64,000 nucleotides of DNA, from assembly GCA_963772455.1 (NCBI GenBank), contig CAVYXJ010000009.1, positions 149,714-213,713 of the forward strand, read 5' to 3'. This document shows, one piece after another, positions 1-64,000 of this stretch; the stretch's first letter is position 1, and each line of letters opens with the position of its first letter. Source of the stretch: Candidatus Bathyarchaeota archaeon (GTDB lineage Archaea > Thermoproteota > Bathyarchaeia > Bathyarchaeales > Bathycorpusculaceae). The position numbers and the translations under genes are program-made. The notes under the pieces are model-generated. The model was not told the origin of the DNA and ran no database searches. It saw only the letters and a program-made list of their open reading frames with translations.

Positions 1-872
1 TTTGCTTAAAAGCTTCTGCTACTGAGTTAGCGTTCTCTTCATACACTATGGCGTGGACTGCTTCGCCAATCATGTTTTGGGCTGCACCTACAGCTCCAGC
101 CTTCTTAGCTGAAGCAACTAGTTGGCGGGTATTTTCGGTTGAGAATCCGGCTTTTAGAGAGAAATCCCAGCAGCATTCGAGAAAATTCTCGAGGCTTGGT
201 TCTAAAAGGATAGCTTCTAAAGTTTTTTGACCGAAACGGTTTATCTCTTGTTTTTTTTCTGGTACTGAAAGGATGTTTTTCTTTAGAATATTTGATTTGA
301 AAAAGCCAACTACAACTTTGTAATCAGATCTTAATGGTATGCGGTCGATCTGACAAATGCCAGGTGCTCCTGGTTTAACAACGAGTACGCAGCCGCCGCT
401 AAATGTCAATGAACTAACTGTTCCTAAACCAGTTTGACATTTTATTTCGGAGACGTGGGCTATTTTACCAATCTGATTATAGGTTAATGGTAAATCTAAT
501 GCATCTTTGAGTGCCAAGCCGGCTGTTAATGCTCCTCCTGCACTTGTGCCAAACCCTGTTCCAATAGGCACTTCAATTTGGTGTTCAATGTTAATTTTGT
601 ATTTTGTGGTGGTTTTGCTTAGGAGAGATTCTAAAACTTGCTCTGTTGTTTTCGCTTCTTTAGCTAATTTGGAATTAATATAAACTTTAATGCTGTTTTT
701 CCGATGCTTCTTCCGCGGTTACTGTGGTTAATACTCCTTTTTCAAGCCCGAATCCTCCACCAATCGCCCCTATTTTCTCTAAATCAGCAATTGGTTTCCC
801 TTTTTCCGTGTCGTGGATTTGGAAAAAGCTGGAGATTGCTGCTGGCGCGAAAGCTTTAGCTGTTTTAGTCAC
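1..872 (-). CDS. Pantoate kinase (GHMP kinase family); frameshift near 690; runs off the left edge
   Basis: The N-terminus AFAPAAISSFF..GAIGGGFGL continues in another frame with PIGTGFGTSAG (GHMP motif), AHVSEIKCQTGLGTV and AAQNMIGEAV, typical of archaeal PoK. Confidence 0.85.
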
Positions 873-1591
873 TATTCTTCACTTTTCTGGTTTTTCGCGG
901 CTAATGTAGGGAAAGCTCGATAGATTGAGGCAATTATTGGCGGTCCTAGGACAAGAACAAACGGAATTTCGGTGAAGAAAGTGAAAAAGAAGGTTGATAA
1001 AGCAATAGGTATAGTGACAGGTGCACCTTGCAAGAAATAATTTAGAAAAGGAGGTACTGTCGCTGCAATTATTGCGGAACCAATTAACATGCCTGCTATT
1101 GATCCGACTTCGAAACTGCGCCAACGTGAGTTTCTTAAAATAACTACTGGAACAAGAAATATTATGTATGATGCAGCAACTACGCCAATAAATGCAATTT
1201 TGGTCCAATAATCTATGTTAGTATAAGCGTACCCAATATATATGAAAACTGCAGTGGCTAAACCGTAAGTTAAAACGGGGGTTTTCCAGCTTATTTTTTT
1301 CTTTGCTATGTATCCTATTAAGAAGAATGCTACAAAGTTGCTAGTTACTCCTGCAATTAATGAAAGCAATAAGTTGTTTCCAAAAATGGCGTCGCTTATG
1401 AATATACCCACTGCAGCGCCGATTCCTCCAACGAGTGGACCAAACACCACGGCGAAGATGGCAGGAACGATAACTGGTGGCCAAAATCGGACTCCGCCAA
1501 ATGAAATAGGTAGTATTGTATAAAAAATGTAACCGACAGCCACATACAATGCAATGTTTAAAGCTAGACCGGCAACGTCAATAGTTTTCAA
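872..1591 (-). CDS. ECF transporter substrate-specific (S) component
   Basis: Multi-TM protein with an FGPLVGGIGAAVGIFISD signature; its stop overlaps the pantoate kinase start. Confidence 0.7.
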   Translation of the reverse strand: MKTIDVAGLALNIALYVAVGYIFYTILPISFGGVRFWPPVIVPAIFAVVFGPLVGGIGAAVGIFISDAIFGNNLLLSLIAGVTSNFVAFFLIGYIAKKKISWKTPVLTYGLATAVFIYIGYAYTNIDYWTKIAFIGVVAASYIIFLVPVVILRNSRWRSFEVGSIAGMLIGSAIIAATVPPFLNYFLQGAPVTIPIALSTFFFTFFTEIPFVLVLGPPIIASIYRAFPTLAAKNQKSEE

Positions 1592-1748
1592 GTTTTTATC
1601 CCTACGTTAAGTTTATCACTGAAAACTTCGGAGACAATTAAGCCTTCCGTATATAACGTTTAAACATGATTAAACAATAAAATCGGAAGATCTTGCTTAA
1701 ACAAATGTTAATAATTGAATTATTTGGAAATAGAAGAAAGTGTTTTGG

Positions 1749-2096
1749 CTATTTCTTGTGCCTTTTGATTCTCTCTTGCCGCTGTGTCTTCTTGCGCCAA
1801 TCTTTCTTTCGCTGAGTCTGCATTGAGAACCTTTCTTGACGGGGGACATCGAGTTTTCTAAAAGGTCCCAAATTCCGATAAAACGTTTCAAGATCAATTT
1901 TATTTTCTTTTAGGTCTTGAATGTTCTGGTTTAACTCTGTTTTAGCTTGAGCTTCGGTTGCCTTGTCGAAAGCTTCTTCATAAACAAGGTAAGCAGCGTG
2001 AAACGGGAAATTCATTGAGTCATTGTCGATTAAAAGTTTCTCAATTTGAGGGATTATTTCATTGTTGTTGTTTTGCTCGTTTGGTTGTTGAGTCAT
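1749..2096 (-). CDS. Hypothetical protein with a basic C-terminus
   Basis: ORF with protein-like composition; ATG at 2096 is the likely start. Confidence 0.6.
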   Translation of the reverse strand: MTQQPNEQNNNNEIIPQIEKLLIDNDSMNFPFHAAYLVYEEAFDKATEAQAKTELNQNIQDLKENKIDLETFYRNLGPFRKLDVPRQERFSMQTQRKKDWRKKTQRQERIKRHKK

Positions 2097-2293
2097 GTTT
2101 ATCCGTCTTTTGAATGAGCAATGATTGTTTTTCACACTTTTAAGGATGTGCCTATTTTGATAAAAGAAATCTTGCTTGTTCTAACGCTCGAGCAGAATTT
2201 TGCACCTAATAAATGCTTTCGAACTATGTTGAACGGAAAAGAAATCAATCATAAACGAAAAATAAAGATGGACAAAAATTGTCATTTTATTTC

Positions 2294-2738
2294 TCAGTTT
2301 GTTCGCTGAAGAAAATTCCTAATTTTTTTTGCATCCATCTCCAGCAACTCTTCGACCCTAGGCTGAGTTGGATCCCGATAAGCCTTGCCATGACTAAAAC
2401 CTTCATGGGGCATCATAGGAATAATATGCACATGCAAATGGAAAATTACCTGTCCAGCCGCCCAACCATTATTCTGCACAACTCGTATGCCTTCAGCGCC
2501 CATTGCATCCCTAACCGCATGCGCAACCCGCTTAACAACTCTGGAAAAGAAAAGCCACCTCATCCTCTGAAATCTCATAAATATTCTCATAATGTTTTTT
2601 GGGCAACACAAGCGTGTGACCCTCGTTTACGGGGCGGTTACTCAAAAACGCAATGACTTGCTCATCCTCGTAGACTACGCTTGCAGGTAATTGTTTGCGA
2701 ATTATCTGGCAGAATACACATTCAGACATAGAGTCCAT
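2294..2738 (-). CDS. HIT family nucleotide hydrolase (frameshift near 2545)
   Basis: CVFC and GHTLV lie in one ORF; AGQVIFHLHVHIIP (histidine triad) lies in the adjacent frame. Confidence 0.9.
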
Positions 2739-2801
2739 ACCTTTCAGCCGTTTATTTGGTGGGATATATCTTTAAATGAATTTCTAATTTAATAATACTT
2801 T

Positions 2802-3824
2802 ATGGACACTTTAGTTGATGATATTGGCAGTTTTCCTTTGCCCCAAGGAATTGGAAGAGAAGTCTATAACAAGGCGTATGAACTTGCAAGAGATGCAATA
2901 ATTAAAGGTAAAAACCCTGCTGAAGACGAATTTGTTCAAAATAATTTTTGTTCGGTAGTTGTTGATTCTTTTAAGAAAAAAATTATTTCCGGTTTAGATG
3001 TAATTAATTTTCCTCAACATTACAGTGGAATCAAACAAGTTGGTGATGCCGTTCATGCAGCTATGGAGAAGGGTTCATTTGTCGTCGACCAAGATAGAGC
3101 ATTTCTCCCAGAAATATTCGTTCTCAACCAAGAAGCAAAAAAATTAAGTGAAGAGTTTGGTAAGAAAATCCTTTTGAGAGTTTCAATTTTTGGTCCAATC
3201 GAGCAGTATTTGTCTGAGGTTGGGACAACGGCTTTTCCCGACGTGTTAGATGGATTTGCCCAAACGATAAATCGCTTTGCAAAAAACTCCATATTAAACA
3301 ATAAGTATATCGAAACTAAGGCGATATCAATTGATGAACCAAGTCTTGGCCACATGAATCTCTCGGCAACGCCGGAGTTGGTTCGTGAAACACTGCAAAA
3401 AGCTTTTGATTTTCAAGGACCTGTAAAACAGATTCATCTGCATTTCTCGTCTGGAATACATGATTTACTTGCCGTTCAAGGTCTAGATGTTTTGTCTTTT
3501 GAATACGCTGCGTCTCCAAAAAATATTGAATCAGTCCCAAAAAGCATGCTTGACAGTGCGGATAAGCAGATAAGGGTTGGAGTTTCCCGAACCGACATTG
3601 ACAGTATCTTTGCTGAACTCTACGAGAAAGGCATCACTAAACCATCCAACGAACAATTAGTTGACTCAGTGGAGATAATAGCAAAAAGGTTCCGTGCTGC
3701 CAAGGAAAAATATGGAGAGCGGATGACGTTTACGGGTCCTGATTGTGGACTTGGTGGCTGGCCAAATCAAGATGCAGCCGCGTTACTGTTGAAGCGTACA
3801 GTTGAGGCAGTAAAAACCGCTTAA
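2802..3824 (+). CDS. Core (single-barrel) MetE-type methionine synthase, MesC-like
   Basis: Motifs DDIGSFPLP, IDEPS, QIHLH, SFE and GPDCGL; no N-terminal folate-binding barrel. Confidence 0.7.
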   Translation: MDTLVDDIGSFPLPQGIGREVYNKAYELARDAIIKGKNPAEDEFVQNNFCSVVVDSFKKKIISGLDVINFPQHYSGIKQVGDAVHAAMEKGSFVVDQDRAFLPEIFVLNQEAKKLSEEFGKKILLRVSIFGPIEQYLSEVGTTAFPDVLDGFAQTINRFAKNSILNNKYIETKAISIDEPSLGHMNLSATPELVRETLQKAFDFQGPVKQIHLHFSSGIHDLLAVQGLDVLSFEYAASPKNIESVPKSMLDSADKQIRVGVSRTDIDSIFAELYEKGITKPSNEQLVDSVEIIAKRFRAAKEKYGERMTFTGPDCGLGGWPNQDAAALLLKRTVEAVKTA

Positions 3825-3829
3825 TTCAA

Positions 3830-4693
3830 TTATTCCTGCGGTTCCTCTGGCAGAGGTGGCTGAGATACAGGCATTGTTTTCTTGGCTGGTTTCTCGCCTG
3901 GTTGACCTTTGGGTAATTCTTTGAAACCGAACGTTCCTACGGGTGGCCAACCAGCTTCAGGCATTGAGGAGGGAATTAGCATTATAGTGTTTGTACCAGC
4001 CTGTTGACCGAGTTCATAAATGATGTTCATCCATCTTAACCGTAAGCCTTGCTCGCTTGACTCATACATTTTTGCTGCTTCAATCATTTTTGCAGATGCT
4101 TCGAACTCTGCGGTAGCTAAGGTTACTCGCGCAATCCGTTCCCGTTCAGCCTGTGCTTGGCGGCTCATTGCGTCTTGAAGGTTGGCAGGGATAATGACAT
4201 CTCGGACTTCAACGGAAGTGACTTTGATGCCCCATGACTCAGTTTTCTCGTCTATAATTTCTCTCAGTCGAGCTCCGACTTTTTCGCGTTCAGCAAGCAA
4301 TTCGTTTAGACTGACTTTGCCGATGACTTCTCTGAGGGTTGTTTGCGAAGCTAATTGGGTTGCTTGATAATAGTTTTCAACTGCCAATACCGCTTTCTCC
4401 AAATCCACAGGTTTCATGTACAAAACTGAATCGACGTTCACGGGGACATTGTCTCTTGTTAATGTAGATTCTGTTCGGAATTGTATGGTGTCTAGTCTTG
4501 TTGAAATTTTTATAGGTGCTCTGTCGATTAACGGGACAAGGTAAATTAGTCCTGGACCTCTCATGCCCACGTAACGTCCTAGCCTTAAAACGGGCATGCG
4601 TTCCCATTCCCTTAGGACACGGATGCCGCTTAATAGGAAAAGTGCAACTACAATAGCTATAAAACCTATAACTGGAACTAAAATATCAACCAA
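3830..4693 (-). CDS. SPFH/band-7 (stomatin/slipin) protein
   Basis: N-terminal TM; LTRDNVPVNVD, QTTLREVIG, WGIKVTSVEVRD and QAQAERER motifs. Confidence 0.95.
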   Translation of the reverse strand: MVDILVPVIGFIAIVVALFLLSGIRVLREWERMPVLRLGRYVGMRGPGLIYLVPLIDRAPIKISTRLDTIQFRTESTLTRDNVPVNVDSVLYMKPVDLEKAVLAVENYYQATQLASQTTLREVIGKVSLNELLAEREKVGARLREIIDEKTESWGIKVTSVEVRDVIIPANLQDAMSRQAQAERERIARVTLATAEFEASAKMIEAAKMYESSEQGLRLRWMNIIYELGQQAGTNTIMLIPSSMPEAGWPPVGTFGFKELPKGQPGEKPAKKTMPVSQPPLPEEPQE

Positions 4694-4733
4694 TCTTCAT
4701 CCCTCAACTATTGGTATTCTAAGCTTTATGGAA

Positions 4734-5129
4734 TTAAGCTTTTTGCTCGGTTGGTTTTACCACAAGAAACATGCCATCCATACCTATGACTTCAATGGTT
4801 TGACCATTTACTATTTCACCGTCTTTGGCTGTGGCTTCCCAGAATTCACCCATAACTCTGACTTCGCCCTTTGGCTTAAGGTCAGTAGTTGCTGTTCCAA
4901 TAGCACCAATCAAAGCTTCTTTTCCAGTCTTAACACGCGTAAACTGAGCTTTAACACCTACATAGAATATGACTGCTAAAATCAAAGCTACAATAATCAT
5001 TGTAACTCCAAGAGTTAATTCAACCGAAATGGCTAATCCATAATAGGTTGTTCCAGAAATTACTGCGAAAAACAGGAACGCTGCAATAGTTACTAAAACA
5101 CCTATCACGAAAGCTAAACTTGCCTGCAT
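4734..5129 (-). CDS. Short NfeD family protein (TM helices plus OB fold, no protease domain)
   Basis: TGKEALIG..G.V.V.GEFWEA motif; directly upstream of the stomatin gene. Confidence 0.9.
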   Translation of the reverse strand: MQASLAFVIGVLVTIAAFLFFAVISGTTYYGLAISVELTLGVTMIIVALILAVIFYVGVKAQFTRVKTGKEALIGAIGTATTDLKPKGEVRVMGEFWEATAKDGEIVNGQTIEVIGMDGMFLVVKPTEQKA

Positions 5130-5212
5130 TCCTATTCCTGAATTATTGATAGGTTGATTTCGCTTATAAGGTATTTCTGAAATATAAAAAAAGAAAAAAG
5201 AATATTTTTGGT

Positions 5213-5362
5213 TTAGTTCCAGTGTTCATTTATGAATAATCGGAGCGATGGATCTTCTCGTGGAACGATTCTTAGTTGAGGCGTTGGGGATGGTCGTCTG
5301 CGTAGCGGCGGTGGCTGCATGGGTGATGGCGGTTCAAGTTCTAAGGGAATTTTGTTTATCAG
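5213..5362 (-). CDS. Putative 49-aa proline-rich microprotein
   Basis: CTG start overlaps the HtrA stop (CTGA); translation MINKIPLELEPPSPMQPPPLRRRPSPTPQLRIVPREDPSLRLFINEHWN. Confidence 0.4.
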   Translation of the reverse strand: MINKIPLELEPPSPMQPPPLRRRPSPTPQLRIVPREDPSLRLFINEHWN

Positions 5363-6303
5363 TCTTCTTCGCCTCCGTGAACAGTTGGGATGATTGTGAT
5401 TTCGATTAGACTCTCTTTGCGAATGATTGTTAATGTCGTTTCTTTATTGATAACGTCTTGTGCGAGCAGTCTTGGGAGGTCGTAGAATTCAGTAACGGGT
5501 TTGCCATTGAATTTAATTAACACGTCGCCCATCGCTAATCCTGCTTTGCGTGCTGGAGATCCTGGTTCAACTGAGAATATCATAACGCCTGTTTCTTGAT
5601 CTAAGCTTGCTGCCTCGGCGATTTCCTCTGGGATAGCGACGGTGTTGGCGATTATGCCTAGATAGCCTTTCTGGGCAATTTTTCCAGTCATTAAGCGGTC
5701 AGTGATGGCTTTAACCTTGTTTATGGGGATAGCTATGCCTCTTTGCCAAACGTAAGCTGCGTTTATGCCGATTAATCTGCCTTCTACATCTATGAGTGGT
5801 CCGCCGCTGAAACCTGGGTTTAACTGGGCGTCTGTTGCAATTATATTTTCCATGGCTGTTCCTCTCCAGCCGCGGATGGTGCTGTTAACGCTTGTTACCA
5901 TGCCTGAAGTGGCGGTTGACTGGTGACGGTTGAATGGATTAGCGAGAGCTAAAACGTATTGTCCTACGTTTAGTTTTTCGGAATCACCCATTTCGATAGG
6001 TGTAAATTCTCCTTTCTCAGCTTTAAGCAATGCTAAATCATTATATGGGTCTGTGCCTACAATTTTTGCTTGAACGTTTTTTTCGCCTATTCCGATTTTG
6101 ACTGTGTTGCATCCTGAAAGTACATGGTTACATGTCACTATGTAACCGTCTTTAGATAAAACTACACCTGTGCCATGTGACATTTGTGATTTTACGCTGA
6201 CGACGGATTCTGAAGTTTTTTTGATTAAGGTGCTTGTTGCTTCTGAGATCGATTTTAAGATTTCTAATGGGTTAGTTAGTTGACTCATTTGGTTTTTCTC
6301 CAA
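5359..6303 (-). CDS. HtrA/DegP-like S1C serine protease with one PDZ domain, no signal peptide
   Basis: Catalytic triad motifs TCNHV, DLALL and NPGFSGGPL; C-terminal PDZ (GYLGI, SPARKAGL..GD). Confidence 0.92.
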   Translation of the reverse strand: MEKNQMSQLTNPLEILKSISEATSTLIKKTSESVVSVKSQMSHGTGVVLSKDGYIVTCNHVLSGCNTVKIGIGEKNVQAKIVGTDPYNDLALLKAEKGEFTPIEMGDSEKLNVGQYVLALANPFNRHQSTATSGMVTSVNSTIRGWRGTAMENIIATDAQLNPGFSGGPLIDVEGRLIGINAAYVWQRGIAIPINKVKAITDRLMTGKIAQKGYLGIIANTVAIPEEIAEAASLDQETGVMIFSVEPGSPARKAGLAMGDVLIKFNGKPVTEFYDLPRLLAQDVINKETTLTIIRKESLIEITIIPTVHGGEED

Positions 6304-6363
6304 AAGAGTATAGATGCAAAAAGGTATTTGTTGACTAAGGAATGCGTGTAGTCAGTCACAAAA

Positions 6364-6996
6364 TTAAGCTGGCATCGTGGAGCTGCTGAAGTAACCAACG
6401 TTTCGGGTCATGACATGTCGTGCAGACTGCGAGGTTATGCAGAGTTTGCCGATGTGTGACATTAATTGGTAGGAAGCTTTTAACGCCAAGTTTACGTTGT
6501 TGTTTGTTAAGAATTTAGCTTCTATATTTAGAGCAGTACCCTGGATATTTGCTGCTATTTGGATTGCACCATCTTCGGTTATCCATTTGAGAGTAACTCC
6601 TTGATTGTTTTCAGATATGCCAAACCAACGTAGCAAACCGAACCATTTGCCTTTAAGCGACAAAATCAGTTGCTGCGTCATCAGGTCTGAAGGAAGGAAC
6701 GTTTGTATGAGCGGTGTTGTGGGGGTTTCTTTTTTTGGTTGACTAAGTTTTAACTCGGTTATTTTCGGAGTTACTTTGTAACCTTCATGCACCTTTTTTA
6801 TTATGCCTTCTTCTTCCAGACGGGTAAGTATTCGTGATAGCGTTTCAGGATGTAGTCCTGTTCTTCGTTTTATTCCATCAAATGTGAAAGTGGCTAAGTC
6901 TTCGGTTTCGATAAGTGCCAATACGTCAGCATCGCGTTCGCTCAAGCTGAAGTCGGCTTGTGGGTTTTGCCAATTAACATTCAGAACAGGTATCAT
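6364..6996 (-). CDS. Winged-helix DNA-binding protein
   Basis: FTFDGIKRRTGLHPETLSRILTRLEEEGII fits a wHTH pattern. Confidence 0.7.
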   Translation of the reverse strand: MIPVLNVNWQNPQADFSLSERDADVLALIETEDLATFTFDGIKRRTGLHPETLSRILTRLEEEGIIKKVHEGYKVTPKITELKLSQPKKETPTTPLIQTFLPSDLMTQQLILSLKGKWFGLLRWFGISENNQGVTLKWITEDGAIQIAANIQGTALNIEAKFLTNNNVNLALKASYQLMSHIGKLCITSQSARHVMTRNVGYFSSSTMPA

Positions 6997-7215
6997 TAAT
7001 TAGAGGATTGTTGAAATGTTGCTTTTGAAGGTTCCTAATTGTTTTGATAAAAAAACAAGAAATAAAGCTTATGAAGAATAACATCAATTGAAACAAATAA
7101 ACCTAATAATAATTAATAATTAACAAATATTTTCTACTTTTTTTTGTTTATTAATCAGATATCCTATTATTTTAACAATAGCCAAGTTTTTAACCTCAAA
7201 TGCTTTCCCTTTATT

Positions 7216-7740
7216 ATGGAAGAAATTGAAGTCAAAGTTCTAGAAGTTAATCGGTTAAAAGTTGAGAAGATTCTCGCCAATTTGGGCGCTAAAAAAGTCT
7301 TCGATGGTAAAATTGAAACGTTGTTCTTTGACTTCAAAAAAGGTACAATTATTAAGAAAAAAAACGTTCTTCGTCTAAGAAAAAAGCAAAATAAAATAGA
7401 ATTAACATATAAAAAAGTTCATTTTACCTCAAAGGCCAAAACTGCAGTAGAATACTCTGTGAGCGTTTCAAGTCTTGAGACAATGGAGAAAATTCTTATG
7501 AATTTAGGTTTATCTGTAATTGAAAGTATGCAAAAGCAAAGGGTCAGTTACAAACTTGATAATGTGCACTTTGACTTTGATCGTTACTCTGGGAACTATG
7601 GGTTTATTCCTGAGTTTTTGGAAATAGAAGCTGAAAACACTGATTTAGTGTACAAATATGCGGCCTTGTTAGGGTTTAAAGAGAAAGATTGCTTGCCATG
7701 GTCAACAACAGAGTTAATTGAGCATTATTCTTCAAAATAA
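7216..7740 (+). CDS. CYTH / triphosphate tunnel metalloenzyme (class IV adenylate cyclase-like)
   Basis: N-terminal EIEVK (ExExK) plus LRLR, LTYK, K.R and FLEIE motifs; ATG at 7216. Confidence 0.88.
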   Translation: MEEIEVKVLEVNRLKVEKILANLGAKKVFDGKIETLFFDFKKGTIIKKKNVLRLRKKQNKIELTYKKVHFTSKAKTAVEYSVSVSSLETMEKILMNLGLSVIESMQKQRVSYKLDNVHFDFDRYSGNYGFIPEFLEIEAENTDLVYKYAALLGFKEKDCLPWSTTELIEHYSSK

Positions 7741-7765
7741 CCGTTTTGGGATAGATGTTGGTCAT

Positions 7766-8215
7766 TTATTTGTGGGTGGGACCAAGTTTGACGACTTTTT
7801 GCGCCGCTTTCGGCTTTGTTTGAGGAATTGCAGAAACCTTCTTTGAAATGTTCCAAGCTGGACATACGCCATATTCTTTCTTAAATTTCTCCATGAGTTC
7901 TTTTTGTGTTATCTTTGGGTTTTCACTAACCATCCAACTTATAGACACTTTTTCAAGGTATCCTTCATTTATGAGCATTGAATTGATTTTTCGGGTTGTC
8001 TTACCACCATATCCTGCCAGATATCCACCGAACACTCTTTTTATTGGTTTTTTGGATTTGCCAATGTACAAAATGTCAGATTCTCCTTTTCCAGTTAGTG
8101 TGCAGTCAGCGAGAACAAAAACACTGCTTTTATCAAAAGGCAGAGAAGAAAATGTGAGTTTTTTTAATGGTACGAATTCGGCAAAGCCGTTCTCTTTAAG
8201 AGTTAAAGAATTCAT
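7766..8215 (-). CDS. GIY-YIG-like fold protein
   Basis: ILYIGKS..R and C-terminal PAWN motifs; the GIY element is degenerate. Confidence 0.5.
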   Translation of the reverse strand: MNSLTLKENGFAEFVPLKKLTFSSLPFDKSSVFVLADCTLTGKGESDILYIGKSKKPIKRVFGGYLAGYGGKTTRKINSMLINEGYLEKVSISWMVSENPKITQKELMEKFKKEYGVCPAWNISKKVSAIPQTKPKAAQKVVKLGPTHK

Positions 8216-8545
8216 GTGGGCTTATTTATATTGCGAGAGATTTAACTTTTCCTACATAGACTATTGTGAACTATATACACTATTTTCAGAGCCCTTAAAA
8301 GCTACTTCAGCAAATTGAAAGCAATAGGTGTAATTTGGAATGGATAAGAGACTTCCTCTTTTCGAGTACGAAACGTTTGCGGTTCGTAGACCAAAATGTG
8401 CGGTAAACAATTATTCCATAAAGAAACGCGAACGTTAAAGGCAAAGATTTTTTTAGATTGTTTTTATGATAATATTGCAAGCGTTATTGTGCTTATTCTT
8501 AAGGGGAAGAGGGCATTAACGATGGGATATTCCGGGTAGAAGACT

Positions 8546-10687
8546 TTGTTAGCTCCAAACAATCGCGATTCTGACACAAACAACGCCTTAACCCAAAAAA
8601 AACTTTTAGACAATCCGAGTTATTTTCTTAACAGGGAACTTAGCTGGATAAGATTTAACGGGCGCGTTCTTGAGGAAGCACGTGACATTTGGCATCCTCT
8701 CCTCGAGAGAGTTAAATTCATCGCCATATGTGGCAGCAACCTCGACGAGTTTTTCATGACGCGTGTTGCTCGACTTATAAAAAAAGTCAATGCAGGCTCT
8801 CAAGAAAAATCCATGAATGGAATGAGCTTCATGGAGCAAATTGATGCCACACGCAAAGAAATTCTTCCATTAATTGAAAATCATGCAAAGTGCTGGAAAG
8901 ATGAACTCGTACCTGCCTTAGCTAAAGAACAAATCTACGTTAGAAATTTTAAAGATTTATCAGAAAAAAACAAGACCGACTTGAGAGAGTTCTTCACAGC
9001 GGCAATTGCTCCATCGATTAAAGTCCCCAAATTGGGTTTTGATAGTGGATCAATTGAGAATCTGCATGTAACACTTTACGTATCAGGCTTCCAAAATCAA
9101 CCGGATTTATGCATCTTGCTTGATGTTCCGTCCGAAAAATTTGGTAGACTTATCAGTATCCCAAAAGAAGAGCAAGCAGAAATAGGTAAAGATGCAGAAA
9201 CTGGAGAAGTCTACTTTATTTTGTTGGAAGATTTAATCATCAATAATTTGGATATAATTTTTCCTTCGGAAAAAAACCTCACGGCATATTCATTCAGATT
9301 GACACGCAACGGAGAAATAGATATCCTAATGGACGAATCTGCGGATTTCATTAAATCCGTACAAAAAAGTCTCTCAACACGAAAAGCCGGATTTCCCACA
9401 AGACTTGAATTTGACAAGAAAACACCCTACTCCATAAAACAAGCAATAACCAAAAAAGTGGGCTTGCCTGATTACTTAACATACGAGTTTGATGGACCAC
9501 TGGGACTAGTTGACCTATGGCAATTGCTAAAAATAAACCGCTCCGACCTCAAAGACAAAAGCTTTTTCCCATGCATCTCGCCGCTGGTTATTTCTGATAA
9601 AAACATTTTTGAAACCATCTCTAAACAAGACTTCGTCCTCTACCACCCATACGATGGCTTTGATGTAATAATTGACCTATTAAGGGAAGCATCTATAGAG
9701 AGTTATGTTTCAGAAATTTGCATAACAATGTATAGAATGGACCATAAATCACCGATTGTTGATGCATTGATTGAAGCAGTCCGCAATGGCAAAAAAGTCA
9801 CTGCCATAGTTGAATTAAAGGCCAAATTTGACGAAGAAAACAACATCCTTCTAGTTGCAAAACTGCGAAGCGGGGGCGTAAACACTGTTTACAACTTCCC
9901 AAATTTTAAGGTACATGCAAAACTATGTCTAATCACCAGAAGAGAAAATAAAGATGTAACCCGGTATTCGCACATTGGGTCAGGTAACTATAATGCGGTT
10001 ACAGCGAAAATTTACGGCGACATCGGTTACCTTACCGCAAACCCCGAAATAGGGTTAGAACTTGAAGACCTATTCCACGCAATAATTAACGGGGTTCAAG
10101 AAAAAGAAACCAAACATCTGCTTGTGGCTCCGAAAACTTTGAAGCGAGAAATTCTCAGGCGAATAGATAGGGAAATAAGTGTTCACCAGAAAACGGGCAG
10201 GGGCTACTTAGCCTTTAAGCTCAACAACCTTGAGGAAAAAGAAATTATTCAAGCACTATACAAGGCGTCGATAGCGGGAATCAAGATTGATCTTAACGTC
10301 AGAGGTTTATGTTGTTTAAAACCGGGAATTCCTGGTGTAAGTGACAATATTTCAGTTATTTCTATAGTAGGACGCTTCTTGGAACATGCTCGAATCTATT
10401 ATTTCCGCGATGATGCTGAAAATGAAGTGCTGATAGGAAGCTCTGATTTAATGTTTAGAAACCTCAACGAACGAATCGAAGTTCTCCTTTCGGTGCCAGA
10501 CCCATATCTGCGGCAAGCAATCCTTGAAAACATGCTTAAAATTTCCCTTCAAGACAATGTTAAGGCAAGAAGATTGCTACCCGATGGGACATATGAAAGA
10601 GTTGCAGTTAAACAGGGCAAAGAAGTCATCAATTCTCAAGTTTGGCTAATTAAGAACAGAGGCATTTGGAATGAACGCGACCATTAA
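8546..10687 (+). CDS. ppk1: Polyphosphate kinase 1
   Basis: NRELSW, SNLDEFFMTRVA, YHPY, ELKAKFDEENN, KVHAK (autophosphorylated His) and RFLEHARI. Confidence 0.97.
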   Translation: MLAPNNRDSDTNNALTQKKLLDNPSYFLNRELSWIRFNGRVLEEARDIWHPLLERVKFIAICGSNLDEFFMTRVARLIKKVNAGSQEKSMNGMSFMEQIDATRKEILPLIENHAKCWKDELVPALAKEQIYVRNFKDLSEKNKTDLREFFTAAIAPSIKVPKLGFDSGSIENLHVTLYVSGFQNQPDLCILLDVPSEKFGRLISIPKEEQAEIGKDAETGEVYFILLEDLIINNLDIIFPSEKNLTAYSFRLTRNGEIDILMDESADFIKSVQKSLSTRKAGFPTRLEFDKKTPYSIKQAITKKVGLPDYLTYEFDGPLGLVDLWQLLKINRSDLKDKSFFPCISPLVISDKNIFETISKQDFVLYHPYDGFDVIIDLLREASIESYVSEICITMYRMDHKSPIVDALIEAVRNGKKVTAIVELKAKFDEENNILLVAKLRSGGVNTVYNFPNFKVHAKLCLITRRENKDVTRYSHIGSGNYNAVTAKIYGDIGYLTANPEIGLELEDLFHAIINGVQEKETKHLLVAPKTLKREILRRIDREISVHQKTGRGYLAFKLNNLEEKEIIQALYKASIAGIKIDLNVRGLCCLKPGIPGVSDNISVISIVGRFLEHARIYYFRDDAENEVLIGSSDLMFRNLNERIEVLLSVPDPYLRQAILENMLKISLQDNVKARRLLPDGTYERVAVKQGKEVINSQVWLIKNRGIWNERDH

Positions 10688-13023
10688 GGGTCAAACATGC
10701 CAAAGAGATAGAAGTTACTGCAAATTTGGCGCCAAAGCGCTTCAAAAACTTCTCGCAGTTTTCGAAATCCAAATCGATGGAGTAATTAAAAGTGACGACA
10801 TCGAATATGTTCATAAAACGCGAGTCACATCTCGAAGGCTAAGAGCCGCAATGCCTCTTTTCAAAGTATGCTTGCCCAGAAAAAAGTACAAAGAGTGTTT
10901 ACGCGAGATCAAGAAAGTCACGCGATTGCTTGGCGACGCTAGAGACCTTGATGTGCAAATAGTCTTTGTAGAGCAATACATGAACAAACTGAATTCTGCA
11001 GTCGAGAAAGAAGGCATTGCTTTACTGCTTAATGCTCATAAAGATCGCAGAAAGAGTATTCAACCAGCAATCATTTGTGGATTGGAGGACCTGAAAGCAA
11101 CCGGCGTTTTAAGGGACCTTGACAAGTTTTGTGAAAAAACTATAATAGAGCCATCAAAGGCCTTTGATCCCGAAAAAGTTTTAGAAAAAGCATTCTGGCA
11201 CATATCGTTTAAGTTAGACGATTTCTTGGCATTGGAAAACTGGGTTCACTCGGAAAACGAAGTTCAAAAGCACCATGAAATGAGAATACACGCAAAGAAA
11301 CTCCGTTACACTTTGGAATCATTCGCGTCTTTATACAAAAATAAACTTCTTGAAGAAATAGAAACAATCAAAGCTTTTCAAGATTTATTGGGCGAAGTGC
11401 ATGACTGCGACGTCTGGACAGAATACATACCCAAATTCATACAAAAGACAAACGTCAAAAACAAGTCCAAACAGAAGAAAAAAGCAGGTTCAACGGAAGC
11501 TGAAAATGCACTTTTGAGCTTTCTAAACTACGTGACGGAAAGAAGAAAGGAAAATTACCTGAAATTTGTTCATTTATGGGATGAAAACAAAAAGAAAACC
11601 TTTTTTGTTCAATTCAGGAAGAGTATTAGTTTAGTTGTCACTGATAAAGACAAAATAAAACGTGTTCTTGCTAATCCCGATGTAAAAATCGCTGTTTTGG
11701 CTGATGTTCACGCCAATCTGCACGCATTGAAAAGAGTCATGAAGGATGGCGAAGAACGAGGAGTTGACGTTTATCTAAATGCAGGTGACTCGATAGGTTT
11801 TGGTCCTTGTCCAAATGAAGCCATAGAGCTGTTATGTAAGAAAAATGTGCTGAGTATTCTTGGGAACTATGACCTTGAGGTTATTGAGGGTAAAGTTAAG
11901 ACTAAAGCCGAAAAAAACCTTGCATTGAAATTTGCCAGAGAGGAGTTGGCAAAATCCTGCGAACTTTACCTTTATTCCTTGCCACGTACACTTAGGCTTG
12001 AAGTGGCAGGCAAAAAACTGCTTATGGCACATGGAAGCCCCGAGTCGATCGAAGAGCACATCTATCATGACACGCCTGTTAAGCGGCTCAAAATCCTCGC
12101 CGAAGCGGCGAAATCTGATTTAATTATTGTTGGACATTCGCATGAGCAATTCTGGCATGCAAGCAAATGACGCTATCTTTGTCAATCCTGGAAGTGTTGG
12201 AAGAACTAGCGATGGAAACCCTCAAGCCGCTTATGCTGTTTTAAGTTTTAATCCCTTTAAAGTTGAGTTGATTCGGCTGGATTATAACGTTAAGGGCACT
12301 GTAAATTCGATTAGAAAAAAGGGTTTGCCTGAAAGTTTCGCTCAAATGCTGCTTCGCGGCGTGTCTTTGGATACCATAATAAAAGAGGATCAAACCAAAA
12401 AGAACCAAATGGTTGACGATTGCAAAGCAACAGTGCAGGTTTGCCAGGATATTTCAACTAAATATTGGCCTGATACTAACCATTTCCAACAGGTTAGGAA
12501 ACTTGCGTTGGGTTTCTTCGACGGGTTAATTAAGCTTCACCATTTGGGTATACGTGAAAGATGCTGGCTTGAATGCGCCGCTGTTCTCCATGATGTTGGC
12601 TTATCCAAATCCGGAGGAGACCACCACAAAAAATCAGCCAAACTAATTCTAAACGACACGCAATTGCCCTTTACTTCGCAGGAAAGAAGAATAATATCAA
12701 GCATCGCCAGGTATCACCGCAAGGGGTTGCCCGAACAAACACATTACAACCTCAAATCTTTTGACCGCGCAACTATTCATAAAGTGAAAGTTCTGGCTAG
12801 CCTCCTTCGCATAGCAGATGGCTTGGATTACTCTCATCGATCAGTCGTGGAAGTTTTAATAGTCAAGATGGGTACAAAGAGAATAACTGTTGAATGCATG
12901 TTCAAAACGAAATCTATCCTCGAAGAGCAGGCTTTTAATAAGAAGAAAGATTTGTTTGAAAAGGTCTTCGCTAAGAAAATGGTGCTGATATGGAAGGAAC
13001 CGTCAAAACCGCTGGACACGTAG
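10671..13023 (+). CDS. CHAD + metallophosphoesterase + HD-domain fusion protein (frameshift near 12160)
   Basis: CHAD: HKTRVTSRRLR, RDLDV, HEMRIHAKKLRY. Metallophosphoesterase: DVHAN, GD, GNYD, HGSP, GHSH, then NPGSVG in the next frame. HD: LHDVG, HH, RYH, AD. Confidence 0.85.
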
Positions 13024-14570
13024 TTGGGTTTGTGGACATCGGTACAAATGCAGTGCGCCTTTTAGTGGTAAGGATAAACCCCAATTTCTCATATACTACC
13101 ATTAGTCAAGAAAAAGAAGTTGTCAGGCTTGGCGAAGAAGAATTTAAAGATAACATTCTTAAACCCGAAGCGATGGAACGCGCAATTTTTGTGTGTGGAA
13201 AATTTGCTAGCCTAGCCAAAACTTATGGAGCCTCTGAAATAATAGCAGTGGGAACCTCTGCTATTCGGGAAGCACAAAACCAACGCGAGTTTCTGGAAAA
13301 ACTTCACAACGAAACGGGACTTAACGTTAAAGTTATTTCGGGACAAGAAGAAGCTAGACTAATTTGCGTAGGCGTATCAAGCGGAATAGATATCGGGGAA
13401 GAAAAATCTATTTTTATAGATTTGGGCGGGGGCAGCACCGAAATTGCCGTCGGCAATCAACATGAATGCTTTTCTTTGGATAGCCTCAGGCTAGGGGCAA
13501 TTAGGTTAACTGCTCAGTTCATTGGTGAAGGCTGGACTGGTCGAGTTGAAAACAGCATTTACAAGCATATAAGACAATACGCTTGCAGCAAAATTCATCC
13601 TTTAAAAGCGAAGGTTCAGGAATACGGTGCTAGACGTGCATGGGGATCTTCAGGGACAATGATAAACTTGGCTGAAATCTCAAACAAGCTTTTCAAAAAG
13701 AACGGAAATGAAGGCGGACTCACTTTGTCGAGGAAAAACTTGAAAAAGTTGGCGCCGATTCTCTGCTCTTTGCCCCTTGAAGAAAGAAAAAAGTTGCCCG
13801 CAATTAACCCAGATCGAGCTGATATAATAATTGCTGGTGCAGCCGTCGTTGAAGCCATAATGGAGGAGTTTGGACTTGAGGAAATCTGCGTTAGTCACCG
13901 AGAACTTCGCGATGGACTACTTGCTGAGTATCTCTCGAATTTTGAGGGTTTCCGGGAACTACAAAAGTCACCTATGAGAAACAGGAGTATTCTGCATTTA
14001 GGCAGATCATGCAACTTCGACGAGAAACATTCTGAAACCGTGGCTTCTTTGGCATTGCAGCTCTTCGATAGCGCAAAACAAATTGGTCTACACAACCTTG
14101 GTGACACAGAGAAAGAACTCTTAAAGAATGCTGCAACTTTGCATGACGTTGGCGATTTCCTTTCATTTAATGATCACCAACTGCATTCTCACTACATAAT
14201 AAGCAACGCCGAACTCCTCGGCTTTGATAAAAAGGAAATTCAAATAATGGCTAACATCGCGCGTTTCCATAGAAAAAAGTTGCCATCAAAAAAAACTTTG
14301 AAAACCACAGGATTAGACGAAAAAACAAATCACACTATTGCAGTTCTATCTACGTTTCTTCGATTTGCAGAAAAGCTTGACCGAAGTCATTGTTGCCTTG
14401 TAAAGAAAGCGGAATTTATTAAAGAAAATAAAGATCTAGTAATACTTGAGTTTTACTCAGACTCAGACTGCAGTCTAGAAGAATGGAGCATTTTTCAGAA
14501 TCGGCAAGCGTTCTTTGAAGCCTTCGGAAAGCAACTAGAAGCACATTGTATATTTTCGCCAAGTCCATAG
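12990..14570 (+). CDS. ppx: Exopolyphosphatase Ppx/GppA with C-terminal HD domain
   Basis: DIGTNAVRL, TSAIREA, ISGQEEA, DLGGGSTE, RADII, LRDGL and LHDVG. Confidence 0.95.
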   Translation: MEGTVKTAGHVVGFVDIGTNAVRLLVVRINPNFSYTTISQEKEVVRLGEEEFKDNILKPEAMERAIFVCGKFASLAKTYGASEIIAVGTSAIREAQNQREFLEKLHNETGLNVKVISGQEEARLICVGVSSGIDIGEEKSIFIDLGGGSTEIAVGNQHECFSLDSLRLGAIRLTAQFIGEGWTGRVENSIYKHIRQYACSKIHPLKAKVQEYGARRAWGSSGTMINLAEISNKLFKKNGNEGGLTLSRKNLKKLAPILCSLPLEERKKLPAINPDRADIIIAGAAVVEAIMEEFGLEEICVSHRELRDGLLAEYLSNFEGFRELQKSPMRNRSILHLGRSCNFDEKHSETVASLALQLFDSAKQIGLHNLGDTEKELLKNAATLHDVGDFLSFNDHQLHSHYIISNAELLGFDKKEIQIMANIARFHRKKLPSKKTLKTTGLDEKTNHTIAVLSTFLRFAEKLDRSHCCLVKKAEFIKENKDLVILEFYSDSDCSLEEWSIFQNRQAFFEAFGKQLEAHCIFSPSP

Positions 14571-14586
14571 TTAAAGTTGGAAACGC

Positions 14587-15489
14587 TTATTCTTTTTCTA
14601 ATTCAGCTTTTGCTTTTTCCAAAGCTGTACATTCTTCTTTGCTTAAAACGGGATATTTCAGATCTAGTTTTTTGATTTGTGAAAGAATAATCTCAGAAAC
14701 CGACGCGTGAGCGACCCATTTCTTGTTGGCAGGAATAATGTACCATGGTGCCCAATCCGTGCTTGTTTTAGTAAGTAAATCTTCATAGGCCTTCATGTAA
14801 TCGGACCATTTTTGCCGTTCGGAAAGATCTGTTAGGGAAAATTTCCATTCTTTATCATGGTTGTCAAGGCGTTCAAGCAAGCGTTGTTTCTGTTCTTTTT
14901 TTGAAACGTTTAGGAAGAATTTCAAAATTACGGTGCCGTTTCTAACTAAGTGCCGTTCGAACATGTTTATGTCTTCGTAGCGTTGATTCCAGAAAAGTTT
15001 GTCGTTCTTTTCGATATGGAATTTCTGTTTTTCCAAGATTTCAGGTCGAACCTTAACTATTAGAACATCCTCGTAGTATGACCTGTTGAAAATTCCTATA
15101 CTTCCCCGTTCTGGAAGAGCTTTTGCATGTCGCCAAAGGAAATCGTGATCCAGCTCCTCTTCTGATGGAGTTTTGAAGCTTTTGACTTGGCATCCTTGCG
15201 GATTAACTCCTGACATTACATGCCTAATTGTGCTATCTTTTCCTGCAGCATCCATTCCTTGAAGAATAATCAACATTGAATAAGTATCGCTTGCCCAAAA
15301 TAATTCCTGCCAATCAATCAGTTTTTGCCTGTTTGAGTCCAATAGCTTTAAGGCTTGTTCTTTAGCAGCTTTTTTGCCTTCTTTTTCTTCTTGTTTCTTA
15401 GACCATTTTGGAATCCAATCCGGATCGTAATCTTTCAAATCAATTATTTTACCAATAGGCACCTTGAAATCTTCTGTGTCCATTGACAT
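14587..15489 (-). CDS. ppk2: Polyphosphate kinase 2, class III-like
   Basis: Walker A QGMDAAGKDS; FNRSYYEDV (Glu typical of class III); WKF and APWYIIPA. Confidence 0.93.
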   Translation of the reverse strand: MSMDTEDFKVPIGKIIDLKDYDPDWIPKWSKKQEEKEGKKAAKEQALKLLDSNRQKLIDWQELFWASDTYSMLIILQGMDAAGKDSTIRHVMSGVNPQGCQVKSFKTPSEEELDHDFLWRHAKALPERGSIGIFNRSYYEDVLIVKVRPEILEKQKFHIEKNDKLFWNQRYEDINMFERHLVRNGTVILKFFLNVSKKEQKQRLLERLDNHDKEWKFSLTDLSERQKWSDYMKAYEDLLTKTSTDWAPWYIIPANKKWVAHASVSEIILSQIKKLDLKYPVLSKEECTALEKAKAELEKE

Positions 15490-15619
15490 ACAAAACTAAC
15501 TCAATGAGAGTATACAGCAGGCACTTAATATTAGCTACGGCGAGGGTGTTTTGAATACTCAAGAGCCAAACTGGATAAGCCCACAATGTTTTCTCGTAGA
15601 ATTCAATTAGGCTAAATCG

Positions 15620-16264
15620 TTAGCCTAAAGCTACTTTCTCACCAGTTACAATGTAAATTATTGATTCACATATGTAGGTAGCGTGGTCAGCAATTCGTTC
15701 TAGGTACCTTGTCATTAAGGCGCTGGATAACATGCATTTACTATTTGGGTATTCTGCATTGATTAATTTGTTTAGATATTCGAAGTACATTTTGTCTACA
15801 TACCGTTCAGATTCTGAAATTGTTTTGGCCAAAATAATATCTTGTTTTTTAAGTGAATCTATACTTAATTTGACCATTGTTAGGACATTTTCACTCATTT
15901 CATTTATGTAATCTCTTGTCCAGTCTTCGCATTGTGTTAATCCACATAATTGGTCATTAATTATGGATATGTCAAGGGCGTATCTTCCGAATCTTGCGAA
16001 GTCGTTGCCTATTTTCATGTATGATTTTATAGTTCTCAGATCTATAGCGACAGGTTGGAAACGGGCTATTAAATGGAAACTTTGATCTTCAACTTTTTCA
16101 GACATCGAAAGGAGAATGTCTGATAGCTCCTTTACTTGTGCTTGAACACTTTTTCCTTCGAGGTATCCATGTATTGATAAGGCTAGGGTTTCGTATGTTA
16201 ACTCGCCCATTCTTACTATTAGAACTGATTGATCTTCTAATCCGCGATCGATTATTCTGCTCAT
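15620..16264 (-). CDS. phoU: Phosphate signalling protein PhoU
   Basis: QPVAIDLR and ERIADHATYI motifs; follows pstB. Confidence 0.92.
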   Translation of the reverse strand: MSRIIDRGLEDQSVLIVRMGELTYETLALSIHGYLEGKSVQAQVKELSDILLSMSEKVEDQSFHLIARFQPVAIDLRTIKSYMKIGNDFARFGRYALDISIINDQLCGLTQCEDWTRDYINEMSENVLTMVKLSIDSLKKQDIILAKTISESERYVDKMYFEYLNKLINAEYPNSKCMLSSALMTRYLERIADHATYICESIIYIVTGEKVALG

Positions 16265-16275
16265 GTTTATCTCTC

Positions 16276-17073
16276 CTATCCGAACTCTCCAGTTATGTAT
16301 TTTTCTGTTAATGGGTTCTTTGGGGATTCAAAAATATCTGTGGTTAGTCCAAACTCGATTAGAGATCCAAGATACATGAAGGCTGTGAAATCAGAGACTC
16401 GCGACGCTTGTTGCATATTATGAGTAACTATAGCAACGGTATAGTCACGTTTAAGTTCAACTACTAATCGCTCAATCTTAGCTGTGGCAATCGGATCTAA
16501 GGCAGAACATGGTTCATCCATCAATATGACTTCAGGCTGCAAGGCAATCGCCCGTGCTATACATAATCGCTGTTGTTGTCCTCCTGAAATGCTTGTGCCT
16601 GGCTTATGTAAATCATCCTTTACCTCTTCCCAAAGAGTTGCCCGCTCAAGACTTTGCTTGACCACCTCATCAAGGTTCTTGCCTTTCTTGGTTCCAGTCA
16701 ATCTTAAGCCTGCGGCTACATTGTCGTATATAGACATTGTTGGGAATGGATTTGGTTTTTGGAAAACCATTCCTACTCTTCGCCGTATTTGAACCGGATC
16801 CACTTGTTTATCGTAGATGTTTTGACCGTCAAGCAACACTTGACCAGTCATTTTGGCGTTTGGTGTCAATTCATGCATTCTGTTTAAGCATCGTATGAAA
16901 GTGGATTTACCGCATCCTGAAGGACCAATTATTGCTGTCACAGAGTTGGTTTTGATTCCTATGTTTACGTTTTTTAAGGCTTGTTTTTGTCCAAACCAAG
17001 CGTTCAAATCTATACTCTGCATTTTCATGTCTGAGTCAACGGTTTTTGTTTGATCATTATTTGTGCTCGTCAT
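16276..17073 (-). CDS. pstB: Phosphate ABC transporter ATPase
   Basis: [29 protein letters not shown] and DEPCSALDP. Confidence 0.97.
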
Positions 17074-17900
17074 CTTTTGAGTCTACCTCTACTCGCTAAT
17101 CTAACAATTATGTTTAGGCTTAACACCATCAATATCAAAATTAGTGCTGCTCCCCAACCTTGCGCCTGCAAACTAGCCTGTGGCTGAAGGGAGTCACGCC
17201 AGATTTCAAGGGGGAGGGAAGCCATTGGTTGGTTTAGACCTTGGAAGAAGTATCTGTTACCCAAAATAGTCATGATTAATGGAGCAGTTTCTCCAGCGAT
17301 CCTTGCGACGGCAAGAAGTGTTCCAGTCAATAATCCTGCTTTAGCTGTGGGTAAAACAACGCTTAGAGTTGTTCGCCATTTATGAGCACCAAGTGCCAAT
17401 GAAGCTTCGCGAACGCTATTTGGAACAAGTTTGAGTGATTCTTCAGTTGTTCGTGCAACAATCGGGATTAGGATAAATGACAGCGCTATGGCTCCAGCGA
17501 TGGCCGAATAATGCCCTATGATTGCAATGACTATTACGCCGTAAGCTGTTATTCCAACAACTATAGACGGAAACTCGGTTAAGACATCGTTAATTGAGCT
17601 CAAGGCGGTTGCATACTTATTGTTACCGAATTCGGCAAGATAAACGCCTGAGAGTATACCTACTGGAATGCCTATAATACTTGTTAAACCAATCAAGATG
17701 AGGGTGCCTTGGATAGCGGGTCCGATTCCTCCGGAAGAATTGTCGTTTATTAAGAAACCAATGCTGAGTTGAGGAACACCCCTTATAATAACTTCCCATA
17801 GAATGCTGATCAGCGGGGTCACAGCTAAAACTACGCATATAGCGCAAAGAACAAAGAATAGGCGGTTTTTTAATTTTCGGAAGCTGTAATTGGAGATTAT
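17070..17900 (-). CDS. pstA: Phosphate ABC transporter permease PstA (probable ATA start at 17900)
   Basis: [16 protein letters not shown] and ARIAGETAP; the frame stays open 26 codons upstream of the listed GTG and encodes the first TM helix. Confidence 0.93.
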
Positions 17901-18886
17901 TCGATTGCGCCTCCTTTAACTTTCAACACTCGGTGTACTAAAATGCCTGCGCCAAGGTTGATACCTAAGCTTATTATCAGAAGAATTAAACCGACGCCTA
18001 TGTAAGCAGAAACCTGTAAGGTACCTGTCGCTTCAAGAAAACCATTAGCTATAAGTGAAGCCATGGTTTGGCTTGGTTTAAAAAGCGATGTGGGGATAGC
18101 TGCTGGACCAGTTGCGTTGCCTATAAGCATTGCAACAGCCATTGTTTCTCCTATTGCTCTACCTAAACCGAGGATTACTGCTCCAAAGATTCCTGAGCGT
18201 CCATAACTTATTACCCAATAACGAATTACTTCCCATTTTGTTGCTCCAATGCTGTAGGCGCCTTCGCGGATGCTATTTGGAACTGCGCTTATGACTTCTT
18301 TTGAAATGGATGCTACAGTTGGAATTATCATAACAGCTAAGATTACTCCAGCAGTGAAGATATCCAATCCAAAAGGTGTTCCACTAAAAATCGGAATCCA
18401 GCCAAGGTAAGTAGATAATGGTTTTTCTATGTAATCAAGAATCCAAAAACGAAAAATAAACAAACCCCAAAGACCATAAATCACGCTTGGAACGGCTGCC
18501 AATAACTCAACTAGATAGCCAATAGGAACTCTTAGTGTTCTGGGCGACATCTCTACGAGAAAAATTGCGATACCTAAACTCAAAGGAACCCCGATGAGAA
18601 GCGCGATACCTGAAGTGACAAGTGTACCCATCACATAAGGAAGCGCTCCATAGATTTCTCTGCCTTCCACGGGATTCCAGGCGCTACCAAAGAAAAAGTT
18701 TGCACCAAACTTTTGTATTACTGGTACGGAACCTGTTGTAAGAACATAAGCTGTAACTATTAGAATTATGATTGCTGAAGCTGCCACTATTGCAGCAAGA
18801 TTTTTGAAAAGAAAGTCGCCTGATAATTTTGATCTTATTTTTGTAAAAAACTTGAGGAGGTGGAGCTGTTTCAGAGCGTTATCCAC
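17897..18886 (-). CDS. pstC: Phosphate ABC transporter permease PstC
   Basis: ELLAAVPSVIYGLWG and GRAIGETMAV. Confidence 0.96.
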   Translation of the reverse strand: MDNALKQLHLLKFFTKIRSKLSGDFLFKNLAAIVAASAIIILIVTAYVLTTGSVPVIQKFGANFFFGSAWNPVEGREIYGALPYVMGTLVTSGIALLIGVPLSLGIAIFLVEMSPRTLRVPIGYLVELLAAVPSVIYGLWGLFIFRFWILDYIEKPLSTYLGWIPIFSGTPFGLDIFTAGVILAVMIIPTVASISKEVISAVPNSIREGAYSIGATKWEVIRYWVISYGRSGIFGAVILGLGRAIGETMAVAMLIGNATGPAAIPTSLFKPSQTMASLIANGFLEATGTLQVSAYIGVGLILLIISLGINLGAGILVHRVLKVKGGAIE

Positions 18887-18887
18887 C

Positions 18888-20006
18888 TTAAGTTGTTGGA
18901 AGTTGGTGTCCGTCGAATGTTATAGATTGAATAGTTACTTCGTCGATTTGCACGACGTTTGATGGCAGTTTTGCATAAGAGAGTTGTGGAGCCAAGTTTT
19001 GACCTTCATGTGTAACGTACCAGAGGAATTGAACGAGTGCTGTTGCTTTTTCTTGTGTCATGTCAGACAGTACATTGAGCTCTTTGTAACACAGCAAGTA
19101 AGTGAAACTGACAATGGGGTACGCGTTTGCGTCTGGAGCATTAAGTAAGCTTACGTTGATCCAACTTGCATCACCTGCAGGTAAACCGCTTGAGGCACCA
19201 GATTGAACAGCTAACTGCGTTGAATCTAATGATGGTTGAACATAATTTCCAGCTGGATTTTGAATTGCTGCAACTGTCATTCCATTTTCAAGTATGTAGG
19301 CTAATTCAACATAACCTATTGAATATTGTATACCTTGCACAGATGAAGCAACTCCTGTATTGCCATTTGAACCTGATCCGACTGGCCACGCTACTGATTT
19401 GCCTTGTCCAATTGAACTGTTCCAGGTTGTGCTTGATTCGCTTAGGTATCCTGTGAATATGAAAGTTGTTCCTGAACCGTCTGAACGATGCACTGTATTG
19501 ATCGCTTGTGCTGGAAGGGTAATAGTTGGATTGATAGATTGGATTGCGGGGTCATTCCAAACGGTTATTGTTCCTTGATAGATGTCAGCTATGATTTTGC
19601 CAGTTAAATGAAGACCTGAAACAATACCAGGTAAATTATACGCGACTGTTACTGCACCTATTGTTTCTGGAATATGCAATGCATTCGGAATATTTGCCGA
19701 ATCTGAAGCACTAAGTGGTGCATCAGAAGCTGCAAAATCAACGGTTGGCGTTGGTTGTTTGTAAGCGGATATTCCGCCTCCACTACCAATTGATTGATAA
19801 TTTATTTGTACATTGGGTTTCACATTTGCTGTATAGTTCTTTATCATTGAGTCGAGAAGCGGATAAGGGAATGTTGCTCCAGCGCCCTGTAGGATTATTT
19901 TTGCAGATGGGGCAGTGGGTTGTGAGAGGTATACATAGGCTGCAATTGAACCAATTATTATGACGATTGCAACAATTGCGATTATGATTCCGTATTTAGT
20001 ATTCAT
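18888..20006 (-). CDS. pstS: Phosphate-binding protein PstS
   Basis: GAGATFP, GSGGG, RSDGSGTT and YPI motifs; N-terminal membrane anchor. Confidence 0.96.
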   Translation of the reverse strand: MNTKYGIIIAIVAIVIIIGSIAAYVYLSQPTAPSAKIILQGAGATFPYPLLDSMIKNYTANVKPNVQINYQSIGSGGGISAYKQPTPTVDFAASDAPLSASDSANIPNALHIPETIGAVTVAYNLPGIVSGLHLTGKIIADIYQGTITVWNDPAIQSINPTITLPAQAINTVHRSDGSGTTFIFTGYLSESSTTWNSSIGQGKSVAWPVGSGSNGNTGVASSVQGIQYSIGYVELAYILENGMTVAAIQNPAGNYVQPSLDSTQLAVQSGASSGLPAGDASWINVSLLNAPDANAYPIVSFTYLLCYKELNVLSDMTQEKATALVQFLWYVTHEGQNLAPQLSYAKLPSNVVQIDEVTIQSITFDGHQLPTT

Positions 20007-20105
20007 ATTTCCTTTCCTCGTTTTTATATTACTAAATCATGTAAAGCTTTTATATAGTAGATCGATATAAAAATCATAATCTATATAGATCTAACTAATA
20101 TTGAC

Positions 20106-21185
20106 GTGACCAGAAAGAGTAACCTTATGTCAAGAGTGTCTAAAGAAACAGAAAAAATAAGCGAAGAACAACGTAAACTTCAGGTAACAGGCGGTTCAAC
20201 ATTCATTTTATCCCTGCCCAAAGATTGGGCCACTAGAAACGAACTCAAACGTGGAAGCTCAATGGTAGTTCGTGAGGAAGAAGACGGGTCACTATCAATT
20301 GCACCAGCAAGTTTCCCGAAAAAAGAAAAACAAGATGAAGCCTACATAAAAGCATCATTAAACGATAACCCTGACGCTATTATGAGAACGGCGATTTCAG
20401 CCTATTTGAGCGGTTACAACGTTCTACATATAAGGGCACAAGGGCAAAAAGTGCTCTCGTCTAAGCTTCGAAACCATCTAAAAACCTTCGCAAGACACTA
20501 TCTGGTTGGAACAGAAATTGTTATCGATACCCCAAGTGAATTAACCCTACAGGTTTTACTTAATTATCCTGAATTAACAGTTCAAAACGCTTTAAGCAGA
20601 ATGTCAATAATCGCTTCATCCATGCATAAAGAAGCCATAACAGCCATAAAAAACCTTGATTATTCCAGCGCTAAATCAGTCATAGAAACTGACCGTGAAG
20701 TTAACCGTTTCAGCCTTTATATCGTGAGACTATTGAAGTTGGCCGTTTCAAATCAGCGAATTGTAAAAGATATAGGTTTAACCAGCCAAAAAGAATGCTT
20801 AGGATATAGACTGATAGCGAAGTCTGTTGAGCGAACAGCTGATCATGCAACTAAAATCGCTGAAAACATACTACTCCTTAAAGAGCCTGTAAACGAAGAA
20901 ATTCTAGAAAAGATTAGCCAACTAAGCGATTTAGCTATTTCAATGTTTGAGTGCTCCATGGAAGCTTTGTTTAAACATGATTTCAACTTAGCTGAAGGTG
21001 TAATTGAAAAATTATCCCAAGTCCATAAGGTTGAAAAAGAAACGGTTTTGTACTCAAATAACGCAAAAATTGAAGAAATTGTTAATTTGAGATTGTTAAT
21101 TGAGAGTGTCAGACGAACGGCGGAGTATGCTACAGATATTTCTGAAGTTGTCCTGAATTTGAACGTTGAATCAGTTTTAAGTTAA
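20106..21185 (+). CDS. Archaeal phosphate uptake regulator (AbrB DNA-binding domain plus two PhoU domains)
   Basis: RKLQVTGGSTFILSLPKDW AbrB motif, ERTADHA and RRTAEYA; divergent from pstS. Confidence 0.92.
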   Translation: MTRKSNLMSRVSKETEKISEEQRKLQVTGGSTFILSLPKDWATRNELKRGSSMVVREEEDGSLSIAPASFPKKEKQDEAYIKASLNDNPDAIMRTAISAYLSGYNVLHIRAQGQKVLSSKLRNHLKTFARHYLVGTEIVIDTPSELTLQVLLNYPELTVQNALSRMSIIASSMHKEAITAIKNLDYSSAKSVIETDREVNRFSLYIVRLLKLAVSNQRIVKDIGLTSQKECLGYRLIAKSVERTADHATKIAENILLLKEPVNEEILEKISQLSDLAISMFECSMEALFKHDFNLAEGVIEKLSQVHKVEKETVLYSNNAKIEEIVNLRLLIESVRRTAEYATDISEVVLNLNVESVLS

Positions 21186-21215
21186 GTTTTTTTTTTAAAA
21201 AAAAGTCTTATGACT

Positions 21216-21350
21216 TTAGTTTATGCTTGAATTGTCAATTAGGTGAGCTGTGCCGTCTGGGCAGTAGACTTTGTCGCCTTTTATGGCTTTTTGGTATCGT
21301 TTGCTGCATTCTTTAAGTTTTGAGCAGCCATCACAATCTCTTGATATCAT
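21216..21350 (-). CDS. 44-aa Cys-rich microprotein
   Basis: Strong SD GAGGTGA; translation MISRDCDGCSKLKECSKRYQKAIKGDKVYCPDGTAHLIDNSSIN. Confidence 0.7.
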   Translation of the reverse strand: MISRDCDGCSKLKECSKRYQKAIKGDKVYCPDGTAHLIDNSSIN

Positions 21351-21509
21351 TCTTCTTTTTCACCTCTACATTTGTTCAATTTACCATATAACCAAAGTCA
21401 CCTATAGAGATAACTTCCATAATCTATATATAAAAAATAGATTTTTGTTAAAAAAATCCAAAAAATCATGGGAACATTTAAGAAACAAACAAAACACTCA
21501 CAAACAGCA

Positions 21510-22166
21510 ATGAACCAAAAAAGATGGCAAACAAAAGGCATTTTCTTAGACTTAGACGGCACCATCGTAGATTCTACAGGAGCTTATCTTGAAGCAGCCC
21601 AAATTGCATTCCAAACTATTGGAAAAAAGACCCCGGAGAACCAAATACTTCTCGAAATCCCAAAAAGAATAGAACAGCACTTCACAATCGACGACTTAAC
21701 TCAAGGACACAAAAAAGAGTTCATGCAAATCTACTTAAAATCATACTATTCCGCCACAGAAACAAAAACCAAACTCTTCCCAAACATCTCAGCAACACTT
21801 GAGGCACTTTCAACAAAAGCTAAACTAGCACTAATAACTATGCGCCATTGCCCAAACCAAGTTATCCAAAAAGAACTGGATTATTTTGGGATAGCAAAAT
21901 ACTTCACCCACATCGTAACCGCAATGGACACCACTAAACCTAAACCTTCGCCTGAAGCTTTAATCCAATGCGTAGAAGCCATGGACCTGGAAATGTGCGA
22001 TTGCATCATAGCGGGAGATTCAGTCAATGATGTACGGGCGGGAAAAGCTGCTGGCGCAAAAACCGTAGCGGTGCTCTCAGGGCTATTTAATCGTGACGAA
22101 CTGGCAAAAGAATGCCCAGATCTAATTTTACCTAACATTAGTTCCCTTCCAGAATTCATCGAGTAA
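21510..22166 (+). CDS. HAD-superfamily phosphatase
   Basis: DLDGT, KPSP and GDSVND motifs. Confidence 0.9.
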   Translation: MNQKRWQTKGIFLDLDGTIVDSTGAYLEAAQIAFQTIGKKTPENQILLEIPKRIEQHFTIDDLTQGHKKEFMQIYLKSYYSATETKTKLFPNISATLEALSTKAKLALITMRHCPNQVIQKELDYFGIAKYFTHIVTAMDTTKPKPSPEALIQCVEAMDLEMCDCIIAGDSVNDVRAGKAAGAKTVAVLSGLFNRDELAKECPDLILPNISSLPEFIE

Positions 22167-22267
22167 ACTTTCTTTTGTTATATCAGAAACCGACATATTG
22201 CTATAATCCGCCTAAGGCAGTTATATGGCGCTGGAAAAATAAGGTTTAATTAAAACCTCTATCTTAA

Positions 22268-22915
22268 GTGAATGTGGAGAGGGCTTCAGCGGAGATTAGT
22301 ATGAACTTTGTAGAGATTATGCTAGGGGAGAAATTGAAAGATGCGGATCCAGCTCTAGATATAATGGGGTCGGATCGCAAAGTATTGCAGGTTGCCTGCC
22401 AAGACTTCACCAATTACCTCAAGTTCCATTGGAACCTGATAGGAAAGGAATCAAACCAATGTGAATTAGTGGAGAAACTGGAGAAGCTATTCAAAGAAGA
22501 TGCTGCTGAACTAAATGCGTTTTTGAATGTTTGGACTGGTATTTGGTTCAAGAAATGGAAAGAACGTGTAAAGCTCCTTATCGGCAACCAGAACGCTAAC
22601 AAATGGAACAAAATGTCCAAAACACTCGCCAACGTTGAACCTTTATGGCGCAAAATAGAGCACAAACAAGAACTCCAAGAAGTTGTAGTTGCTACCCTTA
22701 TAAAGAATGGAGAGATTTGCGGAACTGAAATCTTGGCTGAGAACTTGTTGAAGATGGAGCTTGGAGAAAAAAATCTTGAGAACGCCAGCGACAGAGATAG
22801 ACTCTTTACAACGTTAAACTGCGCTCTACGAAAGGCTCGAGAAATGGCACAAAGCCGGGGTCCACTAATCTTTGTTAAAATAGACAAAGGCTACTATAAC
22901 GCACTAAACGAGTAA
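22268..22915 (+). CDS. Hypothetical protein
   Basis: 215-aa ORF with normal composition and an upstream TATA-like TTTAATTA. Confidence 0.7.
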   Translation: MNVERASAEISMNFVEIMLGEKLKDADPALDIMGSDRKVLQVACQDFTNYLKFHWNLIGKESNQCELVEKLEKLFKEDAAELNAFLNVWTGIWFKKWKERVKLLIGNQNANKWNKMSKTLANVEPLWRKIEHKQELQEVVVATLIKNGEICGTEILAENLLKMELGEKNLENASDRDRLFTTLNCALRKAREMAQSRGPLIFVKIDKGYYNALNE

Positions 22916-23089
22916 GCACTCCAAAATTTTTCTTTTCAGTATTTTATTTTTTTAAGGTCAAGATCCGACTCTGTTTTATAAGCTTAACAAATTATCAAAT
23001 ACTGTCTAGTCAATTATGGAAAAATGAGCCAACTTTTCTGTTTACAAATAACAAAAAACTTTAATTCAAAAATATTGAAGCTTGACGAT

Positions 23090-23278
23090 TTAGAGGACTC
23101 TTTGTCTTTGCAGAGTCTTTGTTCGCCAATTATACCGTCTGATAGTTGCTTGTTCGCCAAAACCACATGCTGCACAACGTTTATGTCGTACGTGATATGC
23201 ACGTCTGCCGCAGCGCCTGCACATAATATGGACAGTTTTGCCCTGGCGCTTACCCTGTGATGGAGTTCCTTTACCCAT
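23090..23278 (-). CDS. rpl37e: Ribosomal protein L37e
   Basis: KGTPS..CRRCG..YH..CAACGFG. Confidence 0.97.
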
Positions 23279-23283
23279 TTAAC

Positions 23284-23511
23284 TCACCTAGGTGGCGGTG
23301 AAATAAGGACTACGTTGTCTCCTCGGACAATAATGAGTCCCAGTTTCTTTTGGTCTTCAACAACTGTTGTGTCTTCTGTCTCTTCTAGAACTAAGTTTAA
23401 GTGTTGATCGAAACCCTTCAGTCTTCCCCTGAGGCTTTTTCCACCTTTTAAGCGTACAAGTACGATTTTGCTGAGGTTTTGTTCAAGGATTTCGGTTGTC
23501 ATTTCGCTCAT
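23284..23511 (-). CDS. Sm-like (Lsm/SmAP) RNA-binding protein
   Basis: GFDQHLNLVL and IVRGDNV; conserved linkage to rpl37e. Confidence 0.96.
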   Translation of the reverse strand: MSEMTTEILEQNLSKIVLVRLKGGKSLRGRLKGFDQHLNLVLEETEDTTVVEDQKKLGLIIVRGDNVVLISPPPR

Positions 23512-23727
23512 TTTGGAATCCCCTTATAATATTATATCTCTATACTTTATCTCTCTCAATTTAAACCTATCTCATGGACTCAAGAAAACAAATACTGGAA
23601 GACTTCCATTAGGAAAAGTAGGAAACTTCTGTGAAAGTAACATCCAAAGTTTGCTGGTTTGTTTGCTTGAACTTATAAGCCTGAGGTGCCCTAATTTTGG
23701 ATAACAAACAAATGGGCAGCAAACACG

Positions 23728-24363
23728 ATGGCATTGATATTTGAATTCATAATTATTTTCCTAACAGGTTTCGCATTTAATTTAATACCCTTTGCAGGAC
23801 CCTCAAACTTGCTAATTGCGTCAACAGCTGCTATCGGTTTAGGAAATGCTGACGCGACTACACTAGTGATTGTCGGTGTCCTCATTGCCATGGGAGCAGC
23901 TTTAGCAAAAGGGATACACTACATGGTAACTTTCTTTGTCAGCGGACGTTTGAGCCAAAAAAGACAAGACCGTCTTAACGCTGACGCAAATAAAATCAGA
24001 AAATGGGCTTTTCCACTTCTGTTTTTGGTTGCAGCAACCCCGCTTCCTGATGAACCAGTTGTTATTCCACTTGGATTAATGAAGTATAGTCCTACGAAGT
24101 TTTTTTCAGCATATTTCCTTGGTAAACTTACCATTGCGATTGTCGGAGCATTCATTGGACAAGAGGCAAGCAACTTGTTTTCAGGTTGGCTCACCCCCGA
24201 ACAAATGTTTGTTGTTTCAATAGTTGTGTCAATCATTCTAACGGTTGTTATAACATTAATCCTGTTGAAAGTAGATATCGGCAAACTTTCGGAAAGATAC
24301 TTTCACCGTAAAAGTACAAAGAATAATGAGATCACTCAAGAAAACCCTAATAAAGCCAGTTAA
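23728..24363 (+). CDS. VTT/DedA-like membrane protein
   Basis: Multi-TM protein with an ATPLPDE..IPLG motif. Confidence 0.65.
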   Translation: MALIFEFIIIFLTGFAFNLIPFAGPSNLLIASTAAIGLGNADATTLVIVGVLIAMGAALAKGIHYMVTFFVSGRLSQKRQDRLNADANKIRKWAFPLLFLVAATPLPDEPVVIPLGLMKYSPTKFFSAYFLGKLTIAIVGAFIGQEASNLFSGWLTPEQMFVVSIVVSIILTVVITLILLKVDIGKLSERYFHRKSTKNNEITQENPNKAS

Positions 24364-24386
24364 GAACCCAATAAAGATAGATAACA

Positions 24387-24890
24387 ATGCCAACAAAACA
24401 ACGCAGGTACCCCTTAAAAGCCAAAGAAGCAAAGCAAATAGTTGAGGAAGCCTCAAAAACACTATCGCTTGACCTTGACGCATTGTTTGGTGTAAAAGCT
24501 AACGTTGAAATTGTTGAATCTGACGTGGGTGAAATCTATCTTATAGAAGGAAAACCAATCCTCTTCAAATCAGTCGATAGGATTCTGCCTACACTGCTAT
24601 TCTCAGAGTTCATTGCCAAAGCCCCAAGAATAGTTGTTGACATGGGAGCTATCCCTTATGTTTGTAAAGGTGCAACTGTTATGGCCCCAGGAATTGTGCG
24701 AATTGAAGGCGAATTCACCAAAGGTGATCTCGTATTGGTGGTAGATATGAAACATGGCAAAGCCTTAGCTTTAGGAGAAAGTTTGCTTGATTCAGAAACC
24801 GCCAAACAAACCAAAAAAGGACCAGTAGCCAAAACCCTACACTATGTAAGCGATAAAATCTGGGACTACATCAAAACAATCGCTGAATAA
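24387..24890 (+). CDS. PUA-domain RNA-binding protein (Tma20/MCTS1-like)
   Basis: VVDMGAIPYVCKGATVMAPGI and LHYVSD. Confidence 0.9.
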   Translation: MPTKQRRYPLKAKEAKQIVEEASKTLSLDLDALFGVKANVEIVESDVGEIYLIEGKPILFKSVDRILPTLLFSEFIAKAPRIVVDMGAIPYVCKGATVMAPGIVRIEGEFTKGDLVLVVDMKHGKALALGESLLDSETAKQTKKGPVAKTLHYVSDKIWDYIKTIAE

Positions 24891-25085
24891 TACATTGTGT
24901 CAGTTTCTATCTTTCATTCAAAATTCATTTAAGCAGAAAGCATATCAATTGAGAAGGATAGTTCAAAAGAAAGGATAATTAGATAAGAAAAAGTCGTCAT
25001 CTAAAAAAGTATATATCAATACAAAACAACAACTTATTAAATAAACAAAAACTAAAACTTACCAAAAAGTCGAAAGTTGTTTTTA

Positions 25086-25330
25086 TTGAACCACAAAACA
25101 ATCTTTGCAATAACTCTCCTGACTAAAGCAATCATCGGAAGCACATTCCTGCTTAACCTAATCATAAATTAATCTCAACCTAAAACTGCACTCCTATACA
25201 AGATTGAAAATGCATTCCCAAATCTATCATTTGACCATCCTGGTCTGTCTCAACAAACAATTCAAACATAGCCGACTTAGAAAGTCAAAAAATATTGTTA
25301 GAGATACCACGCCTTTCAGAGAGCCATGTC
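25086..25330 (+). pseudogene. Remnant of a secreted PQQ-dependent (glucose/sorbosone-type) sugar dehydrogenase
   Basis: Signal-like N-terminus, in-frame TAA, then YKIENAFPNLSFDHP joined directly to SVSTNNSNIADLESQKILLEIP in another frame; most of the gene is missing. Confidence 0.6.
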
Positions 25331-25415
25331 TCAATAAACTTAATAATTAAAAAAATTTTATTTTTTTAAATAAAAGAAAGAAAAGAAAGATTTTGTTGCA
25401 ACCCGGTTGATTTGG

Positions 25416-25507
25416 AGCTATATTGCTAATGTTATTGGGCTTTGACGTAACCTTTATGGCCTGCTCTAATGTTCTCCTTGCTCCTCCAATCAAGCACTTC
25501 TATGCGC
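25416..25507 (-). other. 3' strand of the pre-16S processing stem (BHB: helix 25481-25484, bulge 25478-25480)
   Basis: Complementary to 27081-27148, including a perfect 16-bp match 25434-25449/27133-27148. Confidence 0.85.
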
Positions 25508-25517
25508 TTTTTTACTT

Positions 25518-27011
<1,494 letters not shown>

Positions 27012-27080
27012 TGTGACACTCCGTATTAATTTCTGCGGATCTTACTATCTTGTTTTTTGTGTGGTACGTTCTGCACTTTT

Positions 27081-27148
27081 CGCATATCTATGCCTAACTG
27101 GATTTGGAGGGAGAAACATTCTCCACAAATTATACGTCAAAGCCCAAT
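27081..27148 (-). other. 5' strand of the pre-16S processing stem (BHB: helix 27106-27109, bulge 27103-27105)
   Basis: Transcript UCUCC-CUCC-AAA-UCCAG pairs with UUGGA-GGAG-CAA-GGAGA, a canonical 3-4-3 bulge-helix-bulge. Confidence 0.85.
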
Positions 27149-27332
27149 TCAGACCTAACTGAGCAATTAGTCAGGTCCACATTTTACTATTTTTTTTGTC
27201 CCCGCAATTGGAGGCCAACTCCGTCATTCCTGCAAGGCGAAATCGCCGTTTCGGTAGGGGTTGAGCCGCCGCCATGTGAAAATTGCGGGGCTAGCAATTA
27301 TAGCTGAATTCTAACAGAAGCCTAGTCAACTG

Positions 27333-27350
27333 ATATAAACATTTCTTTTC
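27333..27350 (-). promoter_or_regulatory. BRE-TATA promoter of the 16S transcript
   Basis: GAAAAGAAATG-TTTATAT on the minus strand, about 25-30 nt upstream of the paired leader start near 27305. Confidence 0.7.
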
Positions 27351-27837
27351 CATCTACACCAAGCATTGTGAATCCGATTAAATGTATCTGTCTTAGATTT
27401 ATGAGGCATTGGAAAAAGAATTTGAGGTTTTTTTACTGTTTTTTAAGGTTTTCTAATGGTTTCATATTGCAGGATTACAAGTTTTAAGACAGCGAAATTT
27501 TTAGTCTATGTTGCAGAGGGACTCGAAGATATTTTGATTAAAGTGGTTATTTTAAACTCCATGATAGCCCCCCGCCGCACATATTTGTTTAAAAATTTTT
27601 GTGCCAAGTAAAGTGACAAGGTATATTTCCTTTTTAACGCGAATCTAAATTTCATTAGTGGACACTTCAACAATCTCTCCTTCACCTGACAACTTTATTT
27701 TATGAATAATAACGAGTCAATTATGCTGAAATTTTCTATTTAGAGTAGTGTTTGTGGCTTCATTATGTGACAACATTATTTTATATCATTTAGAAGCGTA
27801 GCGTGTTGTTAAGCAAGGAAATTACTAAGAGCCAACA

Positions 27838-27930
27838 TGTTAAGCGGGTCTGGCGGCTAAGACAAGAAAGGCGTTCCCCCACTGTTTTTGCGCCTTATCA
27901 AGGTTAGCCCGTGGCTAAATCCGCTTAACA
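27838..27930 (+). ncRNA. Candidate hairpin sRNA 1 with a UUCCCCC loop
   Basis: Nested inverted repeats TGTTAAGCGG/CCGCTTAACA, GGCTAA/TTAGCC and AAGGCG/CGCCTT; G-U wobbles favour the + strand; a T-run follows. Confidence 0.5.
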
Positions 27931-27970
27931 AACATTTTTGCCCTTCAAATTTTAATTATTGTAGTAAACT

Positions 27971-27994
27971 TGTAACTGTAGGAGTACAATCACA
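27971..27994. promoter_or_regulatory. Palindromic operator candidate TGTAACTG-N8-CAATCACA
   Basis: Same architecture at 45863-45886 and 54944-54967. Confidence 0.55.
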
Positions 27995-28033
27995 TCATTA
28001 TTTATTTCCCAAACGCTTAAAATAAATCAGGAA

Positions 28034-28105
28034 GGTTAGCTTAAATGCAGGCGAAGTGATTCCCCCTCTCTCTTCCGAATTTTCTCGCATGCGTTTAAGT
28101 TAACC
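28034..28105 (+). ncRNA. Candidate hairpin sRNA 2 with a C/U-rich loop
   Basis: 16-bp stem GGTTAGCTTAAATGCA/TGCGTTTAAGTTAACC with two G-U pairs on the + strand; the apical region contains TTCCCCCTCTCTCTTCC. Confidence 0.5.
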
Positions 28106-28252
28106 CTCGCTCCATCTTATATTCAGCCAAACCCATCAAAAATCTTAGTATTTTTCAGTAAATTTAAAAAATTGCAATGAAGAATTTTCAATAGTCTTGC
28201 GAGTAAATAGCATATTTAAGCAACTTTTTCTCAGTCTATATTAGACTCCAAG

Positions 28253-28393
28253 ATGCCAATGTTCAAATGCGTAAAATGTGGATGCAAAAAACGGCTCGAG
28301 TTCGAAGTTTCAACCACTGGAGACGTTAAACGCAACATTGAGAAGGCACCATATTGCTGTGGCAAACCAATGAATGAAATCATCGACGACTAA
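28253..28393 (+). CDS. 46-aa desulforedoxin-like / zinc-ribbon microprotein
   Basis: MPMFKCVKCGC...APYCCGKPMNEIIDD (CxxC...CCGxPM); TATA-like TTTAAG about 35 nt upstream. Confidence 0.75.
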   Translation: MPMFKCVKCGCKKRLEFEVSTTGDVKRNIEKAPYCCGKPMNEIIDD

Positions 28394-28660
28394 CCAATGA
28401 ATAGGCCTTATATAAAATTCATGCAACATGGATAGTCTCAGTTAATAATTTACTCTCATAAAAGTCTCTAAACACTGCTTTAAAAGTGTGTTAGCTTGAG
28501 CGGGATGGATATAATCTAAGATAATTTAAAAAAACGTTCCCAAAGCAAAAGATGCATTCAAAATTTTTCAGCGTAAAAATCCTTAAGTCAATAAATTGAT
28601 TTCTGGACCAATATGAATATCATTATTCGATTTATTTCTTGAATAATGAACCTAAATAAT

Positions 28661-28969
28661 TTATAATTCTGGAACATCATCAAAGTTGTCAGAAGCCAAA
28701 TTACTCTTAGTGTCAGTTCTAAGAAAATCTTGACCATTCACATTGATTAGATGCACTTCTTGACCCTTACGCCACTTACCAATAGCGGTCCTAAAAACAG
28801 TAGCATAAGTACAACCCTTCTTCATATTTAAAATAAGCTCACCCCTTGAAAGAACTATATTCTCGCAGACTACACAACCAAAATCCGAATGACATTCAAC
28901 AGAATCAATAAATTTCTGATCAGAGCTAGTTCTTACTGCAGAGACCAAATAATCAGCCCATTTATCCAT
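28661..28969 (-). CDS. DUF3892-like protein
   Basis: WADYLVSAVR...G.EV...NG..FLRTD....DN...PE pattern; SD GGTGA. Confidence 0.7.
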   Translation of the reverse strand: MDKWADYLVSAVRTSSDQKFIDSVECHSDFGCVVCENIVLSRGELILNMKKGCTYATVFRTAIGKWRKGQEVHLINVNGQDFLRTDTKSNLASDNFDDVPEL

Positions 28970-29272
28970 AATATCACCTTCCGCAGTTCTAATTCAAAGT
29001 ATTATTTAACGCTTATTACAATGGACCTTTCACGACAAGAAATATGCAAGAAAGATATTAAGCAATTTTGTGGATTTTTGTGGTTGTAATACTAGCTCCA
29101 AATTTTAAGTGAATTCTCGTCTAGAAATTGGCAAACAATATAGCGCCTCTTAGTAACGGACTCTCGAGAAGCTTTTTAATCCTATGTGGTTGACTAAGTG
29201 TTATAACAAAAATTAAAAAGGAATAAACTGATTTTTGTTGGCGATTAAATCGATTCTATTGAGGATAGTCAT

Positions 29273-29605
29273 CTAAAGTTTTAGCCAGAGTAGAATACCC
29301 ATAATTAAACCGTAAATTGCTAATGCTTCAGCCAAAGCTACAATCAAGAAACTTTTAAAGAACGTTTCAGGTTTTTCAGCCAATGCACTAATTGCGGCGC
29401 TACCAGCAGCAGAAATTGCAAGACCCGCACCTAATCCAGGTAATCCAATAGCTAATGCTGCACTAATTGCTATAGCGACTTTATCGAACTGTCCGGTTGT
29501 CGATGTTTGATCTTGAACTGTGTCGATTGTAAATGCCGCTGCTACTCCCATGAGAGGAAGAAGCACTAACGTTAGAACAACGAGTACTAATAGTTTAGTT
29601 TTCAA
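29273..29605 (-). CDS. atpK: A-type ATP synthase proteolipid subunit K (c)
   Basis: One TM hairpin plus an N-terminal leader; AEKPE loop and LAEALAIYG carrying the ion-binding Glu. Confidence 0.93.
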   Translation of the reverse strand: MKTKLLVLVVLTLVLLPLMGVAAAFTIDTVQDQTSTTGQFDKVAIAISAALAIGLPGLGAGLAISAAGSAAISALAEKPETFFKSFLIVALAEALAIYGLIMGILLWLKL

Positions 29606-29679
29606 TCTACGTCACTCCGATAACACTGGACACAACAAGCTTAGCTATTAACTTTTTTCTCAGTGAGATTCTATTCTCT

Positions 29680-29838
29680 TCATGGTGGAGACCCTAAGAG
29701 GTCTACATTCATTTTAGCAGCTTTATCTTTGAGATCATTCAGTTCTTGTTGAATTCTTTTTAATTCTTTTTCTGTTGCCCGCTCAATTTCTTGGTTGAAA
29801 TTGTTGAAGTCTTGGTCTAATTTCTCTTTATTTATCAA
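29680..29838 (-). CDS. Putative 52-aa coiled-coil microprotein
   Basis: TTG start with GAGGA upstream; MINKEKLDQDFNNFNQEIERATEKELKRIQQELNDLKDKAAKMNVDLLGSPP. Confidence 0.6.
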   Translation of the reverse strand: MINKEKLDQDFNNFNQEIERATEKELKRIQQELNDLKDKAAKMNVDLLGSPP

Positions 29839-29856
29839 AGGTTGTTATCTGTCCTC

Positions 29857-30300
29857 TTATTTTACAACTAAGACTGGACAACGGGCATATTCGATCACTC
29901 GTTCAGCAACACTACCGATAAGGATTCTCTCAGCACCTCTTCGACCATATGTTCCTAACACAATTAAATCCATATCCAAGCCATTAGCTAAATGAACAAT
30001 TTGTTCAAATGGTCTTCCCTTTGCAATCAACGAGGTTGCTTTAACACCTTCTTTTTCAGCTAAACCTAGAATGTAATTGATGTATCTTTGACCATCAGCT
30101 TTGAGTTCTTTTTCAATGTCTTCGCGTTCAGTTATTTTTGAGAATCTATCGATGACAATTTCATCAAGCACATAAACAACCATAATTTGAGCTTCATGGG
30201 TTTTTGCAATGCTTATTCCATATTCTGCTGCGTGAATGCTGTAGTCTGAACCGTCGGTGGGAATTAAGATTTTTTTTATGGTTTGAGAACTAAACTTCAT
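29857..30300 (-). CDS. Universal stress protein (ATP-binding type)
   Basis: KILIPTDGS, GTYGRRG..ILIGSVAERV and CPVLVVK. Confidence 0.95.
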   Translation of the reverse strand: MKFSSQTIKKILIPTDGSDYSIHAAEYGISIAKTHEAQIMVVYVLDEIVIDRFSKITEREDIEKELKADGQRYINYILGLAEKEGVKATSLIAKGRPFEQIVHLANGLDMDLIVLGTYGRRGAERILIGSVAERVIEYARCPVLVVK

Positions 30301-30301
30301 T

Positions 30302-30931
30302 TTATTTATGCTCCTTGATTACTCGTTTAATAATTTTGGTTCTAACGAATTCTTCTCGGTCTTTTTCTTCTAATGCAAGCTCAATTGATTTCGCGATGCT
30401 TTTGTACCGAGGAATAAGTACATAGTTTAAGGCGTTAACACGACGTTGTGTTCTTCGAACGTCATTAGCTATTTGAAATGTGGCACCTTCCGCTCCGGCT
30501 AAATCCGCGATTAACTCTAGTATCTTGTTAAATTGTTTGAAGGTTTGGTCTAACTCAACGCTGGTGTTGGCAAAACCATAATCAGGTTTCAAATTGTTTT
30601 CCTTTTGAAATTCAACTACTGGAACAGTTACACCCATGATGCTTTTGTAGTCAATAAGGAAATTTGCTTCTGCATTCGAACCCAAAGCCACATTAGCAAT
30701 TGTTTCAGAACCGTGAGCCATGTTGGCTTTCCGCAGGTTTTGATAAGCCTTCGCTAGAGTTGCCAATAATTCCTCACGGGTTCTCTCAGCCTCATAGATG
30801 CTATTTCTGAGTTCACGTAACAAAATGTCACGTTTACGTTCAAGGACTTCACGTCCAGACTCTGCGAGTTTAAGTGTTTTTTTTGTCTGGATTAAATTAA
30901 TTCTTGTGGGGCTAACACTTTCAGAAGACAA
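30302..30931 (-). CDS. atpD: A-type ATP synthase subunit D
   Basis: PTRINL, LERKRD and TQRRVNALNYVLIP. Confidence 0.95.
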   Translation of the reverse strand: MSSESVSPTRINLIQTKKTLKLAESGREVLERKRDILLRELRNSIYEAERTREELLATLAKAYQNLRKANMAHGSETIANVALGSNAEANFLIDYKSIMGVTVPVVEFQKENNLKPDYGFANTSVELDQTFKQFNKILELIADLAGAEGATFQIANDVRRTQRRVNALNYVLIPRYKSIAKSIELALEEKDREEFVRTKIIKRVIKEHK

Positions 30932-30936
30932 TTTTG

Positions 30937-32343
30937 TTACTTGACCTCACTGGCAAATTTAGGGTAATACTTCTGGATGTATTCGATCTTTATGCTGGTT
31001 AATTCTTCATCAGGTAGAAGTGAAAGTACATCCCAAGCGATAGAAAGGGTTTGTTCGATTGTACGATTTTCGTTTTTGCCTTGGTTGAGAAGCGTCTTTT
31101 CAAATGCTTCACCAAAACGTAGGTATTCTTTATCTCTTTGACCTAAACCTTCCTCGCCGATAATGGTTACCAAAGATTTCACCGAGTTGTATTGGGCGTA
31201 AGCCGAATAGAGTTGGCTAGAAACGTTAGCGTGATCTTCTCGTGTGCTATCTTTTCCGATTCCATCTTTCATCAGTCGCGAGAGACTTGTAGATATGTAG
31301 ATTGGTGGATAGATACCTTGTTTCTCAAGTGCGCGAGATAGAACAATTTGTCCCTCTGTAATGTAACCTGTAAGGTCAGGAATCGGGTGCGTAATGTCAT
31401 CATTTGGCATTGAAAGTATTGGCATTTGCGTAATTGATCCTTTCTTGCCACGAATTCTTCCGGCACGTTCATAGAGGCTGGCTAAATCACTGTACATGTA
31501 ACCTGGGTAACCTTTTCTGCTTGGGACCTCTTCCATTGAAGCGCTGACTTCTCGGAGAGCTTCGCAGTAGTTAGTCATATCGGTCATAACAACGAGTACA
31601 TGTCGATCTTGATCAAATGCCAAATATTCAGCTAAAGTCAAACCTGCTCTGGGAGTAATAATACGTTCAACAGGTGGGTCATCTGCTAAGTTAAGGAACA
31701 TTGCGACATTTTTGATAGCACCTGTTTCCTCGAAACTCTTCTGGAAGAAAGCTGCATCATCATGTTCTAGACCCATAGCAATGAAGACTATGTTGAAATC
31801 TTCGCCTCCGCCACGAATTTGGGCTTGCCTAACGATTTGGGCTGCAAGTTCATTATGTGCGAGGCCTGGGCCGCTGAAAACTGGTAATTTCTGCCCTCGA
31901 ACCAGGCTGCACAAGCCATCGATAGCCGATATTCCAGTTTGAATGAATTCCTTTGGATATTCTCGAGCAACGGGGTTTAGTGGGTAACCGTTGACGTCAC
32001 GTTTTTCTTCAGTGAAAAATCTTGGGTGTCCATCGATAGGTTCACCAAAGCTGTTCATTACACGTCCCAGCATTTCTACTGACACTGGAACTTCCAGAGA
32101 GTGACCAAGGAATCTTGTGCGTGTTTCTGAAGGTGATAAGCCTGTTGTACCTTCAAAAACTTGGACGACCACCGCTTTTTTCGAGATTTGGATGACTTTG
32201 CCTAAGCGAGTTTCTCCTTTTTGAGTTTTGATTGTAACTAGTTCATCGTAACCTACATCTTGCACGTTTTCTACAACTATGATAGGTCCTGAAATTGAAG
32301 CTACACCTTTATATTCTAATCCAGTTCCTGTCTTTTTTGACAT
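30937..32343 (-). CDS. atpB: A-type ATP synthase subunit B
   Basis: [22 protein letters not shown] and [14 protein letters not shown]. Confidence 0.98.
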
Positions 32344-32347
32344 AGTA

Positions 32348-34117
32348 TTACCTCAGTGTTGCCTCCAACATTCCAAAGCTTTCGTACATTCTTTTTTCTA
32401 AATCATCCAAGAGATCGCCTTTTTCGTTAGGTATCGAAGTTTTCATTCGCAATATTTCTTCAGTAATTGGCATTTCTGCAACTTTGAAGATTGGTGCACC
32501 TTTGCTTACCACGTTATCTGCCAGTCGATGGTAATCTACGATTATCTTAAGCATTTTGAACTGTTTCTGAGGAGAGGTATAAGTATCGACCGCGTCCAAC
32601 GCATTCTGTTGCAAAAAGGCAACACGGATGATTCGAGCTGTTTCCAAGATTAAACGCTGTTTATCAGGTAAAGCTTCAGGACCAACTAGTTTCACGATGT
32701 TTTTAAGGTCATCTTCGGCTTGCAATATACGCATTGCTTCTTCGCGGTAACTGTTCCAGCTCTTATCTACGTTCTTATGCCACCACTCTGCCATATCTTG
32801 TATGTAGCCACTGTAGCTTGCCATCCAGTTTATTGATGGATAGTGCCTTGACGCTGCAAGATCGGCATCTAAAGCCCAGAAAACTCGGGTAAAACGTTTC
32901 GTGTGTTGAGTAACTGGTTCGGAGAAGTCTCCCCCAGGAGGGGATACTGCGCCAATAGCACAAATTGAACCGACACGTTTTTCAGAACCTAATGTTTCAA
33001 CGACACCAGTGCGTTCGTAGAACTCTGCAAGTCGCGATGGCAAATAACTTGGAAAACCTTCTTCTGCAGGCATTTCTTCAAGTCGTCCAGAAACTTCTCG
33101 AAGAGCTTCTGCCCATCTGCTTGTTGAATCAGCCATTAACGCAACAGCATAACCCATGTCGCGGAAGTATTCCGCAAGTGTAATCCCAGTGTAAATACTA
33201 GCTTCTCGAGCTGATACTGGCATGTTACTCGTGTTGGCAACAAGAACTGTCCTCTCCATGAGAGGATGCCCAGTTGTGGGATCGACTAGTTTTGGGAAAC
33301 TATCTAGCACATCAACCATTTCGTTACCTCGTTCCCCGCAACCCACATAAATAATGATGTTTGCATCTGACCATTTTGCCAATTGTTGCTGGGTTACAGT
33401 TTTTCCTGAACCGAAGGGACCAGGGATCGATGCGCTTCCTCCTTTTGCGATGGGAAAGAAAGTATCAATGACACGTTGTCCTGTAATTAACGGTGAAGTG
33501 GCAAACAACCTTCGGGTATGAGGTCGTGGTTCTCTAACTGGCCATTTCTGGAGCATAGGCAAATCAATTTTTACGCCATGTGATTCAACTACGGCGATTG
33601 TTTCAGTAATTGTGTAATCTCCTTGAGCTGCAATCTTCACAAGTTTACCTTGTATGTTTACAGGAACTAGTACGCGGTGCTCAAACAATGAGGTTTCCTT
33701 GACCGTGCCGAGAATATCGCCACCTGAAAGTTTAGCGCCAACTTTAGCTATTGGTACAAAAGACCATTTTTTAGTTCTCGAAAGGGACGTTACTCCGACT
33801 GTTTGCTTAATGAAGTCCCCTGTTAGATTTTTTATATCTACGAGAGGTCTTTGTATGCCGTCAAAGACGTTACCAACTATACCTGGAGCTAATTCCACCG
33901 ACAATGGGCTTCCGGTGCCTAAAACTGGCTCATCAAGTTTGAGTCCTGAAGTGTTTTGGTAAACTTGAATTGTAGCTTGATCTCCTTCTAAACGGATAAT
34001 TTCGCCTATTAAGCGGTTATTTCCAACTTCAACCATTTCGTGCATAACTGCTTGTGCCATGCCATTAGCTTCAACAACTGGTCCAGCAACCCTAATCACT
34101 CTACCCTTAACCATCAT
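32348..34117 (-). CDS. atpA: A-type ATP synthase catalytic subunit A (no intein)
   Basis: Walker [27 protein letters not shown] and [10 protein letters not shown]. Confidence 0.98.
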
Positions 34118-34120
34118 TGT

Positions 34121-34741
34121 TTAAATCGCCTCGCCAAACAATATTTTTGCTAATTCCACACGTAAAATAGGTTTGAGTTCTTTCAACCTATTGTCCAAAG
34201 TAACATCATAAATTACTTTGCCGTCTGCGGTTTGAATTATACATCCCCCAAGGTAATCTTCGGTTTTATCTGACAACTTTATCTCCTGATGCCACTTCTT
34301 AGATAATCGTTTCAACAAATTTTCCGTCAACCAATTGTAATCTTTATCGTTTACTTGTATTACTATGTCTGTTTTACCCATTTTTTCAACTGAATTTTCG
34401 ATAAGTTTGATGAGATAATCATTATAATCTTCAGTTGCCGCAAAATTCTTGATTTCAACATAAGCCTTTTCGAAGGCTTGATCAACTACATCTTCTTTTG
34501 TCTGAAGCAAACGATTCCTCATCTCCACTTCGGTTACGGACGCAATTTTTCGCTTTTCAGCCCCTGCCTTAACTTTTGCCTGACAAATAATATCACGATA
34601 GATTTGGTCTGCTTGTTCCTTTGCAGATTTCAAAGTTACTTTCGCTTCAGTCTCAGCAGCCAAAATTATCGCTTCTGATTCTTTTTGCACATCGCCAATA
34701 ACATCGTTTGCAATTGCTGAAAGACCATTTTTAGCGCTCAT
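34121..34741 (-). CDS. atpE: A-type ATP synthase subunit E
   Basis: N-terminal coiled coil, GGCII..DG and C-terminal ILFG; operon context. Confidence 0.88.
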   Translation of the reverse strand: MSAKNGLSAIANDVIGDVQKESEAIILAAETEAKVTLKSAKEQADQIYRDIICQAKVKAGAEKRKIASVTEVEMRNRLLQTKEDVVDQAFEKAYVEIKNFAATEDYNDYLIKLIENSVEKMGKTDIVIQVNDKDYNWLTENLLKRLSKKWHQEIKLSDKTEDYLGGCIIQTADGKVIYDVTLDNRLKELKPILRVELAKILFGEAI

Positions 34742-34751
34742 TTTATCACCA

Positions 34752-35060
34752 TTATATTTTGATACCCAATATTTTACTAATCATTTCGGAGAGCTGCATT
34801 TTATCTGTCATACCTCTACTTCCAGGAATTTCCACAATTAAGGGAGTTACACGTTCCCTGCGCACTTTATCAACCTCTTCCCTCAAAGAGGTGTCTGAGA
34901 AGAAGGCTCCACTAATAATTATAATTCCAATCTCGTCACGTGAAAGTGATTTATGGAAGGCTTGCCGTGCCTCTTCGATTGTTGAAACTTCGCTGCCTTC
35001 AATACCAGCTAACTTAAAGCCGGTAATCATATCACTATCACCTATTATGAAGCCAATCAT
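34752..35060 (-). CDS. atpF: A-type ATP synthase subunit F
   Basis: IGDSDMITGFKLAGI and PLIVEIP; ATG at 35060. Confidence 0.92.
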   Translation of the reverse strand: MIGFIIGDSDMITGFKLAGIEGSEVSTIEEARQAFHKSLSRDEIGIIIISGAFFSDTSLREEVDKVRRERVTPLIVEIPGSRGMTDKMQLSEMISKILGIKI

Positions 35061-35116
35061 TTCATCGCCAAATATAACTTTAAATGTTTGCTGGTAAATC
35101 AGACATTCTGTTAAAA

Positions 35117-37135
35117 ATGTTGCGACCGGAAAGAATGACCTCGACATCCATAATCTGCGTTAAGAAAGACGTGGAACAAATTTTGGAGTCCCTAAATAGT
35201 TTCGGAGAATTCCATATTGAACAAACGGCTCAAGATAATGTAGGTTTAACTGAGTACAATATGAGCATTCAGAAGGTTGAAGGGTTACTCGCAGACGTCA
35301 ACGCCCTAATTAATCAGCTTGTACAAGAAAAAACAAGTCCATTGGGCATTTTCAAATTACCTCAACAAAACAAAGTACTGGTTACAGCCGAAAATTGGCA
35401 GGATCTCTTAGAAACCAACAGCAAAGAAATTCTAGCATTTAAAAAAGAAACTGACAACCTAAATAAAGAAATTTCTAGTATACAAGAAAAAACAGAGCAA
35501 CTCAACCATACCAAAGATATGCTGGGAAGGCTCTGCCTAATGGGCGTGGACCTTGCAGCCTTGGAAGAGTTTAAATTAATTTATGTTGCAACTGCAAGCG
35601 TACCAACCAAGAATTTCAGCGGGTTAGAGACAGCGCTTGCTGGATTTCCAATTTTTATTAACCGCTGCGCTTTAACCAAAGAAGTAAGCTTCTTGTGTTT
35701 AGCCATCCCAATTAAATATCAAACAGAAATCGAGAAAATCCTAAGAACGTACCATGCCGAAGTTTTTCATATCCCAAAAGAGTTACCACACGACCTGATT
35801 TTAGCGCAAAAAGAAGTCAATCAGCAACTGAAAGAAAACAATGATAAAGAAAAAGTTCTTTGCACTTCATTAAAAAAATTAGGTGAAGAAAACAAAGATT
35901 CCTTCGCATCTTTGAAAGAAACTTCGGAGAACATTCTGATACTTTTACAAGCGGAAAGAAAAATCCTTCAGTCAGGTCGTCTTGCTACTGTCAAGGGGTT
36001 TGTGCCGCAGAAAAAGTTCCTTGAACTTAAAAAACAAGTATCTGGAATGATGGATGGAAAAGTTTTAGTTTTAGAAAACGACGTAGTTGAATCACAGGAT
36101 CCGCCAACAAAAGTCAGCAATAACAGGTTTGTTAGGCCTTTTGGAGAACTTACAAAACTTTATGGTTTACCACATTATGACGAACTAGATCCAACACCTT
36201 TAATGGCAATAACTTTTCCGATTATTTTTGGGTTAATGTTTGGAGATCTGGGTCATGGGTTAGTATTGTTGTTTGGCGGATTAATCGTTGGATTACTAAT
36301 CAAGGGAAACAGAGCCATTAAAAACGTCTGTTACATAATGGCAGCATGCGGTGCTGCTGCAGCCGTTGCAGGTTTGGCGTTTGGAGAGGCATTCGGGCAG
36401 CCGTTAGATTGGGGTCCATTGTGGATTAACCCCACTGAAAACATATTCACTTTCCTATTGTTCACCCTGATTGTAGGCATTATACAGATAATCAGCGGGA
36501 TAGTCCTCGAAATGACCAACTTTGCATTAAAACACCAGTACATCGACTCCATCTTAACCTCTGCACCAAAAATCGCTTTTTACCTTGGCGGTGTTTACCT
36601 AATTGCTGCATACCAATTGAATTTTGGCGCGTGGTTTAGCGGACCTATACTGCTGCCTCTAATTCCATTCATTGTTTTAGTCACAGGAAAACCTCTCTAC
36701 TTACTTCTGACTAAATCAAAATCGCATGGCGACGAACATTCAGAACAAGACACACTATCAGGCAGACTCTTTGAAGGCGGAGACTTAGTTACTCGTTTAC
36801 TAAGTAACACCATATCTTACAGCCGCATTCTTGCCTTACTTATGGCCCACTGGGCATTACTCCTTGTAACTTATACTGTCGCTGCCCAAGTCCATCCAGA
36901 GGGTTCAACTTCGATATTAACCCTCATTCTCTCAGGCATTGTTATTGTGGGCGGTAATCTATTCGTTCTAGCACTTGAAGGATTAATCGTGTTTATACAC
37001 ACATTAAGGTTGCATTTTTATGAGTGGTTCAGCAAGTTCTATCAAGGAACAGGAACGGAGTTCAACCCGTTCAAACAGAAATTCAGCCACACAATTATAA
37101 CATTGAAAACAAAAGAACCAAAAAAGCAACCGTAA
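35117..37135 (+). CDS. atpI: A-type ATP synthase subunit I (a)
   Basis: MLRPERM, PPT, YGLP.YDELDP, FGDLGHG, SYSRILAL and LRLHFYEWFSKFY. Confidence 0.96.
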   Translation: MLRPERMTSTSIICVKKDVEQILESLNSFGEFHIEQTAQDNVGLTEYNMSIQKVEGLLADVNALINQLVQEKTSPLGIFKLPQQNKVLVTAENWQDLLETNSKEILAFKKETDNLNKEISSIQEKTEQLNHTKDMLGRLCLMGVDLAALEEFKLIYVATASVPTKNFSGLETALAGFPIFINRCALTKEVSFLCLAIPIKYQTEIEKILRTYHAEVFHIPKELPHDLILAQKEVNQQLKENNDKEKVLCTSLKKLGEENKDSFASLKETSENILILLQAERKILQSGRLATVKGFVPQKKFLELKKQVSGMMDGKVLVLENDVVESQDPPTKVSNNRFVRPFGELTKLYGLPHYDELDPTPLMAITFPIIFGLMFGDLGHGLVLLFGGLIVGLLIKGNRAIKNVCYIMAACGAAAAVAGLAFGEAFGQPLDWGPLWINPTENIFTFLLFTLIVGIIQIISGIVLEMTNFALKHQYIDSILTSAPKIAFYLGGVYLIAAYQLNFGAWFSGPILLPLIPFIVLVTGKPLYLLLTKSKSHGDEHSEQDTLSGRLFEGGDLVTRLLSNTISYSRILALLMAHWALLLVTYTVAAQVHPEGSTSILTLILSGIVIVGGNLFVLALEGLIVFIHTLRLHFYEWFSKFYQGTGTEFNPFKQKFSHTIITLKTKEPKKQP

Positions 37136-37145
37136 AAATATAAGT

Positions 37146-38195
37146 CTAAATTAAAAGACTTCGAATTTCCTCAGGTTTCATTGCACTTTCTACACCCAAA
37201 CTCAAAACAGTCAGGTTGTAGACTTCAGCTTCTTTTTGGGTAATAAAAGCAATCGGCAAACCAATATTAAATGCCTCTTTAAGTACACTTGATTTAGCAT
37301 GCTGAAGTATTGTTTTTTTGAAAGCTTTTTCTGCAGCTGCGATAGTTTCCTCAGGAGTTTGGGTCTTTACAAAGTATTTGAAGTAATAGCTGTCAAGAAC
37401 AATTTTTAAAGCTGCTTCAAAATCAACCGAGGAAACAAGAGCCTCAATCGTTTGATTACTTAAGTTAAAATAGTTTTGAGGAACCACTAATCTTAGCCAA
37501 TTAGGCTCGTAGCTTAAGGTTTTTCCTCTTAGCAAAGTTATTAACGAGAAACCATCGTTCTCAATACTTGCGTAAAAATTTGCGTAAGTTTGCTCTTTTT
37601 TGGAAAGTTTCCCATAGTAATCAAACAGTTTTTCGAAGTATAGTTTGTCTAAAAAAATATCAAAAGATACGGTAGATGCACTTTCTTCATATTTTTTTAA
37701 CCCCATATTCAAAGGTAACCAATAATCAGTGCCTTTGAAAGCATGAATTAATTGAGCAGGAGTTGAAGCTTTAATCGCTTCTTCAAAAACTAAGCTTCTT
37801 TTAAAGTAATCTTCTATCGAAAAGTAAATTTTTGCCTTCTTTTGTTCAGAAGGCAGTTTAGCAGTAGTCGCATTCATAAGAGCTTTTATATTTTCTATTT
37901 CAAATTTTAAAAGATACAAACTAAGGTATTCTCTTGCCGCTTTGGGCGAATATTTAATGATCTTTACATAGGTATCAATTAAATTTTCGTTGAATGCTCT
38001 TTCAAGTTTGCGACTTGTAAATGGGGGGATTATTTTTGCAATTTGCTTTTGATAAGTATTGTCTCGAAGTTGAGCGGCAAGTTCTGTAGGGCTTTTGCTT
38101 TCGGCGAGTGCTTTAAGTTTGGTATCATTAATCAAGTTACTTCTTTCTGCGCCTATTTTGGCTAGAACCGAAGAGTAGCGTGTGGTTTGTGTCAA
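37146..38195 (-). CDS. atpC: A-type ATP synthase subunit C (V0 d-like)
   Basis: 349 aa with EIENIK, LDKLYF and KEAEVYNL; gene context. Confidence 0.85.
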   Translation of the reverse strand: MTQTTRYSSVLAKIGAERSNLINDTKLKALAESKSPTELAAQLRDNTYQKQIAKIIPPFTSRKLERAFNENLIDTYVKIIKYSPKAAREYLSLYLLKFEIENIKALMNATTAKLPSEQKKAKIYFSIEDYFKRSLVFEEAIKASTPAQLIHAFKGTDYWLPLNMGLKKYEESASTVSFDIFLDKLYFEKLFDYYGKLSKKEQTYANFYASIENDGFSLITLLRGKTLSYEPNWLRLVVPQNYFNLSNQTIEALVSSVDFEAALKIVLDSYYFKYFVKTQTPEETIAAAEKAFKKTILQHAKSSVLKEAFNIGLPIAFITQKEAEVYNLTVLSLGVESAMKPEEIRSLLI

Positions 38196-38512
38196 TATTT
38201 ATTTTCCTCAAGAACTTCGTTCAAAACTGCTGAAACAGCTTTATCCATTCTTTTTTCAGCTTTCGCTTTTAGTTTTTCAATGGCTTCCTGAGTCGCTTTC
38301 AAATGTTCCTCACGACTCAAATTAGCTTCTTTAATTGCATTCACGAAAAGTTTCTGAGACTCTTCCTCACTATAGATTCTGCTGTTTTCGATAAGCTTTT
38401 CAGAGTTTTGCTTCGCTAAAAGAACCATGTTCTTGGCTCGTTCTTGAGCATTATTTTGAATTTGCTCCGCTTGGGCTTCGATCTTTTTTAGTTCATCCCA
38501 AACTTTTTCCAT
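38192..38512 (-). CDS. atpH: A-type ATP synthase subunit H (G)
   Basis: 106-aa charged coiled coil coupled to atpC. Confidence 0.8.
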   Translation of the reverse strand: MEKVWDELKKIEAQAEQIQNNAQERAKNMVLLAKQNSEKLIENSRIYSEEESQKLFVNAIKEANLSREEHLKATQEAIEKLKAKAEKRMDKAVSAVLNEVLEENKY

Positions 38513-38698
38513 TATTCCACAGACATAATAGGGTTTTAAAGGTCTCTAAAGTTTCTTGTGGTTTCCAAAGATTTTGTCCAACATCATTGAATCGTTATTA
38601 GGCATATTCATATCTCATAACCAATATTTTCGCGAACAAATTGGGAAAACCCATTTTAAAAGGGTCATATAACCTAATTGAAGTTGAGCGATTAAATA

Positions 38699-39643
38699 AT
38701 GGTGAAAAAAGAAGATGATATAAAAAAGCTCAAACTTGAAAAATTAAAACATGAGTTGAGCTTTGACTATCATTCATCCAGGTTCTTTTCGCTTCTCTTC
38801 TTAGGAATCTACGTCATTGCAGCAACTATCTTTTGTTTGCAATTCACCGTTATGCCAGGACCAGAATTTCTTGTTTTAGGGATTCTCTTTTATGCTTCAT
38901 ATGATCGACGAACTTGGAGAGCTTTAAAAGACTGGCTCCCTTTCGTCACCGTATTTATTTCATATGAAATGATGTATGGCTTCGTAGGTAAAATCTCGGA
39001 GTTCAATCTTCATTCTGGACCTCAAAATTTGGAACTACAATTGTTTGGTCAACTTCCAAGTCTGTTTCTGCAACAGAATTTTAGGTATCCAGCTTTAGAC
39101 TACTTAGGAGCCATTTACTATGGATCATATTTCTTTATTCCAACTATCTTTGCATTTATCGTTTGGAGAAAAAGCCCCAAAAACTACTGGAAATACATTG
39201 TTGCCTTTGGCGTACTAACATATTCAGCATTGATTACTTTTCTCTTTTACCCGGTGGCCCCTCCTTGGAAGGCACTTCCAGATATCACTAATCGAATCTT
39301 AACAGGGTCAGTCGATCCGAGTTTAGGTCTTCCCGTCTACAAAACTCTGTTTGATTTTTTGGGCGGAAATGTCAATGCGGCTTTTCCCAGTATGCATTCA
39401 GCCTTGCCTTTGTTGGTTTTCCTTTTCGCGTTTAAAATCTGGAGGTGGAAGAGTCTTCCAGCGTTGGTGATTCCTGTTGGAACTTGGTTTAGCGTAGTCT
39501 ATCTTGGGGAACATTACGTAGTTGATGTTTTAGGTGGAATAGCCTATGCAGTGATTGCATTTGTCGCAGTGGAAAAAATCTTGCCCATATTATCCAACAG
39601 AATCAATCTACTAAAGAAACATATGCCCGCTGAAAATAGATAA
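38699..39643 (+). CDS. PAP2 / inositol-phosphorylceramide synthase (Aur1)-like membrane enzyme
   Basis: PVAPPW, AAFPSMH and HYVVD motifs in a multi-TM protein. Confidence 0.85.
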   Translation: MVKKEDDIKKLKLEKLKHELSFDYHSSRFFSLLFLGIYVIAATIFCLQFTVMPGPEFLVLGILFYASYDRRTWRALKDWLPFVTVFISYEMMYGFVGKISEFNLHSGPQNLELQLFGQLPSLFLQQNFRYPALDYLGAIYYGSYFFIPTIFAFIVWRKSPKNYWKYIVAFGVLTYSALITFLFYPVAPPWKALPDITNRILTGSVDPSLGLPVYKTLFDFLGGNVNAAFPSMHSALPLLVFLFAFKIWRWKSLPALVIPVGTWFSVVYLGEHYVVDVLGGIAYAVIAFVAVEKILPILSNRINLLKKHMPAENR

Positions 39644-39686
39644 TCTCAACCTTAAGAGTAAAGTTCATGGAATATGCAAAAAATAG

Positions 39687-39803
39687 TTATCGTTTAACGC
39701 ATTTTCCAGTTGTTGCATCATAATGGTTACTTTTGGAGTAATCACAGTTTTTACAATCATCTTTAATATCTTGTCCAAAAGGGCAATCTTTCAAATCAGC
39801 CAA
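39687..39803 (-). CDS. 38-aa Cys-rich microprotein
   Basis: TATA TTTATATA, SD AGGTG and TTG start; MADLKDCPFGQDIKDDCKNCDYSKSNHYDATTGKCVKR. Confidence 0.65.
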   Translation of the reverse strand: MADLKDCPFGQDIKDDCKNCDYSKSNHYDATTGKCVKR

Positions 39804-40410
39804 GTTATAGCACCTAAATATTTCTCTTTGAATTCAATAGTAGATTCATTATATAAATCTGAATCTTTAAAGCAATATTTTTTTGGCAGTCGGAAGAAAC
39901 GTACGCTTATGCATAAAGCTATTCGAAATTAAGTATTGGTAATTAGTTTCTTTTCTTCTTTTTTGCTCTCATATCAGTTAAAAGGCTGAACAGTTAGCTT
40001 GGGTTGAATAGAAAATCATTTTTTTATGTTCCGAAGAATCTGATTTTTTTTTGTACTCAACTTCTGCTTTTATTTGCCAAAAGCAAGTTACTTCTCAAGA
40101 AAATAAGTATTTAAGAGAAGAAGAAGAGTGAAAAATTTGCACTTCTTCTACTTTTAACATTCTTCTACCTTTAACTGCTTGAATGGTAATAGCCACACGA
40201 GAGAGAGTTGAGACAGAACATCCATTATTTTTTTTAATTTTGTTTATGTTTTGTCTTCTTGAATGCGGATGCTTTGTTTTAGTTGGTTATAAGAAAAATG
40301 GAACAAGAAAAAATTTGTGGCAAAACAGCATGTCCTGCAAAGATTTAAAATAAAAATTATCAAGGAAATCTGCGAAAACAAAACAGTAGAAACCTGAGAT
40401 AGTGAAAAAG

Positions 40411-40483
40411 TAGCCCGGGAGAGATTCGAACTCTCGTCAAGGACTCCAGAGGCCCCTATGCTTGACCGCTACACCACCGGGCT
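40411..40483 (-). tRNA. tRNA-Gln (CTG), CCA not encoded
   Basis: Cloverleaf AGCCCGG...CCGGGCT-A; anticodon loop CT-CTG-GA; TTCGAAT T-loop. Confidence 0.96.
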
Positions 40484-40525
40484 GCAGATTCCAATAAAAT
40501 GTTGCAGTTATTATTAACTTTAACT

Positions 40526-40732
40526 TTACAAAGTTTCGTCTGCTTTTTTCTTTGCTTCTCTCACGCAATAACATTCTTGACTTACCCTATTGTAGCTGTC
40601 ACAATGCCATAGCGTATCTACAATTGGATTCTCGTGGTGCCAATATCTTGTTGAACAGAAAACTTTTGTGGGATACTCGTAGCTATTGTGGCTATCGCAG
40701 TTGCCGCAGAACTCTTCTATAGATTCGTTCAT
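40526..40732 (-). CDS. 68-aa Cys/His-rich small protein
   Basis: CGNC...C...C...CYC; the start overlaps the deoxyhypusine synthase stop. Confidence 0.7.
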   Translation of the reverse strand: MNESIEEFCGNCDSHNSYEYPTKVFCSTRYWHHENPIVDTLWHCDSYNRVSQECYCVREAKKKADETL

Positions 40733-41758
40733 GTTAATCCCTTGCCTGCAAGTTGTTCTCGTTGCAAAAACGAATTCCGCTTAAACCCATCACCTAATCG
40801 CTCTGTCACTGAAGCTACAAGAAATGGAAAAACCATTAAAGCTTCCCCGATAACCATCACGTGGTCTGCAGCTCCTTTCATTTTGCCCCAGCTCACTGTC
40901 TCTTCCAATGTTGAACCTGACAACCCACCTGTTTCTGGTCGATCTAAAGTAATTACAACTGCGTAATCTAAGCCTTTTTTTGAAGCCAAAGCAGATGATT
41001 GGATAGTGTTTCGGGGCACTCCGCCGCCGATAACTATCATACCGTTTTTGGGTGATTTTGCGCAGATTTGGCAGATGGTTGGCACATCCTTGAAAGCATC
41101 AACAAGAAGCACATTTTTCTGGTCTTTTTGCGAAGCATGAAGCCAATGAATAAAACCGAATTCGGAATCGCGCACAGAAGGAAGGAAAATTGGAGTGTTC
41201 TCTTCATATGCTGCTCGCAGGATAGAGTTCTTATCGGTTAAGCGTTTGCCTATTTCATATGCAAATTCATTTGAAGCCAAACTTGCCCCTTGGCGTTCTT
41301 TGGCGATTTCAGCGTACATTTCTGACAACCGAAAATCTAAGCGAACGTAGTCTTCTTCAGGAACAAAAATGTCGTAAATTCGAAATAGATGGTACTTGTA
41401 GAGTTCTACATCGTTAACTGACCATCCGCCTTTATAGTGGTGTCCACCTACCGCTTCAATTGCGTCATGAACCATGCACGCTCCAGTGCTTACAATCACG
41501 TCGACAAGATGATTTCGGATTAAATCAACGATTAATGTGCGCATTCCTGCAGGAACAACCGCACCTGACAAAGCCAAGAAGACAGTACAATCTTTTTCTC
41601 TTAGCATTCGTCTCATAAATGTCACATGCATCGGCTAATCGTCCAGCACCAAGCGAACCTGAATTTTTGAATTGATGCATCAATTGATCGACTGTTAATG
41701 TCCCATTTATTTTAATATGATTGACTGGTTCTTTGAGGTAATCTTTTCTGTCCATCAA
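40729..41758 (-). CDS. dys: Deoxyhypusine synthase (frameshift near 41620)
   Basis: SGAVVPAG, IGGGVP and GGLSGSTLEETVSWGK with the active-site Lys; the N-terminus is in the adjacent frame. Confidence 0.9.
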
Positions 41759-41925
41759 TGTGCGCCTATAGGCTAGTTAATGTTGAAGTATGGAAATAGT
41801 TTTCGATTTCAAAATGATAAACTTTGAGGAGAAATTGTATTTAGTTTTCTTAGACACTTAACAAAATTGTTGCTTAAAATTTAAACAAAAAAGAAAAGGG
41901 AATTATTTTTTTTGGTTGTATTGTT

Positions 41926-44731
41926 TTATGCGCGTTTTCTAAGGACCAAGATGGTCAATAGACCAACGACTATTATGGCTACGAATAGACCTGCGATTGC
42001 TGGTACGAAGTATAAGTCAGCTGCTGAGTTGTTGTTTGGTGTTGCTGTTGGTGCTTCGGTTGGGTGTGCTGGGTCAACTGCGAATGCGGTTACTGCGTGT
42101 GTTGGATAGTATGATTCAGAGCCTGTGAATGATGCGTATACTGTGTATGCGCCTGCAATGTCTGGTTTCCAGTTGAGGCTGAAGAATCCGTCGTTGCTTG
42201 TGGTTGTTCCGATTTCTCTGAAGTTGCCGTTTGCATCAACAACGCTCAGGGTAATTGGGACACCGGTTGTGTTGCTTGGTCTGCCTTTTTGCATGTATAC
42301 GTATTCCATCCATTGTGCTTGGGCTGCGTCTGAAACTGCTGGGACTCCTTGTGGGAATCGTGCTGCTTGCTCTTGTTGTTTTGTGCCTGCTGAAATGTCT
42401 GTGATTGTACCTTTTATGGTGATTGATGTGCCTAGTTCTGTTACAACGTCTGGTGCAGTTACGGTCATGGATGTTGGTCCTTTACCGATTGCGTAGACTT
42501 GTGCATCATAGTTGTTCCAGTAGACTAGTACGCCGTCTGCTGTTGCAAAGGTCATTGGGTATGCCCATCCGGACATGTCCCAAATGGTTGCACCAGTGGT
42601 TGCGTTAAGAGCGTGTATGCGTTCACCTTTGTAGAGTGGTGTATCTGCAGAGTGTTCGTGTGTGCCAACATAGATTTTTCCGTCAGCGATGAGAGCTATC
42701 ATTTGGACGAAGTTAGGTATTTTTTCTCCGCCAGATGGATAGATGTTTCTCCAGAGTAAACTGCCGTCAGCTAAGCTGTAAGCAGAAACTGCTCCGGTGT
42801 ATCCTCCAGTGTATAGTATGCCGTATGCCATCTTTGTTTGTGTTTGTGAGATTAGGCTTGGCCATGTGAAGTATCCGTATGCTTGGAAGTCAGATTGTGC
42901 ATCGGTTGTTCCAACTAGGGTTCCATCATCTATGTTATAGATTTTGAAGGTGCAGCTTGGGACTACGATTGTTACGAAGCGGTGTTCAGATCCGGATGCT
43001 CTTTCGAACATTTCGTTCTGGTTGGTGGTTTCGTCGTCAATATCCATGTTCTTTTGGTAGGTTACGTTGCCGAATGTTGCTGGTGCAATGCTCATCTTCC
43101 AAATTGTTACTTGATCTGGATATGCATAGCTTGGACCACTTGTGCCTGTTGGCCATGAACCGTTGGTGCCCCATATGTAGTCGCCTACAACACCTGCTCT
43201 GATAGTTGGGTTAGTGGTGAATTTTGCGGTGATTGGAATTTGATATTTGTCATATCTGGCTGGAGTGCTTGCGTTTATTTGATTTGATGATGGGTTGCTA
43301 CCTGCGCTGATCATTGGGACTACTTTTGATGAGTTCCATTGACCCAAGGTATATCCTGTTGTAGTATTTGTTAAAACGTAACGTACGTTTTCACCGTTAG
43401 GTGCATTTAGTTCAAAGACGTTTTGGATGCCTAATGCAGGTACGTTTTGGGGTGATGTAGGAACACCTGTAATGTTAAGCCATGGGAATCCACGTTCTGG
43501 TTGGTAACCGATTGCATAGTTGCTGCTGAATAACCATCCTGGGTTTTGTACTCCGTGTTCGTTAGGATCATCTTGACTGTAGTAGTAACCAAATTGGAAC
43601 ATGTTACCAGTTGTAGAAACACCTAAGCCGCCTGTGTTTGCTTGATCAGCACCAGTGTTAACCTCATAGATGAGTTCACCAGTTTTTAGATCGACACAGT
43701 CCATGAATGAACTTGAGCCAGAGCTTAAGGCGTTAGGTGAGTAGTAGAGTCTTCCGAACATAATGACTTGGTTAGTCCATCTTGGCTGGTATTGTGAACC
43801 AGCGTTGAAGGCGTTACCGATGCCATCACGTGAAAGATTTCCTCCTCCTACTATGCCGTTATCTTCAGTTGCTCTTGTCCATAGAATGTGTGGGCTGTTT
43901 GGTGCAATTCCGTCAGCTTGATATCTGTTTTCTCCACCGCCATTGTCACGGTCATGTGGACCGCTAAGCCAGTTTGAAGAAACAGTATACCATTGGTCAT
44001 TTTGTCCTTCTATTGGTCGTGCCCAGTATTCAGTTGGAATGGATTGAATGATTGGTAAGCCATTGATACTTACTGGTTCTTGTTGTACGTTAACAGTGAG
44101 TGTGTAATTACTTGCTAAGAAAGTTGTACCATAGTAATCTGCGCTACCACCGCCATTTGAGCTGTTCCAGAGGTATTGCAATTGATGGAATTTAACTAGG
44201 AAACTATAGTTTCCAAGTTGGTCAGGTGTATATGCTGTGTAGGTTGAACCTGTTGAGTCAGAAACGAAAACACCGTTTTCGATTCCTCCTTGACCTCCAT
44301 GAACGTTTAATGTTGAGGATTGACCAGCAAGTGGCAAGTCCTCAGTTGTACCGTCTGGTTTAGTCACAACAATGTCGAATATGTAGCGAATTGGATTACC
44401 TAGATAGTGCGTTTGGTGGTACTTGTGGGTTCATCATGATGACGTTGAATGTTTGGCCGACTCCTACTGGATTAGGTGATGCAATTCCAAATGTCCATGT
44501 TGGAATTTGATCGTGGAATCTTGTCCAAAGCAACAGCCTGTTTGCTGAAGCGTTAGAGTTCATTCCATTCCAGTACATGCCTGCATCAATAGCGGCTGCG
44601 GTTGCATCGTTATAGTTTATTCCGTTTCTTACTACTGCTTGTGTTGTTTGTAGAGATCCAATTGAGATAGCCATTGAAGTTACGAGAATCATTGTAATTA
44701 CAATAGCCATAGTTTTATTTTTTATTTGCAT
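41926..44731 (-). CDS. Large secreted PQQ-like beta-propeller / S-layer-type surface protein (frameshift near 44400)
   Basis: Signal peptide, PNPVGVGQ, PTEYWARPI, ADGKIY..EHS and WMEYVYMQ; C-terminal TM plus basic tail. This pattern is typical of Bathyarchaeia. Confidence 0.85.
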
Positions 44732-45066
44732 TTTTTCTTTTTCTCCAATTTTTATTTTTTGAACGAAGAGGTTATTGTCTTCGTTCAATCCGACAAGTGT
44801 AAGCAGCTTAATTAATAAAACTTATGGAAAGTAGCCACTTACTACACAAAAAACGTTGTTAGCCAATAATTCTAAATATATTAACTAGAAAACAAAAAAA
44901 CATAAATATATTTTACAAAATATTTACTTTTATAAATTGTATTGTCTATAAATTATTATATTTTGTTTAGTTCTTAAAAAAAGGAAAAAAACACGAAATA
45001 AATTAGCAATTTGAGCAAATAACAACCCTTTTATCTGCAACGGTTTTCTTTTTAAATAGATATTAT

Positions 45067-45498
45067 ATGCCAACGGTAAAAGAAATAATGACTAAAGAAG
45101 TTGTAACAATTGACCCCAACAAAACCGTTTTTGAAGCTGCCGAGCTCATGTCGTCGAAGGGTGTTGGTTGTGTAATAGTAGTAATCAAAGCATTTCCCGT
45201 TGGAATAATCACTGAACGCGATATAGTCAGAAGAATCGTAGCAAAACGAAGCTCTCCAGACGTCAAAGTTACAGAAGTCATGACTAAAACAGTTATAACA
45301 ACTGAACCTGACACCTCACTTAAAGAAGCTGCAAGATTGATGTCAACTAACAAAATAAGAAGACTACCCGTTCTCGAGAATAACAAATTGGTCGGAATAG
45401 TAGTCGCTTCAGATTTTGTGCGAAATGCAGGGAAAAAAACTACTACTGAAGAGATACTTGATGCGCTGGGACGTTACCCAAATAGATCAGACATTTAA
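45067..45498 (+). CDS. Tandem CBS-domain protein
   Basis: VKEIMT, GIITERD, IRRLPV and LVGIV. Confidence 0.93.
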   Translation: MPTVKEIMTKEVVTIDPNKTVFEAAELMSSKGVGCVIVVIKAFPVGIITERDIVRRIVAKRSSPDVKVTEVMTKTVITTEPDTSLKEAARLMSTNKIRRLPVLENNKLVGIVVASDFVRNAGKKTTTEEILDALGRYPNRSDI

Positions 45499-45582
45499 AA
45501 TCAAGGATTAAACGAAAAATTCAAATGTTTTCTATTTTTTAAAAATTTTTCCAGTAAAAACTTCGCATTAACTTAATAAATT

Positions 45583-45660
45583 TGGCGGGTCCGAAGGGAT
45601 TTGAACCCTTGACTTTCAGCTTAGAAGGCTGACACGCTATCCGTACTGCGTCACGGACCC
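45583..45660 (-). tRNA. tRNA-Arg (TCT), CCA encoded
   Basis: GGGTCCG/CGGACCC acceptor stem, anticodon loop CT-TCT-AA and 3' GCCA. Confidence 0.95.
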
Positions 45661-45862
45661 GCATAAGGCATTCTAAATGAAATGCTTCCACATATAATTT
45701 TACCTATCGCTTTCCGACAAAACCTATCTTTGTAGTAAATGCAGTCTGCTCCTAGAATAACTTGTTCGAAAAGTATCTGTGTATCGCATCACTTGCTTGA
45801 TAGTAATTATCTTCTTTTAATTCTTAAAATAGTAAATCAATGATTTCTCAGAAAAAATAAGG

Positions 45863-45886
45863 TGTGACTGCTTAGAGACAATCACA
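45863..45886. promoter_or_regulatory. Palindromic operator candidate TGTGACTG-N8-CAATCACA
   Basis: Lies 4 nt upstream of the TATA-like CTTAAT of the cupin gene. Confidence 0.55.
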
Positions 45887-45931
45887 CAGGCTTAATTGTT
45901 CTTAATATGTTAACTAAGTTGGTGAATTGAA

Positions 45932-46237
45932 TTGACAGAAAATATACTTGACCCAAAAGATGTTGCAAGTAACGTTTACAACTTTATAATGGAGAATGAA
46001 CGTGTCCGTGTTTTCAACGCAACTTTTAAACCTGGCGAGATTGCTGCAATGCATCATCATCCTGATCATGTTGTTTATGTGCTTAAGGGTGGCAAAATTA
46101 AGTTGACTTCTGAAGGAAAGACTGATGTTTTAAATCTTGAAACTGGTAAAGCAATTTTCATAAGCGAGCAGGTGCATGAAGCGCAAAATATTGGACAGCT
46201 ACCGCTTGAGCTTTTAGTGGTTGAGCTAAAGAAGTAA
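45932..46237 (+). CDS. Cupin-domain protein
   Basis: ENERVRV, MHHHPDHV and HEAQNIG..VELK; SD GGTGA. Confidence 0.88.
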   Translation: MTENILDPKDVASNVYNFIMENERVRVFNATFKPGEIAAMHHHPDHVVYVLKGGKIKLTSEGKTDVLNLETGKAIFISEQVHEAQNIGQLPLELLVVELKK

Positions 46238-46279
46238 CATCAAACAGAACTTACTTTCTCTATTTTTCGGGGATTCTAG

Positions 46280-46639
46280 TTGTCAGCAAAGTTAAACGAA
46301 GTAACAAATTGGAACTACCGAAAAACAGATCAAAGGATAATTGTCATTAAAACAAAAAACGATAACATTCGCAAAGCAGCTGTTCTTGATGTCTTAACTA
46401 ATCTACACTTTGCAATAGATGTTCCAGAAAACATTTCTATGGAAAGTTTAATTCCTGAAAAGGAATATTTAGCGCATCTAAAGGTCTATACATCCAAAAG
46501 TCATCAAGGAATTGATAAAGAATTCATTAACTTCTTTGATGCAATTGACGTTGACCAAGCCCTCGAGGATTTTATTAAAGCTTATTGGATTTACCCGAGC
46601 AAAATAAGTTTTGAACTCGCAGAGTTGGAAGAACCCTAA
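46280..46639 (+). CDS. Hypothetical protein
   Basis: 119-aa ORF. Confidence 0.6.
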   Translation: MSAKLNEVTNWNYRKTDQRIIVIKTKNDNIRKAAVLDVLTNLHFAIDVPENISMESLIPEKEYLAHLKVYTSKSHQGIDKEFINFFDAIDVDQALEDFIKAYWIYPSKISFELAELEEP

Positions 46640-47547
46640 GTCATCTTAAGACCATGTGTGACGAATTTTTCCGGGTTAAATAGTTCTATATCCTTGTAGG
46701 TTTGACCAACTCCAATGAACAGGATAGGCTTTTTTGTTACATAGGTTACGCTTAATGCTGAGCCACCTTTTACATCTGCATCTACTTTGGTAAGAATTGT
46801 TGCATCGATACCAACGGCTTTGTTGAATTCTTCAGCCTGCATAATTGCATCATTACCAATAAGAGAATCCACAACGAAAACTGTTAAGTCAGGCTTTACC
46901 ACTCGCTTCACTTTAACAAGTTCATTCATTAAATTCTGGTTAGTCTGCATTCTACCAGCAGTATCAATCAAAACAATGTTAAGTCCATGTGCTTTTGCAT
47001 GGCTTACAGCATCAAAACCTACCGCAGCTGGATCTCCGCCATAAATACTCTTAATCACTCGCATGCCTAACCTTTTACCATGCTCTTCCAACTGTTCAAT
47101 TGAACCAGCACGGTAAGTGTCAGCTGCAGCAAGAATTACAGAGTAACTTTTGTCACGCAGAAACTGAGCCACTTTAGCAATTGTGGTGGTTTTTCCAGTT
47201 CCATTGATACCTACAAACATCAAAACAAAAGGTTCTTTTTTCTTTCGTTTTTCCTCAGCTATTTTTAAAATGTCAATTCTGATGTTGGTTAACATAACTT
47301 CTAAGAGAACTTGACGAAGGTTATCGTCAACAATTTTTTTACGGTCTTCTAACCGTTTAACTTGAACACCTGCCAAACGCTTTTCGAGTTCATCGCAGAT
47401 TTTATCTGCTACAGGAAAAGCTACATCATTTTCAGCTAGACTCATTTTAAATTCAGATAAAATAGGAGCTAAGTTTTCGGTTTTAAGTTCAGTTGTTGTT
47501 ACTTTAGTTATTAATCCTTTAAAACCGGATTTTAGCTTATCAAACAT
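46636..47547 (-). CDS. ftsY: SRP receptor FtsY
   Basis: GINGTGKTTT, DTYRAG, DTAGR and TKVD; the last few codons may be frameshifted. Confidence 0.97.
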   Translation of the reverse strand: MFDKLKSGFKGLITKVTTTELKTENLAPILSEFKMSLAENDVAFPVADKICDELEKRLAGVQVKRLEDRKKIVDDNLRQVLLEVMLTNIRIDILKIAEEKRKKKEPFVLMFVGINGTGKTTTIAKVAQFLRDKSYSVILAAADTYRAGSIEQLEEHGKRLGMRVIKSIYGGDPAAVGFDAVSHAKAHGLNIVLIDTAGRMQTNQNLMNELVKVKRVVKPDLTVFVVDSLIGNDAIMQAEEFNKAVGIDATILTKVDADVKGGSALSVTYVTKKPILFIGVGQTYKDIELFNPEKFVTHGLKMT

Positions 47548-47551
47548 TAAA

Positions 47552-47989
47552 CTAATGTTTCCCTTCTCTTGTCGAAAGCATGCTTTCAAGTCTGCTTCTG
47601 CCAGAATTGATGCGCTCAGCTACTTGACTGAATTGTTGTTGGGCTGCATGCATTGTTTTCTCAAGTTCATCTAAGCGTTCTTTAAGAGTTGCTTTTGCTT
47701 CCGGAAGGGTTTTTTCAACTGACACTCCTGAACCCATTCCAATAATAACTTTGTTTGTATCTGCAAGCTTCACTTTAACATATGAACTTCCGCCGATTGG
47801 AATAAGCATTTCAGAATTTTCTTTTTCTTTTTCCATACCGTCAAGAGTCATATTGGCATAGTTTATGTCGGTGAGAGCTGCATTTACCATGCTTATTCGT
47901 TGTTGCAATGCATCTGCGGTTTGTTCGAGGTAACGCATTTCCATGCTGAGGCGGCGGAGTTCTTCTTCAGCTTTCTCTCGTTGCGCCAA
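47552..47989 (-). CDS. pfdA: Prefoldin alpha subunit
   Basis: LIPIGG and IGMGSGVSVEK; conserved position. Confidence 0.95.
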   Translation of the reverse strand: MAQREKAEEELRRLSMEMRYLEQTADALQQRISMVNAALTDINYANMTLDGMEKEKENSEMLIPIGGSSYVKVKLADTNKVIIGMGSGVSVEKTLPEAKATLKERLDELEKTMHAAQQQFSQVAERINSGRSRLESMLSTREGKH

Positions 47990-47994
47990 AAAGT

Positions 47995-48222
47995 CTACGC
48001 TCCAGCAACAATTTTCTTCAAGATTGGGTTTTTGATTTGGTCAACAGAAATTTCTTCAGAACTGATAATTTTTATGTGATATCTTCTAACGCGGTGTCTA
48101 CTGCCTATTTCAGCATAAACTTTCTCGACTGCGTGTTCACTTTTTTCAGCTAAGAGTTCTCTAACAAATGAAGTTGATAATCTGGGCTTGTTGATTGTGC
48201 CTGTTACTTTGAAAGTTTTCAT
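47995..48222 (-). CDS. rpl18a: Ribosomal protein L18Ae/LX
   Basis: EKVYAEIGSRHRV; located between eif6 and pfdA. Confidence 0.93.
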   Translation of the reverse strand: MKTFKVTGTINKPRLSTSFVRELLAEKSEHAVEKVYAEIGSRHRVRRYHIKIISSEEISVDQIKNPILKKIVAGA

Positions 48223-48902
48223 TTTTCTTCTTCCTGCACAACATCCAGTGCGTTCCCAATTATAAACATCTCGGGTCCAGTTGTCATAGAACCAGCAACA
48301 GCTGCGTGACTATTCGCAAGCAAGCCTGTCCCAACATATGGAACTCCACAATTAATAGTACCTACGTCCACTGGGACTTTAAAGACATCTTCAAGAATTT
48401 TTTTCTCTTCGTCCTTTAGCAATGGGTGTGCTAATACACCTTTGTTAGTGGCTACAGCCAAAGAACCAACATATGGCAAACCCGCGATTTCTGTTGGAAC
48501 AGCTTCAACACCCAAAGCCTTAGAGATTTTGGCTATTTCAGTCTCTTTGAATCGTGGATCCACAATTGCACCTTTATCATTAGCTAAAACTAGATTACCA
48601 TAAGCAGTTTTCTTAGAATCCATAATAGTTATGTTGCCATCAAAAACCATTTTTATTGCAGCCAATTCTTCTTCGCGAATAGCGTTAGACACCATCAAAC
48701 CCAATGAGTTTGCACTCACCAATGAACCAGCCAAAACAGAACCAGAGATAGATGTGTAGGCAAGCTTAACTTTTAGGTAGTCAGCGAATTCTTGAGCTTT
48801 TTCAAGCGGAACCATCCGCGGAATTAAAACTATATTCTCAGTTGCTAGCGCATATACGCCTATACTTGCGCTTCCCACGATACTTGATAAGTAAACAGTC
48901 AA
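48219..48902 (-). CDS. eif6: Translation factor aIF6
   Basis: GNLVLANDKG, NKGVLAHP, GTINCG and TTGPE. Confidence 0.96.
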   Translation of the reverse strand: MTVYLSSIVGSASIGVYALATENIVLIPRMVPLEKAQEFADYLKVKLAYTSISGSVLAGSLVSANSLGLMVSNAIREEELAAIKMVFDGNITIMDSKKTAYGNLVLANDKGAIVDPRFKETEIAKISKALGVEAVPTEIAGLPYVGSLAVATNKGVLAHPLLKDEEKKILEDVFKVPVDVGTINCGVPYVGTGLLANSHAAVAGSMTTGPEMFIIGNALDVVQEEEK

Positions 48903-49091
48903 GAAATAAATCCCCTGATGAATGTTATTAGCGAAAGTTTCACGCGATACTCCCTTTTTTAGATTGTGGTGTTTTTTATTGGTTTACAAAAATATTTTGA
49001 TAAATAGTTACAAATTTTAACTTTTTACTTTAGATAGAGAATAGAATACCTTAAGCAAATAAAATAATACAAAAAATAAAAAGACAAAAAA

Positions 49092-49568
49092 TTATTTTTG
49101 TGTTTCAGCCAAGTAAACGGTTACGTTACCATCTTTGTCTTTTGTTATGCGTGTCTTTATCTTGCGTGGAGGCTTCTCTATTCCGCGGTCCCAAATTTTC
49201 TCGTTGACTTCTTTGCTAATGATGAGTTGCGGGAGTTCTTCTTCTTCCTCTTCTTCAGTGACTTTCATTGCAATTTTCATGTGTCTGTTTACGAATTCTT
49301 TTACGAGTTGCATTGCTCTTGGAGCACGTTTCTTTGGTGGTCGAACCAAAGCTCTTGACAGGGGGATTGTGTAGAATCTTTCTTCGACAATTTGTTCGTC
49401 TTTCTTCTTTTTCTTAGGCTTAACTTCCTCAACAGCTTCTTGTTCTGCAGGTGCAGCTTCAGGTTGAGCTTGGCCAGAGACAAGTTCAGTTCCAGGTTCC
49501 TCTTCTGGTACAGTTAATTCTTCAATTTCTTCTTCTTTTGTAACTTGTTTAGTAGTTTCTTTGGACAT
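49092..49568 (-). CDS. rpl31e: Ribosomal protein L31e with an acidic N-terminal extension
   Basis: ERFYTIPL, KRAPRA and NEKIWDRGIEKPP. Confidence 0.95.
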   Translation of the reverse strand: MSKETTKQVTKEEEIEELTVPEEEPGTELVSGQAQPEAAPAEQEAVEEVKPKKKKKDEQIVEERFYTIPLSRALVRPPKKRAPRAMQLVKEFVNRHMKIAMKVTEEEEEEELPQLIISKEVNEKIWDRGIEKPPRKIKTRITKDKDGNVTVYLAETQK

Positions 49569-49583
49569 TGTGCTCTAATACTC

Positions 49584-49742
49584 CTATGCTCTTATCTTCC
49601 TGGTTCTCCAGTTGCGTCGTTGCTTAGGATTATTTCTAACTTTACCGTCAGTTCGGGCAATAACCCATGTTGGAACAGACTGTGATTCTTTGCCAGCTTT
49701 GGCTAGTCTGAGTTTTTTTCCTGTTGGTTTAACTCTTGCCAT
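49584..49742 (-). CDS. rpl39e: Ribosomal protein L39e
   Basis: [30 protein letters not shown]; below the ORF-track cutoff. Confidence 0.95.
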
Positions 49743-49744
49743 TT

Positions 49745-50080
49745 CTATATCCTTCTGATTTTTGTCTCTCGCTTCCGTGATTGAAGCTGAACTAATATCT
49801 GTTTGAGCTGTGCATCTGAAAGTGGAATGGGCAATTTTCCTGTCTGCGCCATCTCAATCAGCTGCATCTCAATACTCTCGGTAAATTCCTGCTTAACCAT
49901 TTTTAGGTTATTTAGCCTTTGCCGAGCTTCAGGCGCTAATATCTTACTAAGTAACGCCTGCTTTTGATTTTCCATCTGTTGCTCTGCTTGAGCTTGCCTT
50001 TGCTCATCACTTACGCGATGCTGCATCGAAGAAAGTTTTCGCTTACGAATCTGGGCAAGCTCGTCATCTGACATTGTCAC
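49745..50080 (-). CDS. PDCD5/TFAR19-like DNA-binding protein
   Basis: [16 protein letters not shown] motif; conserved position. Confidence 0.92.
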
Positions 50081-50544
50081 TATTCGCCTTGATACTTCTT
50101 GAGTTCAGGGACAGTTTTAACCATTTCTTTAGATAAGTCTCCAGCAACTTCTTGGAGAAGCTTACGACCTTTAGGAGTCATTACTCGTCCTTTAGGCTTT
50201 GACATCTGAATTAAACCAGCGGATTCAAGCTGCTGCAGACCTTTGCGGATTCCGCTTCCACCTGCTTTTCTAACACGGTCACGTTTACTGCCTCTATTTT
50301 TTCTACCGCCATATTCAGCGCGTAGTTTCTCAAGACCGATTGGACCATAAATGTAAACTTTGCGCAGAACCGATGCACTTCGAGTAAACCACCAGTCTGG
50401 ATCTTGCGGCTGTTTCTCAACATGCATGCCTGTTTTAGCGAATGCTGCCCATGGAAGAGGTTGAACTTCGTCAACGTTTTCCCTAAGATACTTTGCTAAT
50501 CTAACTATGAATTTTGAAGCTGGAACGTCATGAGGAGTCGTCAA
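50080..50544 (-). CDS. rps19e: Ribosomal protein S19e
   Basis: DWWFTRSASVLRK, YGGRK and LQQLE. Confidence 0.97.
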   Translation of the reverse strand: MTTPHDVPASKFIVRLAKYLRENVDEVQPLPWAAFAKTGMHVEKQPQDPDWWFTRSASVLRKVYIYGPIGLEKLRAEYGGRKNRGSKRDRVRKAGGSGIRKGLQQLESAGLIQMSKPKGRVMTPKGRKLLQEVAGDLSKEMVKTVPELKKYQGE

Positions 50545-50649
50545 GTTACTCTAATCCTTTGGTTTTTCCTTGCAGTTAAACAATGAAGCCTAATATAAAT
50601 ATTCTCCGAACAACCTGAAGGGTTAACCAAAAAACGTTATTTAGAAATA

Positions 50650-50955
50650 TTATGGTTGAGAAGGCTCTTCTTCAGCTTTACGCTTCCTAAACAGAATGAA
50701 CACGTGACCTCTAACTTCTACTAAAGCTGAATTAGTTTGTTCAGAAGCGTTAACTCCGATAGATTGGGCTGTCACTTCACCTTGCAGGGCAGCGGGCAAA
50801 ATTCTAACCTTAACCATCTTATTTCTTTGCAGTTGCTTCTCGATTTCAGCAGATAATGGAGCGGTCAAACCTTCTTTGCCAACCCAAATCGTTGGGTTCT
50901 CATCTTTCAAAACGTGCCTAACATGGCGCTTCATTCGAGTTGTTATTTTGCTCAA
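50650..50955 (-). CDS. YhbY/CRM-domain RNA-binding protein
   Basis: WVGKEGL, MVKVRIL and VRGH. Confidence 0.9.
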   Translation of the reverse strand: MSKITTRMKRHVRHVLKDENPTIWVGKEGLTAPLSAEIEKQLQRNKMVKVRILPAALQGEVTAQSIGVNASEQTNSALVEVRGHVFILFRKRKAEEEPSQP

Positions 50956-51277
50956 GTTTCTTATGCTCCATTTTCTTTTTTAATAATATACGAGTTTGGT
51001 TACCGCAGTTTAAACATGTTACTACAACGTGAGGCTCCCTTTTCTGCTTTATCCTAATACGGCAATTAACTCCCTGTACAAATAGCGAGTTGCATTGCTT
51101 ACATGTCCCGGTTTTAAACTCTACTGGCAAATGGGTTTTGGCAGCCATGGCAATCTTTCTTGCAGAAACAACATATTGCATAGCCAACTTTGGATTAGCT
51201 TTACAAACTTTCTTGGCTTGATCAAACAGAATTAAGATACGCTGTCTAGCTATTTGCTTAACATTGGATGGATTCAT
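50918..51277 (-). CDS. rnp4: RNase P protein component 4 (Rpp21)
   Basis: IARQRI..L, CKQC and CLNCG zinc ribbon; ATG at 51277. Confidence 0.92.
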   Translation of the reverse strand: MNPSNVKQIARQRILILFDQAKKVCKANPKLAMQYVVSARKIAMAAKTHLPVEFKTGTCKQCNSLFVQGVNCRIRIKQKREPHVVVTCLNCGNQTRILLKKKMEHKKLEQNNNSNEAPC

Positions 51278-51331
51278 CGAGCCTTCCCAAACAACTTGAA
51301 AAACATTGCAACTTACACATAACACTTGTGC

Positions 51332-52225
51332 TCAGTTATTGCCTTTCTGTGAAAGCTCAAACTTCAGCTGATTCAAAGCCACATCCATTTCAAGTGGCTT
51401 ATGCTGCAAAGTTTGTTTTGCTTTTAAAGTGTCAAGAGATGAATCCATCGGACGTTTAGCCGGCATAGTGAATTGAGAAGATAAAACCTTATCAATCAAA
51501 CTTTTATCTAGGCTAAAAACATCTGCGATTTTCTCTGCAAACTCAAATCTACTAACCCGTGTTGCCCCGCACAAATGATAAATTCCAGTTAACTTGCGCT
51601 CTACAACTTCCAAAGTCATTTCAGCTAAATTGGTATTGAGTGTTGGCGTATTCCATTGGTCAGTTATAATTTTGACACGTTCACCTTTTCTAAGGCTTTC
51701 GATGATCCAGAGAGCAAAGTTAACTTTTCCTGCTGCAGGAGTAGAACCATACATAACGCTGGGTCTTGCTATGAAGTATTCTTTTTGTGTTTTGACGATT
51801 TCTTCAGCTTTCAGCTTGGTTACCCCATAATAGTTGATTGGGTTAGGCGAGTCGGTTTCCTTGTAGCGCCCAGTTTCACCACCAAAAACATAATCGGTTG
51901 AGATATAAATCAAAAAAGAACCCGTAGTTTTTGATGCTTCAACAATGTTCTTTGTGCCTTCAACGTTTACTTTCCAAGCAAGTTCCTTATTCAACTCGCA
52001 TTTATCAACATCAGTTAATGTTGCTGCATGAATAACGACGTCGGGTTTTATAGTTTTAAAGGCTTCATCTACTTGCTCTTTTCCAGAAATATCTAGTTTA
52101 ACATAGTTCCCATAAATCGACAAGCTTTGAATATCAGACGAGTAAACCTCAAAGTTTTTTGAAAGAGCAATTTGAGCTAGTTTTGAGCCATAAAGTCCAC
52201 TTGCACCTGTAATTAATAGCTTCAA
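51332..52225 (-). CDS. rfbD: dTDP-4-dehydrorhamnose reductase
   Basis: GASGLYG, STDYVF, YGVTK and DQWNTPT. Confidence 0.95.
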   Translation of the reverse strand: MKLLITGASGLYGSKLAQIALSKNFEVYSSDIQSLSIYGNYVKLDISGKEQVDEAFKTIKPDVVIHAATLTDVDKCELNKELAWKVNVEGTKNIVEASKTTGSFLIYISTDYVFGGETGRYKETDSPNPINYYGVTKLKAEEIVKTQKEYFIARPSVMYGSTPAAGKVNFALWIIESLRKGERVKIITDQWNTPTLNTNLAEMTLEVVERKLTGIYHLCGATRVSRFEFAEKIADVFSLDKSLIDKVLSSQFTMPAKRPMDSSLDTLKAKQTLQHKPLEMDVALNQLKFELSQKGNN

Positions 52226-53236
52226 TTAAATGCCACCAAGTTTCCATGGTGTTGGATGCAAAATGACTTCAGTTGCAAAAGGTGTCCACCAATGTTCGTT
52301 GTCAAGATACCACTTAACTGTTGACTCTAAGGATTTCTCAAAACTAAACTTTGGTTTCCAACCCAATTCAGTTCTGGTTTTTGTAGAATCTAAACTATAT
52401 CGGGTGTCATGTCCGGGGCGGTCTTCAACGAATGTTATTAGGCTTTCAGGCTTATGGAGCATACAAATTATTTTTTTGGCAATTTCAATGTTTGCAATTT
52501 CGTTTCCCGCTGAAACGTTATAGATTTCTCCTGCTTTGCCCTTCTCAAGTACAATACTCAAGGCTTCACAATGATCTTCCACATAAATCCAATCACGAAT
52601 ATTGGTTCCTTTCCCATAAATTGGAATGGGAAGATCTCTTAGGGCTCGGATAACGGTTTTGGGGATCAACTTTTCAGGAAGTTGGTAAGGTCCAAAGTTG
52701 TTTGTGCATCGTGTGATTGATACGTTTAAACCAAAAGTTTTATGGTATGATAATACGAACATGTCGGCGGCAGCTTTGGCAGCTGAGTAAGGATTAGAGG
52801 GTTTAGGAGGGGTGTTTTCTGTGAATGATCCTTCGAGTGCTTCACCATAAACCTCGTCGGTGGATACCTGAAGAAGTCGTGCTTTATGATTATGTCTTCT
52901 TATTGCTTCAAGAATTATGAAGGTGCCTACTGTGTTGTTTTGGAGGAATATGTTTGGGTCGGCGATGCTTCGATCGACATGAGTTTCTGCTGCAATGTTT
53001 ACAACTGCATCTACCTGATGAACTAAGCGATTCATGAGTTGTGGGTTACAAATATCGCCCTTGATGAAAGTGTAACGCTTATCATTCTCAATATCATGCA
53101 AATTCGCTGGGTTAGCACCTATGCCAATTTTATCTACATTTATTAATTCACAGTCAGGGTACTTTGCAAGCATTAGCCTGCAGAAGTTGCTTCCGATAAA
53201 TCCTAATCCGCCAGTAACTAACAGTTTCATATTCAT
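52226..53236 (-). CDS. rfbB: dTDP-glucose 4,6-dehydratase
   Basis: GGLGFIGS, AETHVDRS, STDEVYG and DRPGHD. Confidence 0.96.
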   Translation of the reverse strand: MNMKLLVTGGLGFIGSNFCRLMLAKYPDCELINVDKIGIGANPANLHDIENDKRYTFIKGDICNPQLMNRLVHQVDAVVNIAAETHVDRSIADPNIFLQNNTVGTFIILEAIRRHNHKARLLQVSTDEVYGEALEGSFTENTPPKPSNPYSAAKAAADMFVLSYHKTFGLNVSITRCTNNFGPYQLPEKLIPKTVIRALRDLPIPIYGKGTNIRDWIYVEDHCEALSIVLEKGKAGEIYNVSAGNEIANIEIAKKIICMLHKPESLITFVEDRPGHDTRYSLDSTKTRTELGWKPKFSFEKSLESTVKWYLDNEHWWTPFATEVILHPTPWKLGGI

Positions 53237-53739
53237 CACTTGTGAGGAAGATTGTTCCAATCCCATGGTTTACCAACACGAGCTTCATCTTTCTTGCCAT
53301 TAACGATTTTTGGAATGAGTGCTGGGTCATTCCATGGACGACGTTCTTCATCTGGGTTCGAAGCATCATATAGGTTAGTGGTGAAGTATAGAAGCATTGC
53401 AGGTTCGTTGCCTAACGCTTTAAAGCCATGCCAATAGTGCCCAGGCATACGAACAACTTGCAAATCTAATCCGCTTGAAATTACCTCATTAACTTCCGAG
53501 GTTTTCTCATCAAAAGCGCAGATTTTAATCAAACCTTTAAGCGCCAAAAAATAGTCTACTTGACCCTTAACATGTCGGTGCCAAGCCCGAATAACATCTG
53601 GATACGTAAACGAAAAGTTTGCTTGAGCAACAATATCTTCTCCAAAGAGATCCTTCCAATCCTTCCGCATAACTTCAGTGAAAAATCCTCTCTCATCTGA
53701 AATTCGCTTTATAGGTCTAATTTTTATCCCTTGTAACAT
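53236..53739 (-). CDS. rfbC: dTDP-4-dehydrorhamnose 3,5-epimerase
   Basis: DERGFF, RAWH and WHGF. Confidence 0.92.
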   Translation of the reverse strand: MLQGIKIRPIKRISDERGFFTEVMRKDWKDLFGEDIVAQANFSFTYPDVIRAWHRHVKGQVDYFLALKGLIKICAFDEKTSEVNEVISSGLDLQVVRMPGHYWHGFKALGNEPAMLLYFTTNLYDASNPDEERRPWNDPALIPKIVNGKKDEARVGKPWDWNNLPHK

Positions 53740-53807
53740 AAGTTATCCCTTGTTTACCTTCAAACATATCAATTTAAAAACTTTATAAATAGTTCCTTTT
53801 TCGAGTG

Positions 53808-54866
53808 TTAAACCTCGATTTCTGAGAAATCTCCCACATGTAGCTTTATTGTTCTGTTCCTCTGGTTACGAGTCACTTTAGCGTTTTTGCCAATCAAACT
53901 GTCCTCGAGCCGCTCAACATCCTTAACAGTTACACAATCTTGCACAACGCAATATTCAAGGTTAGAATTATAGATCTTTGAGCCATCTCCAATGCTTGTG
54001 TACGGACCGATGAATGAGTTTTCAATTAAAACACCTTTGCCAATCACACAAGGTCCCCGAACTACGCTGTCCGAGATCTTTGCTTCTTCCCCAACTTTAA
54101 CCCTACCATCTACTGTACTGTTAATCACAGTTCCTTTAATGTCACGTTGAATATATGCATCCAGAATTTTTGCATTAGCAGATAGAATGTCGTCTTTTTT
54201 GCCTGTATCAAGCCACCATGAATTCAAGATTTCAGCTTTAACAGAAAAGCCCATGTTGATCATTTCTTGGATGGCATCTGTAATTTCTAGTTCCCCTCGC
54301 CAAGAAGGTTTGATTCTTTCTATGGCAGCGTGTACTTTGTTAGAAAATAGGTAAGTTCCTATAATAGCTAAATTGCCCATGGGAGTCTTAGGTTTCTCCA
54401 CTAGCCGGGTAATATTGCCTTTTTCATCTAATTGAGCGATTCCAAAACTTGATGGGTTATCGACTTCTTTTAGAATTATGAGTGCATCAAGATGCTCTTT
54501 CTTGAATTTTTTGACGAATGGTTCTAAACCTTGACCTGTTACGTTATCACCCAAACACATGACAAAAGAATCCTGACCTAGAAAACGTTTAGCTGTTCTG
54601 ACTGCGTGTGCTAATCCAAGAGGTTCTTGGGGAATATAAGAAACCATGAGATTCCAGCTAGATCCGTCTTTAACGTAATCTTGAACGAACTGACCGGTTT
54701 CGTGTGCAGTGATTATTCCGACTTTTTTTATTGTGGTTGACGCTACTTGGTCAAGAACGTATCCCAATATGGGTTTGTTTGCTACGGGAATTAGTTGTTT
54801 GGCGCAGGTGAATGTTAGAGGTCTAAGCCTGGTGCCTTTTCCGCCGCTTAAGACAAGTGCTTTCAT
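53808..54866 (-). CDS. rfbA: Glucose-1-phosphate thymidylyltransferase (long form)
   Basis: GGKGTRLRP, KQLIPVANKP and SWRGELEITDA. Confidence 0.95.
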   Translation of the reverse strand: MKALVLSGGKGTRLRPLTFTCAKQLIPVANKPILGYVLDQVASTTIKKVGIITAHETGQFVQDYVKDGSSWNLMVSYIPQEPLGLAHAVRTAKRFLGQDSFVMCLGDNVTGQGLEPFVKKFKKEHLDALIILKEVDNPSSFGIAQLDEKGNITRLVEKPKTPMGNLAIIGTYLFSNKVHAAIERIKPSWRGELEITDAIQEMINMGFSVKAEILNSWWLDTGKKDDILSANAKILDAYIQRDIKGTVINSTVDGRVKVGEEAKISDSVVRGPCVIGKGVLIENSFIGPYTSIGDGSKIYNSNLEYCVVQDCVTVKDVERLEDSLIGKNAKVTRNQRNRTIKLHVGDFSEIEV

Positions 54867-54943
54867 GGTGATCCTTAGCTCTTTAGTTAAAACTCGGTAT
54901 TATTATTTGCTGTATAGAGAAAAAATATTTTCAATCGATAAGG

Positions 54944-54967
54944 TGTTGTTGTAACTGTACAATCACA
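54944..54967. promoter_or_regulatory. Third operator candidate TGTTGTTG-N8-CAATCACA
   Basis: Right half identical to the other two sites; preceded by ATAAGG, as at 45857-45862. Confidence 0.45.
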
Positions 54968-55053
54968 TAATTCTATTAGCAAATCATTACATTACAATAT
55001 TAGGTTACTCGTTTGCTAAGCATGGAGAAAGAGAAAATGGAAAATCTAAAGAA

Positions 55054-55227
55054 ATGTTGTTTGCCTCTTTGATTAACCGAAAAACAATTTGCAAATTTAC
55101 TTCTACATGCAGTCTCTATTCAAACGCAAGTTATACATGCACCCATACTGGGGGAAATTATTGTGGCAAATATAGAAAATTAAGCAGTCCAGCAGAAAAC
55201 GTTAGAGCAAAGTCGATATTTGACTAG
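55054..55227 (+). CDS. 57-aa Cys4 microprotein
   Basis: MLFASLINRKTICKFTSTCSLYSNASYTCTHTGGNYCGKYRKLSSPAENVRAKSIFD (C-x5-C-x9-C-x7-C). Confidence 0.65.
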   Translation: MLFASLINRKTICKFTSTCSLYSNASYTCTHTGGNYCGKYRKLSSPAENVRAKSIFD

Positions 55228-55286
55228 CGATTTCGCAGTAAACCAACTATTTTTTAAGTTAGGTTTTTATTAACCATTTTCTTCTT

Positions 55287-56879
55287 TTAAGGTTTATTTT
55301 TATGGAAAATGTCCATTAGCTTCTCGACTCATATTAAGCACTAAAACTAGTGGTTTTCGTAGAGGGTCCTAGGGCATTAATTATTTGTCGAATGTTTACC
55401 AAGATCAGCCTTGATTAAAGTTCTAGTAATTACGGATAAAAGTAGATAGGCAATCACGAAAATAATTACACCGACGATTAATCGTATTAGACTGCCAAAG
55501 GGAATTGACTGATCATTACAAAATAAGTTAAGATTGCTGCAGTACCTGATGAAAACACGATTTTTGCAGAAGATACCCAATCTATGGAAACCCCAAAATT
55601 CTTCTTAATGAAGCGTAAACTTAAAAACAGACTTGGAAGCCCGACAACTATGGTAGTAACTATTAAACCGATAATTCCGAATTGAGAAATTAACACATAA
55701 CTTAATGGAAAACCGATTACGACTGTTACCAATGTTAGTTTTAAGTTGTATTTTGTGAATCCTTGGCTGTTTATTAGATTGCTTACGCTTAGACTGCCAA
55801 GAGCAGTTAAGAGATAAGTTATCGCGGATAAAGCTAGGTATAAAGGTGCTTGTTCATACTTGCCTTCAAATATTGTACTAATCGCAGGTTGGGCAAGGGC
55901 CATAACCATCGCTGTTACTGGAACAACTACAAGAGTGGCATATTTTACTGAATATTGAAATACAGTCTGCAGAAGTTCCCGCTCTTTTTTTGCATCCAAT
56001 TTTGAGAAGGCAGGAAACAACATAGTTGTCACCGGAGTTGCGAAGAAAGTAATGAGAACTACAAAGTTCAAGGATACAGAATAGTTGCCTATCAAAGAGT
56101 TGTCAGTTACGAAAATGTAAATTATAGTACTGTAGAATTGAGTAAGAAAACCACCTAAAATGCCGCCTATGGATAATGGTAATCCATATTTGAGCATTAT
56201 CTTGGTCGTTTTAATAAATTCTAACTTTCCTTCTGGCGGTTTTGGTAGAGCTCGGTACATTACATATATTAGCAAAACTCCAGTAACTCCAGCAACTAAG
56301 ACTCCTAAGGAGAACCCAATTACTGCACCAAGTGTTCCAAAACCTAAAATCACTAGGGCAAGTATAAGGCCAGTTTTAACTAATGATTGAACAACCAGCA
56401 TTATGCTGTTTAGATGCATCTTTTCTAGACCAGTGAAAGCTGCACTTGCTGTATTCAATAGTGCCCCGGTTAAGATGAACAATGAAGCTATTTGAATTAA
56501 TTGAACTATTGCTGGACGTCCGTAGAAGTCTGCTAAGAATTTGAGAGAATATCAAGGAAAGTACTGAGAGTGAAACACCTACAATGATTTCGAATGCTGT
56601 TCCTGAGACAAAGACGCTTCTTATTTTCGCCACGTTATTTTCGCTGTAGTATTCTGCAGAATATTTAATCATGGCTGTGTTTATTCCCCAATCTCTGAAG
56701 ATTGAAATTAGGTTGGGGGCAGCTAGGGCAATGGCATATAAGCCGTAGTTGTCTGAGCCTAGAAGTCTGGCAATAATAATTGTTCCAACAGCCGAGATGA
56801 CTGTAGATAGGACCAGTCCCCAAAGTAGGTGAAAGCCGCCTTTGGCTGAAACCCTCGCCATCTCTGAAGCCTTAGACAT
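55287..56879 (-). CDS. Oligosaccharide flippase (Wzx/MOP family), several frameshifts
   Basis: ARLLGSDNYG, DWGINTA and LFPAFS motifs in consecutive multi-TM ORF pieces; 3' end approximate. Confidence 0.85.
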
Positions 56880-57368
56880 TATCTTCTTCTCAGCAGTTTA
56901 TGTTAGCTTACTGTTGGTGAAGATGTGCTCTTTATCAGTTTTGGTTTATGAATAAGAATTAACATAATTTTTGACAACTAAAAAATAGATATGGTTGGAT
57001 GTTTATTTTATCTTGTTTTGTGTGGTTGTGGGTTTTTTGGGTGCCACTTCTTTTAGGTTAAGGTTTTTGTTTGCTTTGGGTTTGGGTTTGTTTTGTTTGC
57101 GTTTGGTTTTGGTGTAGGATATTTTTACTTCACCAATATGTTGTTTTTCCTGGTTACTGGAGTGGACTATGTTGGTGTTAGCTGGTCGAACATATTGCAG
57201 GATAAATTCTCTACTCATTGCTGCAAAGAACAGAATTGCGACAAACTTACTATATTACTTTGAATAAAAACAAGACAAAATATCAAAACTATAAAGTAGT
57301 TAAGGTCGCTACTTTGAGGAAATTGTTCCTTAAAAATTAGTGCAATATTGGATAAAAAAAATTAAAGG

Positions 57369-58710
57369 TCATTTTCCAAGACCTAAAGCTACAAATTGCA
57401 TTTTCGTTTTAAAGTCTCTGGGTTAAAGATTCTTCTTCCATCAATTAGTATTGGTTGATTCATGTTTTTTGTGAAGTCTTCTGGAGTTAATTTTTTGAAT
57501 TCGTCCCATTCTGTAACGATGATGCAGGCATCAGCATCTTTTATGCATTCAAACGCTGATTTAGTATACTGGATTTTGTCTTCAAAGATGGTCTTTGCAA
57601 CAGATATCGCTACTGGGTCATAAGCCACAACTTTTGCGCCTTCTTTTAGTAGCTGGTTAACTATTGGGATGACTCGTGCTTCACGCATATCGTCAGTGTC
57701 AGGTTTGAAAGCTAATCCTAAAATTGCGATTCTTTTGCCCTCCAGACTGCCAAGCCTTTGCCTGCAGAACTCCACAGCTTTTAGGGGCTGGGTTTTGTTA
57801 ACCTCTTCAACGGCATCCAACAACTCTGGTTTGTAACCGTGTTTTTTTGATGAAGCAATTAGGGCTTTAACATCTTTAGGAAAACAGGAGCCTCCATAGC
57901 CTAAGCCAGCATCCAAGAAAAGTGGACCAATACGTTTGTCTAATCCCATCGCTTTTGCAACGACTTTCACGTCGGCTCCCGGAATTTGCTCGCAGATGTT
58001 AGCTATCGTGTTGATGTAGCTTATTTTTGTTGCAAGCATTGCGTTGCTAGCATACTTGATGAGTTCGGCTGTGGAGAGAGTGGTTCTAATTATCGGAGGC
58101 AGTCAGCGGGGTGTAGTAATCCTCTGTATAGATCCTCTAAAACTTCACCTGAACGATTATCATACGAGCCAATGACAACCCGATCAGCGTTAACTGTATC
58201 TTGAAAAGCTGAACCTTGACGCAGAAATTCTGGATTCATACATAAACCAAAGTCGGCGCCGCATTTTTTCCCAGACACTTTTTCAAGAATTGGTTTCACA
58301 GTGTCTTGTGTTGTTCCGGGAACAACTGTGCTTTTAATTATGACGACATGGTATGAGCTTTTATTTTTGAGCGCTTTACCGATGTTTTGTGAAGCAGATT
58401 CTATGTATTTGAGGTCTATGCTGCCATCTGACTTGCTTGGGGTGCCAACTGCGACGAACGTTACATCTGTCTCGTCAATCACTTTTTGTGTTTGGTTTAC
58501 TACACCCTTTAATTTGCCCTTACGGATGCAGTCTGAGAGTTTTTCTTCAAGTTCAGGCTCATGAAAAGGGGGAATCCCCTTATTTATCTTATCAATCTTC
58601 TGGTCATCTAGGTCACAAGCAAGAACACTATAGCTTTTGCTTGCAAAACCAACTGCGGTACATAAACCGACGTAGCCAACTCCTATAACTGAGATTTTTG
58701 GTCTAATCAA
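57369..58710 (-). CDS. UDP-glucose/GDP-mannose dehydrogenase family protein (frameshifted)
   Basis: GVGYVG, VGTP, KSTV, NPEFL, GYGGSCFPKD, FKPDTDD and DGR. Confidence 0.92.
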
Positions 58711-58799
58711 GGGACAAACGTCTCCTGTGGGTATGATAATTCAGATAAGTTCTTACATTAAATATATATGGATTATACAAGAATTGGAGAAAAGGGTTC

Positions 58800-59678
58800 A
58801 TGATGGTTCGTAAGGTAATAATTCCCGCTGCAGGTTTGGGGACCCGCCTATTCCCCGCTACCAAAGAGCAACCCAAAGAAATGCTTCCAATCTTCTCAAG
58901 ATCTACCAATGGTAACATGTTAGTGAAACCTGTTGTTCAACTGGTTTTTGAGCAATTACATGATGCTGGACTTAGAGAATTCTGCTACGTTGTAGGCAGA
59001 GGAAAAAGAGGAATAGAAGACCATTTCACTCCCGACATGAATTGTATAAAAAACCTCGCGGAGATGGGAAAAAATGGTCAAGCAACTGATTTGGAGGAAT
59101 TTTATGAGAAACTTGACACTTCTACTTCTATGTGGGTTAATCAGTCTGAACCAAAAGGATTTGGAAACGCGGTTTTGATGGCTCAGCCTTTCGTGCAAAA
59201 CGAAAGTTGCTTAGTTCACGCTGGAGACAGCTGCATAATCTCCGAAAATATGGATTACGTTAAAAAGCTCCTTGAAGCTTTCGATGGACTTAATGCGGAT
59301 GCAGCTTTTCTTGTGTTAGAGATTGAAAATCCTAAGCAGTACGGAATTGTTGAAGGGGACGAAGTAGAACCTGGAATATTAAAGTGCAAACGAGTTGTCG
59401 AGAAACCTGAAAAACCCAAGACAAACTTAGCAATTATGGCAATGTACGTTTTCCACCCAATTATTTTCAAAGCATTAGAAGCAACTAAGCCCAGGAAAAA
59501 ACGGGGAAATTCAGCTTAACCGATGCCATCCAAAACTCATTGACTGGGGATTAAAAGTCTACGCTGTAAAGTTGATAAAAACTATATCACATTTGGATAT
59601 TGGAAGCCCAGAAAGATATTGGGAAGCGTTAGAGTTGTCGTATAAGCAATTCTGCAAGAGGCCAACCCATGATGGATG
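58800..59678 (+). CDS. UTP-glucose-1-phosphate uridylyltransferase (GalU-like), C-terminal frameshifts
   Basis: [22 protein letters not shown] and VEKP, then GEIQLTDAI and LDIGSPE in other frames. Confidence 0.88.
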
Positions 59679-60680
59679 ACATTATGAGCGAAGACGTTGA
59701 AAGGATTAAAGAGCATAGTCAAAGGCGACCTTTTCACAGGAAAGAAAGTCTTGTTACAGGCGGCGCTGGCTTTATCGGCAGTTGGCTTTGTGATGTTCTA
59801 ATAGGTTTTGGCGCCGAAGTAACAGTTATAGATGATTTGTCCACTGGAAGAATAAAAAACATAGAACACTTGGACAAAAATGCAAAAAAATCAAATTTGT
59901 GCAGTCAGATGTTTGCACTTTAAGAGCCAAGAAAAATTTGATTTCATTTTCACATGGCTGGTCATGCATCTCCTGACGAGTACCAAGCACACCCAATTGA
60001 GACACTGCAGACAAGTGCATATGGGTACATTCATGATGGCAGAATTAGCAAGAAAAAACGATGCAACATTGTTGTTTTCTTCAACCTCAGAAACTTATGG
60101 AGATACAGAAGTAATTCCTACACCTGAGACTTACTGGGGAAAAGTAAACCCGATTGGTCCGCGGTCATGCTACGATGAGGGGAAACGTTTTGCTGAAGCG
60201 CTACTTATGGCTTATAGTAAGCAACACGGATTAGATGTTCGGGTTCCGAGAATTTTTAATTCGTATGGCCCCCGACTAAGGGAAGATGGTTTGTACGGTA
60301 GAGCCCTGTCTCGTTTTATTTTGCAAGCGTTAACTAATCAGCCTATCACGGTCTACGGTGACGGAAAACAGACACGTTCTTTCTGTTACGTAACAGACAC
60401 AGTAACTGGATTAATGCTTCTGACTATAAATCCCAAAGCTAAAGGAGAGGTTGTAAACGTGGGCAACACCAAAGAATTCACGATATTAGAGTTGGCTCAG
60501 AAGATTAAGGATGCAACAAAATGCAAATCAAACATAGAGTTCTTCCCGCTGCCTAAAGACGACCCCAAAAGACGGTGTCCAGACACAAGCAAACTTGAAG
60601 AACTGGTTGGTTGGCAACCGAACGTAGAGTTTGAGGAAGGATTAAAAAGAACGGTTCTGTGGTTTTCTAATAAAATTTAA
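59669..60680 (+). CDS. UDP-glucuronate decarboxylase (UXS)-like SDR, frameshifted
   Basis: [34 protein letters not shown] and DDPKRRCPD. Confidence 0.88.
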
Positions 60681-60696
60681 AAATATTTTTTTTGTT

Positions 60697-61451
60697 TCAG
60701 ACTACTCTCGCAACCACAGCCATATTCCAAACCGTCTCATCAACCACACCAGAGAAATTATTGGAAAGGACAAATCTTCAAAATCTCAAACCCCGCCTTC
60801 TCAAGAAACAATCTAATCTCTTGCGGAAAATAAAAACGGACACAGTGACTTTCACTAAACTCTTGCAACAATTTTGTTTTTTTGCTCTAGAACCGAGTAA
60901 GTAAAATCCACCTCACAAAGATGATTAAAAGACTTCAAGAAAGGGAGTGCAACTCTGACAACTTTGCAGCTCTCGTCTTCAACTTCCTTTACTCTGGTCT
61001 CAGGGAGAGTTCTCATAACCGCTAATCCATTCCACACATCAAAAACTAACAATCCACCCTTTTTTAGATGAGCGCGAATGTTGCAGAGAGCACTTATAAC
61101 ATCCGAGTTCTCAACTACGTATCCCATCACGGCGAACATGGCAATGCAAGCATCAAACTTGCGACCCAAAGAGAAACTCCGTAAATCCCCAATTTGAAAA
61201 TCACAATGGCATTTTTTCTTTGCCGCATAAATCATTTTTTCCGAAATGTCCAACCCAGAAACATCGTAACCTCTTTCACAAAAAATTCGAGTGTAATTTC
61301 CTGTGCCGCATCCAACTTCAAGTATGCTTGTGGGCTTGCCAAAAGTTGAAAAAACTTTCTCGACAAAATCAGCTTCCAATTCATAATTCTTGTCTTTGTA
61401 GAGCAAATCATAGAACTCAGCCGAAAAATCGAAACAGCTTCCAGATTTCAA
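60697..61451 (-). CDS. Class I SAM-dependent methyltransferase (sugar N/O-methyltransferase-like), frameshifted
   Basis: YDLLYKDKNY..E, EVGCGTG and GGLLVFD; the C-terminus continues in other frames. Confidence 0.85.
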
Positions 61452-61471
61452 TAGGCATTCCTTCTAATTAT

Positions 61472-62524
61472 CTATCCAAACTCTGATATATTAGAGATAA
61501 TCTTGCTCTCGTCAGGGTAACAGGAAGCATCCCAGGGGAAACTTTCACCTTTTTGCCAACGCTCCCAACGACTAAGATCCTCTTTTACCATAATCTTTAC
61601 GAGTTCATCAAAATTCACAGTGGGTTTCCAACCAAACTCTTTGTTTGCTTTCGAAAAATCGCCACGCAAAAACTTGACATCCAAAGGCCGCATAAACTTG
61701 GGATCTACTTTCACATGTTTTTGCCAATCCAAACCAACAACCTCAAAGGCTTTCTCAGCAAACTCCTTTACAGAATGAGCCTCATTAGTCGCTACAACAT
61801 AGTCACCAGGCTTTTTTTGTTGCAACATCATCCACATGGAAGTAACGTAATCAGGAGCATACCCCCAATCTCTGTGCACATCAAGATTCCCCACAGAAAC
61901 TTCTTTATCTAAACCCAAGGCAATCTTCGCAGCAGCATTTGATAATTTTCTAGTAACAAACTCTAGACCTCTTAATGGACTCTCGTGATTAAACAAAATC
62001 CCATTGCAGGCAAAAAAATTGTAACCTTCTCGATAAATCTTGGTTACCCAATAAGCATAGAGCTTAGCAGCTGCATAGGGGCTTGAAGGCTTAAAAGCAG
62101 AATCCTCAGTTAGGCTAACACAATGCCCATTGCCATACAGCTCGCTTGTGGAAGCCTGATAAAACCTTATCTTTGGATTAACATGCCTGATAGCCTCTAA
62201 AATCCTCGTAACACCTATACCAGTAATCTCTGAGGTGCTGATAGGCTGCTCGAAAGATGTTCCGACAAAACTTTGAGCGGCTAAGTTGTAGATTTCCTCG
62301 AGGTCATTTATCTTAATAACCTCGATAATTGAAGACGAATCTGCCAAGTCAGCGGAATATAAATTAATTCTATCAAAGATGCCAAGAGCTTGCAGTCTCC
62401 AAAAATTCGGTGTTGATAACCTTCTGAAAGTTCCAAATACTTCATACCCTTTATCCAACAGTAATTTAGCTAAATAAGCCCCATCCTGACCAGTAATCCC
62501 AGTAATCAAAGCGCGCTTAGCCAT
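61472..62524 (-). CDS. gmd: GDP-mannose 4,6-dehydratase
   Basis: GITGQDGAYL, LAAQSFV, FNHESPLRG..FVTRK and RDWG. Confidence 0.97.
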   Translation of the reverse strand: MAKRALITGITGQDGAYLAKLLLDKGYEVFGTFRRLSTPNFWRLQALGIFDRINLYSADLADSSSIIEVIKINDLEEIYNLAAQSFVGTSFEQPISTSEITGIGVTRILEAIRHVNPKIRFYQASTSELYGNGHCVSLTEDSAFKPSSPYAAAKLYAYWVTKIYREGYNFFACNGILFNHESPLRGLEFVTRKLSNAAAKIALGLDKEVSVGNLDVHRDWGYAPDYVTSMWMMLQQKKPGDYVVATNEAHSVKEFAEKAFEVVGLDWQKHVKVDPKFMRPLDVKFLRGDFSKANKEFGWKPTVNFDELVKIMVKEDLSRWERWQKGESFPWDASCYPDESKIISNISEFG

Positions 62525-62630
62525 CTTAACCCAATTCTTCAGATTTTATTTATGGTGAACAAATTTAACATTTTCCTTAATTAAGCTCATTTAGATAATT
62601 CGCTTAACCAAGGAGCAAATATCCAAAAAA

Positions 62631-63744
62631 CTAAGAACTAATATCGGCAATTGATTTACAGACATACTTTATTTCTTCTCGTGTTAGCCCTGAACTCGAA
62701 GGCAAATACAGCCCTTTCTTCGATAAACTCTCGGCAACTGGATACTTTTCGTACTTCAAATAGGTTCATGTTCCTAAAAACTGGTTGCTCATTCATGGTA
62801 GTAAAAAAAGGTCTAGTCTCGACGCCTCTTTTAGCTAATTCGTCAATCAATCCATCTCGACTCAAACCAAACTCAGGCTCAACCAGAACAGAGAACATCC
62901 AATAAACACTCTTAGCCCAATCCTTTTCCACAGGCAATCGAATTCCAGGAACTCCACTCAAAAACTCCTCGTAGATCTGTGCATTCTTTCGTCTCATATT
63001 GACAAATTCATCTATGTGCTCAAACTGCGCTAAACCAACCGCCGCTTGAAGATTAGTCAACCTGTAATTGTAACCCACTTCAGAATGAAGGTAAACCCTC
63101 CCTTTCCACCTTCAAAAGACAGATTCTTAAGAGACTTCGCGTGTGTGGCTATTGCTTCATCGTTTGTAACCATCATGCCGCCTTCTCCGCATGTGATTAT
63201 TTTATTCGCATAGAAACTAAAGCAGCCAATATCACCTATCCCACCGGTTTTCTGTCCTTTATATTCTGCTCCGTGGGCTTCCGCCGCGTCTTCAATTACA
63301 GTTAATCCGTGTTTCTTGGCGATTTTTAGAATAGGGTCCATATTGCAGGGGTGACCGTAGATGTGAACAGGCATTATTGCTTTGGTTTTTTCAGATACCT
63401 TCTCTTCTATTTGGTCAACGTCGATATTCCATGTCTCTGGGTCAGCATCTGCAAGGACAGGTTTGGCTCCACTGTAAATTATTGGAAAAACAGAGCTAAT
63501 CATAGTGAAAGCGGGTACTATAACTTCGTCGCCTTTTTTTAGTCCTATTGACTCCAAAGCTAAATGTATGCTGGATGTTCCGTTTGTTGTGGTTACACCA
63601 TATTTGCAGTTGCAGTATTCAGAAAATTTTTTCTCGAACTCATCCACATAGCGGCGTTTGGAAGAAATCCAGTTAGTATCTACGCACTCTTTGAGGTACT
63701 CAAGCTCTTTTCCCTTCAACAGTGGAACGCATACAGGGAATCAT
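62631..63744 (-). CDS. DegT/DnrJ aminotransferase (perosamine synthase-like), frameshifted
   Basis: VHIYG, IEDAAEAHG, SFYANKIITCGEGG and GYNYRLTNLQAA; adjacent to gmd. Confidence 0.88.
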
Positions 63745-63778
63745 TCAATCACTCAACTCGGCACTTTTTATTACTCTA

Positions 63779-64000
63779 TTAACTCTCTATGGTTTTCTTG
63801 CCCAAATTAGGACCTTGCTTAACTTCGATGAAAGTTGTATCCTCAGACATTTCAAATCCGTGTCCGCCAACAATTAAAAATATCAAGTCGCCCGTTGACA
63901 AACTCAAAGACTTCACCAACTTTTTGTTTAAATCGTAGAGTTTTACAAGTGCGCTACCGCTTTTGAAATAAATCACTTCTTGGATGCTATTAACTACGAT
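63779..64000 (-). CDS. WbuC-like cupin (partial; 5' end lies off the window)
   Basis: QEVIY..G, GGHGF and EVKQGP. Confidence 0.7.
   Translation of the reverse strand: MVVNSIQEVIYFKSGSALVKLYDLNKKLVKSLSLSTGDLIFLIVGGHGFEMSEDTTFIEVKQGPNLGKKTIES

Follow-up and report, generated by a model that had tools for sequence, protein, structure and literature searches.

The polyphosphate and phosphate-uptake genes at 7216-22166 of the window (the whole 64,000-nt stretch of DNA that was analysed) probably form an authentic part of the chromosome of a soil Bathyarchaeon, in which two separable modules are joined: module A, a horizontally acquired and genus-conserved polyphosphate (polyP) gene set, and module B, the cell's only pstSCAB-phoU importer together with a divergently transcribed AbrB-PhoU regulator. 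Pfam and NCBIfam profile searches located every gene named in the original prediction (CYTH, ppk1, a CHAD fusion, ppx, class III ppk2, phoU, pstSCAB, an AbrB-PhoU regulator and a HAD phosphatase) in this interval, bearing out the claim that polyP and uptake genes lie together. The description of this supercluster as complete holds for the named genes and is weakened by a frameshift in the middle gene of module A; likewise, the catalytic motifs said to be intact are kept in PPK1, PPK2, PPX and CYTH, but the gene for the CHAD fusion is interrupted in this assembly. We found no publication describing this cluster in the literature. The features are as follows:

7216-7740, plus strand: stand-alone CYTH / triphosphate-tunnel metalloenzyme (PF01928, E 1e-13)
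7766-8215, minus strand: conserved GIY-YIG-like gene, 149 aa, between CYTH and ppk1, not in the list of the original prediction
8546-10687, plus strand: ppk1, polyphosphate kinase 1, 713 aa, TTG start (four PPK1 Pfam domains; TIGR03705, 699 bits, cut-off 466)
10671-12170, plus strand: first piece of the tri-domain gene, CHAD and metallophosphoesterase motifs I-V (PF05235, E 1e-43; PF12850/PF00149)
12127-13023, plus strand: second piece, metallophosphoesterase end and Ppx domain III / HD-like tail (PF21447, E 3e-17; PF01966)
12156, plus strand: +1 frameshift site, extra C in ttctggCatg (three-frame reading)
12990-14570, plus strand: ppx, long Ppx/GppA-type exopolyphosphatase, 526 aa (PF02541, E 5e-62; PF21447)
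14587-15489, minus strand: ppk2, single-domain, class III-like polyP:AMP/ADP phosphotransferase (PF03976, E 1e-64; TIGR03709, 362 bits, cut-off 247)
15620-16264, minus strand: phoU (PF01895, two repeats; TIGR02135, 126.9 bits, just under the cut-off of 130.25)
16276-17073, minus strand: pstB (TIGR00972, 393 bits, cut-off 343)
17070-17822, minus strand: pstA (TIGR00974, 261 bits, cut-off 193)
17897-18886, minus strand: pstC (TIGR02138, 290 bits, cut-off 196)
18888-20006, minus strand: pstS (TIGR00975, 336 bits, cut-off 205)
20007-20105: divergent intergenic region between pstS and the regulator, AT-rich, with TTTATATA boxes
20106-21185, plus strand: AbrB/SpoVT (MazE-like)-PhoU fusion, putative phosphate-responsive regulator (PF04014 and two PF01895 repeats)
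21271-21513, plus strand: 80-aa ORF, no family (tblastn, 46-83% identity in L123, L124, L125 and L131)
21468-22166, plus strand: HAD-IA phosphatase, phosphoglycolate phosphatase / PpaX-like (PF13419, E 4e-30)
25518-27011, minus strand: archaeal 16S rRNA gene (RF01959, 1486 bits, full length)

The contig is anchored in Archaea by the 16S rRNA gene present on it, which lies 3.4 kb from the cluster. Together with the title of the closest named locus, L033 (Candidatus Bathyarchaeota archaeon), and the names of the tri-domain homologues (Candidatus Bathyarchaeia archaeon), this gene upholds the predicted bathyarchaeal origin. The 92%-complete host genome, that of a soil archaeon, carries all cluster parts in single copy. 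We considered whether the region could be foreign to this genome, brought into the assembly by mis-binning or mis-joining of a contig from a bacterium or methanogen, given that the nearest PPK1 relatives outside the class, among the matches listed, belong to Methanomicrobiales and bacteria and that the homologous locus L034 is labelled as a Chloroflexota bin. This is very improbable: the cluster sits mid-way along a 214-kb contig, its GC content is level with the remainder of the window, and a 2.1-Mb contig titled Bathyarchaeota has the flanking HtrA, MarR, 215-aa, VTT and PUA genes in synteny (59-94% identity). Moreover, independent assemblies (L124, L116, L123 and L125) show the same succession of genes, starting with HtrA and running one gene past HAD, which speaks against a chimeric join, and the entire order is repeated in several further genomes of the genus, some of them in 1-3 contigs.

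Module A consists of CYTH, ppk1, the tri-domain gene and ppx, usually with ppk2; it is conserved in the genus and was found again in three other families of the class (seen in g1, g6, f24 and f33 among the loci listed). L034, which also carries it, is labelled Limnocylindrales, which may reflect mis-binning or transfer. PPK1 matches the E. coli structure 1xdo (E 1.6e-110), and the two histidines that correspond to E. coli H435 and H592, here H457 and H614, do not vary in alignment A1. PPX retains the DxGTN and DLGGGS motifs and matches the structures 8jgo (E 5e-56) and 1u6z (E 1e-43), while PPK2 has both Walker stretches (A and B) of the class III template and is closest among solved structures to 6an9 and 6au0 ('PPK3 Class III', E 1e-88). 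Starts and stops of ppk1, both tri-domain pieces and ppx overlap (the first piece overlaps the ppk1 stop by 17 nt, the second the ppx start by 34 nt), and we read ppk1, the tri-domain gene and ppx as one operon. The ppk2 gene is convergent with ppx and stays so in loci that have no pst genes, indicating that it belongs to the polyP module. On paper, this gene set would suffice for polyP to be made (PPK1), bound (CHAD) and degraded (PPX) and for nucleotides to be phosphorylated (class III PPK2).

Judged from its reading frames, the CHAD fusion is one gene with the ORF that follows, about 785 aa in length and split by the +1 frameshift. Translation of the first piece ends at GHSHEQFWHASK (stop), just past esterase motif V (GHSHEQFW), and the second piece opens in another frame with the remaining esterase domain (FVNPGSVGR...). 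This second ORF was missing from the list of the original prediction. In relatives with an intact gene, a single ORF of 780-807 aa encodes the protein, and among 30 tri-domain sequences no variation occurs in any of the five esterase motifs, in the HD residues or in the basic residues of CHAD. The first piece has 6qv7 and 3rqz as structural relatives, and in the AF2 model of the whole protein (pLDDT 88, pTM 0.79) the parts match 3rqz/1nnw/3qfm, the CHAD-polyP structure 6qva and the C-terminal halves of PPX (3rf0/1u6z), respectively.

The extra base at 12156 represents a private mutation or else an error of assembly. It lies outside any homopolymer run and the remaining genes of the region all read through, as would be expected were the tri-domain gene a real pseudogene in this strain, leaving the polyP module without its middle enzyme. 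We regard this as rather unlikely: the base is missing from both contigs that span the site (n=2, from two soil-metagenome runs of two studies, 96-97% alike), and both pieces lie in one frame in 37/37 related loci listed. In addition, L033 is likewise frameshifted, in ppk1 and in the CHAD part, pointing to sequencing error in such assemblies. Contigs X1 and X6, from two further runs, stop short of spanning 12156.

Upstream of ppk1, the longest ORF of the CYTH gene starts at TTG 7144 and its homology begins at ATG 7216. The protein has an EIEVK N-terminus and 2dc4, 1yem and SaTTM 7ns8 as structural relatives, and its position 5' of ppk1 is kept in most related loci among those listed. The adjoining 149-aa gene scores below the cut-off against Pfam GIY-YIG (E 0.007); its AF2 model (pLDDT 84) has the GIY-YIG domains of UvrC, Hpy188I and EndoII as top Foldseek matches (E 5e-3, probability 1.0), suggesting a GIY-YIG-like fold. 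By tblastn, this gene was found beside ppk1 at 50-79% identity in the g1 and g6 loci listed and was absent from that position in every f22, f24 and f33 locus listed. We count it as a member of this neighbourhood.

Several of these proteins would also fit a function mainly in stress or nucleotide signalling rather than in storage and energy, for example with (p)ppGpp-like nucleotides as substrates of the Ppx/GppA protein, Ap4A-type dinucleotides as those of the esterase, and cyclase activity in CYTH. PPX scores 269 bits against TIGR03706, under the 'exopolyphosphatase only' cut-off of 307, and is also matched by GppA models; the closest solved relatives of the esterase include the Ap4A hydrolases 3qfm and 2qjc; and the best NCBIfam model for CYTH is class IV adenylate cyclase (TIGR00318, 51.5 bits, under the cut-off of 57.95). 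Nevertheless, we judge a signalling role improbable on the grounds that the esterase is fused to two modules of polyP-binding type, that the tri-domain gene always lies between ppk1 and ppx in every main-type locus listed, that PPX is nearer to D. radiodurans and E. coli PPX than to GppA, and that PPK1 and PPK2 give the locus its polyP logic.

The original prediction had called ppk1 patchy and suggested horizontal acquisition, and both proposals gain support. PPK1 was found in 53/401 genomes and 7/131 genera of the class sample, and in 8/401 genomes of the phylum sample, all eight from the window's own genus. Its closest relatives outside the class, among the matches listed, are Methanomicrobiales copies (43-44% identity). 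In a tree of the best 80 loci of at least 600 matches, taken from quick searches and without Methanosarcinales and Halobacteria, PPK1 of the class forms a clade with 98% support whose sister is the Methanocalculus copy, and the joint clade with Methanomicrobiales (96-98% support) lies inside the bacterial radiation; the direction of transfer depends on the bacterial rooting of this tree. As the class clade is nested in Methanomicrobiales and the order ppk1 / CHAD-x-HD / ppx is common to the class loci and Methanoregula, the pattern fits horizontal acquisition, and the polyP gene set was probably acquired sideways.

On the uptake side, pstS, pstC, pstA and pstB each pass the NCBIfam equivalog cut-off for a high-affinity phosphate ABC importer, and this is the sole pst set found in the genome. 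Of the 14 related pst-bearing loci listed, 13 have the AbrB-PhoU gene next to pstS, and the stretch from the fourteenth (L134) ends inside pstS; three AbrB-PhoU paralogues occur elsewhere in the genome, none of them adjoining phosphate genes. Between pstS and the regulator lies a 12-bp palindrome, ATCTATATAGAT (20078-20089), and a stretch related to this intergenic region (family D9) recurs at 21404-21430, 5' of HAD; the boxes and the palindrome may be functional. The HAD protein scored below the cut-off in every NCBIfam equivalog match, and the 80-aa ORF preceding it has no Pfam match and is only partly conserved among relatives.

The notion that storage is physically coupled to phosphate uptake applies to some genomes only. 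The pstSCAB-phoU genes adjoin the polyP module in 12/23 loci of the genus, in 2/4 of the sister genus and in 0/11 of other families among the loci listed, and in L033 ppk2 is followed directly by HAD with no pst genes between. A true functional supercluster, in which selection holds pst-phoU, the regulator and the polyP genes together and one phosphate signal switches uptake and storage, would draw on the recurrence of the arrangement ppk2 / phoU-pstBACS / AbrB-PhoU / HAD in those 12 and 2 loci, on the position of ppk2 only 130 bp 3' of phoU on the same strand and on the like AT-rich motifs 5' of both regulator and HAD. We hold this to be possible but doubtful, as 11/23 genus loci (a few of these stretches being incomplete), every one of the 11 from other families and the closest named relative lack the link; as pstS is found elsewhere in the genome, either some 1 Mb distant or on a different contig, in 4/5 relatives examined that lack the adjacency; and as ppk2, convergent with ppx even where pst is absent, is a member of the polyP module. 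In Streptomyces and other Actinomycetota, too, ppk1 is often close to pstSCAB among the loci listed. We favour two separable modules that adjoin in some genomes only.

The following workings, with all activities, their regulation and the sequence of events, are inferred from the gene families. Pst would bring in phosphate under the control of PhoU and of the AbrB-PhoU regulator, and PPK1 would transfer the gamma-phosphate of ATP to polyP. The tri-domain protein might dock on polyP by its CHAD domain and Ppx-tail, allowing the metallophosphoesterase to cut the chain, whereas PPX would trim the ends to phosphate. PPK2-III could then convert AMP to ADP and ATP at the expense of polyP, and short products would be cleared by CYTH and HAD. 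The sequencing runs listed included no RNA run, which weighs neither for nor against these workings.

The E. coli ppk-ppx polyphosphate operon, reportedly described by Akiyama, Crooke and Kornberg in 1993, resembles this locus (structures 1xdo and 1u6z) in that downstream of the gene for a PPK1 with both catalytic histidines, and on its strand, lies one for a long Ppx/GppA exopolyphosphatase. Here, by contrast, the 785-aa CHAD-metallophosphoesterase-Ppx-tail gene is inserted between the two with overlapping ends, the operon is flanked by CYTH, the GIY-YIG-like gene and class III ppk2, and the genes belong to an archaeon within the Thermoproteota lineage. For the esterase domain, the yeast endopolyphosphatase Ppn2 offers a precedent in function: said to be a metallophosphatase superfamily member (work attributed to Gerasimaite and Mayer, 2017), it is a metal-dependent enzyme of phosphoesterase fold that cuts polyP internally; Ppn2 is likened by function, not sequence, and is vacuolar and eukaryotic, with neither CHAD domain nor PPX tail. 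The Methanomicrobiales operons (Methanoregula L035 and L038, Methanocalculus L042), which hold the closest PPK1 outside the class, have the same order of ppk1, a CHAD-containing gene and ppx, but the middle gene is CHAD-PpxIII without esterase in Methanoregula (as in f22) and CHAD-esterase without tail in Methanocalculus.

Among published archaeal systems, a 2019 survey of polyP genes with Methanosarcina mazei reports, in the portion available, PPK1 homologues in Euryarchaeota only (PMC6864096). The accessible text of PMC12995831 states that Crenarchaeota have neither PPK1 nor PPK2 and that PPK neighbourhoods often contain CHAD, PstS and PstC, and the 23 Bathyarchaeota rows among those listed from its Data S1 all read 0/0/0. 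The Sulfolobus acidocaldarius operon outlined there likewise unites ppx with genes for a kinase and a CHAD protein; its kinase is a dTMP-kinase-derived PPK3, whereas the Bathyarchaeon genome has PPK1 and PPK2. As in the YgiF-type CYTH-CHAD proteins and stand-alone CHAD 'phosins' covered by the available part of PMC6537752 (structures 6qv7 and 6qva), CHAD is joined here to a phosphohydrolase among polyP genes, and it may, as suggested there, make fused polyP enzymes processive; in contrast to YgiF, CYTH is separate and CHAD has a YfcE/ApaH-like metallophosphoesterase and the C-terminal half of a PPX as fusion partners. Finally, the actinomycete loci (Streptomyces, Kitasatospora and Microbacteriaceae) also place ppk1 within a few kb of pstSCAB, but in other order and on other strands, and with no CHAD fusion, ppk2 or AbrB-PhoU regulator such as those that accompany ppk1 in the Bathyarchaeon.

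Every gene named in the original prediction was recovered by an ORF listing of the window combined with Pfam and NCBIfam scans, which together place all of the polyphosphate (polyP) and phosphate genes in the cluster as listed here.

Features of the polyphosphate and phosphate-uptake region (window coordinates)
7216-7740, plus strand: CYTH (Pfam)
8546-10687, plus strand: ppk1 (Pfam and NCBIfam)
10671-12170, plus strand: ORF1, CHAD and calcineurin-like metallophosphoesterase (Pfam)
12127-13023, plus strand: ORF2, Ppx domain III/HD-like region (Pfam)
12990-14570, plus strand: ppx (Pfam)
14587-15489, minus strand: ppk2, convergent with the plus-strand set
15620-16264, minus strand: phoU, convergent with the plus-strand set
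16276-20006, minus strand: pstB, pstA, pstC and pstS, convergent with the plus-strand set
20106-21185, plus strand: AbrB/MazE-like-PhoU fusion, divergent from pstS
between the AbrB-PhoU fusion and the HAD gene: 80-aa ORF
21468-22166, plus strand: HAD-IA phosphatase

In the ORF listing, successive members of the ppk1/ORF1/ORF2/ppx series overlap by 17, 44 and 34 nt, as in a single translationally coupled operon. Between CYTH and ppk1 lies a gene of 149 aa (7766-8215, minus strand) that is conserved in relatives and, among the loci compared, sits beside ppk1 only in the window's genus (g1) and its sister genus (g6). Its product resembles GIY-YIG proteins weakly, both by Pfam profile (17 bits, cut-off 22.6; E 0.007) and by fold (UvrC N-terminal domain, E 5e-3, probability 1.0, target TM 0.62); it carries a YIG-like 'LYIGKS' and an invariant N122, and the first GIY tyrosine is not evident. 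An overlapping plus-strand ORF (7848-8318) was rejected as a gene, the relatives keeping the minus-strand frame. A repeat scan of 7000-22300 returned only short, low-identity families, the promoter-region motif excepted, and none of these was read as a mobile-element boundary.

The region is real and archaeal. The window is part of a 213,713-base contig from a 2.45-Mb genome (24 contigs, 92% complete), its GC content is even throughout, and a full-length archaeal 16S rRNA gene (25518-27011, minus strand) lies 3.4 kb past the cluster. No part of the 64-kb window matched 23S or 5S rRNA, and the rRNA genes therefore appear unlinked; the stretch adjoining the 16S gene (27012-28660, about 1.6 kb) has no ORF of 100 aa or more. 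The closest named locus among the matches listed (L033), titled Candidatus Bathyarchaeota archaeon, shares the flanking HtrA, MarR, 215-aa, VTT and PUA genes with the window at 59-94% identity, and homologues of the gene represented by ORF1 and ORF2 bear NCBI names ending in "[Candidatus Bathyarchaeia archaeon]". The prospect that the cluster arose by a chimeric assembly join is very unlikely, because other assemblies of the genus (L124, L116, L123 and L125) show the entire gene order, from HtrA through the gene that follows HAD. Among 20 public runs containing parts of the window, 17 are recorded as soil metagenome and the other three as 'metagenome' or without label, the largest share of sampled words in any single run being 31%. 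No RNA run was among those listed, which speaks neither for nor against expression. The 215-aa protein encoded after HAD (22268-22915, plus strand) belongs to no Pfam family, is 73-93% identical in relatives and has a 50% identical paralogue on contig C19.

The enzymes of polyP synthesis and use carry the hallmarks of their families. PPK1 has the four-domain architecture (PF13089, PF02503, PF17941 and PF13090 for the N, head/middle, C1 and C2 domains), scores 699 bits against TIGR03705 (cut-off 466), and its H457 and H614, invariant in our PPK1 alignment, are the aligned equivalents of E. coli H435 and H592, the residues replaced in an H435A/H592A double mutant described as catalytically impaired in PMC6537752. 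PPK2 has the single PF03976 domain in 300 aa of class III enzymes (about 270-300 aa); its best PDB matches are 6an9 and 6au0 ('PPK3 Class III', E 1e-88), followed by 5lc9 and 5o6k, with class I chains reaching only E 1e-22 to 1e-33. It exceeds the TIGR03709 cut-off and scores 374 with NF042973, below that model's cut-off of 450. In PPX, PF02541 spans positions 2-283 of 285 and is joined by PF21447, giving an ASKHA half plus domain III, and the DIGTN and DLGGGS motifs align with D. radiodurans PPX (8jgo) and with E. coli PPX. Membership of the Ppx/GppA family is safe on these sequence features, but the choice between PPX and GppA is not: the NCBIfam model restricted to exopolyphosphatases scores below its cut-off (TIGR03706, 269 bits against 307). 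The CYTH protein scores 51.8 bits with PF01928 (cut-off 23.2), bears the N-terminal ExExK motif as EIEVK (residues 3-7, counted from the ATG at 7216), has archaeal CYTH proteins as its nearest structures and does not reach the adenylate-cyclase equivalog TIGR00318. For the HAD phosphatase we dropped any NCBIfam equivalog name or substrate, as all such matches fell under their cut-offs.

The most interesting gene of the region, a CHAD fusion, is frame-broken in the window's assembly. A CHAD fusion with intact motifs had been predicted, and ORF1 does contain the CHAD domain and all five esterase motifs; however, the gene is split and the esterase fold is cut directly after motif V, where ORF1 ends in GHSHEQFWHASK and a stop codon. 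ORF2, in another frame, opens with ...FVNPGSVGR..., the rest of the same fold. In relatives the gene is a single ORF of 780-807 aa, and Pfam assigns the intact orthologue from L123, a related ppk1 locus, the architecture CHAD plus Metallophos plus Ppx-GppA_III/HD, hereafter the tri-domain protein. Both pieces were present in 37 of 42 loci screened, always in the same frame (37/37) and without an intervening stop in 28 of the 37; the remaining five loci lack the esterase form or the neighbour altogether. Only two contigs from four soil runs (X1, X3, X6 and X7) span position 12156, namely X3 record 11 and X7 record 22; they come from two studies, are 96-97% alike, and are both one letter short there, which indicates that the extra base, a C, is private to the window's assembly. 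The base lies outside any homopolymer run. L033 (10001-13600) likewise has single-base frame shifts, around residue 399 of ppk1 and around residue 148 of the CHAD part. They suggest that such assemblies contain indel errors, a point relevant to reading the window's own frameshift, which is either a mutation or an assembly error.

Searching with the intact orthologue brought up 567 proteins with E <= 0.001 out of 8,000 scored. CHAD, Metallophos and Ppx_III occur together in each of the top 120 of these; nearly all measure 770-800 aa, a few 685-737 aa, and their names go no further than 'YfcE family phosphodiesterase', 'CHAD domain-containing protein' or 'putative phosphoesterase'. We aligned 30 members, some of them from two other families and 42-48% identical. 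In the CHAD domain (PF05235, 150 bits in ORF1, above the Pfam cut-off) H48, R51, R55, R58, R91, H201, H202, K209 and R212 are invariant, as are the esterase motifs D345xH347, G372D373, G398N399-Y-D401, H454 and G488H489xH491, all of which lie in ORF1. Motif III thus reads GNYD versus the expected GNHD/E, a tyrosine replacing the canonical histidine. The NPGS stretch is likewise invariant, and so are H604, H640-D641 and H682 of the HD-like part. In a confident AF2 model of the intact orthologue (pLDDT 88, pTM 0.79) the esterase part matches 3rqz, 1nnw and the Ap4A hydrolase SapH 3qfm (target TM 0.79-0.83), the tail matches the C-terminal halves of PPX (3rf0, 0.75; 1u6z/2flo), and the CHAD part matches the CHAD-polyP complex 6qva (target TM 0.77). 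By Pfam, the middle gene of the operon is modular across lineages: it encodes CHAD-PpxIII in family f22 of the class and in Methanoregula, CHAD-esterase in Methanocalculus, esterase-PpxIII/HD in one Anaerolineae locus and the tail alone in one Methanomicrobiales locus. Literature searches on CHAD with metallophosphoesterase and polyphosphate, and on archaeal CHAD, found no study of a CHAD-metallophosphoesterase-PPX-tail protein, which is an uncharacterised, widely conserved enzyme candidate. Its naturally occurring variants (CHAD-tail, CHAD-esterase, esterase-tail) lend themselves to comparative biochemistry.

In soils and sediments, Bathyarchaeia belong to the most abundant uncultured archaea, and little is understood of their energy economy. 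As far as the accessible text goes, a 2019 RefSeq survey places archaeal PPK1 homologues in Euryarchaeota only (PMC6864096), and a 2026 paper describes all Crenarchaeota as lacking PPK1 and PPK2, the 23 Bathyarchaeota rows in the portion of its supplementary file 1 available to us all reading 0/0/0, without PPK1 and PPK2 (PMC12995831). Combining Bathyarchaeia or Bathyarchaeota with polyphosphate, polyphosphate kinase or ppk retrieved, from the part of the literature within reach, only community surveys and unrelated papers, and no description of the cluster. The genes are annotated in public records yet undiscussed in the literature as far as searched, and the region illustrates classical polyP metabolism well, in a lineage without an earlier description of it. 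A whole genus endowed with ppk1, ppk2, ppx and CHAD widens the known range of this metabolism to include Bathyarchaeia.

In the class, ppk1 is far from ubiquitous. The original prediction had called it patchy among archaea, and a profile survey of a sample of the class found PF02503 in 53 of 401 genomes and 7 of 131 genera: 30 of 40 genomes in g1, 5 of 12 in g6, none in any other sampled genus of their family (f1), 2 of 71 in f22, 4 of 16 in f24 and 11 genomes in f33. PPK1 occurs in 8 of 401 genomes of a phylum-wide sample, all of g1. PPK2 is wider (123/401 genomes, 86 over cut-off) and includes an f33 genus without PPK1.

Horizontal acquisition, raised as a possibility in the original prediction, is consistent with two quick-search PPK1 trees whose sample came from 80 of at least 599 loci, a set lacking Methanosarcinales and Halobacteria. 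Tree 1 (87 rows, LG+G4) left out Streptomycetaceae except three, two duplicate rows, and PPK1s below 550 aa or frameshifted (L033 included); tree 2 (59 rows, C20 mixture model) additionally dropped the majority of Actinomycetota and Cyanobacteriota as well as eight long or distant rows. In both, every main-type PPK1 from the class falls into a single clade (98) whose sister is one of two Methanocalculus copies (99-100); with the other Methanomicrobiales added, this grouping becomes a clade (96-98) placed amid Nitrospirota, Acidobacteriota and Anaerolineae sequences. This nesting fits an operon that may have been acquired from Methanomicrobiales-like archaea and ultimately from bacteria. A second PPK1 type, 34% identical and grouping with Bacillota, is the only PPK1 in one g1 genome (G172) and accompanies the main type in another (G332), in both cases beside a short Ppx-like gene; it is either an independent acquisition or contamination. 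A contig titled Candidatus Limnocylindrales bacterium (L034, DATHCJ010000055.1) has the Bathyarchaeial polyP module, with proteins 59-78% identical and second copies of the GIY-YIG-like and tri-domain genes, and its PPK1 nests within g1 in both trees. Compared with the window's genome by tblastx, it is strongly similar only inside the cluster; a handful of short matches lie at the far end of L034. Either the contig was mis-binned or the module was transferred recently. In another related locus, L151 (G283:C11:1-17600), a partial tandem duplication places a ppk1 fragment, a tri-domain gene and a GIY-YIG-like gene next to a complete copy.

The assigned families suggest how the parts might work together. 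Pst would import Pi, with PhoU and the AbrB-PhoU protein tuning uptake, and PPK1 would transfer the gamma-phosphate of ATP into a polyP store. The CHAD domain and PPX tail of the tri-domain protein would bind polyP while its esterase cuts the chain, PPX would free Pi processively, and PPK2-III would convert AMP to ADP and ATP, leaving CYTH and HAD to clear triphosphate, pyrophosphate or phosphoester leftovers. Yeast Ppn2, a metallophosphatase, provides a precedent for a polyP-cutting esterase. Strong endopolyphosphatase activity is reported from organisms from the archaea up to mammals, unlike bacteria, in PMC12210182, and the esterase fusion is a plausible candidate gene for this activity in archaea. 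We propose, tentatively and with more doubt than confidence, that soil Bathyarchaeia of g1 are polyP accumulators that received the whole ppk1/CHAD-x/ppx operon from Methanomicrobiales-like donors, that polyP and PPK2-III serve them as an energy and phosphate buffer, and that the CHAD-metallophosphoesterase-PPX-tail protein is the gene behind archaeal endopolyphosphatase activity and a new prokaryotic class of polyP-cutting enzyme. The operon offers a defined, conserved candidate for a new polyP-cleaving enzyme, and a role of g1 archaea in soil phosphorus retention is suggested.

On the uptake side, all four Pst subunits pass their equivalog cut-offs (PstS 336 bits against 205, PstC 290 against 196, PstA 261 against 193, PstB 393 against 343), and pstSCAB forms one operon with phoU, whose product has two PhoU repeats and scores slightly under its cut-off (126.9 versus 130.25 bits). 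The AT-rich spacer of 99 bp between pstS and the AbrB-PhoU gene (20007-20105) contains a perfect 12-bp palindrome, ATCTATATAGAT, at 20078-20089, and a related stretch, CATAATCTATATA, lies upstream of HAD at 21404-21430; they could be a shared operator or plain TATA-rich promoter sequence. Every part of both modules is single-copy in the window's genome (G000), which encodes three more AbrB-PhoU paralogues (C10:340896-341957, C10:85170-86039 and C13:137376-138365), and no phosphate gene was found among their neighbours. Fusions of this type look to be a small family of regulators in the organism; one of the paralogues adjoins a TerC/DUF475 membrane protein gene. No paper on phosphate control by an archaeal AbrB-PhoU protein appeared among the titles and abstracts searched.

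Storage and Pi uptake had been predicted to be physically coupled in one supercluster, a claim that did not hold across relatives. We compared the window's proteins by tblastn with 40 stretches of up to 20 kb around ppk1, together with L033 and L034; the stretches extend about 9-10 kb past ppx, and some stop at contig ends. Loci of g1 and g6 keep CYTH, the GIY-YIG-like gene, ppk1, the tri-domain gene and ppx, usually with the convergent ppk2 added. The module is again present in f24 and f33, with a different ppx (30-36% identity) and variable orientation, and in f22 its middle gene lacks the esterase. By comparison, pstSCAB-phoU adjoins the polyP module in 12 of 23 g1 loci, 2 of 4 g6 loci and none of 11 loci from other families. 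Where pst does adjoin, 13 of the 14 loci also have AbrB-PhoU; the stretch for the remaining one, L134, stops inside pstS. In L033, HAD directly follows ppk2. Of five relatives without the adjacency, four carry pstS on another contig or about 1 Mb away, and in the fifth no pstS was found. The supercluster is therefore an optional juxtaposition of two modules, and it is less special than it looked, because the pst link is optional and because similar links exist elsewhere: in Streptomyces and other Actinomycetota, too, ppk1 is frequently found beside pstSCAB.
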